The notes below the pieces were generated by a model that saw nothing but the letters and a program-made list of their open reading frames with translations, was not told the origin of the DNA and did not search any database. From Sulfolobus acidocaldarius DSM 639 (GTDB taxonomy: Archaea; Thermoproteota; Thermoprotei_A; Sulfolobales; Sulfolobaceae): a stretch of DNA of 32,000 bases. The stretch is taken from positions 2,130,001-2,162,000 of the forward strand of contig NC_007181.1 in the NCBI RefSeq assembly GCF_000012285.1. The letters are read 5' to 3'. Positions within the stretch are counted from its first letter, which is position 1, and each line of letters begins with the position of its first letter. The translations under genes and the position numbers were made by a program. Positions 1-32,000 of the stretch are shown piece by piece.

Positions 1-240
1 AATAGGTTGGAAGGTATACTTGAGGTCAGCGTAAATGTCCTCAACCATCTCACTTAAATCAGCTCCTACACAAAATCCCCTACCTTCTCCAGTCAGAATC
101 ACTGACTTAACAGTAGGATCAGCGTTTAATTTTCTTAATATCGATATCATATCATTCCTTGTTTTTAGGTTAAGTGCATTCAATTTTTCAGGTCTATCGA
201 ACTTTACTATTGCATAACCATCTTTGTTCTCAACTATCAT
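1..240 (-). CDS. Enoyl-CoA hydratase/isomerase family protein, N-terminal part (gene continues past the left window edge)
   Basis: The reverse-strand ATG at 240..238 overlaps the TGA (239..237) of the upstream gene as ATGA. Eighty codons stay open to position 1. The translation MIVENKDGYAIVKFDRPEKLNALN...VILTGEGRGFCVGADLSEM is a typical crotonase-fold N-terminus. It is missing from the ORF track because the window truncates it. Confidence 0.75.
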   Translation of the reverse strand, partial: MIVENKDGYAIVKFDRPEKLNALNLKTRNDMISILRKLNADPTVKSVILTGEGRGFCVGADLSEMVEDIYADLKYTFQPI

Positions 241-1004
241 TCTTCCCACCTGGGTTTTCTCTTTTCTAGGAACGCCTTCATACCCTCTTTAGCTTCTTCG
301 CTAGCTAGAGCTACATAAAAGTTTCTCCTCTCTATGTCTAAACCCTGTTGAAGATTAGTCTCTAATGCTCTATTTACAGCTTCCTTTGCTAAAATTAAGG
401 AGAATAAGGGCTTTGAGGCTATTTCATTAGCTAATCTAATAGCCTCATCTATCAGTGAACCGTCTGGAACAACCTTAACCACTAATCCCATATCTTTAGC
501 CTCCTTGGCAGAAATGAGTTCACCAGTTAGTACCATCTTCATTGCGTTATACTTTCCTACTGTTCTAGTCAATCTCTGTGTACCACCTGCACCAGGGATT
601 ATACCCAGGTTAATTTCAGGCTGACCAAATTTAGCTGATTCAGATGCAATGATTATATCACAAGCCATAGCAAGTTCGAGTCCTCCACCTGCTGCCACAC
701 CATTAACAGCAGCTATTACAGGTTTCTTAAAAGCCCTCATTTTCTCCCATAAAGGCATATGACCTTTAAGTACAATTTCTTTTAAAGGAGTGTCGACCAT
801 TTCTTTTACATCTGCACCAGCTGAAAAAGCTTTACCTTCTCCTGTAATTATCACAACTTTTACTGGAGACTTCTCCAGTTCGTCAAGAGCGTTAACTAGA
901 TCATCCACCATTTTAAAGTTTATTGCATTGAGCCTGTCAGGTCTATTTAATTTTATGATACCAATCTTTTTATCCTTCGTCTCGAGCTTTATTGTCTCGT
1001 ACAT
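237..1004 (-). CDS. Enoyl-CoA hydratase (crotonase family)
   Basis: Crotonase signatures are present: LNRPDRLNA, ITGEGKAFSAGADVKEM and AAVNGVAAGGGLELAMACD. The ORF-track start at 1007 is a TTG; the adjacent ATG at 1004..1002 (MYETIKL...) is the more likely start. Confidence 0.9.
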   Translation of the reverse strand: MYETIKLETKDKKIGIIKLNRPDRLNAINFKMVDDLVNALDELEKSPVKVVIITGEGKAFSAGADVKEMVDTPLKEIVLKGHMPLWEKMRAFKKPVIAAVNGVAAGGGLELAMACDIIIASESAKFGQPEINLGIIPGAGGTQRLTRTVGKYNAMKMVLTGELISAKEAKDMGLVVKVVPDGSLIDEAIRLANEIASKPLFSLILAKEAVNRALETNLQQGLDIERRNFYVALASEEAKEGMKAFLEKRKPRWEE

Positions 1005-1046
1005 CAATATTTAAGCTACCTACAAAAATAAAAATTCATAACAAAA

Positions 1047-2276
1047 TTATGATGATAATTTCCTTATGTCAAAGGATTCGTCCTTCAGCTTATCTACCTT
1101 ACTCTTTATGTCTACCTTATCTTGAATTAACTTATTTATAGCCTCTAATTCACTCATATCTCTGTTGAATGCAACATAACCTATAACTAACCCTCCTTTA
1201 ACATAAATTACATTCAAGGATTTCTTGTCAAAATTACCCCTCATAACATAGTCATCATACCCAGTTGTCTCCCCACCAGACTCTATATGGAGGTCAAATA
1301 TATCGGACCAAACTGTAGACAAAAAGTTATAACTCTCATTTTGACCCATCATATTTCTCGCAGCTAATTGACCAGTATAATATGCGTTATTCCAGTGTTC
1401 TATCCTCCTCCTTTTTCCTGAGACTGGATCAAGAATATTAGCTACATCTCCAGCAACATAAATGTCTTCCTTAGCTTTTAGATGTTCGTCTACTAATATT
1501 CCGTTGTTAACTTGTAATTCGTTAGCTATCTCGACATTAGGGCTTATACCTACAGCCACGAGAACCATGCTACTCTCAATTTTCTTTCCACCAGACGTTA
1601 TTACACTATTAACCCTTTGGCTTCCTTCGAACTCCTTAACACCTTCGTTCAGAAGGAAAGTCACACCCTTATTCTCAAAGTACTTCCGTACCATTTCAGA
1701 AACTTTTTCATCCACAAACGTACTCCATATGAAAGGCTTTACCTCTATTACCACAGGCTCAAAACCTAGGCTCCTGAGACTAGCGGCTACCTCAACACCT
1801 ATGAAGCCTGCCCCAACAATTACTGGCTTTTTACCGTGTTTCAAATCCTCCTTAATTGAATCTGCATCACTTAAAGTTCTAAGATAATGAACTCCATTAA
1901 GATTCTCGCCATGGATACCAAGTTTCCTAGGCTTTCCCCCTGTTGTTATGAGCAATTTATCAAAGTTCAGTGTTTGTCCTGTGGAGAGTGTTAAAAACTT
2001 CTCCTTCACATTTAACCTTTCGACCGTAGTGTTAAGCATTACTTTCAGGTTATCCCGTTGATAAAATTCAGGCTTTTCAAAGAATAAACTGTCCCTATCC
2101 CTTTCACTCCTCATATACTCCTTAGATAATGGAGGTCTATCATAAGGTAAAGAACTATCACTAGTAACTAGTGTAATATTTGCCTTAGGGTCTATGTTTA
2201 ACATCTCTTTTAGTGCGTGATAACCAGCTATTCCACTTCCTATAATAACATACTTAGAGGTAAGTTTTGATGACAC
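1047..2276 (-). CDS. FAD-dependent pyridine nucleotide-disulfide oxidoreductase, ferredoxin/rubredoxin-reductase-like
   Basis: There are two Rossmann motifs (VIIGSGIAG near the N-terminus, VIVGAGFIGVEVA mid-protein) plus YVAGDVA and a reductase-type C-terminal domain. The ORF-track start (2318) is a TTG that adds 14 aa before the Rossmann fold. The GTG at 2276..2274 gives MSSKLTSKYVIIGSG and has an ATTATATAC TATA-like box about 25 nt upstream. Confidence 0.85.
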   Translation of the reverse strand: MSSKLTSKYVIIGSGIAGYHALKEMLNIDPKANITLVTSDSSLPYDRPPLSKEYMRSERDRDSLFFEKPEFYQRDNLKVMLNTTVERLNVKEKFLTLSTGQTLNFDKLLITTGGKPRKLGIHGENLNGVHYLRTLSDADSIKEDLKHGKKPVIVGAGFIGVEVAASLRSLGFEPVVIEVKPFIWSTFVDEKVSEMVRKYFENKGVTFLLNEGVKEFEGSQRVNSVITSGGKKIESSMVLVAVGISPNVEIANELQVNNGILVDEHLKAKEDIYVAGDVANILDPVSGKRRRIEHWNNAYYTGQLAARNMMGQNESYNFLSTVWSDIFDLHIESGGETTGYDDYVMRGNFDKKSLNVIYVKGGLVIGYVAFNRDMSELEAINKLIQDKVDIKSKVDKLKDESFDIRKLSS

Positions 2277-2356
2277 ATCTAATATATCAATAACGTAGTA
2301 TATAATCTCGTATTTCAAATAAGAGTTTATTAATTATCAAACGCTAGTTTAAAAAT

Positions 2357-3517
2357 ATGAGAAAGGTCGCAGTTATAGGTGTAGGACACTCTAAGTTTGG
2401 AAAGAGAGATGACGTAAGTATCCAGGAATTAGCTTGGGAGTCAATAAAGGAGGCCTTTGAAGATGCTGGAGTAACCCAGAAGGATGTTAATACTGTGATA
2501 TTAGGTAGTACTGCATACAGAGGTGTTGAACTTTATCCAGGACCTATTGTAGCTGAGTACTCAGGTTTAACAGGAAAAGTACCCATGAGAGTAGAGGCTA
2601 TGTGTGCTACAGGTCTCGCAGCTGCTCTAACAGCCTACTCCCTTGTAGCATCTGGTCTAGCTGAAATAGCTATGGCTGTGGGCGTGGATAAAATGACTGA
2701 GGTCGATACTTCAACCTCTTTAGCAGTGGGAGGAAGGGGAGGAAACTACCAGTGGGAATATCACTTTTACGGTACTACATTTCCTACTTATTATGCTCTT
2801 TACGCTACTAGACACATGGCAGTCTTCGGTACAACAGAAGAACAAATGGCTCTAGTATCGGTTAAGGCACACAAATATGGAGCAAGTAATCCTAAGGCTC
2901 ACTTCCAAAAACCTGTCACAGTTGAGGAAGTGTTAAAGTCTAGGGTTATTTCATGGCCTATTAAGCTCCTTGATGCATGTCCAATTAGTGATGGTTCCGC
3001 AACAGCAATATTTGCCTCGGAAGAGAAGGTGAGAGAGCTAAAGATAGATTCACCAGTGTGGATTAGTGGAGTAGGATTTGCTAATGACTACGCATATGTT
3101 GCGAGAAGAGGAGAGTGGTTAGGATTTAAGGCTACAACATTAGCTGCTCAGGACGCTTATAAAATGGCTGATATTACGCCTAATAGTATAGAAGTTGCTA
3201 CAGTTCATGATGCGTTTACCATAGCAGAAATAATGGGGTATGAAGACCTAGGATTTGTAGAGAAAGGTAAAGGAGGAAAGTTCATAGAGGAGGGACAAAG
3301 CGAAAAAGGAGGAAAAGTCGGTGTGAACTTATTTGGAGGCTTAAAGTCTAAAGGGCATCCTTTGGGTGCTACTGGCTTATCAATGATTTACGAGATAACT
3401 AAACAGCTTAGAGAAGAGGCAGGGAGTTTACAGCAACCACTTAAAAGATACACTGGACTGGTTCATAATGTGGGAGGAACAGGTCACTATGCATATGTTA
3501 TGGTTCTTAGAAGATGA
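2357..3517 (+). CDS. Thiolase-like acetyl-CoA C-acyltransferase (SCP-x / archaeal type)
   Basis: The nucleophile region VEAMCATGLAA and the C-terminal motifs GHPLGATG and HNVGGTG are present. Length is 386 aa with an ATG start. Confidence 0.9.
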   Translation: MRKVAVIGVGHSKFGKRDDVSIQELAWESIKEAFEDAGVTQKDVNTVILGSTAYRGVELYPGPIVAEYSGLTGKVPMRVEAMCATGLAAALTAYSLVASGLAEIAMAVGVDKMTEVDTSTSLAVGGRGGNYQWEYHFYGTTFPTYYALYATRHMAVFGTTEEQMALVSVKAHKYGASNPKAHFQKPVTVEEVLKSRVISWPIKLLDACPISDGSATAIFASEEKVRELKIDSPVWISGVGFANDYAYVARRGEWLGFKATTLAAQDAYKMADITPNSIEVATVHDAFTIAEIMGYEDLGFVEKGKGGKFIEEGQSEKGGKVGVNLFGGLKSKGHPLGATGLSMIYEITKQLREEAGSLQQPLKRYTGLVHNVGGTGHYAYVMVLRR

Positions 3518-3543
3518 AAAAGTACGTGTTCATGACGAGTGAT

Positions 3544-3954
3544 TTAAACCTTATTTTCTCCCTTATTGCTCTGTTCTCTTTTTACAGAATCTAAGTGATA
3601 AGCCAGAGCTGTGACATGAGCAATTATTTTCCCATCCTCGTTCTTAACCACTATTCTATATAGCGAAGTCGTTCTACCCTTACTCTCTTCAAAACCTTCA
3701 GCAATTATTTTCTCACCTAGAGTTGCTTGTCTTCTAAAATCTATGTCCATATGAAGGGCTACAGAATTCCTCGAAAAGTTGCTTATGTATTCAAAAGCGG
3801 TATCGGCAAGAGCAAATATAAAAGAACCATGAACACCCCCGTGTATGTTGAGGTTTTCTTCCCTGACTTCAGCAGATACTTTAACATAACCTTCTCTTAT
3901 TTCCTCTAATTTTAAATGTAGATATTTTGCAAAATTGCTTTCTCTGAGGTTCAC
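3544..3954 (-). CDS. Hotdog-fold acyl-CoA thioesterase, PaaI/PaaD-like
   Basis: It contains NIHGGVHGSFIFALADTA, matching the PaaI-type N-x-x-G-x-x-HGG...aD motif. The protein is 136 aa. It has a GTG start 9 nt downstream of the stop of the PaaK-like gene. Confidence 0.8.
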   Translation of the reverse strand: MNLRESNFAKYLHLKLEEIREGYVKVSAEVREENLNIHGGVHGSFIFALADTAFEYISNFSRNSVALHMDIDFRRQATLGEKIIAEGFEESKGRTTSLYRIVVKNEDGKIIAHVTALAYHLDSVKREQSNKGENKV

Positions 3955-3963
3955 AGTAAATCC

Positions 3964-5250
3964 CTATTCCATAATAATTACCCTCTTACTCTTACCCTCA
4001 AATCTGGGCAAAGATCCTACCTTTATGAATTCTATTTCCGGTGTCACGAAAGCAACTGTCCTTATTTCCTCCACTATTTTATGCTTCAACTCGTTAGAAG
4101 GGTTCTCGACCTCTAATTTCAGTATCATTTTATGTTCATTACCTCTCCTGTCAAAAACCACTTGATATTCGGCAATCTCTGAATACTTCATTAAAACTAA
4201 GTTTATAGCAGAAGGGTATATCTTCACTCCTTTGTAAAATATAACATCGTCAATCCTGCCCTTTATTATACTTATTTTAGGGTAAGGAATATCATCATCG
4301 CTTTCAGTAATCTTAGTAATGTCCCTTGTTCTATACCTAATCAGGGGCACAGCTTCTTTAGAAAGAGTTGTTATAACTAATTCTCCTTCTTCTCCCTCAT
4401 CTAAAACTTCTCCAGTCTCTGGATCGACTATCTCAGCGATAAAATGATCTGTCCATATGTGCATCCCTTTATGATCGTCATAAGGACACTCCTGGGAAAC
4501 ACCTGGTCCCATAGCCTCTGTAAAACCATATATTTCTCTTGCACCCTCCTTTAGCGCTAACTCACTTTCTATCCTCTTTAGCATCTCCGAGGTCATTGCC
4601 TCTGCCCCCGGAATGGCAAGCCTCAAATTCAAGGTAGTTGGGTCAATGCCCAGTTTTTTGATGGTCTCAGCTACTACCAATTCATATGATGGTGTTCCGG
4701 TTATCACAGTAGCTTTAAAATCCTTTATAGCCTTGACCATTCCTTCGGTTCTCCCTGCACTCCACGGAATCACCTTTACTCCTATTTTCTCAGCCCCCTG
4801 TTGAAGACCAATCCCTCCTGTAAATAAACCGTAACCGTAAATATTCATCATTATATCATTCTTGTTTACGTTAGCAGTTTTGAGACACCTCGCTACCAGG
4901 TTAGACCAGACCTCGATATCATTAGTTGTATAAGCGTTTACAGTCGGTATACCTGTAGTTCCAGAGGTCATATGAAACCTTACAACCTTTTCAAACGGCA
5001 CAGCTAGAAATTCTCCGCCATATGGGTATGCCTTATCTCTAAGCTCTTCTTTTGTAGTAAAAGGGAGTTTTCTTAAATCTTCCACCGTTTTTATATCTTC
5101 AGGAGAAATTCTTCTCTGTTGAAAAAGCTTCCTGTAATACGGAGAATTCTCATATACGTAGTTTATAAGCCTTCTCAATCTCTTTTGTTGGATCTCCTTT
5201 ATGTCGTTCTTAGATAGTAGTCTAGGATTAGTTTCATCATATCCACTCAC
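3964..5250 (-). CDS. paaK: Phenylacetate-CoA ligase family adenylating enzyme (PaaK / coenzyme F390 synthetase-like)
   Basis: The short (428 aa) adenylate-forming architecture is typical of PaaK. It has the MTSGTTGIPT P-loop, YGFTE and a C-terminal ACT-like tail. Its GTG start overlaps the TGA of the upstream DUF35 gene (GTGA). Confidence 0.8.
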   Translation of the reverse strand: MSGYDETNPRLLSKNDIKEIQQKRLRRLINYVYENSPYYRKLFQQRRISPEDIKTVEDLRKLPFTTKEELRDKAYPYGGEFLAVPFEKVVRFHMTSGTTGIPTVNAYTTNDIEVWSNLVARCLKTANVNKNDIMMNIYGYGLFTGGIGLQQGAEKIGVKVIPWSAGRTEGMVKAIKDFKATVITGTPSYELVVAETIKKLGIDPTTLNLRLAIPGAEAMTSEMLKRIESELALKEGAREIYGFTEAMGPGVSQECPYDDHKGMHIWTDHFIAEIVDPETGEVLDEGEEGELVITTLSKEAVPLIRYRTRDITKITESDDDIPYPKISIIKGRIDDVIFYKGVKIYPSAINLVLMKYSEIAEYQVVFDRRGNEHKMILKLEVENPSNELKHKIVEEIRTVAFVTPEIEFIKVGSLPRFEGKSKRVIIME

Positions 5251-5630
5251 TCTACCACCTCAGCGATTATCCTCTGACCATCTGTAGATATCTTAACTTT
5301 ACTTCCTACTCTTGGTCTTCCCTTAATCCAAGCCATCACACTTACTTCTCCCAGTCTAACTATTCCAATCACGTAATCTGGATACTTCTCGAATCCTTGA
5401 GGTTTCTGAGACACAATACTATAAGTCATTAGCTCCCCTTCGCCCTGTAATTCAACCCATTCCATTTTATCTGAACCGCAATTTGAACAGTCCTTTTGAG
5501 GTGGGAAATATACAGAGTTACAGGCGACGCACCTTGTAGCTACTACCTTACCCTCCTTTAGTTTCTCTAGGAATTGGTCTGGATAGTTTATTTTATAGTT
5601 GTAGGTTATCGGTAGCCCGTCTACTTTCAA
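5247..5630 (-). CDS. DUF35 family protein (rubredoxin-like Zn ribbon plus OB fold), thiolase-associated scaffold type
   Basis: It carries the CVACNSVYFPPQKDCSNCGS (CxxC-x11-CxxC) zinc ribbon followed by an OB-fold-like C-terminus. At 127 aa the size is typical of the family. Confidence 0.85.
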   Translation of the reverse strand: MKVDGLPITYNYKINYPDQFLEKLKEGKVVATRCVACNSVYFPPQKDCSNCGSDKMEWVELQGEGELMTYSIVSQKPQGFEKYPDYVIGIVRLGEVSVMAWIKGRPRVGSKVKISTDGQRIIAEVVE

Positions 5631-5643
5631 AACCGTTACACCC

Positions 5644-6672
5644 TTAGAACACTGGAATGAAGTCGTCCTCGCTTATATCCTTTACTTCCTCTCCACTTAT
5701 ACCAAGTTCAGGCATATCAGGTAATTTTATCCCATATCTCTTCAAGGAAGCGCCTACTCTAAGCACAGCATCCTTCCATGCCTCCTCCTTTTCCTTCTCT
5801 GTGGGAATATAGAAGCCTGCATCTCTAGCTAGATCTTCCATTCTCTGATGGACTTCCAGGAACCAAGGAGGTAATTTCCAAAATTCCTTAGGGGGTTTGT
5901 AAGTGATTAGTGATAGGAACACAAAGCCAGCCCTAATTTGCTTCGTGACCAGTTTTTTCCTATCTTCGTTCATATTAGGGGCATTCTGGGTCATAATCAA
6001 ATGGGTAAAGGCATAGTGACGTGTCTCGTCAACAGCTGTATTCTTAAAAATCTTTGAAAATTCTTCATTCTTAGCATTCTTTCCCATGCTAGTGAACACT
6101 GTTGTGGCTGCTGCTTCTCCCATCATAAATGACGTGAATAATACATCAAGAGCGTATTTCTTGTAAGCGTCTAAGTAAGCTTTCCAATATCTTGATCCGT
6201 TCCACCAAACCCACTGAACATTTAACATTGCCTTCTTCTCGAGATCATCTTGAGGTTTGAAATTCAATGGGAAACCCTCCATTGCATTCTTTATAGCTAG
6301 TCCGCAAACTAAGTTATGCCTATTTTCGTCCCAGGTTATAGTTGTAAGTATTCCTCTGACTGCAGTATCCAAATGGTGCTCAAATGACTTTACTACTGCA
6401 TAAGCGAATACAGGGGTTGCATGATCGAAGTTTGATAAAAGACCATACCAATAGGCTATAGCCAGTCTCTGTTTCCTGTCTAATCCAGACATCCACTCCT
6501 TTACTCTCCTCCAATCAATGTTATCTTCGTCCCACTGCTCTTTTTTAGCCCTTCTATATAGTTGCCATGCTCTCTCGTTATCGAAATCCCATATTGGTGG
6601 ATATATATTATATTCAGGGTAAGTGGGTGACTCTTCAAAATTTATTGATTCATACTTATTCTCCTTACTCAT
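5644..6672 (-). CDS. Ferritin-like, R2-fold dimetal-carboxylate protein (putative oxygenase/oxidase)
   Basis: Two ExxH motifs (WDENRH, E116/H119; VDETRH, E216/H219) combine with candidate ligands D83 and E186. The spacings are 33/70/30, close to the RNR-R2/R2lox ligand spacing. The N-terminus has an R2-like WDEDNIDW...LDRKQR segment. It lies first in an operon with the DUF35, PaaK-like and PaaI-like genes. Confidence 0.7.
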   Translation of the reverse strand: MSKENKYESINFEESPTYPEYNIYPPIWDFDNERAWQLYRRAKKEQWDEDNIDWRRVKEWMSGLDRKQRLAIAYWYGLLSNFDHATPVFAYAVVKSFEHHLDTAVRGILTTITWDENRHNLVCGLAIKNAMEGFPLNFKPQDDLEKKAMLNVQWVWWNGSRYWKAYLDAYKKYALDVLFTSFMMGEAAATTVFTSMGKNAKNEEFSKIFKNTAVDETRHYAFTHLIMTQNAPNMNEDRKKLVTKQIRAGFVFLSLITYKPPKEFWKLPPWFLEVHQRMEDLARDAGFYIPTEKEKEEAWKDAVLRVGASLKRYGIKLPDMPELGISGEEVKDISEDDFIPVF

Positions 6673-6784
6673 AAAATTCTCACAATTTTTTATTCACCAT
6701 AATAATATTTAAAGTCATAATCAAACAAGTTAAATAAATAGGTATTATAAAAAGTAGCTAAATTAAAAATATTCATCAGGCAAT

Positions 6785-7633
6785 TTATATAACTTTAACA
6801 GGATTAACTAGGGAACCTATTCTCTCTACGTGAACTTCCATAGTAGTACTTTTAGCCTCAAGTTTGTATTCAGATGTATCTTCAGCGCCAGAATACCCTA
6901 CGGTTCCAGTTGTTATAACACTTAATTGGGGTATTGTGAGTATGGTGGAGAGCTCCCTTATAATCTCCTCGGGAGAAAATATGAACTCATCAGTTGTACT
7001 GTCTTGAATTACCTTATTATCATAAATGCTCATCATCCTAAGTCTGTCCAACTTAACCTCATCTGGAGTAGTTATAATAGAACCTAAAACTGCGAACGTA
7101 TCCCTATTCTTATTCCTAAAATGAGCACCCCTCACAATCATTCGTTTCACTACTCCATCATTAGGATCCCTCCTCCTCGCATAATACCAATCCTTACTAG
7201 CCTCACCCGGAGCCGTAACGTCATTAAATACAGTGTAACCTAGGATGTAATCTTGTATTTTTCCAGAATTTATGTTCCTCAATTTTTCCTTAATAATTAT
7301 ACCTATTTCCACCTCAGGTCTAATACCACTCTTAGGGGCATAGACTATATCTCCGTTTCCAACTACGATAGAGGGGAGCTTAATGAAAAATTTAGGAGTT
7401 CCCAGCATCTCTTTTCCTTCCTGTTTACTCGAGGCACCCAGCATTTTATAAGAGTTGACCAAGACACAGAAAATTGAAGCAGTTTGGACAGGAAGAATCT
7501 TTACAGATCGAATATCATAACTTCCACCTTTAGGCTCTTTATTAACACTCTCCATTTCGATAATATCATTTCCTATAACTTCTCCCAATCTTACCTTTCC
7601 CTGATACTCAAAGAAAACTAATTTCATTTTCAT
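6785..7633 (-). CDS. Fumarylacetoacetate hydrolase (FAH) family enzyme (HpaG/HpcE-like hydratase/decarboxylase/isomerase)
   Basis: FAH-family motifs are present: RPEVEIGIIIKE (metal-binding E-x-E) and GYTVFNDVTA. Its ATG overlaps the TAA of the upstream hpaB-like gene (TAATG). Confidence 0.85.
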   Translation of the reverse strand: MKMKLVFFEYQGKVRLGEVIGNDIIEMESVNKEPKGGSYDIRSVKILPVQTASIFCVLVNSYKMLGASSKQEGKEMLGTPKFFIKLPSIVVGNGDIVYAPKSGIRPEVEIGIIIKEKLRNINSGKIQDYILGYTVFNDVTAPGEASKDWYYARRRDPNDGVVKRMIVRGAHFRNKNRDTFAVLGSIITTPDEVKLDRLRMMSIYDNKVIQDSTTDEFIFSPEEIIRELSTILTIPQLSVITTGTVGYSGAEDTSEYKLEAKSTTMEVHVERIGSLVNPVKVI

Positions 7634-9105
7634 TACGCCTTAGGATTAGGCATCTGATCCATGATATCCCTTACCAATTTCACATATTCTCTTTTCCTAT
7701 CCTTAAACACTTCAGTGTACATTTGAGCCCATCTTATTGTGGGATCTCCTCTACTAAACCTATCATATTGTTCGTATCTCATACCACTCTCAGAGCCTAT
7801 AACATCCCACAATAGATTGAATAGTTTTACTCTTTCAAGAGCTGGTAGACCCTTTGATGCAAGGTATTTCTCAAGCATCGCCCTTTCCTCAGGGTTCTCA
7901 AAATCCCTTATACCTGCGGGTATGGGTATAGATGAACCAGCTGAAATGAGCCTAAGGATTTCGTCAACTCTAGGTAAAGCCCTCATGTTGAAATGACTAG
8001 CTGTGATGGAGATATAAGGATTGGGTCTATATATGTTTGGTAAGTATTCTCCATTTTCCTCAGCTGCTATTAATGCTGCCTCATTCAAAGTGAGGTAAAT
8101 CAGTATTTCTCCCAATTTTTCTTGGACATTAATGAAGTTATTGATACCAACTGATTCTGCAATAGCCATGGCTAACCCAGCGTAAAACTTCAATCTCGAG
8201 TAGTGTTGAATGGCAAAATGCCAATTAAACCATGTCCTTAGCTGAACAGTATGCCACATAAATCCTTCAATTTCTTCAGGCTTCTTGTAAAATATTATTC
8301 TATCCCATGGAATTAGAACATTATCTAAAACTAATATTGCATCAGATTCTTCAAATCGTGACGATATTGGATACTCGAATTCGCCTAGATTCTCCCTCGG
8401 ATAGAAGCCTCTTCTTGTTATGAATTTTACACCCTTTGAATTTCCTGGTATAGAGAAGAATATCGCATATCTGGGATCACTATCTCTCCTTATGTTAGGC
8501 AAATACCACAACATCTCAGCATAAGGTCCCGCAGTACATATCATTGCTGCACCTCTAACTATAACTCCCTCATTAGTTTCCTTGACAACACCTATCTGAA
8601 TATATGGATCCTCCCACTGAGATGGTGGTCTTGATCTGTCGTACATAGGGGCTACAATAGCGTGAGTATAGAATAGGTCTTTCTTAGTGGCTTCTTTATA
8701 AATATTTATCACATTCTCCATTATTTTACTTCCAAATACTTTACCAAAGTAATCCTCTGCATGTGCATAAAATACCATACTCCATATATTGAGATAGTCT
8801 GGACTCCTTCCGAAAAAGCCATAATAGTTGTCATAAATCCTGTTTAAACCTACCCTCATTTTCTTTAGGTCTTCTTTTGACCTGGGTCTGAAGAATGATA
8901 TACTTGTGTCTTCACCGACATCCCTGTTGTAGACTCTTAAAGCTTCGTCTTCCCAATGTAGATCATAGTATTTGGCTACTGTCTTAATAGGTATTTTAAA
9001 TGCGTGATGGTTTACTATATCTTCAACTTTTTCGCCATTATAGTAAACTTCTCCGTGATTTCCTTCCTTCAAACTTTTAATATATTCTTCTCCCCTTCTA
9101 ATCAT
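7633..9105 (-). CDS. hpaB: 4-hydroxyphenylacetate 3-monooxygenase oxygenase component family (HpaB-like, two-component flavin monooxygenase)
   Basis: The N-terminus [13 protein letters not shown]...[15 protein letters not shown], the GRSPDYLN motif and the ~490 aa length match my recollection of HpaB. The protein has only one Cys, which excludes a 4-hydroxybutyryl-CoA dehydratase Fe-S site. The ATG at 9105 overlaps the TGA of the upstream dioxygenase (ATGA); the ORF-track start at 9114 is a GTG. Confidence 0.85.
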
Positions 9106-10052
9106 GTATTCCACCCCCTTAAATTACCCGTAAAGGGATCCTCTACGGGAATCCATTCATTTAACCAAGACTCGGGTATAGGTCTTGACCAGTAATCACT
9201 CCTATATCTAAATTGTTCATAAGTCCAAACTACTGGTTTCCACTTATCTGGGTCTAGGACTACATAATCACCCGTGAAGAACTCTAGTCTTCCACCATTC
9301 GGATCTCTCAGGTAAATGTATACTCCTTGGGTAACACCATGCCTTCCAGGACCTCTCTCTATATAGTCCCATAGCTCTGCTGAAGCCATTATATCTGCAG
9401 CTCTTATAACGTCCCTTAAATCGTGGACGTAATATGTAAAATGATGAAAACCGGGTGTTTTTCTTGATGATTTGGATATAGCTAGATTATGAGAGTCACC
9501 AGACTTAGTTAGCCAGGAGACCATCTTCTTTCCTTCCTTATCTAGAAAAATTTCAGTTTCATAAAACCCTAAACTCTGGTAGAATTTTATTTCGTTCTCA
9601 AAAACATTGGAATCCACCATGAGATTTACGTGAGCTAATCTTATGGGTGAAACTCCCTTATGTATATGAAACTTCATTCTAATGTCATCAACGTACTCCA
9701 TATTCTCATAGAATACTGTAGGCATTCCACCAGTGTCAGAAAAGATTATTGCGTTATCCACTCCTTTTTCCTCGAATTTTCTCGTCTTAAGCCCACTAGC
9801 CTCAAGCTTTTCCCTCATCTTATCCACGTTTCTGACCCTAAAGGCTATATAGGATAACCCAGGTGACTCTGCCCTCTTGAGTACCAAACTATGATGCTGT
9901 CCTTCCTCGTATCCCCTCAGATACACATAATCACCATTCTTTTCTGTTTCATGAAAACCCAGTAGATCCCTGTAAAAGAAAAGAGACTTGTCCATATCTA
10001 TTACTCTGACACAAACATGCGATAGGCGGAGTACTTCGCTCATAATATACAT
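9102..10052 (-). CDS. Extradiol ring-cleavage dioxygenase (type I, two VOC/glyoxalase domains; catechol or homoprotocatechuate 2,3-dioxygenase-like)
   Basis: The architecture is a duplicated VOC domain. [14 protein letters not shown] starts domain 1 and [10 protein letters not shown] starts domain 2. Candidate 2-His-1-carboxylate ligands are HVNL, GFHHFTY and RLEFFTG. An alternative ATG start lies at 10043. Confidence 0.85.
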
Positions 10053-10131
10053 TTAGTTAAAAATAAAATAAAATAGGACAATAAAACAAGTTAGAGGTAT
10101 AAGCTAAAAAGTATGAAAGCTGTTCATCCCT

Positions 10132-10764
10132 CTAGGTTAAATGAGTCAAGTAAAACTCAACTAATTTCTTTTCAGCTGACCTCAGGTGGTATAAAAACGT
10201 CACCTTACTTATGTTTAGCTTTTCTGCAAGTATATCGGCATTGGCTTCCCTAGGGTAATCTAAATATCCGTACTCGAAGGCAGCTTTCAATACTCTTACT
10301 TGTGATGGGGATAGATACGGGAAGAACATGTCATCTACTTGATCCACTTTTACCTCAATTAGCTCTCCATAACTCTTAAGTTGATCCACTATCTCATTAA
10401 CTGCAGTACTTGTAGTTATGAAGTCCCATAGCTCTTTCTCTTCCTTAAGCTCGTTTCTCAGGAATAGAGTCTCATAATCGTAAAGTAGACCTGCTATAGA
10501 ATTCCTATAAGTGTTAAGGAAATCTACATAGATATCAGAATCAAATTGGTTAACTTGCAATACCCTTAGTATTCCTTTATCCTTTGCTCTTTTCATTTTA
10601 CTTAACTCATTTTTCTTTGAGGAGGGGAAAATAACTCTAGCCCTCAAGTACCCCTTCTCAGGATAAACATGATAATTAATAGTATAACCACTGAGGTCAA
10701 CAGATGAAGTCCAACACTTATCATGGGCTATCAAAACTTTAACTCTGTTTAAATGCTTCTTCAT
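10132..10764 (-). CDS. Transcriptional regulator with a C-terminal HTH_10 (bacterio-opsin-activator-type) domain
   Basis: The C-terminus LSPSQVRVLKAAFEYGYLDYPREANADILAEKLNISKVTFLYHLRSAEKKL matches the HTH_10 consensus (LT-x-rQ-x-vL-x-A-x-x-GYfd-x-PR...). I do not recognise the N-terminal ~150 aa. Confidence 0.7.
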   Translation of the reverse strand: MKKHLNRVKVLIAHDKCWTSSVDLSGYTINYHVYPEKGYLRARVIFPSSKKNELSKMKRAKDKGILRVLQVNQFDSDIYVDFLNTYRNSIAGLLYDYETLFLRNELKEEKELWDFITTSTAVNEIVDQLKSYGELIEVKVDQVDDMFFPYLSPSQVRVLKAAFEYGYLDYPREANADILAEKLNISKVTFLYHLRSAEKKLVEFYLTHLT

Positions 10765-10871
10765 TACCTAAATATTCTCGATTTTAATTAAAAACTTAAT
10801 GTACTTAATGGAAAAAGCTTTCATATGAATAAAAAGAAAAATATGTATGATTAGAAATATTTCTTGCCCTC

Positions 10872-11753
10872 TCAAAAGTCTTCATGTAAAGGCTCTTTCT
10901 TCCTTACAAAAGTCCCATTCCTCAGATCATTTAAAGCTTCTAAAATTTGTTCTTCACTATTCATAACAATAGGTCCATACCAGTACACAGGCTCATTTAA
11001 AGGTCTACCTGAGATTAATATGAATCTACCATTTCCCGAGAGATCGACCTCGTCTCCCTCTCTATCGAAAATGATTAAGTTTCCAGAGTCAATATAGGGA
11101 GTGTTTACGGTCTTTATCTTCCCATCAACCACATAAACTAACACTGTATAGCCGTTCTTTACAGGTATTTTAACTTCCCCGTCCAATAACACGTCTAAAT
11201 ATGTTGGGTCAACTGGACTTTTAACCCTGACAGGACCATCAATGCCCATAAACTTACCTGATAATATCTGAACCTCTCCAAAGTCAAACCTCTCTTTCGG
11301 TAACTGTTTAACATCTCTGTATACGGGATCTGACATCTTCATATTAGATGGCAAATTCACCCATAACTGTAGACCATACATGTCCTCAGGTTTTTGATTA
11401 TACCTAGCTATTTCCGTACCCTCTAATGGTCTGGGCATTTCCTGATGGAAAATTCCACTTCCCGCTGTCATCCACTGAGACTGCCCAGGATAAATCACAC
11501 CTTTATTCCCCTCACTGTCCTGATGTTCTACCTTTCCTTTATAAAGCAAAGTTACAGTCTCTATACCTCTATGAGGATGCCATGGAAATCCTGCAAGATA
11601 ATCTGAAGGATTAGATGATCCGAAGAAGTCTAGCAACAGAAATGGATCTGTATACTCAACTGTATGCATACCCCCAAATACTCTGTATAACTTTACCCCG
11701 GCACCGTCCATTGTGGACTTTCCTTTTATTAATCCTGAGACTCCTCTTTTCAT
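10872..11753 (-). CDS. Pirin family bicupin protein
   Basis: The GFPWHPHRGIETVTLLYKGKVEHQDSEGN metal-binding signature (H-x-H...H...E) is present, and the 293 aa length suits a bicupin. Confidence 0.9.
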   Translation of the reverse strand: MKRGVSGLIKGKSTMDGAGVKLYRVFGGMHTVEYTDPFLLLDFFGSSNPSDYLAGFPWHPHRGIETVTLLYKGKVEHQDSEGNKGVIYPGQSQWMTAGSGIFHQEMPRPLEGTEIARYNQKPEDMYGLQLWVNLPSNMKMSDPVYRDVKQLPKERFDFGEVQILSGKFMGIDGPVRVKSPVDPTYLDVLLDGEVKIPVKNGYTVLVYVVDGKIKTVNTPYIDSGNLIIFDREGDEVDLSGNGRFILISGRPLNEPVYWYGPIVMNSEEQILEALNDLRNGTFVRKKEPLHEDF

Positions 11754-11911
11754 AATAAATACTTTAACCTTCGTAGAATATAAACTAGATTCAACTTAAT
11801 TATGATTATTTAATGAAGAGAAATCAAGCCATGTTTTTGTTAAAGAGAAAGTACTATAACGACCACACAAAGTAAGGAGCTATCCAGAAGTTATATACAA
11901 ACTAAAGTATA

Positions 11912-11974
11912 GTATGAAGGTTTTTCTGGCTTCCTCTCCCGCCATAAATGGTGAGGCTTTCCTCATTTTGTAAA
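11912..11974. repeat. Copy 1 of a ~60-nt conserved intergenic element (tandem mini-hairpins and/or a 19-codon micro-ORF)
   Basis: GTATGAAGGTTTTTCTGGCTTCCTCTCCCGCCATAAATGGTGAGGCTTTCCTCATTTTGTAAA aligns with 21202..21258. Hairpins lie at 11941..11952 (GCCA-TAAA-TGGT) and 11953..11964 (GAGG-CTTT-CCTC). Confidence 0.6.
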
Positions 11975-12032
11975 TAAAATATAATTTATTTTATATATGT
12001 ATTACTTTAAATCTAACCCTCTCTAATATAAT

Positions 12033-13856
12033 ATGATGAGCTGGGTTCCAGGCAAAGAGTGGATTGAAAAAAGCAATGTTTATCAATACATGATTTCCAG
12101 GAATATTCCCGATTTAGAGAAATTCCTTGAGTTCACATACAATGAGGCTTTTTGGGATGATTTTGTAAAAAACGTATTGAGTTTAAAATTTGAAAAACCC
12201 TATACGAAAACATTAGACCTAAGCAAAGGTAAACAATGGGCTAAATGGTTTGTAGACGGGAAAATTAATATCGCGGATCAGCTAGAGGAAAGTTCAAAAC
12301 CCTTGGTAAGGTGGATGAACGAAAGAGGTGAAAGTAAGACATTAACGTACAATCAAGTATTATATGAATCAAAGGCTGTTTCCTCATGGCTCAAAAGAAG
12401 ATATAAAAAGGGAGATAGAATTGGCATATATTTACCAATGATACCTGAAATAATTCCCATTTTCTTAGGGATTATCAGGGCAGGAATGATCGTAGTCCCA
12501 CTTTTCTCAGGTTTTGGAAAGGAACCAATAAGAGTAAGACTTGAAGACAGTGAAATGAAAGCTATATTCACTACAGATCTAACCACAAGAAAAGATAAAG
12601 AAATAAATCCGACTGAAAACCTAGAGGACTTTCAAGTAGATAAAATAGTAGTAGAAAGGGGAGGTAAGGCAAAGGTAAACTACATTTCGTATGATGAAGT
12701 TAAAAAGACAGCTGGTGATGGCTTAGAGAAGACCGAATCTGAGGATCCTCTAATGATAATTTACACTAGTGGTACGACTGGAAAACCTAAAGGCTGTGTT
12801 CACGTACATATGGGATTTCCAATAAAGGCTGCAGCTGATATCTATTTCCAGTTCGATATGAAGAATGGTGAATTACTTACATGGATCACTGACCTAGGGT
12901 GGATGATGGGACCATGGTTAATATTTGGTGGAATACTCTTACGTGGTCAAATAGGTCTATATGAAGGCTATCCAGGATTTGACCAAATTTCACATTTCAC
13001 TGAAGATTTTAAACCCGGTATTTTAGGACTTTCAGCTAGCCTTGTTAGATCATTTAAAGGAAGGGAAGGAAAGCTTCAAGTTAGACTTGCAGGAAATACT
13101 GGAGAGCCTATAGATCCAGAGAGCTGGAATTACCTGTATAGACTTATCGACCATAACCCAATAATCAACTACTCAGGAGGAACAGAAATTTCAGGTGGAA
13201 TATTGGGAAACTACGTGATAAAGGAAATCAAAGCGTCGTCGTTTAATGGTCCTTCTCCAGGTACAAAAGCTGATGTTTTCGATGAGTCTGGGAAAAGAGC
13301 ATCGCCAAATACTGAGGGGGAGTTAGTGGTTCTGTCTGTTTGGCCAGGGATGACGAGAGGATTCTGGAGAGATGAGAAGAGATATTTAGAGACATATTGG
13401 AGCAGATGGGACAATGTTTGGGTTCATGGTGACTTGGCTTACTACGACAGCCATGGATATTTTTACATTGTAGGTAGAAGCGATGATACAATAAAAGTTT
13501 CGGGAAAAAGAGTGGGTCCTGCTGAAATAGAGTCTGTGATCAATGCCCACCAGAAGGTGTTAGAATCAGCCTGTGTTGGGATCCCTGATCCATTGAAAGG
13601 AGAGAAAATAATCTGCTTTACGGTAACTAAGGAAGAGATTAATGAGAACGAGTTAATCAACTTCGCTCAGGATAAACTAGGAAAAGCCTTTTCTCCAGAC
13701 CGAATATTTCTTGTTAAGGAACTGCCTAAGACTAGAAATGCAAAGATTATGAGAAGGCTACTGAGGGCTATAATTCTCGATAAGCCACTAGGAGATATAT
13801 CGTCATTAGAAAACCCAAGTGCAGTTGAGGAAATCAGGAAAGTAGTTAAAGGCTAA
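12033..13856 (+). CDS. AMP-forming acyl-CoA synthetase (acetyl-/propionyl-CoA synthetase-like)
   Basis: It has the YTSGTTGKPKG AMP-binding motif, GDLAYYDSHGYFYIVGRSDDTIKVSGKRVGPAEIE and a C-terminal PKTRNAKIMRR. A TTTAAAT box lies about 24 nt upstream of the ATG. Confidence 0.9.
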   Translation: MMSWVPGKEWIEKSNVYQYMISRNIPDLEKFLEFTYNEAFWDDFVKNVLSLKFEKPYTKTLDLSKGKQWAKWFVDGKINIADQLEESSKPLVRWMNERGESKTLTYNQVLYESKAVSSWLKRRYKKGDRIGIYLPMIPEIIPIFLGIIRAGMIVVPLFSGFGKEPIRVRLEDSEMKAIFTTDLTTRKDKEINPTENLEDFQVDKIVVERGGKAKVNYISYDEVKKTAGDGLEKTESEDPLMIIYTSGTTGKPKGCVHVHMGFPIKAAADIYFQFDMKNGELLTWITDLGWMMGPWLIFGGILLRGQIGLYEGYPGFDQISHFTEDFKPGILGLSASLVRSFKGREGKLQVRLAGNTGEPIDPESWNYLYRLIDHNPIINYSGGTEISGGILGNYVIKEIKASSFNGPSPGTKADVFDESGKRASPNTEGELVVLSVWPGMTRGFWRDEKRYLETYWSRWDNVWVHGDLAYYDSHGYFYIVGRSDDTIKVSGKRVGPAEIESVINAHQKVLESACVGIPDPLKGEKIICFTVTKEEINENELINFAQDKLGKAFSPDRIFLVKELPKTRNAKIMRRLLRAIILDKPLGDISSLENPSAVEEIRKVVKG

Positions 13857-13883
13857 TATATTACACTACCCAATAATTAAAGT

Positions 13884-14159
13884 ATGAAACTGGATGAAAA
13901 TGAAATAAAAAGGAGATTAGGGGAAATCGAGGGATGGAGTTATGAAAATAATAAACTTAAGAAGACATTCAAGTTTAAGAATTTCTACGAGTCTGTGGAA
14001 TTTGTAAGGAAGATACAACCTATTGCAGATGAGATGGACCATCACCCTGACCTATGTGTGTATTATAATAGGGTTGTACTAGAGCTTTCGACTCACAGTG
14101 AGGGTGGAGTTACAGAAAAAGATTTTGAATTAGCTAAGAAAATAAATAAAATTCAATGA
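13884..14159 (+). CDS. Pterin-4-alpha-carbinolamine dehydratase (PCD/DCoH family)
   Basis: DEMDHHPDLCVYYNRVVLELSTHSEGGVTEKD fits the full PCD signature [EDKH]-x3-H-[HN]-[PCS]-x5,6-[YWF]-x9-[HW]-x8,15-D. The protein is 91 aa. Confidence 0.85.
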   Translation: MKLDENEIKRRLGEIEGWSYENNKLKKTFKFKNFYESVEFVRKIQPIADEMDHHPDLCVYYNRVVLELSTHSEGGVTEKDFELAKKINKIQ

Positions 14160-14202
14160 TAAGCGATAATCTTATTTTGTTTGATATCCATCAGAATTTT
14201 TT

Positions 14203-15855
14203 GTGAGACTTTTAGAACCCTTCAAAATAGCAGATGTTGAGCTAAAGAACAGGGTAGTAATGTCACCAATGATAACAAATTTCGGTACACCTGAGGGATA
14301 TCCAACAGAGACTCACATAAGATACTTTGTCAGGAGATCTTCACTTGGACTACTGATAACTGAGTACACATACGTGAATAAAACAGACGCTAGAGGTTCA
14401 CCCAATGAATTAGGACTATATACAGACGAATTTATTCCGAAATTCGCAAGACTGACAGAGGCAGTTCACAATCATGATACTAAGATATTTGTACAATTAG
14501 TCCACGTGGGAAGAAAGACTAGGAAAGCCTTAATATGGGGTAATAGTCCAGTTGCACCTTCCAACATACCATTAATTGATCCCGTAAGGGAAATGACAAA
14601 AGACGACATAAACAGAGTTATAGATGACTTCGTAAAGGCTGCAGAGAGAGCTGAAAAGAGCGGTTTCGATGGGATAGAACTACACGGAGCCCATGGATAT
14701 CTAATTGCACAATTCCTCTCTCCGGCTACAAATAAAAGGGAAGATGAATACAGGGATGGAGTGAAATTTCTGGAGGAGATAATTAAGGAAGTTAAAAGAG
14801 TTGTTTCGATACCTGTAGGATTGAGAATTTCAGCAACTGAGTTCGATCCTCAAGGATTAAATCCTGAGACTGTTGGAAAGATCGCCAAGAGAGTTGAGAA
14901 TTTATTAGATTATCTTCACTTGTCTGCGGGAAGGGACGGACCGTTAGGGGGCTCATCTTCATTTTATTATAAGGAGCCAAGCTATCTTGAAGAGGCTAAA
15001 GTAATCAGAAATCAGTTCGGAAAAACACTATTGGTTGCCGGTTCAATCCTGACAGTTGATGATGCAGAAAAAGTACTAGAGTTCGCAGATGCAGCAGTGT
15101 TAGCTAGACAAATTCTTGCTGATCCAGATTGGCTAATAAAGGTAAAGGATGGTGGAAACATAAGACCTTGTATAAGATGTAACCAGCTATGCAGGCTAAT
15201 GGCTACGAGAGAAGTGAGATGCGACGTAAACCCTGAACTCGGTTGGGAACCTGTGGAGTTGAGAAAAGGGGAAGGAGAAGTGAACATAGTGGGTGGAGGA
15301 GTTACAGGACTAGAGATGGCGAGAGTTTTAGCGAAAAGAGGTTTTGAGGTTAAACTATATGAAAAAGATAGCAAATTAGGTGGGCAACTCAACGAATATA
15401 AAGATCCTTTCAAGAAAGCCTCCTTCATAAAGCTATTAGAATACTATGAGAAAGAACTAAAGAGGTTAGGAGTAAAAGTTTATCTCAACTCTTACATTAA
15501 ATCCATTGATGGTCATACGATATTTGCGGTACCCTCTCAAAGGCAACCTATATATCAAGAGTATAAGGGAGAAGTAATATTAGTGGACTCCAATTTGTAC
15601 GCCTATCAAGACTACATATTTGAGTGGGCAAAGCAAAACGAGGTCTATATTACAAGGAATTTATTCAAGGGGCTCGATAGAAATCGTGGTTATTTATTGG
15701 AAGAGAAATACAAAGAAATAGGAGTGAGGGAATGGGATAACAGAACTAAGCCAACAGTTCACATCCATGATGTAAGAAATAGTCAACAGTCCATAGGTCA
15801 ATCCATATCTAAAGCATTCTGGTATGCTGTGGAATACGATAACAGTAGAAAGTAA
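14203..15855 (+). CDS. Old Yellow Enzyme-family NADH:flavin oxidoreductase with Fe-S motif and one C-terminal dinucleotide-binding domain (2,4-dienoyl-CoA reductase-like)
   Basis: The N-terminal TIM-barrel shows OYE motifs ([19 protein letters not shown]). A cysteine cluster [25 protein letters not shown] follows, then [34 protein letters not shown] (FAD/NAD Rossmann). It starts with GTG. Confidence 0.85.
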
Positions 15856-16189
15856 TCCTCTTAACTGGAACCGATATTTTTACATTCTCCTCATTAAGAA
15901 CTGATATTATGAAGCTGGAATCAGATTGTAAGCCAACTTTTAACTTAATTCTAAAGTTATAAGACAGTGTATAGAGTATTCATGAAATCAGAGCTTAGTT
16001 CACTTTACACTTTACCGTATTAAGATCAATTGAAAAAATCCATCTCAAATATAACGTATAATTTCTTCAACCCTCAACTGATTATGGGTAAAAAAAGTAG
16101 TAATTTAAAAATAAAAATAAAACTTTTTATTATGGCAAAGGGTTTAGTTAACTAATAGTATTTTCGTATAAAGAGAAGAGGTTGGGAGA

Positions 16190-19100
16190 ATGAAAGGGTA
16201 TTACATGTATCCAGATATAAGAAATGATTTTGTGGCTTTTACAACTGATGACGATGTATGGCTTATGTCACTGAAAGACATGAGACCGATTAGAGTTACG
16301 ACTGACACTGGTGTTTCCATAAAACCCAAGATTAGCCCAGACGGTAAAAGGATAGCCTTTACTACATTATGGTTGAGGAGCGGAAAGCAAGGTGCTGATG
16401 TATTTATTGTAGAGGACGGTAGGTCCAAAAGGGTGACATATTTTAACCGACCAACCACATGGGTTGCAGGCTGGCTATCAGATAAGGAGATAATGGTAAT
16501 AACAGATTACCATACACCATTTAACGCGTGGACAGAGGCTTACAAAGTAAATGTAAATGATGAGAGTTATGAACCTCTTCCATATGGAATAGTTTCAAAT
16601 ATTTCAATAAAAAATGAGACTATTGTAATAGCCAGAGGATATCAAGATTTACCCTTCTGGAAAGGATACAGAGGAGGAACCAAAGGGGAACTATGGATAT
16701 CCTTTGATGCTGGAGAAACTTTCAAGAAATTTCTCAGCCTAAATGGAATAATTAGCCACCCCATGATATTAAATGACAGAGTCTACTTCTTGTCGGATCA
16801 CGAGAGTGTAAGTAACCTTTACTCAGTGGACATGCAGGGGGAGAACTTGCTAAAACACACTAACTTCTCAGATTATTACTGTAGAAATGCCAGCTCGGAT
16901 GGAAAAAGGATTGTGTTCCAGAGAGCTGGAGATATTTACTTGTTTGACCCACAGACTAATAACACTATTAAGCTCGAAATCGAGGTATTCACAGAGAGGA
17001 AGAAAAAGAGACCAAAATTTGTTTCAACTATGGAATACTTAACCGATGTAGATGTTAATCAGAATTACATTGGGCTAATAGTCAGAGGTAAACCTTTTAT
17101 CATGAGACCATGGGAAGGTCCTGTAGTACAATTAGGTGAAAAGCAGGGGGTAAAATACAGGGAATTACAGTTTCTATCAAATGAGGATATTGCTGTTGTA
17201 GATAGTAATGAAAATAAACTGTTGATTTTATCAAAGGACGGAAAGATAAAGCAAAAAGTAGAAAAGGATTTTGGTAGAATCGAAAAAATCAAAGCGTCTC
17301 CAGATGGTAAAAAGCTCCTAATATCGAACAACAGACTAGAATTATGGTTATATGACTTAGAATCGAAAAAGGAAAAACTTATAGATAAAAGTTCTTATGG
17401 GATAATTCGTGAGTTTGATTGGCACCCTACAGGTGAGTGGTTTAGCTACGCATTCCCTGAGGGATTTAGAACCCAGTCCATAAAGATAGCTAACGTATCA
17501 GGAAATATTATAAGAGTAACTAGCCCTTATGCGTTTGACTTTTCGCCTTCTTTTGACCCAGATGGAAAATTCCTTTACTTCTTATCGGCTAGAACTCTTG
17601 ACCCTAGTTCAGACAAATTTATATTTAACATGAGCTTTCAGCGTGTAATAAAGCCTTACTTAGTGGTTTTAAGTAAAGCCTACTCCCCATTTAATCAACC
17701 ACTTGAAGAAGTAAAACATGATAAAAATGTTGACCCTGAAGGTATTCAGTATAGGGTTATACCATTCCCAGTAGAGGAAGACAACTATGTAAAAATTAGC
17801 GGAGCTAAATCAAACAAGGTATTACTGTACTCGCAACCCATAAGAGGGCAACTAAATCCACAAGAGGATACTTTAGGAAAAATTGAGATATTCGATATTG
17901 AAATCAAATCGAAAGAGGTCTTTGCTGAGAACGTAAGAAACTTCGTTATAACCAAGGACGGTTCGAAGGTTCTACTAGTTTTCAAAGACAGTATTAGACT
18001 CGTTAATGCTACTACGAAGCCAGATTTAAGCACACAGGGAATAAAGGGAGGAGTAGTTGATACAACTAGAATTAAGGTACTTGTAGACCCAGAGAAGGAA
18101 TGGAGACAAATGTTATTTGAAACATGGAAATTGATGAAGGAGAACTACTGGAGTGCAGAAAAATTGCAGGGATGGGATAGCGTTCTAGATAAGTATGAAA
18201 AACTTCTAGATAGAGTAAGCACTAGATACGAGCTTTCTGATGTATTAAAAGAAATGCAGGGAGAAACTAAAACCTCCCACTCGTATGAGACTCCATATGA
18301 TTTTGAGACCGCAGAACCATTAGTGATAGGAGGTTTAGGTGCAGAATTTAACTATGATGAACAAAGGGAATGCTTCAAAATAGTCAAGATATACTCTGGT
18401 GATCCAACAAATGAAGGAGAAAGAAGTCCATTAAAAGATCCAGGTGTAGAACTAAACGAAGGAGATTGCATTTACAGTATTGATGGGGAAAAGGTAAGAA
18501 AGGGAAGTATAAATTCACATTTCATAAATAAAGATCAAGCTATCCTTGAGGTTCTAACCAGTGACGGGAAAAATAGAACCGTAAGTGTAAGGTTAATGAA
18601 AGATGAGAAGTATCTAATGTATCGTCATTGGGTGGAGAAAAACAGGGAGTACGTACATAAGATGAGTGACGGAAAATTAGGATATGTCCATGTACCTGAT
18701 ATGATGTATCAAGGCTTTGCCGAATTCTTCAGATTGTTTATATCTGAGTTTTATAGACAAGGTCTGATAGTGGACGTGAGGTTTAACAGGGGAGGATTCA
18801 TTTCAGGTTTAATATTACAAAGATTATTACTAAGGAGAGAAGGATATGATGTGCCTAGAAATGGCGAACGTATTCCGTTCCCCTATTTGTCTTCTCCTAA
18901 AGTAATAGTAGCTGTGACTAATGAAAATGCAGGCTCTGATGGGGATATATTCTCTTACCTATTCAAAAAGTATAAGATAGGTATATTAATAGGTAGAAGG
19001 ACATGGGGTGGAGTTATAGGAATAAGCCCACGTCATCTATTAGTCGATAAAACAGTTGTTACACAGCCTGAATTTGCTGCAATTTTTGATGAAGTAGGAT

Positions 19101-19228
19101 TAGGTATAGAAAATTACGGTGTGGACCCAGATATAGAGGTAGATAATTATCCGCAGGACTATAGGACAGGAAAGGACAGGCAATTAGATAAAGCAATAGA
19201 GATTGCGCTTAAACAAATGAATACCTAA
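16190..19228 (+). CDS. tri: Tricorn protease (S41-family core with N-terminal beta-propellers and a PDZ domain)
   Basis: It appears collinear along its length with my recollection of the Thermoplasma tricorn sequence. Shared segments are PDI..D...F, LPFWKGYRGGTKGELWI, EMQGETKTSHSYE (catalytic His region), GYVHVPDM, IVDVRFNRGGF, NENAGSDGDIFS (catalytic Ser) and TWGGVIGI. An alternative ATG start lies at 16205. Confidence 0.93.
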   Translation: MKGYYMYPDIRNDFVAFTTDDDVWLMSLKDMRPIRVTTDTGVSIKPKISPDGKRIAFTTLWLRSGKQGADVFIVEDGRSKRVTYFNRPTTWVAGWLSDKEIMVITDYHTPFNAWTEAYKVNVNDESYEPLPYGIVSNISIKNETIVIARGYQDLPFWKGYRGGTKGELWISFDAGETFKKFLSLNGIISHPMILNDRVYFLSDHESVSNLYSVDMQGENLLKHTNFSDYYCRNASSDGKRIVFQRAGDIYLFDPQTNNTIKLEIEVFTERKKKRPKFVSTMEYLTDVDVNQNYIGLIVRGKPFIMRPWEGPVVQLGEKQGVKYRELQFLSNEDIAVVDSNENKLLILSKDGKIKQKVEKDFGRIEKIKASPDGKKLLISNNRLELWLYDLESKKEKLIDKSSYGIIREFDWHPTGEWFSYAFPEGFRTQSIKIANVSGNIIRVTSPYAFDFSPSFDPDGKFLYFLSARTLDPSSDKFIFNMSFQRVIKPYLVVLSKAYSPFNQPLEEVKHDKNVDPEGIQYRVIPFPVEEDNYVKISGAKSNKVLLYSQPIRGQLNPQEDTLGKIEIFDIEIKSKEVFAENVRNFVITKDGSKVLLVFKDSIRLVNATTKPDLSTQGIKGGVVDTTRIKVLVDPEKEWRQMLFETWKLMKENYWSAEKLQGWDSVLDKYEKLLDRVSTRYELSDVLKEMQGETKTSHSYETPYDFETAEPLVIGGLGAEFNYDEQRECFKIVKIYSGDPTNEGERSPLKDPGVELNEGDCIYSIDGEKVRKGSINSHFINKDQAILEVLTSDGKNRTVSVRLMKDEKYLMYRHWVEKNREYVHKMSDGKLGYVHVPDMMYQGFAEFFRLFISEFYRQGLIVDVRFNRGGFISGLILQRLLLRREGYDVPRNGERIPFPYLSSPKVIVAVTNENAGSDGDIFSYLFKKYKIGILIGRRTWGGVIGISPRHLLVDKTVVTQPEFAAIFDEVGLGIENYGVDPDIEVDNYPQDYRTGKDRQLDKAIEIALKQMNT

Positions 19229-19250
19229 GGGAAATCGAACAACAATCTCA

Positions 19251-19288
19251 TTTTTATGGATGTTATGTACGTTAGTTTGTATTTTTTT
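19251..19288 (+). terminator. Oligo-T tracts downstream of the tricorn gene (candidate archaeal terminator)
   Basis: A T5 run at 19251..19255 and a T7 run at 19282..19288 lie 23-60 nt after the stop codon. Archaeal termination commonly occurs at oligo-T tracts. Confidence 0.3.
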
Positions 19289-19474
19289 CTTTAAGTTCAA
19301 TTCTTATTCAGTTCATATCAATAAAATTAAGTTAATGTATCTACATACACTCTTATTATTTCCCATTTCACAACAGTAAGTTACTACAAAAGTTTCTCAT
19401 TATTCTAAATTTTTAATTGGATAAAGTTACTATAAATCAAAATATTTAAGAGAAAAAAGCAGATATTATAGTAT

Positions 19475-20302
19475 ATGCTGGAGACTATTGATTTGACAAA
19501 AATTTACGGGGATGGCACTAAGGCGCTGGATAATCTGAACTTCAAAAGTAATGTTAAAGTCCTCTCCGTTTTAGGAAGAAATGGTGCAGGAAAAACAACA
19601 TTGGTACGAATACTTTCGACTCAACTTTTACCTACAAGTGGGACAGCGAGGATAAATGGTTTAGACATAGTTAAGGAAGCCAAAAAAGTAAGAAAATTAA
19701 TTTCGTCCATACCCCAAGAAGCTAGACCTGTTGGTATGTCGTCTCCCTATGAACACTTGTTGATGTACCTCACCGCCAGAGGAATGTCCATCAGTGAAGC
19801 AAGAGAGATATCTAGAAAGACACTTAAAGATATAGGTTTATGGGAGGTAAGAGACAAACCTACTGATGAACTTTCGGGGGGAATGAAAAGGAAAATATTC
19901 GTTGCTATGGCTATAGCTTCAAATGCTGAACTCATTTTCTTAGATGAGCCAACTGTAGGCTTAGATCCTTACTCAAGAACTGAGGTATGGTCAATACTGA
20001 AAGAGGCAGACTCTAAGCTTGTTTTAACGACACATTACATGGAGGAAGCTGAGGAACTCTCTGATGAAATTGTACTAATACATAAAGGGAAACTTATTTC
20101 TAAAGGAACAGTTGAGGATCTCTTGAGCAAGTTCAAGGATAAGGTAAGAGTAGAGGGAACTGGTGAAATAAAAGTTGGTAAGATGAAGATAAGCTACGTA
20201 GATAGAAAAGAGGCTGAAACGTATATAGGGAAATACATAGTTAAACCTATAACGCTAGAGGATCTTTTCATAATCTATGCAGGTGAAGGACTTGAAGATT
20301 AA
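19475..20302 (+). CDS. ABC transporter ATP-binding protein (ABC-2/DrrA-like exporter type)
   Basis: It has Walker [10 protein letters not shown], the LSGGMKRK signature, Walker [14 protein letters not shown] and the H-loop TTHYMEEA. Confidence 0.9.
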
Positions 20303-21026
20303 ATTTATCCTGTCTTTTGCTCTGTTTTATGGAGTAGCCCCTGTAAAAAGAGGAACTATATACGTTGTAACCTATATGATTACTCCATTAGCGGAACTTT
20401 TCCTAATTTATGTTGTAACAAGAGGGGCATTAATCGGATACGCGATAATGGGGGGATTAGTGGCAATTGTTGCAGGAAATGGAATATCTTTTCTTGCAGA
20501 TTTTGCATTTCTAAGGCTAGAGACTAAAATTCAAGATTTGTTAGTAGCCACAGAAGTCACACCCACAGAGTATATTTTGGGGCTAATGCTCTCTAACTTG
20601 ATTTTCTCGATACCAGGGATAGCACTGTATATTGTTTTAGCTGTTTTGTATAGGTTAGTGAACATTCTAAATATACTTCCAATAGTTTTAGTTCTTGTAT
20701 TGTTACTACTAACAACCTCCTCTATAGGCTTCTTAATAGGAAGTTTCATTCCACATATTAGGTACTCCTGGGGACTGGGTTCAATATTGTCCATATTACT
20801 TACAGTCCTACCGCCAGTATTTTACCCATATTTCCTTATACCTAAAACAGCATTTTATGCCATATTTCCAATACCAACTACTTTAGGTGCAATGATCCTA
20901 CAGGACTTAACAGGACTAATACACCTATCTTCAAATGTCTTATACGGTAGTATAGCATTATTAATTGTGGAGACTGTGATATTTTACTACTTGTCAAGAA
21001 GGTTCAGCAGATGGGTTAGTGCTTAA
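20277..21026 (+). CDS. ABC-2 type transporter permease
   Basis: It is a polytopic hydrophobic protein of about 6 TM segments and overlaps the upstream ATPase gene by 26 nt. The start is uncertain. Confidence 0.8.
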
Positions 21027-21152
21027 GTGTTTTACCTCATATTTTATGAAAACGTAACCACATATAGGACAACTTTTTGTTATAGTTTTTCCCTCTCGAC
21101 TCACCTTTATTTCAACTACCTTCTTACACTTTGGGCATTCTCTCCTTGCCAT
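20994..21152 (-). CDS. Small zinc-ribbon protein (52 aa), not in the ORF track
   Basis: The hand translation is [52 protein letters not shown], with CPxC-x18-CPxC. The ATG is at 21152..21150 and the TGA at 20996..20994. A TTTATAA box (plus-strand 21178..21184) is centred about 29 nt upstream of the ATG, consistent with a leaderless transcript. Confidence 0.4.
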   Translation of the reverse strand: MARRECPKCKKVVEIKVSREGKTITKSCPICGYVFIKYEVKHLSTNPSAEPS

Positions 21153-21177
21153 GACCACTGAATTATATGGAAATTAC

Positions 21178-21184
21178 TTATAAA
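21178..21184 (-). promoter_or_regulatory. TATA-like box for the small zinc-ribbon ORF
   Basis: The reverse strand reads CTTTATAAG, centred about 29 nt upstream of the ATG at 21152. Confidence 0.3.
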
Positions 21185-21201
21185 GTGTGAGACAGCTACG
21201 C

Positions 21202-21258
<57 letters not shown>

Positions 21259-21304
21259 CAGGGATATATCCTGGGAATCTGATGAAAATATCAGTAGTTG
21301 TGGA

Positions 21305-22135
21305 TTAACTTATCCTTTTTGGGATGTCCCTCCTAGAGAACAAGTAGAGTGAAATAACGAATGGAATTAACGTATAGACAACTATAGATAATACAGCGAC
21401 CCAAGCATTTCCTTGAATAGGGAACATATCTATGAACTGTGTTATGTTAGATAAAGGTGATGATGATAAAAGAATGAAAGGAAGCTGAGTAGACCCCCAG
21501 GATGGTAGATACGTTGCTATACTCTCATAGGAAGTATTATTAGTTAGAAAGCTGATGAATAATAACACGTCTGACACTAGTATACTGCCAATAAGTGTAA
21601 AACTAGAAATTATAAAAGATAGACTGCTTCTTCTCAGAATTTCTCCTACACTAAAAGAGATACAGAAGAAGACTAACGAGGAGAAAATGACCGATATAAT
21701 AGTTATCCAAAAATATTCTAAATATTCCTGAACTCCAAATAATGTATATGAGAGAAAGAGAGATAGTATAACCATCAAAACGTAGATCACGACCAGTAGT
21801 GAGAAAGAACCTAACCACTTCTGGATGTAGAACTGAAGCCTCGTTATGGGTTTTGTCAAAAAGAAGTCCACAGTACCCTGTTCATATTCCTCGGACATAG
21901 AGCCTGAAGCAATAGAAATAGCTAAAAAATGTAGAAGTAAATCCTGGGGTAAAAGCGTACCTATAGCCCATGTGTATGGATAGATGGGGATTAAATAAGT
22001 TCTAACTGTTTGAGAGGGCACAAGATATAATGCCAAGTAGACTGCTATTTCGAATATAAAAGAGATCGTGATAAGTACTATCACCTTTCTCCTCCCTATG
22101 GCTCTTCTCCACTCGTAAAACAAGACATCAAGCAT
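21305..22135 (-). CDS. ABC transporter permease (ABC-2 family, NosY-like topology)
   Basis: It is a hydrophobic protein of about 6 TM segments. Its ATG overlaps the end of the upstream ATPase gene by 8 nt. Confidence 0.8.
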   Translation of the reverse strand: MLDVLFYEWRRAIGRRKVIVLITISFIFEIAVYLALYLVPSQTVRTYLIPIYPYTWAIGTLLPQDLLLHFLAISIASGSMSEEYEQGTVDFFLTKPITRLQFYIQKWLGSFSLLVVIYVLMVILSLFLSYTLFGVQEYLEYFWITIISVIFSSLVFFCISFSVGEILRRSSLSFIISSFTLIGSILVSDVLLFISFLTNNTSYESIATYLPSWGSTQLPFILLSSSPLSNITQFIDMFPIQGNAWVAVLSIVVYTLIPFVISLYLFSRRDIPKRIS

Positions 22136-23012
22136 TACTCACAGCCCTCTCATATGCCCTCTCTATATCATTGTCCAAGTAGAACGATTTAACCCTTACT
22201 CCATTAAGCACTAATTCCTTTAACAAATCCTCTCTCTTATCTTCTCTCAATTTAACATAATACTTCTCGCCATCTGCAGTATACTCCTCCACATAGGAGA
22301 GTTTATCTAAAATTTCCTTTGCGTTATTATCTGCTTCGATTATGACTCTGATTCCTAAAAATTTCTTTATAAGCTCTTCTGTAGATCCTTCAAACATTTT
22401 GTTACCTTTATTTATAAGGATTAACCTATCTGCTATTTTCTTAACTTCCTCCAGATCATGAGAAGTCATTAGTATTAACGTCCCACTTTTCTTAAGCTTA
22501 TTCAGGAGGCTTCTTACATTAAGGTTAAATATGGGGTCTATTCCGATGTTTGGCTCATCCATAATTAGAATTTCAGGATTTCCTAACAGTGCCTCTGCAA
22601 TAGCAATTCTCTGTACCATTCCTTTACTGTACTTGGAAATCTGCTTATCAGCATTTTCCACCATTCCTATTACTCCCAGAAGCTCATCGACCTCGTCTTT
22701 TCTAGCCCCTTTTATGTTTGCTGATAAAAGTAGAACTTGTCTACCTGTAAGAAATGGTGGCAAATTAGGTAATTCTTGAACGTAACCCAGTCTGGAGAAA
22801 ACTGACTTATCCTTAAACGGATCCTTACCAAATATTTCAATCTTTCCTCCACTGGGTCTGATTAAGGCTAAGACTATCCTTACAAAAGTTGTTTTCCCCG
22901 CACCATTAGGTCCCAGTAATGTCACTATTTCGCCTCTTGTAATAGTCAAAGAGAAATTGTTAAGTACTACTCTGTTACCATATTTTTTAGTTATACCCTC
23001 TGAAACTATCAT
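22128..23012 (-). CDS. ABC transporter ATP-binding protein
   Basis: It has Walker A GPNGAGKTT, the signature-like YSKGMVQR, Walker B EILIMDEPNIGIDP and the H-loop TSHDLEE. Confidence 0.9.
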   Translation of the reverse strand: MIVSEGITKKYGNRVVLNNFSLTITRGEIVTLLGPNGAGKTTFVRIVLALIRPSGGKIEIFGKDPFKDKSVFSRLGYVQELPNLPPFLTGRQVLLLSANIKGARKDEVDELLGVIGMVENADKQISKYSKGMVQRIAIAEALLGNPEILIMDEPNIGIDPIFNLNVRSLLNKLKKSGTLILMTSHDLEEVKKIADRLILINKGNKMFEGSTEELIKKFLGIRVIIEADNNAKEILDKLSYVEEYTADGEKYYVKLREDKREDLLKELVLNGVRVKSFYLDNDIERAYERAVSNA

Positions 23013-23086
23013 TAATATAATGTTATAAAGGAGTCAATTTAAATTAGTATCTAAAGCTTTTATTCTTTTGTAATGATGTTTAAATC

Positions 23087-26209
<3,123 letters not shown>

Positions 26210-26304
26210 ATATAAACTTTTGTTAAGTCAATTAAAGCGGTTTAAATCACTATAAACAACATGGTTATACCTACTAGATCTTATTATTACTTAAGTAGTA
26301 GTCA

Positions 26305-26652
26305 CTACAATTTACCAAGTCTACCCTTGTCCTTCAGATCCAAGTACTCGTAAACTAGGGATACAAAATCTTGATCGGGTCTAATCTCCCTCTCTACCAC
26401 ATACATTATTGTTGACAACTCCAATGATGTCAACGCATATAACAACAAATATAGTCCCGTGGGCTTATGTAAAAGAATACACATTCCTCCTCTATATACA
26501 TACAAGGACAGAACTCTCCCCTCAACTTTGTCCACTAAACCTGTATCTGTAGGTTTAATATCTGTAATTTTATCCTCCCAACTTGCCAAAAGTATACTCA
26601 CATCATCGTCTTTTCCCCCCGATAACTTTACAAACTCCTTAATGACCTCCAT
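26305..26652 (-). CDS. Hypothetical protein (115 aa)
   Basis: It is an intact ATG-initiated ORF with no long ORF on the other strand. I recognise no confident motif. Its size and alternating alpha/beta-like pattern are vaguely Roadblock/LC7-like, but that is not supported by any motif. Confidence 0.5.
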   Translation of the reverse strand: MEVIKEFVKLSGGKDDDVSILLASWEDKITDIKPTDTGLVDKVEGRVLSLYVYRGGMCILLHKPTGLYLLLYALTSLELSTIMYVVEREIRPDQDFVSLVYEYLDLKDKGRLGKL

Positions 26653-26686
26653 ATTAGTTATTTATCTTGGTTAGCAAATATATCTT

Positions 26687-27397
26687 GTGAAAGTTGGAGT
26701 AACAGATGAAGGAGAGTTTGTCAAGAGTATTGGGAAATTCTTTGACGAGATAGTAGTATTATCAGCTGGTGATAGAGTAATAAAGGAGAGACCAGACGTT
26801 GTGATACACACTTACGAAATACCTTATGATGAGGCAAATTCCAGCAAAGCCTTAGCGTGGAACATTAATACGTGGCATGCAATAAATATAGCCAGAAGTG
26901 CAAATAAGATTGGAATCACAAACGTATATCTGTCAACGTTTCTACTATTTGACGGTAAAAAAGGGTACTATAGTGAAACTTCTACACCCACACCTCTAAA
27001 CTATTACGGACTAACAAAACTTGTTGGTGAATCGGGAATAATGTCACTGGGTAACTATCTAATCATCAGGCTAGGACTAGTGACATCTTTTAACTACCAC
27101 AGTATAGCCTACTATTTATACAAAGCTTCCCTAAAGAAGAGAATAATTAAGTGTAATACAAATTTCTATGTATCGCCTATAACATTAAATGAAGCGTCTG
27201 AAATCACAGCTGGTCTAATAAAGAAGGGTATCAAAGGAGTAGTGAATGTTGCGGGAAAGAGAAGGAGTATGTTTGAAGTATGTAGGGATATAGGAGAATC
27301 CATGGATGTGGAAGTCATTCCATTTGAAGGTAAGTATTTTGACTTCTCTCTTGACACATGGCTATTAAAGAGCTTGGGCTTCAATCCTAGGAGCTAG
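26687..27397 (+). CDS. Short RmlD-like (dTDP-4-dehydrorhamnose reductase family) SDR-fold protein
   Basis: ERPDVVIHT...NINTWHAINIARSANKIG...YLSTFLLFDG...PLNYYGLTKLVGE aligns with my recollection of the RmlD core, including the S/T and YxxxK catalytic residues. The N-terminal glycine-rich loop is degenerate (MKVGVTDEGEFV). It starts with GTG and is only 236 aa. Confidence 0.7.
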   Translation: MKVGVTDEGEFVKSIGKFFDEIVVLSAGDRVIKERPDVVIHTYEIPYDEANSSKALAWNINTWHAINIARSANKIGITNVYLSTFLLFDGKKGYYSETSTPTPLNYYGLTKLVGESGIMSLGNYLIIRLGLVTSFNYHSIAYYLYKASLKKRIIKCNTNFYVSPITLNEASEITAGLIKKGIKGVVNVAGKRRSMFEVCRDIGESMDVEVIPFEGKYFDFSLDTWLLKSLGFNPRS

Positions 27398-27715
27398 TCT
27401 CTCCTTCTTCAAAGTTATATCAATCTCCGTTACAAAAGTCTGTAGGTAAAAGTCAACTCTTGGAAACTTAACTCTCACTGCATAACTTCTCATCATCTCT
27501 ACGGCATTAAATAAATGCTCAGATTCACCTGTATAGAGGAATTTAGTTATCTCTATACCTAATTTTCTTGGCATTCTAAAGCCACTCTTATAGAGTAACC
27601 TAATTAACAAAACTAGTGATTCACTAGATCTACTCAATAGCTCACTAAAGCTTTTCGATTCACGAATGGAATATACAGCATCAATATACTTATTCTCCAA
27701 TTTTTCTATTCTCAC
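27365..27715 (-). CDS. Hypothetical protein (116 aa)
   Basis: It is a GTG-initiated ORF with no recognisable motif. It overlaps the RmlD-like gene end convergently by 33 nt. Its coding status is uncertain. Confidence 0.4.
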   Translation of the reverse strand: MRIEKLENKYIDAVYSIRESKSFSELLSRSSESLVLLIRLLYKSGFRMPRKLGIEITKFLYTGESEHLFNAVEMMRSYAVRVKFPRVDFYLQTFVTEIDITLKKERLAPRIEAQAL

Positions 27716-27764
27716 ACAGTATAGTCAGCTCGGTTACTTAAATAAGTTTGTCAAATTGGATAGT

Positions 27765-28817
27765 ATGAGTTTAGAACTTCTCCTCAGTAGAGTATTATTC
27801 TATGTAGAGAAAGGTTACCCATTACCTGTAGCGTTTAAAAGAGCCAAAAACTTTGGAGGGTATAGAAAAATAAACTATAATGAAGCTTATGAATTAAGTA
27901 AAAAATTAATATTATCCTATTACTCGTTAACTTTTAAGACCAGAAGAAAAAAAGTAAAAGAATTCCTCAGAGGTAAATACGAGGTTAAATTCCCAGAATG
28001 GATGGAAATACAGTTGAGTAAGATCTATGATGTAAATTCATTAAAATACTGGTTAATGAATAAACAAAAATTTACATGGTTCAGAGTAAATACATTAATA
28101 GCAGACGAGGAGAAGGTGATTAAGAACCTCAATGACAAAGGAGTTGATGTGGAAAAAGATAATGACATTCCCTATGCGTATAAAACTTTAGATAACATAA
28201 CTAACACGACAGAATTTAAGGAAAACAAAATTATTGTACAGGACAAGGCGAGTATGGCAGTGGTAGAGGCACTAAAACCAGAACCCAATGACCATATATT
28301 GGACCTAGCCTCAGCTCCAGGTATAAAGGTCTCACAGATTATGCAACTTACCGAAAATAAGGCAAAACTAATTGTAGCTGATGTGGACAAAGAAAGGCTT
28401 GAGAAGGAAAGGCTACTATTTAAAAAGTTCGGTGTAAATGTTGATAGATTAGAGCTCTTGCTGGTAGACTCTTCATCTCTTGCCATCAAAAGGAAAGTAA
28501 ACAAAGTTCTACTAGATGCGCCATGCTCTTCTTCAGGTGCCATTTGGAATGAACCAACAATTCTCCTGAGACTAACTAGGGAAAAAGTTTTACATTATGC
28601 AGACCAGCAAAGGAAACTATTGAATAATGCGGTTAAACTTGGGGATGAAGTCATTTATGCTACATGTTCAATGTTTATGGAAGAGGGAGAACTTATAGTA
28701 AATGATTATACTACACAGAGACCATTAAGCTTCGGTCTCGATGTCAAAAACGGAGTCAGATTTGTTCCTTATCTTCATGATACAGAAGGGTTCTTCATAA
28801 CTAAATTATCAGTCTGA
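27765..28817 (+). CDS. RsmB/NOP2/Sun-family RNA cytosine-C5 methyltransferase
   Basis: It has SAM motif I DLASAPGIKVSQ, motif IV DAPCSSSG (catalytic Cys) and motif VI YATCSMFMEEGE (second Cys). The ORF-track start (27666) overlaps the divergent ORF. The ATG at 27765 (MSLELLLSRV...) has a TTAAATAA box about 24 nt upstream. Confidence 0.85.
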   Translation: MSLELLLSRVLFYVEKGYPLPVAFKRAKNFGGYRKINYNEAYELSKKLILSYYSLTFKTRRKKVKEFLRGKYEVKFPEWMEIQLSKIYDVNSLKYWLMNKQKFTWFRVNTLIADEEKVIKNLNDKGVDVEKDNDIPYAYKTLDNITNTTEFKENKIIVQDKASMAVVEALKPEPNDHILDLASAPGIKVSQIMQLTENKAKLIVADVDKERLEKERLLFKKFGVNVDRLELLLVDSSSLAIKRKVNKVLLDAPCSSSGAIWNEPTILLRLTREKVLHYADQQRKLLNNAVKLGDEVIYATCSMFMEEGELIVNDYTTQRPLSFGLDVKNGVRFVPYLHDTEGFFITKLSV

Positions 28818-29126
28818 AATCCATTTCCGTAGCTCTTCAAATATTCCTTTCAACTTCACTCCTTTATCCGTTAGCTCATACTTTACTCTAAAAGGTCTAT
28901 CTCCTATGACTTTCCTGTAGACGATACCACTTTCCTCCAGATCCTTTAACGTCTTGGAGAGAGTCTTGGAATTTAATTTAGTTAACCTGATAAGTTCATT
29001 GAAACCTTTCCCTTCGTCAAAAAGATAATAAAGTACAATTAACTTATTTTCACTACCAATAAGTCTTATAGCCTTTATCACTGGACATACTTCGTCAGAC
29101 TTCATATTTACATCTATCTTAATCAT
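28809..29126 (-). CDS. HxlR-type winged-helix transcriptional regulator
   Basis: CPVIKAIRLIGSENKLIVLYYL...GFNELIRLTK-LNSKTLSKTLKDLEESGIVYRKV....PFRVKYELTDKG is the HxlR (DUF24) pattern. An alternative ATG start lies at 29105. Confidence 0.85.
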   Translation of the reverse strand: MIKIDVNMKSDEVCPVIKAIRLIGSENKLIVLYYLFDEGKGFNELIRLTKLNSKTLSKTLKDLEESGIVYRKVIGDRPFRVKYELTDKGVKLKGIFEELRKWISD

Positions 29127-29484
29127 TCATTTAAGCTTATAATACCTATAAGTAAATGTCTTTGCACTAAAGACACTAAACCTTTCAGACTTTTTACACG
29201 CAACGACGTATAAGTTATTTTATACTGTGTAACTAGATTTAGGATTAGTTGAATCTATTAAAATTTTATATTTAGTTATTTTCATATACAATTATTATCA
29301 AAATTCTAATTACTTGTATACATTTGTAAGATTTTATACAATTAGTATTCACTACATTATAAAACCGTAAAACAATAAAACTCTTAAGACTATTTTCTCT
29401 CTTGATAAAATGTAATATGTAGATATAAGTGGAAGATAATAGTTAATTTTATAAGTTTGTAATAGTTTGTATAATAAGATTACC

Positions 29485-29967
29485 ATGATATCACGTTATA
29501 GATATGATAAACGAAGGATCAGAGCACTTTCCGGTGCAATAGTGGCTTTAATTTTGGTAATAGCAGGAGTCATAATAGCTACTGCAGTAGTCCTGTTTGC
29601 GTTTGGTCTGATCCCAGCCATATCTAATCAAGGTAGTGCACAGGTAGTTGGAACTGGTGCTATTGAACAGGCGGGTTCAGGTCAATACAATATAATTATA
29701 ACTGTTAGAAATACAGCCTCTAATTTTAACGTCTCAGTAACTAGCATTAATATAGCTGGTATTAGCTTCACAATAAACAAGATCAATAATATAACTTACA
29801 ATCCTAACAATCCTATGGAACAAGTAGGACCAGGAAAAACAGAGACATTAACCATAACTGCGACCCCCACATCATCAATAGTGTTCTCATCTGGTCAAAC
29901 ATACACAGCTACTGTATACTTCTCTAATGGTCTAGGTGCACCAACAACGCTAATATATCAAGGGTAA
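29485..29967 (+). CDS. Pre-pilin-like protein with an archaeal class III (type IV pilin-like) signal peptide
   Basis: The basic N-terminus MISRYRYDKRRIRA|LSGAIVALILVIAGVIIATAVVLFAFG fits the PibD-type [KR]-[GA]-|-hydrophobic cleavage pattern. The mature part is rich in S, T and N, with sequons NVS and NIT. The ORF-track start (29467) is a TTG, and the ATG at 29485 is preferred. Confidence 0.7.
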   Translation: MISRYRYDKRRIRALSGAIVALILVIAGVIIATAVVLFAFGLIPAISNQGSAQVVGTGAIEQAGSGQYNIIITVRNTASNFNVSVTSINIAGISFTINKINNITYNPNNPMEQVGPGKTETLTITATPTSSIVFSSGQTYTATVYFSNGLGAPTTLIYQG

Positions 29968-29982
29968 AAACATATTTAATAA

Positions 29983-29988
29983 TTTTTT
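29983..29988 (+). terminator. Oligo-T tract downstream of the pilin-like gene
   Basis: A T6 run lies 16 nt after the stop codon. Confidence 0.3.
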
Positions 29989-30070
29989 AGTTCTAAGTTT
30001 TCTCTTCCCTTCGCCCGTTTTACACATTTTGTTAAAACACTTTCTTACGACAGTCCAACAATATTTTTAA

Positions 30071-30161
30071 TGCGGCCGCCGGGATTCGAACCCGGGATTG
30101 CTGGCTCTCCTCCCTGACTGATGGAAGGCCAGCGTCCTAATCCAGACTAGACGACGGCCGC
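30071..30161 (-). tRNA. tRNA-Gly (anticodon UCC) with a 15-nt intron at the canonical 37/38 position
   Basis: The hand-folded cloverleaf is: acceptor GCGGCCG/CGGCCGC, discriminator A, D-arm GUCU...GGAC, anticodon stem CUGGC/GCCAG, loop C-U-UCC-A then intron then A, variable loop CAAUC, and T-arm CCGGG-UUCGAAU-CCCGG. It totals 91 nt, which is 76 nt plus 15 nt of intron. No CCA is encoded. Confidence 0.9.
30107..30121 (-). other. tRNA intron (UCAGUCAGGGAGGAG)
   Basis: Anticodon-loop C32-C35 can pair with intron G10-G13 (GAGG) to form a 4-bp helix. Two 3-nt bulges (C36 A37|U1 and A14 G15|A38) flank it, each with a splice site after its second nucleotide, which is a bulge-helix-bulge geometry. 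The outer helix is minimal. Confidence 0.75.
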
Positions 30162-30214
30162 GAGATAATTAATTGACTTGTAGGTTTAAAAAACTTTTTC
30201 CGTAAAACTTTCTT

Positions 30215-31798
30215 TCATCCATTTACTAATAACTCATCGAATAGACTCTGAATTAGTTTGGGCTCAACCACACTCTTTAGGGCTATCTTTAGATACTTTA
30301 CAAATTCGTCACTTCCAGCTATCTCCCTGTTCTCATATGAAGCGTTCTTGCCGATTAGTTTAACTAGATTATCTATCTTTTCCTCATCCAATGTTTTCTC
30401 GCTCATCTCATAAACCTTACTTACAATCGTCTTGAGGAACATGGGATCTAATGACTTTATCCACGTCTCATATTCCTTCAATGATTGTCTAAAATTCTCT
30501 ATAAACTTCTTCCTTATTATGGGGCTAACTAGTTTAACAAAGTAGTCTGGATTCCCTGTCTTTAATGCAGAAAGATTGCTAGCTATTTCTTTAGCTGAAT
30601 TCAAAGACGCAGTATTTATTGAGTTCAGAACCTCATCCACTAATATCTTATCTAGATTTCCTATGTTTACTTCAATGACTTTCCTAGTATAGACAGAGAG
30701 AACTCCCAATTTGTATGTTATAAATGGACAGACTGATTTAGCCTCTCCTTCTTTCTGGGTGGTTTTGTGGGTTATTTGGTAATCAACATCAACTCCTATT
30801 TTCTTAGCCCAAGTACATCCATAAACCTTGTCCCTAACATAGGGCTTTATGACATCATATCCGAAGAAACCTTTTTTACCTCCAAACCTTGTATAAACGT
30901 AAAAACCTTCTGGGCATAGGAAGTAAATTCCCTCAGCACTGTTATTTTCAAGCAATTTTTCAATATATGCCACATCATTGCGTGCACCACTCAAATCACC
31001 AGATATGTACTTATTGAATCCACAACATACATTGTCAACAATCTTGACCCTTGGGGAGACGTCAGTGAGATTATCACCATATTTATACAGATACTCAAGA
31101 AAACCCAAGACACCTATCTCATCGTAATTAGCCATACACCCAACAAATAATAGATAAAGTGGGTATACGTTGTATTTCTCCTCTAACAATTTCTCATATT
31201 CCTTAACTTTCTCAGAAACAGGAGCTACCTTAGGCATATCGTCAAAATCCGTTACGTAGGCAGGTATTCTAACATTGGACGGAACCCTTCTCCTTCTTAA
31301 TTTAGATATGGAAGTAGAAAGGTAATCCTTCAACTCGGATAACTTAGGTCCCTTGTAGTCTAAGTTGAACGTAACCCTTCTATTTTTAACTGTTATGTAT
31401 AGTTTCGCATACTCTCTTCCATCTATTATCATCAAATATATAAGAGTCCTGTTTTTGTAAAGCACATCTCCTATCATAGCAAAATACCTTGTAGATAACG
31501 TAAAGGAACCAAATCTGCTCTTAGCCTGTTCAAATAAGTTCTTAGGATCAGCAAGGAATGCGATAATGCTGTTATCACTATCTCCTTCCATTTGGATAGT
31601 TTTCTTGAATTTTAGGAAGCTATTTAGAGTCAATATAACGCCAGCAGCCAATAAACCTATACCAGCCCCTAACATTGTTGGTGCTATCAAGAAAAACCCT
31701 GGTCTTGAGCGGAAAGCTATAAAAAATACTATGAGGATAATACCTACAACTACAAATAAGTAATAATAATAGTTCCTTAACCTCATGAGAGCTGACAT
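30215..31798 (-). CDS. Membrane-anchored protein with an HdrB-like CCG cysteine-rich motif (uncharacterised)
   Basis: It has two N-terminal TM helices (YYYYLFVVVGIILIVFFIAF and FFLIAPTMLGAGIGLLAAGVILTL). The central segment LFVGC-x36-CCG-x34-C-P-E-G follows the CCG-domain spacing (C-x31-39-CC-x35-36-CxxC), except the last Cys is Gly. The C-terminal ~140 aa look helical and rich in K and E. Confidence 0.75.
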   Translation of the reverse strand: MSALMRLRNYYYYLFVVVGIILIVFFIAFRSRPGFFLIAPTMLGAGIGLLAAGVILTLNSFLKFKKTIQMEGDSDNSIIAFLADPKNLFEQAKSRFGSFTLSTRYFAMIGDVLYKNRTLIYLMIIDGREYAKLYITVKNRRVTFNLDYKGPKLSELKDYLSTSISKLRRRRVPSNVRIPAYVTDFDDMPKVAPVSEKVKEYEKLLEEKYNVYPLYLLFVGCMANYDEIGVLGFLEYLYKYGDNLTDVSPRVKIVDNVCCGFNKYISGDLSGARNDVAYIEKLLENNSAEGIYFLCPEGFYVYTRFGGKKGFFGYDVIKPYVRDKVYGCTWAKKIGVDVDYQITHKTTQKEGEAKSVCPFITYKLGVLSVYTRKVIEVNIGNLDKILVDEVLNSINTASLNSAKEIASNLSALKTGNPDYFVKLVSPIIRKKFIENFRQSLKEYETWIKSLDPMFLKTIVSKVYEMSEKTLDEEKIDNLVKLIGKNASYENREIAGSDEFVKYLKIALKSVVEPKLIQSLFDELLVNG

Positions 31799-31883
31799 AA
31801 TCCTCCCTTAAATTTAGTTGGAATATATGAGAACCAAAAATAAAAATATTTGCATCCTAACTAATGTTAAAAATAAGATTAGG

Positions 31884-32000
31884 TTATACTTTAGCAACAC
31901 TCATTCTTTGAACTTCCTTGATTGCTTCATCAGGTTTTATGGAGTATAATACTATATACTTCTTAACGAAGACATAGGCATCTGGTCTATCTAATATCTG
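31884..32000 (-). CDS. C-terminal end of an unidentified gene that starts beyond the right window edge
   Basis: The reverse-strand frame is open from the window edge to the TAA at 31886..31884. It translates as QILDRPDAYVFVKKYIVLYSIKPDEAIKEVQRMSVAKV. No family is recognised from 38 aa. Confidence 0.35.
   Translation of the reverse strand, partial: QILDRPDAYVFVKKYIVLYSIKPDEAIKEVQRMSVAKV

What the first reader, a model, noticed from the sequence alone, without database searches (positions are those of the whole stretch)
3544..6672. Four-gene operon (R2-fold diiron protein, DUF35, PaaK-like ligase, PaaI-like thioesterase): a possible non-canonical aryl-CoA oxygenation module
The four minus-strand genes are separated by 13 nt, a 4-nt overlap (GTGA) and 9 nt, so they are almost certainly co-transcribed. 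In bacteria, PaaK and PaaI work with the multicomponent PaaABC(D)E phenylacetyl-CoA epoxidase, whose catalytic subunit is a diiron protein. No PaaB/C/D/E-like genes are visible here; instead a single 342-aa R2-fold dimetal protein leads the operon. A ferredoxin-reductase-like flavoprotein (1047..2276), a thiolase and two enoyl-CoA hydratases lie directly adjacent. This suggests a ligase-activated aromatic or arylalkanoic acid that is oxygenated as its CoA thioester by a stand-alone diiron enzyme and then beta-oxidised. I am not aware of such a route being described for Sulfolobales.
Basis: partly seen in the sequence, partly recalled or inferred. Interest (0 to 1): 0.7.

Follow-up and report, generated by a model that had tools for sequence, protein, structure and literature searches.

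The report
Orphan diiron oxygenase in phenylacetate-type cluster
A four-gene operon of Sulfolobus acidocaldarius starts with a member of an unstudied family of two-metal oxygenases that sits next to phenylacetate-breakdown genes in many bacteria and archaea, so it is probably the missing ring-attacking enzyme of an archaeal version of that pathway.

Summary
Four minus-strand genes (5644-6672, 5247-5630, 3964-5250, 3544-3954) are separated by 13 nt, a GTGA overlap and 9 nt. They are identical to S. acidocaldarius DSM 639 proteins AAY81578-81575.

The ligase and thioesterase are PaaK- and PaaI-family proteins. The DUF35 protein most likely partners the neighbouring thiolase, not the diiron protein.

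The 342-aa leader has an R2/R2lox-like fold and a D/E...ExxH...E...ExxH metal site. It fails the membership tests for PaaA/PaaC, AurF and RNR-R2, matched no BoxB, and is only remotely like R2lox. It belongs to a compact, uncharacterised family.

Of 89 loci encoding this family, 50 carry paa-type genes within about 10 kb. An MmoC-order reductase abuts the gene in 20 loci, and the regulator PaaX lies nearby in 16 of the first 84 loci mapped. Archaeal loci and a Variovorax plasmid hold ligase, two crotonases, thiolase (with DUF35) and usually a dehydrogenase, but no PaaABCDE.

The best reading is an aryl-acetyl-CoA ring oxygenase standing in for PaaABCDE. The exact gene order is not conserved. 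Several bacteria carry both systems. Adjacent HpaD-HpaB genes allow a rival "CoA-ester hydroxylase" reading. Nothing here has been tested biochemically.

The parts
5644..6672 (-). 342-aa ferritin-like (R2/R2lox-fold) dimetal carboxylate protein; the proposed aryl-acetyl-CoA oxygenase
   Evidence: ORF; exact match to AAY81578. E116/H119, E186 and E216/H219 are invariant, position 83 is always D or E, and C123 is invariant. AF2 model pLDDT 87.9. Best PDB folds are R2lox and RNR R2. No NCBIfam hit, and Pfam hits only near or below cut-offs.
5247..5630 (-). DUF35 protein (Zn ribbon + OB fold); probable scaffold partner of the thiolase
   Evidence: Pfam zf-ChsH2 and OB_ChsH2_C are both above cut-off. 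Best PDB match is 6esq_E, deposited as 'Pfam DUF35'. It is adjacent to the thiolase in 7 related loci.
3964..5250 (-). PaaK-family aryl-acetate-CoA ligase
   Evidence: TIGR02155 scores 433 bits against a cut-off of 646. E about 1e-101 to solved phenylacetate-CoA ligases 4r1l and 2y27.
3544..3954 (-). PaaI-family hot-dog thioesterase
   Evidence: TIGR02286 scores 94 bits against a cut-off of 119; TIGR00369 is above cut-off. Best PDB match is the PaaI protein 1j1y, E 2.7e-17.
6673..6784 (-). AT-rich spacer with TATA-like boxes (TTTAAATA at 6712-6705; TTTTTATAATA at about 6752-6742); probable own promoter of the four-gene unit
   Evidence: Read directly from the sequence; inference only. The sigma-70 scan does not apply to archaea.
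2357..3517 (+). SCP-x-type thiolase, convergent with the operon; the PaaJ-analogous step
   Evidence: NF009228 scores 793 bits, above cut-off. A thiolase-DUF35 pair is conserved in relatives.
1047..2318 (-). HcaD-like ferredoxin-NAD(+) reductase; candidate electron donor
   Evidence: Pyr_redox_2 plus Reductase_C. HcaD and AndAa models score 237-248 bits, below cut-offs. It lies 39 nt upstream of the crotonase pair. It was not found next to the diiron gene in any other locus.
237..1007 (-). PaaF-like enoyl-CoA hydratase
   Evidence: PRK05862 scores 307 bits and PaaF PRK09674 scores 283 bits, both below cut-offs.
1..240 (-). 5' part of a second crotonase (PaaG-like in relatives), cut off by the window start
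   Evidence: ATGA overlap with the preceding crotonase. The orthologous second crotonase in A. brierleyi and Pyrobaculum hits PRK06072 and PaaG TIGR02280.
6785..10052 (-). HpaD-HpaB-FAH operon (homoprotocatechuate-type meta-cleavage) directly upstream
   Evidence: HpaD TIGR02295 scores 349 bits, above its cut-off of 321. HpaB TIGR02309 scores 318 bits, below cut-off. The FAH protein is HpaG-like. The genes overlap by 13 nt and 1 nt.
10132..10764 (-). HTH_10 regulator, also found beside the cluster in Pyrobaculum and a Sulfolobaceae MAG
   Evidence: Pfam HTH_10 scores 71 bits; seen in L002 and L008.

Best explanation
The four genes form one transcription unit in a rearranged Paa-like catabolic island of S. 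acidocaldarius. The PaaK-family ligase makes an aryl-acetyl-CoA, most simply phenylacetyl-CoA. The 342-aa protein is a dimetal-carboxylate oxygenase from a previously undescribed family with an R2-like fold. It uses O2 and two electrons to attack the aromatic ring of the CoA ester, most likely by epoxidation as PaaABCDE and BoxAB do. In this genome the electrons probably come through the adjacent HcaD-like flavoprotein and a ferredoxin encoded elsewhere. In Proteobacteria they come from a dedicated MmoC-order Fer2-FAD-NAD reductase. The product would then be processed by the PaaG-like and PaaF-like crotonases, a 3-hydroxyacyl-CoA dehydrogenase and the thiolase/DUF35 pair. The PaaI-type thioesterase would rescue CoA from dead-end esters.

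Shown: the genes, their spacing, the family assignments, the metal-site residues, the fold and the neighbourhood statistics.

Inferred: co-transcription, the substrate, the reaction type, the electron donor, and that the protein replaces PaaABCDE in archaea.
For: Tight junctions and internal SD-like motifs support a single operon. The metal-site residues E116/H119, E186 and E216/H219 are invariant, position 83 is always acidic, and the AF2 model is confident with an R2-like fold.

Among 89 loci encoding the family, 50 have at least one paa-type gene, 27 have at least three, and only 5 also show PaaA. Twenty-two loci have at least three paa-type genes and no PaaA in the flanks. The association recurs in separate clades: Pyrobaculum, Sulfolobales, Nitrososphaerales, Proteobacteria, Eremiobacterota and Acidimicrobiia.

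A reductase with N-terminal Fer2, then FAD, then NAD domains abuts the gene in 20 loci, and its domain order differs from that of PaaE in the same locus. PaaX is adjacent or nearby in 16 of the first 84 loci mapped. From established knowledge, PaaX is the repressor that responds to phenylacetyl-CoA.

A Variovorax plasmid carries TetR, a PaaZ-C-terminal-like MaoC protein, a PaaG/oxepin_alt-like crotonase, DUF35, thiolase, a PaaK-like ligase, the diiron gene, a reductase and an ABC transporter on one strand. Nitrososphaerales carry HCDH-ECH-ECH-x-diiron-thiolase. In four Sulfolobales loci (L005, L008, L009, L014) the diiron gene lies directly or one ORF downstream of the PaaF-like/PaaG-like pair on the same strand; A. 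brierleyi supplied the PaaF-like/PaaG-like typing of that pair.

A 2026 survey found PaaABCDE-linked ligases in archaea only in Halobacteria (PMC13186573). A crotonase-type oxepin-CoA hydrolase is known (PMC9007349), so a PaaZ gene need not be present.
Against: There is no biochemical or genetic evidence for any family member. None was found in eight full-text searches, none of which used a confirmed locus tag or accession for these genes.

Marinospirillum, Vitreoscilla, Zoogloea and a Rhodocyclaceae MAG carry PaaA or the whole PaaABCDE set next to this gene pair, so redundancy there needs explaining. Thirty-nine of the 89 loci show no paa-type gene, including Dormibacterota, many Actinomycetes and Marsarchaeota.

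The ligase and thioesterase score below NCBIfam equivalog cut-offs, so the substrate may not be phenylacetate. No aldehyde dehydrogenase, PaaZ or HCDH is present in the window. The flavoprotein neighbour is unique to this genome. I could not check whether PaaABCD is absent from the rest of the S. acidocaldarius genome.
Confidence: 0.5

Rival explanations
1. The protein is an aryl-CoA ring hydroxylase that feeds a free-acid meta-cleavage route. The ligase makes phenylacetyl-CoA, the diiron enzyme hydroxylates the ring, and PaaI hydrolyses the hydroxyphenylacetyl-CoA. HpaB and HpaD, or a homogentisate-type dioxygenase in Azospirillum, then finish the job. This is a ligase-hydroxylase-thioesterase logic like the Streptomyces salicylyl-CoA 5-hydroxylase route (recalled from memory, not checked).
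For: The operon holds exactly an oxygenase, a ligase and a thioesterase, and it directly follows HpaD-HpaB-FAH on the same strand. In A. brierleyi the diiron gene is the last gene after HpaD-HpaB-ADC-FAH. In Pyrobaculum it sits between the crotonases and FAH-HpaD-HpaB. Vitreoscilla has hpa genes about 6 kb downstream of the pair. Azospirillum loci have an HgmA_N-like dioxygenase and an FAH gene three to four genes away. NCBIfam names PaaI 'hydroxyphenylacetyl-CoA thioesterase'.
Against: It does not explain the much more frequent co-transcription with PaaG-like and PaaF-like crotonases, HCDH and thiolase. This holds especially in Nitrososphaerales and Variovorax, where no hpa genes or PaaI are nearby. 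Paa and hpa genes may simply share an island for breakdown products of aromatic amino acids.
Confidence: 0.2
2. The protein belongs to a Paa-associated accessory oxygenase family. Its role would be to handle a side product or a substituted analogue, for example 2-hydroxyphenylacetyl-CoA or another dead-end ester, or to serve as an isoenzyme for different O2 or metal supply. It would not be the primary ring oxygenase.
For: It co-occurs with a complete PaaABCDE in the same cluster. It is co-transcribed with the regulator PaaX in Rhodocyclales-type loci. From memory, PaaY, another 'repair' enzyme, shares an operon with PaaX in E. coli. A DtxR-family metal-dependent repressor lies divergent from the gene in Dormibacterota.
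Against: Archaeal, Variovorax, Eremiobacterota and Acidimicrobiia clusters show no PaaABCDE within about 10 kb, so the pathway there would have no primary oxygenase.
Confidence: 0.15
3. The protein is an O2-dependent acyl-CoA desaturase, or another lipid-type oxidase like R2lox. It would stand in for the acyl-CoA dehydrogenase that is missing from these beta-oxidation-like clusters.
For: There is a weak FA_desaturase_2 match (E 9e-4) and R2lox is the best structural match. The clusters contain a ligase, hydratases, a dehydrogenase and a thiolase but no acyl-CoA dehydrogenase.
Against: The match to SaR2lox is remote (E 0.0018, about 14% identity). The ligase is PaaK-type rather than FadD-type. 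The specific links to PaaX, PaaN/PaaZ, PaaI and PaaG-like genes point to an aromatic CoA route, which needs no acyl-CoA dehydrogenase.
Confidence: 0.07
4. The juxtaposition is a rearrangement accident. The diiron gene would have a role unrelated to its three operon partners, for example an AurF-like N-oxygenase as NCBI names it, or a ribonucleotide reductase R2-like radical generator.
For: The gene order is unique to S. acidocaldarius. Sources name it 'aminobenzoate oxygenase'. It has a conserved, disordered C-terminal tail reminiscent of R2.
Against: AurF and RNR-R2 Pfam scores are below cut-offs. A Cys replaces the radical Tyr position. The same gene set recurs around the family in many lineages despite reshuffling.
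Confidence: 0.05

Closest known systems
PaaABC(D)E phenylacetyl-CoA 1,2-epoxidase (catalytic subunit PaaA, Pfam PF05138)
   Same: It is a ferritin-like diiron oxygenase in paa clusters, works with PaaK, PaaI, PaaG, PaaF, PaaH and PaaJ-type enzymes, and needs an NAD(P)H-linked Fe-S flavoprotein. This is the function proposed here.
   Different: No detectable sequence relationship (no PF05138 hit; hhalign probability below 1% against PaaA and PaaC). There are no PaaB/C/D partners. The bacterial partner reductase has the opposite domain order to PaaE. The fold is closer to R2/R2lox than to any PaaA chain among the top 50 PDB matches.
BoxAB benzoyl-CoA 2,3-epoxidase
   Same: It is a two-component system, one diiron oxygenase plus one reductase, acting on an aryl-CoA ester. 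That is the architecture seen in the proteobacterial loci.
   Different: From memory, BoxB is about 470 aa and BoxA is an Fe-S/FAD protein of another type. No BoxB chain appeared in the PDB profile search or the Foldseek lists. The ligase here is PaaK-type, not a benzoate-CoA ligase.
R2-like ligand-binding oxidases (R2lox), including the S. acidocaldarius proteins 6qrz and 7qbk
   Same: Best structural matches (Foldseek E about 5e-4, TM 0.5-0.65) with the same six-residue carboxylate/His metal-site layout.
   Different: About 14% identity. The profile E-value is only 0.0018 for 6qrz and 0.75 for 7qbk. S. acidocaldarius has its own R2lox proteins. Genomic context is paa-type. The Tyr-Val cross-link residues were not examined.
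Bacterial multicomponent (soluble diiron) monooxygenases such as MmoX/TmoA with MmoC-type reductases
   Same: The partner reductase scores against the MmoC and BenC models and has the same Fer2-FAD-NAD domain order. From memory, MMOH also has a Cys at the position of the R2 radical Tyr. Toluene monooxygenase hydroxylases appear among the weaker structural matches.
   Different: The oxygenase is a single 340-aa polypeptide. No beta or gamma subunits or effector protein are conserved next to it. The substrate is inferred to be a CoA ester.
AurF p-aminobenzoate N-oxygenase (PF11583)
   Same: It is a ferritin-like diiron oxygenase of similar length and is the source of the database name 'aminobenzoate oxygenase'.
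   Different: The Pfam score is 17 bits against a cut-off of 29.6, and the PDB profile E-value is 0.04. No His lies four residues before E216, whereas from memory AurF has a third His ligand. No amine or nitro-compound context was seen.

Membership tests
Ferritin-like dimetal-carboxylate superfamily | Four-helix-bundle core carrying D/E ... ExxH ... E ... ExxH metal ligands | tested here: met
   E116/H119, E186 and E216/H219 are invariant and position 83 is always D or E in 28 sequences. The model is all-helical with pLDDT 87.9. R2, R2lox and toluene monooxygenase chains are the structural matches.
PaaA/PaaC phenylacetyl-CoA epoxidase subunits | Sequence match to the PaaA/PaaC family (PF05138 or an NCBIfam PaaA model) | tested here: not met
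   No such hit at E up to 0.01 in Pfam or NCBIfam. hhalign of the family profile against Vitreoscilla PaaA and PaaC gives probabilities of 0.4% and 0.6%.
PaaA/PaaC phenylacetyl-CoA epoxidase subunits | Encoded together with PaaB, PaaC, PaaD and PaaE | tested here: not met
   tblastn with Vitreoscilla PaaA-E finds nothing in the window or in 22 Paa-like loci. The subunits are present in only 5 loci, as a separate gene set.
PaaA/PaaC phenylacetyl-CoA epoxidase subunits | Epoxidises phenylacetyl-CoA | not testable with these tools
   Needs an enzyme assay.
BoxB benzoyl-CoA epoxidase | Sequence or structural similarity to BoxB | tested here: not met
   No BoxB chain among the 22 PDB profile matches at E up to 10 or the top 50 Foldseek matches. 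No BoxB sequence was compared directly.
R2-like ligand-binding oxidase (R2lox) | Clear sequence membership in the R2lox clade | tested here: not met
   Single-sequence phmmer against the PDB gives no hit at E up to 1, although SaR2lox is in the PDB. The profile E-value is 0.0018 for 6qrz and 0.75 for 7qbk; identity is about 14%.
R2-like ligand-binding oxidase (R2lox) | Tyr-Val ether cross-link residues and a bound fatty-acid ligand | not tested
   No residue-level structural superposition was available.
Ribonucleotide reductase R2 | PF00268 above cut-off and a radical-bearing Tyr four residues after the first His ligand | tested here: not met
   PF00268 scores 21.2 bits against a cut-off of 33.6. 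The residue at H119+4 is an invariant Cys; the mapping to E. coli Y122 is from memory.
AurF N-oxygenase | PF11583 above cut-off | tested here: not met
   17.0 bits against a cut-off of 29.6.
PaaK phenylacetate-CoA ligase | Equivalog-level score to TIGR02155 or NF041878 | tested here: inconclusive
   433 bits against a cut-off of 646, and 406 against 700. However, the match is full length with E about 1e-101 to solved PaaK enzymes. It is a family member; its substrate is unproven.
PaaI thioesterase | Equivalog-level score to TIGR02286 | tested here: inconclusive
   94.1 bits against a cut-off of 118.9. The hot-dog domain model TIGR00369 is above cut-off. The best solved relatives are PaaI proteins 1j1y and 2fs2.
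DUF35 thiolase-partner proteins | Zn-ribbon plus OB-fold domains, and a gene adjacent to an SCP-x-type thiolase | tested here: met
   Both Pfam domains are above cut-off. The best PDB match is 6esq_E. The thiolase is the immediate neighbour in L002, L003, L005, L007, L008, L014, L084 and L087. In the window the thiolase is 26 nt beyond the operon end, on the other strand.
Operon (single transcription unit) | Same strand, very short or overlapping junctions, no internal terminator | tested here: met
   Junctions are 13 nt, -4 nt and 9 nt. The only terminator-like sites lie on the opposite strand and are no more numerous than in shuffled sequence. Transcription itself was not tested.

The most novel reading that the evidence does not exclude
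This compact family is a third, evolutionarily separate type of aryl-CoA ring oxygenase: a single R2-fold polypeptide plus a generic reductase. It would replace the five-component PaaABCDE and would reveal a complete aerobic CoA-dependent phenylacetate pathway in Sulfolobales, Thermoproteales and Nitrososphaerales, lineages currently scored as lacking it.
Probability: 0.35. Interest if true: 0.8.

Novelty: new variant of a known kind. Interest (0 to 1): 0.62.

Why it matters
Aerobic breakdown of aromatic rings as CoA esters is known from two diiron systems, PaaABCDE and BoxAB. Surveys use PaaA and PaaC as markers of the phenylacetate pathway and find it in archaea only among Halobacteria (PMC13186573).

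A separate single-subunit oxygenase family doing this job would extend the pathway to thermoacidophilic and soil archaea. It would also explain "incomplete" paa clusters in several bacterial phyla, and it would add a new reaction type to the R2-like protein scaffold.

The proteobacterial two-gene version, oxygenase plus reductase, is a simple target for a direct assay.

Tried and rejected
- **Single-sequence searches.** phmmer of the diiron protein against the PDB and the NCBIfam scan both gave nothing, so a family profile and a predicted structure were needed.
- **First ORF caller.** My first crude ORF caller failed on high-GC loci. I replaced it with a codon-position GC score and then with direct tblastn mapping.
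- **Misdirected search.** A tblastn of a bacterial PaaK against the plasmid collection did not bear on the question.
- **Locus tags.** Guessed Saci_ locus tags (2226-2231) were wrong and led to unrelated papers.
- **Literature.** Eight literature searches found no study of this family or of this S. acidocaldarius cluster.
- **Rejected: DUF35 as a subunit of the oxygenase.** In all other loci DUF35 travels with the thiolase.
- **Rejected: the protein is R2lox.** S. acidocaldarius R2lox structures are in the PDB and match only at E 0.0018 or worse.
- **Rejected: AurF or RNR-R2 membership.** Scores are below cut-off and a Cys occupies the radical-Tyr position.
- **Rejected: P0034 as a meaningful thiolase-diiron fusion.** It joins a 130-aa thiolase fragment to a partial diiron domain on a short assembly contig, so it is probably an artefact.

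Full report
**1. Observation**

The window is Sulfolobus acidocaldarius DSM 639. The four products are exact matches to AAY81578, AAY81577, AAY81576 and AAY81575. The ORFs lie at 5644-6672, 5247-5630, 3964-5250 and 3544-3954 on the minus strand.

- 13 nt lie between the diiron stop and the DUF35 TTG start.
- The DUF35 stop and the ligase start overlap in GTGA.
- 9 nt lie between the ligase stop and the thioesterase GTG start.
- GGTG-like motifs sit 8-13 nt before the internal starts.

Upstream of the first gene is a 112-nt AT-rich spacer with TATA-like boxes.

Downstream, the thiolase gene (2357-3517) is convergent. The HcaD-like flavoprotein (1047-2318) heads a second minus-strand unit with two crotonases. 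The gap to the first crotonase is 39 nt, the two crotonases overlap in ATGA, and the second runs off the window.

**2. The three recognisable proteins**

- **Ligase.** It is a full-length PaaK-family enzyme, with E about 1e-101 to solved phenylacetate-CoA ligases. It scores 433 bits to TIGR02155, below the equivalog cut-off of 646.
- **Thioesterase.** Its closest solved relatives are PaaI proteins (1j1y, 2fs2). It is again below the equivalog cut-off.
- **DUF35.** It has both defining domains, and its best solved relative is the chain deposited as 'Pfam DUF35' in 6esq. From memory, 6esq is the archaeal thiolase/HMG-CoA-synthase/DUF35 complex. In every other locus that has a DUF35 gene, it is the immediate neighbour of an SCP-x-type thiolase. 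I therefore assign it to the thiolase and not to the oxygenase.

**3. The diiron protein**

Pfam gives only marginal matches: Rubrerythrin at 25 bits, and RNR-R2, FA_desaturase_2 and AurF below cut-off. NCBIfam gives none, and phmmer against the PDB gives none.

An alignment of 28 homologues (A1) shows invariant E116/H119, E186 and E216/H219. By its 33-residue spacing from E116, an always-acidic residue at 83 is the probable first ligand (inference). Other conserved features are:
- an invariant Cys123 four residues after H119, the position of the radical Tyr in E. coli R2 and of Cys151 in MMOH (from memory);
- the motifs NG(S/A/G)RYW and SF(M/L)MGE;
- a C-terminal tail, ...PELGISGEEV...D.IPVF.

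The AlphaFold model is confident (pLDDT 87.9) except for that tail. Its best PDB matches are R2lox and RNR R2 chains (E about 5e-4, TM 0.5-0.65). Toluene monooxygenase hydroxylases rank lower, and no PaaA or BoxB chain is in the top 50.

The family profile reaches SaR2lox only at E 0.0018 and AurF at 0.04. hhalign against PaaA and PaaC gives probabilities below 1%.

A search of 1.84 billion cluster representatives found only 380 matches at E up to 0.001 and 67 at E up to 1e-30, many of them fragments. The family is therefore compact and distinct. Databases name its members 'aminobenzoate oxygenase', 'ferritin family protein' or 'hypothetical protein'.

**4. Neighbourhoods**

A scan of species-representative genomes found at least 564 encoding loci, of which 80 were fetched. 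With further loci from other look-ups, 89 loci were mapped by tblastn against reference Paa, Hpa and window proteins.

| Measure | Loci (of 89 unless stated) |
|---|---|
| At least 1 paa-type gene within about 10 kb | 50 |
| At least 2 paa-type genes | 36 |
| At least 3 paa-type genes | 27 |
| PaaA present | 5 |
| At least 3 paa-type genes and no PaaA in the flanks | 22 |
| The same, with at least 9 kb held on both sides | 15 |
| Reductase abutting on the same strand | 20 |
| PaaX nearby (first 84 loci mapped) | 16 |

The abutting reductase has its domains in the order Fer2, FAD_binding_6, NAD_binding_1. This is the reverse of PaaE in the same Vitreoscilla locus, and it scores against the BenC and MmoC models.

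A distance tree shows the paa association in separate clades:
- **Pyrobaculum:** thiolase-DUF35-HCDH-thioesterase-ECH-ECH-diiron-CoxS-CoxM-FAH-HpaD-HpaB-ADC.
- **Sulfolobales:** described below.
- **Nitrososphaerales:** HCDH-ECH-ECH-x-diiron-thiolase-amidohydrolase.
- **Proteobacteria:** with the reductase, and often PaaX.
- **Eremiobacterota:** diiron-PaaN-PaaI, or PaaZ | diiron-PaaK-PaaI.
- **Acidimicrobiia:** with PaaK, crotonases and PaaX; one of the two loci also holds HCDH and a thiolase.

A Variovorax plasmid is a bacterial twin of the archaeal module. It carries TetR, a PaaZ-C-terminal-like MaoC protein, a crotonase (best hits oxepin_alt and PaaG), DUF35, thiolase, a PaaK-family ligase, the diiron gene, a reductase and an ABC transporter.

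**5. Gene order**

The S. acidocaldarius order is not conserved. Acidianus copahuensis, Metallosphaera javensis, Stygiolobus and a Sulfolobaceae MAG have PaaK-DUF35-thiolase on one strand, facing ECH-ECH-(PaaI)-diiron-(HCDH) on the other.

A. brierleyi has HpaD-HpaB-ADC-FAH-diiron, then PaaK-DUF35-thiolase | ECH-ECH. The two crotonases are consistently one PaaF-like and one PaaG-like.

The gene set is therefore conserved and the arrangement is not. The window's operon is a local rearrangement that put the oxygenase, ligase and thioesterase in one unit.

**6. Mechanism**

I favour a ring oxygenase of an aryl-acetyl-CoA, most simply phenylacetyl-CoA 1,2-epoxidation. In archaea, and in some bacteria, it would take the place of PaaABCDE.

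Reasons for:
- The family associates with upper-pathway paa genes (PaaK, PaaG-like, PaaN/PaaZ, PaaI) and with PaaX.
- It has an oxygenase-type reductase partner.
- The archaeal clusters contain every Paa step that can be recognised except the oxygenase and PaaZ. A crotonase-type oxepin-CoA hydrolase is already known (PMC9007349).
- A 2026 survey of 6,536 genomes found PaaABCDE-linked ligases in archaea only in Halobacteria and proposed PaaA/PaaC as pathway markers (PMC13186573).

Reasons against:
- Marinospirillum, Vitreoscilla, Zoogloea and a Rhodocyclaceae MAG carry the pair beside PaaA or a full PaaABCDE set.
- Thirty-nine loci show no paa-type gene. Dormibacterota instead have a DtxR-family repressor next door, and Marsarchaeota show no related context.
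- The window has no HCDH, PaaZ or aldehyde dehydrogenase.

**7. Rivals**

The main rival is a CoA-ester ring hydroxylase whose product PaaI hydrolyses for HpaB/HpaD. It is prompted by hpa genes abutting the gene in the window, A. brierleyi and Pyrobaculum. Hpa genes also lie about 6 kb downstream in Vitreoscilla, and an HgmA-like dioxygenase plus an FAH gene lie nearby in Azospirillum. It fails to explain the crotonase, HCDH and thiolase linkage where hpa genes are absent.

Other rivals are an accessory or repair oxygenase of the Paa pathway, an acyl-CoA desaturase, and an unrelated AurF- or R2-like role. They are scored in the rivals section.

**8. Novelty**

I found no publication on this family or on this S. 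acidocaldarius cluster. The kind of system, a diiron aryl-CoA oxygenase in a CoA-dependent aerobic aromatic pathway, is known. The protein family, its single-subunit architecture and its occurrence in Sulfolobales, Thermoproteales and Nitrososphaerales would be new.

All functional statements rest on sequence, predicted structure and gene neighbourhood only.

Noticed in passing
window 6785-10052 (-), 10132-10764 (-), 10872-11753 (-): An overlapping HpaD-HpaB-FAH operon (HpaD is above the NCBIfam equivalog cut-off) with an HTH_10 regulator and a pirin gene. No HpaC-type flavin reductase, HpaE, HpaH or HpaI was recognised in the window, so this archaeal homoprotocatechuate route looks incomplete or non-canonical. 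Relatives add an ADC/MppR-family gene.
   Followed up: partly
window 30071-30161 (-): A tRNA-Trp (anticodon CCA) spans 91 nt, longer than a standard tRNA, so it probably contains an intron (Rfam 52 bits; ARAGORN).
   Followed up: no
window 30215-31798 (-), 29467-29967 (+), 25868-26209 (-), 26305-26652 (-): Four ORFs, including one of 527 aa, have no Pfam match at E up to 0.001.
   Followed up: no
window 12033-13856 (+) and 14203-15855 (+): An acetyl-CoA-synthetase-like ligase and an OYE plus Pyr_redox flavoenzyme (2,4-dienoyl-CoA-reductase architecture) lie just beyond the pirin gene. They may belong to the same catabolic island.
   Followed up: no
window 5644-5680 (C-terminus of the diiron protein); alignment A1 columns about 345-377: The family has a conserved C-terminal tail (...PELGISGEEV...D.IPVF) that AlphaFold leaves disordered (pLDDT below 50). 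It recalls the R1-binding tail of RNR R2. It is conserved even though the adjacent reductases differ in type, so its binding partner is unknown.
   Followed up: no
window about 6304-6306 (Cys123 codon); alignment A1: An invariant Cys lies four residues after the first His ligand. This is the position of the tyrosyl radical in R2 and of Cys151 in methane monooxygenase (both from memory).
   Followed up: no
L019, L023-L027, L032, L035 (Dormibacterota), about 1 kb upstream of the diiron gene: In seven of these Dormibacterota loci a DtxR-family metal-dependent repressor (Fe_dep_repress + FeoA domains) is transcribed divergently from the diiron gene; an MpaB/Lcp-type oxygenase follows the gene in six. 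No paa genes are nearby. This hints at metal-dependent regulation or a different role in this phylum.
   Followed up: partly
L002 11121-12411 and 17164-19236 (Pyrobaculum oguniense): CoxS-like (2Fe-2S) and CoxM-like (FAD) genes directly follow the diiron gene, and a CoxL-like molybdopterin subunit lies 6 kb further on. They could donate electrons or act as an aldehyde oxidoreductase replacing the PaaZ dehydrogenase step.
   Followed up: no
L039, L050, L051, L059, L060, L069 (Azospirillum): PaaX, the diiron gene and the reductase form a stand-alone trio. An HgmA_N-like dioxygenase and a fumarylacetoacetase-type FAH lie three to four genes away on the other strand.
   Followed up: partly
P0034 (394 aa, from a 17.5-kb assembly contig): A predicted protein joins the first 130 residues or so of a thiolase to the C-terminal two-thirds of a diiron homologue. 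This is probably an assembly or gene-calling artefact rather than a real fusion.
   Followed up: partly
L016 (Thermoproteales MAG); L005 and L006 (Metallosphaera javensis): L016 shows two tandem matches to the diiron protein. M. javensis has two copies on different contigs, only one of them in a Paa-like context.
   Followed up: no
L028 9587-9793, L020 9565-9780, L044 11050-11238: Small ORFs of 62-71 aa with no Pfam match sit immediately beside the diiron gene in Nitrososphaerales and Eremiobacterota. I did not check whether they are conserved or could be an effector or ferredoxin-like partner.
   Followed up: no

Follow-up and report, generated by a model that had tools for sequence, protein, structure and literature searches.

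A predicted R2-fold diiron oxygenase of Sulfolobus acidocaldarius encoded among phenylacetyl-CoA-type pathway genes, with relatives in other archaea and in Burkholderiales

The window analyzed here is a stretch of 32,000 nucleotides of the Sulfolobus acidocaldarius DSM 639 genome (2,225,959 bp), covering positions 2,130,001-2,162,000. At 5644-6672 of the window, the minus strand carries a gene for a predicted diiron protein, whereas on the plus strand stops throughout the interval leave no ORF. The genes and features that surround it are the following (positions are those of the window).

1..249, minus strand: crotonase "ECHb", first 83 codons, PaaG-like (best named function PaaG; TIGR02280, 166 bits, below the equivalog cut-off); the gene continues past the window edge
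237..1007, minus strand: crotonase "ECHa", PaaF-like (best named function PaaF; NF007239, 283 bits, below the equivalog cut-off)
1047..2318, minus strand: ferredoxin-NAD(P)+ reductase-like flavoprotein, HcaD-like (Pyr_redox_2 + Reductase_C)
2357..3517, plus strand: SCP-x/archaeal-type thiolase (NF009228, 793 bits), convergent with the diiron operon
3544..3954, minus strand: PaaI-like hot-dog thioesterase (TIGR02286, 94 bits; cut-off 119)
3964..5250, minus strand: PaaK-like arylacetate-CoA ligase (TIGR02155, 433 bits; equivalog cut-off 646)
5247..5630, minus strand: DUF35 protein (zf-ChsH2 + OB_ChsH2_C), starting 13 nt after the diiron stop and overlapping the ligase start
5644..6672, minus strand: predicted R2-fold diiron oxygenase gene, ATG at 6672, stop at 5644, 342 aa
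6673..6784, minus strand: intergenic region upstream of the diiron gene, 112 nt, AT-rich, with a TTTAAATA box ~40 nt before the ATG
6785..10052, minus strand: FAH-family enzyme, HpaB, and HpaD (Saci_2293-2295), together a module for meta-cleavage of 4-hydroxyphenylacetate
10132..10764, minus strand: HTH_10 regulator, present in the Pyrobaculum cluster too

The diiron gene and the genes for the DUF35 protein, the PaaK-like ligase, and the PaaI-like thioesterase form a tight minus-strand operon, whose junctions are, in order, a 13-nt gap, a 4-nt overlap, and a 9-nt gap. The acyl-CoA context noticed in the original prediction is real. To judge from its sequence, the intergenic region 6673..6784 is probably the diiron gene's own promoter. 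A pirin gene also lies upstream, in addition to the FAH/HpaB/HpaD genes and the HTH_10 regulator. Several neighbors could supply functions that a phenylacetyl-CoA-type pathway uses: the DUF35 protein is a candidate non-catalytic partner of an SCP-x-type thiolase, the thiolase at 2357..3517 working with it is a candidate PaaJ equivalent, and the flavoprotein at 1047..2318 is a candidate electron supplier for the diiron protein. The FAH/HpaB/dioxygenase operon directly upstream has been assigned to Saci_2293-2295 (PMC6746942), so that the diiron gene would by position be Saci_2292. We found no mention of Saci_2287-2292 in the literature searched, nor any prior description of the diiron family.

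The protein is 98% identical to one from S. acidocaldarius SUSAZ. Its family has few members: when 1.84 billion representatives were searched with a profile, 67 clusters matched at E<1e-30, and many of these are fragments. The proposed ligand set D83/E116-x-x-H119/E186/E216-x-x-H219 lies at the predicted positions, with spacings of 33/70/30, and the segments EQWDEDNIDW and DENRHNLVC begin at residues 45 and 115, as had been read from the translation. An alignment of 22 homologs, reaching down to 36% identity, showed E116, H119, C123, E186, E216, and H219 to be invariant, and position 83 to be D in 18 of the proteins and E in the other 4, so that the ligand pattern is no coincidence. Cys123, proposed to occupy the position of the radical Tyr in class Ia R2, does so and is Cys in 22/22 homologs. 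D115, D215, and R218 are also invariant. A D-E-x-x-H motif is found in both halves of the protein (DENRH and DETRH), and D-E-x-R-H is invariant in the second half only, as the R of the first motif varies across the family. In addition, the C-terminal tail, PELGISGEEV...PVF, is conserved.

An AlphaFold2 model built from the homolog alignment (pLDDT 88.2, pTM 0.86) places the ligands on four long helices (66-83, 103-130, 175-199, and 203-233), where D/E83, E116, H119, E186, E216, and H219 are predicted to form a six-residue carboxylate/His site on a four-helix core. In a Foldseek comparison with the PDB, R2lox (6i90) and many R2 proteins ranked first, though as distant matches (TMq 0.45-0.56, E ~1e-3, 10-17% identity), the top match being R2lox (TMq 0.55, E 7e-4, 15% identity); PaaA was absent from the 50 best matches. 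The model, this ranking, and the conservation of the ligands bear out the assignment to the R2-fold dimetal proteins.

Membership in a named family is another matter. Pfam Ribonuc_red_sm (PF00268) gave 21.2 bits against a cut-off of 33.6, and a search of the genome with it returned four other, R2lox-like paralogs and not the diiron gene. Pfam AurF (PF11583) gave 17 bits (18.5 in the genome search) against a cut-off of 29.6; this sub-threshold half-site match explains the database names "aminobenzoate oxygenase/AurF". Position 212, four residues before the second E, which we take to be the site of the extra His ligand of AurF, is Thr in the diiron protein and T, V, I, or L, never His, in its homologs. 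There was no match to PF05138 (PaaA/PaaC) or to any NCBIfam model, and the distant 300-aa relatives match no Pfam family either. A single-sequence search of the PDB gave nothing meaningful, and a profile search of PDB sequences gave marginal values for S. acidocaldarius R2lox I (E 0.0015), R2lox II (E 0.73), and AurF (E 0.05). An hhalign comparison with the four R2lox-like paralogs of the genome reached 81% probability and E 1e-5, from small alignments, and the same comparison with a PaaA-family alignment reached 1%, i.e., no detectable homology. The likeness to R2lox in the original prediction holds as remote kinship, but the protein is probably not R2lox proper, given this distance and the Cys that replaces Phe at the Tyr site. 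Judged on these searches, the diiron protein lies outside the R2, AurF, and PaaA families and appears to be only a remote relative of R2lox.

To see how far the neighborhood is shared, we placed the proteins of the window on 20-kb stretches around 21 homologs from Thermoproteota genomes. Six genera of Sulfolobaceae have PaaK-DUF35-thiolase and ECHa-ECHb-(PaaI)-diiron-3HCDH in common, where 3HCDH is 3-hydroxyacyl-CoA dehydrogenase; in Pyrobaculum oguniense this set is joined by the Hpa genes and HTH_10, and an unrelated archaeal contig (L009) carries 3HCDH-ECH-ECH-diiron-thiolase. Most Sulfolobaceae clusters have no PaaI gene, a ferredoxin reductase gene accompanies the diiron gene only in S. 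acidocaldarius, and among the lineages examined the Hpa module adjoins the paa-like module only in S. acidocaldarius and Pyrobaculum. In Pyrobaculum, CoxS/CoxM-like genes, conceivably for a reductase of the diiron protein, follow the diiron gene, and a Mo large subunit is encoded 5 kb away. The archaeal clusters contain no acyl-CoA dehydrogenase and no evident oxepin-CoA hydrolase or aldehyde dehydrogenase.

The diiron gene was found in 32 of 47 Sulfolobaceae genomes and a PaaK ortholog in 31; 31 genomes have both and 15 have neither, and the only genome to depart from this is a draft of 94% completeness. The distance between the two genes is usually below 7 kb, and inside three genera they are present or absent together, although these relatives are not independent of one another. 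One genome has both in damaged form, with two in-frame TGA codons in the one gene and the ligase split in two. Outside this pattern, the diiron gene occurs in one archaeal lineage (f53) that lacks a PaaK-like ligase, one genus (g3) has a second diiron paralog outside any paa context, and an AbrB-PhoU protein is a recurrent neighbor in five archaeal lineages, some of which lack paa genes nearby; in several lineages it is the sole conserved neighbor.

A conserved link to CoA-ligase, thioesterase, and DUF35 genes had been proposed as a useful clue. The link is conserved, and is stronger than could be seen from the window, extending to PaaG/F/H-like genes, thiolase, a dedicated reductase, and PaaX in two domains of life. 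Its DUF35 part, however, is indirect and runs via the thiolase, because the DUF35 gene follows the thiolase gene in other Sulfolobaceae; on the same ground, we rejected a direct partnership between DUF35 and the diiron protein.

The bacterial branch of the family, ~40% identical, forms a well-supported clade in the tree and is rare, with the diiron gene in 6 of the 301 Burkholderiales genomes searched. A Fer2-FAD_binding_6-NAD_binding_1 reductase (BenC/MmoC-like), whose ferredoxin domain is N-terminal, is encoded directly downstream in 8/8 bacterial loci, and PaaX-like genes flank the diiron-reductase pair in two of them (Paucibacter soli and L068). In four genomes (L068-L071), a paaN-paaG-paaH-paaI-paaK-paaJ operon runs divergently from the pair. 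The six genes of L071 score 917, 369, 697, 168, 702, and 726 bits, respectively, all above the NCBIfam equivalog cut-offs, and the gene order is the same in L068-L070. None of the four genomes gave a match to PF05138 (PaaA/PaaC) or PF06243 (PaaB), and one of them is essentially a single contig of 3.96 Mb (genome 4.0 Mb). PaaG and PaaN act on epoxide-derived intermediates, and an operon of this composition therefore needs an epoxidase; the diiron-reductase pair is the only oxygenase in the paa locus of these genomes. It is encoded there with the enzymes that would make its substrate and consume its product, where PaaA/B/C were not detected. The need for an epoxidase in this operon is the strongest single argument for a phenylacetyl-CoA oxygenase. 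Since the four diiron proteins are 90-96% identical, the absence of PaaA/B/C counts as about one evolutionary event. Two other Burkholderiales genomes have the diiron pair together with canonical PaaA/C, and the two systems may thus not be fully redundant.

Canonical PaaA/C was also sought in the archaeal genomes. PF05138 was matched in 11 of the 47 Sulfolobaceae genomes, in each case weakly (68-114 bits) and in a genome that also has the diiron gene; 21 Sulfolobaceae genomes have the diiron gene with no PF05138 match, and Pyrobaculum has no match either. PaaB was not detected in the S. acidocaldarius or Pyrobaculum genome. In one g3 genome, a PaaA-like gene directly adjoins the thiolase-DUF35-PaaK-3HCDH block. 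In S. acidocaldarius, too, there is a weak PaaA/PaaC-like pair (103 and 75 bits), which carries the locus tags Saci_1770/1769 (PMC6101591) and comes with its own crotonase and a PaaX-like gene. We therefore rejected the idea that the diiron protein is a substitute for an absent PaaA in this organism: S. acidocaldarius is not short of an epoxidase candidate, and the exact reaction there is less certain. The argument from the absence of PaaA rests instead on the 21 other Sulfolobaceae, Pyrobaculum, and the four Burkholderiales.

Taking these data together, we consider it probable, with room for doubt, that the diiron protein is the O2-activating part of a two-component diiron monooxygenase acting on phenylacetyl-CoA or a close arylacetyl-CoA, and we hold the same reading with more confidence for the Burkholderiales orthologs. 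The product would most likely be ring-1,2-epoxyphenylacetyl-CoA, which is otherwise made by PaaABC(D)E. We infer this substrate and the epoxidation chemistry from the class of fold, the conserved ligands, the synteny, the joint phyletic distribution, and the failure to detect PaaA/B/C in four genomes whose paa operon is otherwise bona fide. In some archaea and bacteria, the diiron enzyme seems to displace PaaABCDE without being its ortholog; it would be an analog that arose within the R2/R2lox branch of the ferritin superfamily.

In such a pathway, the PaaK-like ligase would make the thioester, and the carboxylate-bridged dimetal site (D/E83, E116, H119, E186, E216, and H219), which may hold Fe/Fe or Mn/Fe, would receive two electrons from a reductase. 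The electron donor would be the fused Fer2-FNR protein in bacteria and, in S. acidocaldarius, perhaps the neighboring ferredoxin reductase plus a ferredoxin. O2 would then be activated and one oxygen atom placed onto the ring. The PaaG-like and PaaF-like crotonases, 3-hydroxyacyl-CoA dehydrogenase, and thiolase/DUF35 would convert the ring-opened CoA ester into acetyl-CoA and succinyl-CoA, and PaaI would free CoA from stalled intermediates.

The diiron protein might instead belong to this CoA-thioester pathway but use a different substrate or catalyze a different step, which we regard as unlikely, though ahead of the remaining alternatives. The substrate could be a substituted arylacetyl-CoA or a benzoyl-CoA-type ester, or the role one of rescue/deoxygenation; alternatively, the enzyme could carry out an O2-dependent desaturation or oxidation of a ring-opened acyl-CoA, replacing missing dehydrogenase steps. 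In its favor, two Burkholderiales have the diiron gene together with canonical PaaA/C, 11 Sulfolobaceae genomes have it together with PaaA/C-like genes, the archaeal clusters lack an acyl-CoA dehydrogenase or aldehyde dehydrogenase, and g3 has its second paralog. However, the lower and middle paa operon is complete and bona fide in four genomes that gave no epoxidase candidate from PaaA/B/C, the obligate reductase partner fits a two-electron monooxygenase, and the co-occurrence with a PaaK-type ligase is tight.

A ring hydroxylase is a somewhat less probable reading. The diiron enzyme would in that case make 2-, 3-, or 4-hydroxyphenylacetyl-CoA, PaaI would hydrolyze this to hydroxyphenylacetate, and HpaB and HpaD would lead the latter to meta-cleavage. 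The result would be a CoA-dependent hydroxylation shunt resembling the triads of ligase, hydroxylase, and thioesterase known for salicylate and 4-hydroxybenzoate. The position of the gene in S. acidocaldarius and Pyrobaculum, between PaaK/PaaI and FAH-HpaB-HpaD with a shared HTH_10 regulator, argues for it, and NCBIfam describes PaaI as a hydroxyphenylacetyl-CoA thioesterase. Yet the Hpa genes are adjacent in just those two of the lineages examined, and most Sulfolobaceae clusters lack PaaI. The constant partners across the six Sulfolobaceae genera, the L009 contig, and Burkholderiales are crotonases, 3HCDH, thiolase, and the bacterial PaaG/PaaN, which act on epoxide-derived intermediates.

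It is improbable that the protein is an R2lox-type ligand-binding oxidase of fatty acids or lipids, or a regulatory or iron-linked ferritin-like protein, with an incidental linkage to paa genes. R2lox is the best fold match, the R2lox-like paralogs are the best profile match, and the recurrence of AbrB-PhoU in lineages that include some without nearby paa genes would fit such a role. The fold similarity is low, however (TM ~0.55, 10-17% identity), and the protein does not reach the Pfam cut-off passed by the four R2lox-like paralogs; the synteny and phyletic linkage with paa genes in two domains and the dedicated reductase of the bacterial members also speak against it. Finally, although the R2-like fold and ligand spacing would suit a class I ribonucleotide reductase small subunit, that identity is scarcely credible, as had been predicted, given the invariant Cys at the radical Tyr position, the PF00268 score below its cut-off, the lack of a close homolog that is such a subunit, the catabolic gene context, and a Sulfolobus ribonucleotide reductase of class II (PMC5134839).

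The favored reading, an arylacetyl-CoA monooxygenase, can be compared with known systems, beginning with PaaABC(D)E. The two would act at the same point of the pathway, both are found in paa clusters alongside PaaK, PaaI, PaaG, PaaH, PaaJ, PaaN, and PaaX, and both need a [2Fe-2S]-flavin reductase and belong to the ferritin-like diiron superfamily. The present system differs in having one catalytic polypeptide and a reductase in place of PaaA, PaaB, PaaC (and PaaD), and PaaE, and no sequence kinship between them was detected. The ferredoxin domain is at the C-terminus in PaaE, whereas the bacterial partner reductase has it at the N-terminus, as in BenC/MmoC-like proteins. The BoxAB benzoyl-CoA epoxidase likewise combines a diiron oxygenase with a separate reductase on an aromatic CoA thioester, and a crotonase-family enzyme takes its product; in contrast, the clusters described here have no BoxC- or BoxD-type genes, and their ligase is of the PaaK type. 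BoxB is a larger and unrelated-looking diiron protein.

R2lox has the same N-terminal LY..ak.e.WD motif and six-ligand pattern, and neither protein has the radical Tyr; the Tyr site is Cys in the diiron protein and Phe in R2lox. R2lox binds fatty acids and features a Tyr-Val ether cross-link, but has no established substrate, whereas the diiron family has its CoA-thioester context and, in bacteria, a dedicated reductase. The AurF/CmlI arylamine N-oxygenases (PF11583) are ferritin-like diiron oxygenases of similar size with the weak match in the second half-site; unlike them, the diiron gene is not in a biosynthetic context, and it encodes T212 at the AurF His position. Hydroxylase alpha subunits of bacterial multicomponent monooxygenases, such as MmoX of soluble methane monooxygenase, also work with a reductase of MmoC/BenC type; MmoX has a doubled D-E-x-R-H motif, and its first His is followed four residues on by a Cys (MMOH C151). 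The invariant Cys, the D-E-x-x-H motifs, and the MmoC-type reductase recall soluble methane monooxygenase, which we take as a lead. The diiron protein, however, gave no sequence match to these families and is far smaller at 342 aa, and no beta/gamma subunits or coupling protein are encoded nearby.

We anticipate that the diiron family represents a new enzyme lineage for a known reaction type, with a predicted function. In its broadest form, the proposal is that a single-polypeptide, R2/R2lox-derived enzyme with a reductase would be a third, independent solution to aromatic-CoA epoxidation, the main phenylacetyl-CoA oxygenase of Sulfolobaceae and Pyrobaculum, and the replacement of PaaABCDE in a Burkholderiales lineage; we see the odds of this as even.

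Phenylacetate is a hub of aromatic and phenylalanine catabolism, and PaaA and PaaC serve as genomic markers of its pathway. A 2026 survey, covering 6,536 genomes, restricted itself to ligases co-localized with PaaABCDE, used PaaA/C as markers, and reported archaeal paa pathways in Halobacteria only, terming them incomplete (PMC13186573). If the diiron protein is an alternative epoxidase, such surveys would miss the pathway in Sulfolobales, Thermoproteales, and part of Burkholderiales; its recognition would fill the "missing" step and explain the "incomplete" archaeal paa pathways of genome surveys. The family would also provide a minimal, two-component, thermostable aryl-CoA oxygenase on an R2 scaffold with Cys at the radical-Tyr position, and an orphan R2lox-like branch of the ferritin superfamily would gain its first, and testable, physiological substrate class.

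The C-terminal tail of the diiron protein (P-E-L-G-I-S-G-E-E-V...P-V-F, residues 315-342, window 5644-5730) is kept from archaea through bacteria and is missing from two archaeal members, P0045 and P0047. Disorder is predicted for this segment (pLDDT <50) despite its conservation. The tail is reminiscent of the partner-binding tail of R2. Among the distant relatives recovered by the profile search, P0116, P0122, and P0123 keep the overall pattern and have lost several metal ligands, with E116, E186, and E216 replaced. The three proteins may be non-catalytic, PaaC-like structural paralogues.

In five archaeal lineages, including Marsarchaeota and two Thermoproteota families without paa genes nearby, the diiron gene adjoins a gene for a 300-350 aa protein that combines an AbrB/MazE-type N-terminal domain with one or more PhoU domains. 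Such neighbors lie at the following positions and at four further loci (L048, L053, L055, and L056):

L039:10545-11447 (-), AbrB-PhoU protein
L049:10687-11634 (+), AbrB-PhoU protein
L007:11128-12057 (+), AbrB-PhoU protein
L051:953-1960 (-), AbrB-PhoU protein
L054:8574-9635 (-), AbrB-PhoU protein

None was found in the S. acidocaldarius window. The AbrB-PhoU protein may serve as a dedicated regulator, or else as a partner with a metal-related role.

The diiron gene of Pyrobaculum oguniense is followed directly by genes for CoxS-like [2Fe-2S] and CoxM-like FAD subunits, with a Mo large subunit 5 kb beyond them (L004:11121-12411 and 17164-19236). These Cox-like genes may encode an aldehyde oxidoreductase that fills in for the absent PaaZ/PaaN step; alternatively, their products may supply the diiron protein with electrons.

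In S. acidocaldarius, the genes immediately past the HTH_10 regulator and pirin have a content consistent with an aromatic amino-acid catabolic island, and no pterin-dependent hydroxylase was seen with them:

window 12033-15855 (+), acetyl-CoA-synthetase-like ligase, pterin-4a-carbinolamine dehydratase, and OYE/2,4-dienoyl-CoA-reductase-like flavoprotein

Elsewhere, this genome carries a weak PaaA-like/PaaC-like pair (PF05138 scores of 103 bits for Saci_1770 and 75 bits for Saci_1769). Its neighbors are a third crotonase and an FAH-family gene, together with a distant PaaX-like ORF; PaaB has no match in the genome:

G000:C1:1531396-1532870 = L014:9396-10871 (-), Saci_1770/1769
L014:15518-16315, distant PaaX-like ORF

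Within Sulfolobaceae, the PaaA/PaaC-like module was found only where the R2-like diiron gene is also present (11 of 32 such genomes). One Sulfolobaceae genome, G429, has two in-frame TGA codons within the diiron gene and a PaaK orthologue broken into two pieces (G429:C1:1427535-1428536 and G429:C1:2223117-2224365); the two genes appear to be decaying jointly. In one genome of genus g3 (G213), the genes run crotonase, PaaA-like, thiolase, DUF35, PaaK, and 3HCDH (L073:6198-12445), and the two diiron genes of the R2-like type are located 75 and 180 kb from this cluster. Hence the same cluster of thiolase, DUF35, PaaK, and 3HCDH genes can also take in the PaaA-like module.

Follow-up and report, generated by a model that had tools for sequence, protein, structure and literature searches.

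The window analyzed here is a stretch of 32,000 nucleotides of the Sulfolobus acidocaldarius DSM 639 genome (positions 2130001-2162000 of a single contig of 2,225,959 bp with 36.7% G+C), and it includes two short intergenic stretches, copy 1 and copy 2, that resemble each other. Copy 1 is flanked by a pirin gene and an AMP-binding acyl-CoA synthetase gene, while copy 2 is flanked by convergent ABC-2 permease genes and is located upstream of a 54-aa zinc-ribbon ORF on the minus strand (20994-21158). This gene context agrees with the original prediction, and so does the likeness of the two stretches in the same orientation: about 47 nt of copy 1 (window 11926-11973) align with copy 2 (21210-21256), and no chance match is expected in the window for a 35-nt degenerate pattern built from both copies. 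The coordinates of both copies and of their parts are listed in Table 1. No tnpB gene was found in the window.

The 54-aa ORF has two CxxC knuckles and is encoded on the strand of copy 2, with its start 57 nt downstream of the right end of this copy, or 52 nt if counted from the listed GTG at 21158. The window also encodes a tRNA-Trp gene on the minus strand (30071-30161; Rfam, ARAGORN), whose length of 91 nt implies an intron.

Table 1. Features of the two window copies, organization of the family unit, and units with an exchanged guide.
Feature	Position	Strand	Description
Copy 1 unit	11926..11969	-	44 nt owing to a private 1-nt insertion; AAAATGAGG-AAAG-hairpin-AGGAAGCCAG
Copy 1 TTAC target	11970..11973	-	Transposon-adjacent motif; flanks the left end
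Copy 1 AAAG guide	11957..11960	-	Directly 5' of the hairpin foot
Copy 1 hairpin	11936..11956	-	CCTCACCA / TTTA / TGGCGGG-a-G; degraded, with an A.C mismatch and a 1-nt bulge
Copy 2 unit	21210..21252	-	43 nt; GTAAGGAGG-AAAG-hairpin-AGGAAGTCAG
Copy 2 TTAC target	21253..21256	-	
Copy 2 AAAG guide	21240..21243	-	
Copy 2 hairpin	21220..21239	-	Intact, 8 bp; CCTCGCCC / TTTA / GGGCGGGG, one T.G pair
Family unit		tnpB-sense	TTAC, then AAAATGAGG-AAAG-(CCTCGCCa TTTA tGGCGGGG)-AGGAAGTCAG; strand opposite to that of the original prediction
Unit hairpin		tnpB-sense	CCTCGCCaTTTAtGGCGGGG, between AAAG and AGGAAGTCAG
Unit part 1			Left-end linker after the TTAC target
Unit part 2			Left-end guide tetranucleotide AAAG
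Unit part 3			Single subterminal hairpin, TnpA-recognized; last stem of the tnpB 3' end/omega-RNA region
Unit part 4			10-nt right-end tail, terminating in the cleavage site TCAG
Unit with GAAC guide	G017:C9:11985-12032		
Unit with GAAC guide	G030:C1:1679467-1679514		
Unit with GAAC guide	G030:C1:1167377-1167424		

A dispersed family of single-hairpin units

The two stretches had been described as a two-copy element of about 60 nt, and neither the number nor the length held. BLAST with copy 1 identified 21 further places in the S. acidocaldarius genome, and an nhmmer profile built from the BLAST matches identified 48 places at E<0.01, with a family copy number of about 40. Within the window, a search with model R1 identified just two units, copy 1 (72.1 bits, E=1.7e-16) and copy 2 (72.4 bits, E=1.4e-16), both on the minus strand, and copy 1 could be aligned with 32 other units. 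The alignment of 33 short copies defines a conserved block of 47 nt (TTAC and the 43 nt next to it): at one column the information content climbs from background to above 1 bit, 49 columns later it drops back, and outside TTAC...TCAG it stays at background. The GTATGAA sequence upstream, which had been included in the element, falls outside this block and is a chance similarity. The four TTAC columns carry T, T, A, and C in 29, 26, 29, and 23 of the 33 units, respectively, and AAAG is kept in 27-32 of them.

The 43-nt unit is composed of 13 + 20 + 10 nt. From its sequence, the unit can be read as a left end and a right end fused through a common hairpin, with a single 8-bp hairpin (including a T.G pair) doubling as left and right. 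The unit has no terminal inverted repeats, as its ends read AAAATG... and ...GTCAG. We therefore discarded a classical MITE as an explanation, both for the lack of terminal inverted repeats and for the lack of target-site duplications at the empty sites described below.

The T.G pair of the stem, found in 21 of the 33 copies, corresponds to a C.A mismatch on the strand read by the original prediction, and the structure therefore belongs to the opposite, tnpB-sense strand. On that strand, the 8-bp stem has 79.5% of its cells paired, as compared with the slightly lower 76% of shuffle controls, and about 20% of the stem cells are unpaired over the 33 copies. The minimum-energy single-stranded DNA fold of copy 2 is exactly the 8-bp stem on the minus strand, with a weaker and interrupted stem on the plus strand, and the fold of copy 1 in S. 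acidocaldarius no longer recovers the main stem.

Paired differences between the two copies, which had been put forward as the mark of selection on RNA or DNA structure, do occur in the form reported: copy 1 closes its loop with an A-T pair where copy 2 has C-G, and a further pair is G.T in the former and G-C in the latter. Among the 33 copies, however, covariation is essentially restricted to the loop-closing pair (AU 10, CG 7, UA 2, unpaired 9), and the second pair cited (GC 12, GU 8, AU 3, unpaired 6) shows mostly one-sided transitions, which points to decay. Since full-length left and right ends have differing apical pairs, the A-T versus C-G difference between the window copies represents inherited variation. 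The pairing pattern thus fits variants that came from different parent elements and then decayed, and not selection on the two window loci. What stands of the structural claim is that the hairpin is a structural nucleic-acid element and not a product of chance; the apparent compensatory change is a family polymorphism of the loop-closing pair. An adjacent GAGG-CTTT-CCTC hairpin, taken as a second and invariant structure, dissolves in the alignment: its pairs do not covary, the main 8-bp stem uses the CCTC as its foot, and the AAAG guide makes up the loop. We also considered chimeric loop-closing pairs as a signature of left/right recombination and rejected them, given that full-length left ends in the sister species (G039) already carry C..T and A..G apical combinations.

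Homology to IS200/IS605 ends and a proposed target/guide rule

Some copies of the family extend into longer conserved sequence whose opposite strand is the C-terminus of an ORF. This ORF, tnpB1 (genome 405914-407224), harbors the Pfam OrfB_IS605 and Cas12f1-like TNB domains and is the only full tnpB1 gene in S. acidocaldarius. Its 3' end (...GGGGAAC-CCTCaCCCTTTAGGGCGGGG-AGGAGGTCAG) matches the hairpin and tail of the unit. In turn, the left end of the truncated tnpB2 (genome 417762-418889), which reads TTAC followed by AAAATGAGGAAAG, the hairpin CCTCGCCTTTTAAGGCGGGG, and TAAAGG, matches the linker, guide, and hairpin of the unit. In other genera, the unit hairpin bounds complete tnpA+tnpB elements encoding a 134-139-aa Y1 transposase and a TnpB of about 430 aa, with a left end of the form TGAC...CAAG-hairpin-TAAAG and a right end of the form GAAC-hairpin-AGGAGGTCAG. 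The sister species has at least four full 1.33-kb elements with a TTAC/AAAG (a-type) left end, the right end GGAAC-CCTCGCCCTTTAGGGCGGGG-AGGAAGTCAG, and a distinct TnpB of about 380-400 aa. There are also intermediate sizes, namely gene-less forms of about 355 bp and two-hairpin forms of about 105 nt, and both S. acidocaldarius and the sister species have such forms. In size, the two-hairpin forms are a class intermediate between the full element and the unit of 43 nt; two mini-elements of the sister species (L154:200-305 and L156:200-305) consist of a left hairpin, about 35 nt, a right hairpin, and a tail.

The Y1 transposase domain (PF01797) was found in 19 of the 47 Sulfolobaceae genomes, with no match above the cut-off in S. 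acidocaldarius, in the sister species, or in the unit-rich genomes G030 and G024. Since S. acidocaldarius lacks the transposase, none of the steps can be attributed to a resident enzyme.

In IS608, each cleavage site is recognized by the tetranucleotide 5' of a hairpin foot: TTAC by the left guide AAAG, and TCAA by the right guide GAAT (PMC3597680, PMC3201880). Based on these two pairs (TTAC/AAAG and TCAA/GAAT), we derived a pairing scheme, which is our own and not a quoted rule, in which site base 1 would pair with guide base 2, site base 2 with guide base 1, and site base 4 with guide base 4. Four site/guide pairs fit this scheme: TTAC/AAAG, TGAC/CAAG, TGAT/CAAA, and TCAG/GAAC at the right end. 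In seven genomes, we counted 24 copies with TGAC and CAAG, 23 with TGAT and CAAA, 4 with TGAC and CAAA, and none with TGAT and CAAG. [quoted passage not shown] As for the unit, its left end fits the scheme (TTAC with AAAG) but its right end does not, as TCAG would need GAAC, which only the long elements carry.

A few rare units combine the left linker (TTAC followed by AAAGTGAGG) with the right-end guide GAAC in place of AAAG (Table 1). A crossover upstream of the guide would produce such units.

Distribution of the units and filled and empty sites

A covariance model of the unit identified matches in 39 of 47 Sulfolobaceae genomes, in all 14 genera, with 42 matches in S. acidocaldarius, 92 in the sister species, 100 in G024, and a maximum of 112 in G030. 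Over the 47 genomes, copy number showed no positive relation to the presence of a chromosomal Y1 transposase. All 43 copies in S. acidocaldarius are located outside real genes (gene positions being ORF-based calls made in the present analysis) in a genome that is 87% coding.

The sister species is 93-94% identical to S. acidocaldarius over the two window regions compared, and we performed a presence/absence comparison of 40 of its 92 unit loci. At 19 of these 40 loci, the flanks aligned without a break and S. acidocaldarius had a gap of at least 35 nt; another 5 loci were shared, and the remaining 16 were without an ortholog or complex. In the alignments that we inspected, TTAC-unit-flank in one species faces TTAC-flank in the other, with a gap of about 43 nt directly 3' of TTAC, and in several cases (e.g., L081, L082, L095, L096, and L097) the gap is exactly 43 nt, with no target duplication. 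Units private to S. acidocaldarius were also found. IS200/IS605 elements are known to insert 3' of a tetranucleotide, and their excision restores the site (PMC3201880, PMC3597680); the filled and empty sites observed here match this behavior. The window stretches correspond to the terminus of an insertion sequence, an outcome that the original prediction had itself named as incompatible with its reading. They share homology with both the left and the right ends of IS200/IS605 elements, belong to a set of about 40 intergenic copies, and have relatives whose presence/absence alleles are tied to the TTAC junction.

Both window copies occupy orthologous sites in the sister species, and they therefore predate the split of the two species. 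There, 3 nt are missing from one stem arm of copy 1, and copy 2 carries an insertion as well as substitutions. We read both as old, neutral relics that are gathering stem-breaking changes, for which a cellular function is not needed.

Next to copy 1, a segment of about 100 nt that runs from inside the copy to the start codon of the acyl-CoA synthetase gene (window 11942-12045) is 100% identical between the two species, whereas the remainder of this intergenic region differs by about 6-7%. This suggests that a promoter or operator under constraint adjoins the copy 1 relic and extends partly into it.

The orientation of the S. acidocaldarius units along the chromosome is clustered, with 13 consecutive units on one strand at 857-1436 kb and 8 on the other at 1816-2151 kb, and a runs test over all 43 copies gave P of about 0.01, as against 0.16 when restricted to the 33 short ones. 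A replication-direction bias was considered and rejected: judged by eye, the orientations do not fit a simple three-origin replichore model, for which we used what we take to be the origin positions of this genome, and the clustering is only mild.

Origin of the units, alternative explanations, and related systems

Taking into account the homology, the architecture, and the target sites, both window stretches very probably belong, as old and decaying members, to a dispersed family of single-hairpin units of 43 nt that derive from IS200/IS605-type elements. Within this explanation, we infer that most units arise by the collapse of full elements, and this is the origin that we favor. IS200/IS605-type elements are the tnpB/omega-RNA elements moved by TnpA, a single-strand "peel-and-paste" Y1 transposase. 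A full element (a 1.33-kb tnpB-only insertion sequence or a shorter derivative) would insert at TTAC, after which recombination or slippage between its left and right hairpins, which are 20-nt direct repeats, would remove the interior. The product would be a "solo hairpin", comparable to the formation of a solo LTR, that lacks the right-end guide GAAC and that, by the IS608 rule, should be immobile.

Several observations point to such a collapse. The 13 + 20 + 10 nt of the unit are exactly what a crossover between the two hairpins would leave, and linker variants of the units in the sister species (ATGATG, AGAATG, and ATAACG) mirror those of its full elements. The intermediate sizes exist, as do the rare units with a left linker and GAAC. 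Moreover, the genomes richest in units lack a gene for the Y1 transposase; collapse would require none there, and a crossover within the hairpins would explain why the units have no right guide. On the other hand, eight 355-bp sites and two full-element sites were checked, and none of them turned out to have a long element in one species and a 43-nt unit in the other. In addition, the 355-bp derivatives of the sister species are 2-11% divergent from one another and uncollapsed, there are about 10-50 units for every long element, and G006 has about 24 near-identical 39-nt units for which no long left end matched at the mismatch level searched. These last three observations would fit units that multiply as units.

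It is accordingly possible, if on balance rather doubtful, that the unit of 39-45 nt is itself mobile, as a minimal, single-hairpin, non-autonomous IS200/IS605 derivative that is excised and inserted by a Y1 TnpA supplied in trans by a full element, a plasmid, or a virus. Apart from the numerical excess and the G006 set, this is what the presence/absence alleles of about 43 nt at TTAC in both lineages, the sets of identical units in the sister species, and the strong conservation of TTAC, AAAG, and TCAG would suggest. The spacings from the hairpin to the ends (13 nt on the left and 10 nt on the right) can likewise be compared with the 19 and 10 of IS608 (PMC3597680, PMC3201880). Against mobility of the unit, its sole guide AAAG mismatches TCAG at two of the three positions that are informative under an IS608-type rule, while the right end of the parent carries the fitting GAAC, and the genomes richest in units have no Y1 transposase. 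A TnpA dimer, furthermore, normally binds two hairpins. Without its right guide, IS608 no longer forms transpososomes robustly (PMC3201880). Were the units nevertheless to move, they would be the smallest transposable elements known, setting a new lower limit to transposon size and providing a minimal substrate for single-strand transposases. They would also be an archaeal counterpart of, and an evolutionary intermediate to, bacterial REP elements, and would imply that one hairpin and one guide tetranucleotide can serve both transposon ends.

The G006 units, which are spread over many contigs, have a shorter linker (TTAC followed by AACTGAAAG). A hairpin variant of this genome, CGCTC...GAGCG, with a doubly changed base pair, is present both in the units and in the right ends of its long elements.

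Readings that give the units a task in the cell fare worse than the relic interpretation. Recruitment by the host, as for bacterial REP sequences, would make them protein-binding sites, stabilizers or terminators of mRNA 3' ends, or promoter-proximal operators, with the hairpin under selection. The retention of both window copies in the sister species and the identical segment beside copy 1 would agree with this, and a report on Borrelia describes free-standing IS605 stem-loops whose conservation is at the RNA level (PMC2775950). We nonetheless regard it as improbable. The units show no preference of orientation or side relative to neighboring genes (16 of 33 lie in sense downstream of a gene and 19 of 33 in sense upstream of one), the stems decay, in the sister species as well as across the family, and the strictly extragenic location, which could be taken as a sign of function, is expected from purifying selection against insertions into genes. 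Still less probable is that the units are orphan omega-RNA genes or small RNAs, transcribed in the tnpB sense and used by resident TnpB proteins. It is true that the guide is preceded in the tnpB 3' end by a last stem and a tail, and that the unit contains both. In a relaxed Rfam scan, the minus strand of window 21200-21292, which overlaps copy 2, matched HgcC (which we take to be omega-RNA-like) with 24.5 bits and E=5e-4 against a threshold of 50, and copy 2 had a further sub-threshold match on the same strand to the last 23 positions only (152-174) of the model for sot0042, a sense-overlapping transcript of an IS1341-type tnpB. Omega-RNA-type transcripts of S. acidocaldarius tnpB genes are documented as well (PMC12817955, PMC12558985). 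However, of a scaffold that takes up at least 160-220 nt in long elements, a unit keeps only about 30 nt, it has no promoter within it, and no Rfam family reaches threshold: at gathering thresholds the tRNA was the sole match in the window, and relaxed scans of both loci gave sub-threshold matches only. With such scores and a window free of tnpB, membership in TnpB omega-RNAs, HgcC, or sotRNAs was rejected. A C/D-box sRNA, a tRNA fragment, and an att site were dropped on the tnpB homology, with tRNA-Trp as the only ARAGORN hit, and the supplements of the literature yielded no transcript at the coordinates of the window copies.

There is next to nothing to recommend the proposal that copy 1 encodes a 19-codon micro-protein (MKVFLASSPAINGEAFLIL; 11914..11973) of which copy 2 is a frameshifted relic. 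One frame on the strand of the original prediction (DFLPALKGEAFL...) is indeed free of stops in 26 of 33 units. Yet the unit contains no start codon, the ATG of copy 1 (11914) being part of the non-conserved flank, and what serves as a stop codon is simply TTAC, the target, in reverse reading. The copy 1 frame is open only through the private 1-nt insertion, as the consensus has the TAA of the loop in frame; it is open in 10 of 33 units and closed in 23. The 43 nt of the unit are, in addition, accounted for as transposon ends. The relic reading implies that the window copies are transposon debris, not a structured RNA or a micro-gene, and that they should not be annotated as a gene.

One of the closest parallels is IS608 of Helicobacter pylori, the paradigm of the IS200/IS605 family. 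Like this element, the units insert 3' of TTAC without target duplication and have a subterminal hairpin instead of terminal inverted repeats, the AAAG directly 5' of the hairpin foot equals the IS608 left guide, and the right cleavage site is 10 nt 3' of the hairpin. As in the IS200/IS605 family at large, they are associated with tnpB and, in other genera, with tnpA. In contrast to IS608, the unit has one hairpin and not two, no gene, no right-end guide, and 43 nt as against more than 1.3 kb, in a genome that has no Y1 transposase. The units also resemble the palindrome-associated transposable elements (PATEs) of Haloquadratum and Geobacillus (Meers et al. 2023 preprint), which are non-autonomous and gene-less, keep the ends, are dispersed in intergenic DNA, and often encode an omega-RNA. 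The PATE-like forms of about 355 bp and 105 nt in S. acidocaldarius and its sister species keep both end hairpins, and the 43-nt unit represents a further reduction to a single common one. The IS605 stem-loops on Borrelia plasmids (Delihas 2009, PMC2775950) are end hairpins found apart from a transposase gene, some with stem-keeping base-pair changes, although they occupy few loci, as separate left or right hairpins, and have no left/right fusion architecture, target-site evidence, or empty sites. As an analogy for the origin, solo LTRs are single repeats left after recombination between direct terminal repeats and outnumber intact elements; by comparison, the repeat of the unit is just 20 nt long and hairpin-forming, it belongs to a DNA transposon, and the recombination step is our reconstruction.

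The bacterial REP/REPIN-RAYT systems share with the units short extragenic palindromes (20-40 nt for REP) in tens to hundreds of copies, a conserved tetranucleotide 5' of the hairpin, and an evolutionary tie to Y1 transposases of the IS200/IS605 type. They differ in that no RAYT or Y1 domain is present in the unit-rich genomes, no doublets of alternating orientation (BIME/REPIN) were seen, the 5' motif is AAAG in the units and GTAG in REP, and the parent insertion sequence of the units is still identifiable. Lacking a Y1 domain, S. acidocaldarius has no RAYT gene flanked by inverted REPs, and a literature search for REP/RAYT in Sulfolobus retrieved no account of such units. In the papers searched, REP/RAYT systems were reported from bacteria only.

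The tnpB genes of S. acidocaldarius and their omega-RNA-type transcripts (PMC12817955, PMC12558985), gene-less PATE derivatives (Meers et al. 2023 preprint), and the free-standing Borrelia stem-loops (PMC2775950) have already been published, and full-text literature searches found neither a description of single-hairpin fused-end units nor the consensus sequence. Our analysis adds the distribution across the family, the empty sites, the target/guide covariation, and the a-type parent element. The units record past IS200/IS605 insertions in genomes that are usually considered nearly devoid of insertion sequences. Dozens of natural filled and empty sites define the targets (TTAC, TGAC, and TGAT) of archaeal elements together with the matching guide tetranucleotides, and the family illustrates how REP-like extragenic palindromes can grow out of transposon ends.

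Finally, two of the full 1.33-kb tnpB elements of the sister species (L151 and L152) have counterparts in S. acidocaldarius at 1552258-1552366 and 942190-942300 that are not a bare TTAC. These sites hold 109 and 111 nt of unrelated DNA, which starts right after TTAC/TTAT and ends in TTAC/CTAC, and these alleles could be the result of a transposase-mediated adjacent deletion between two target tetranucleotides.
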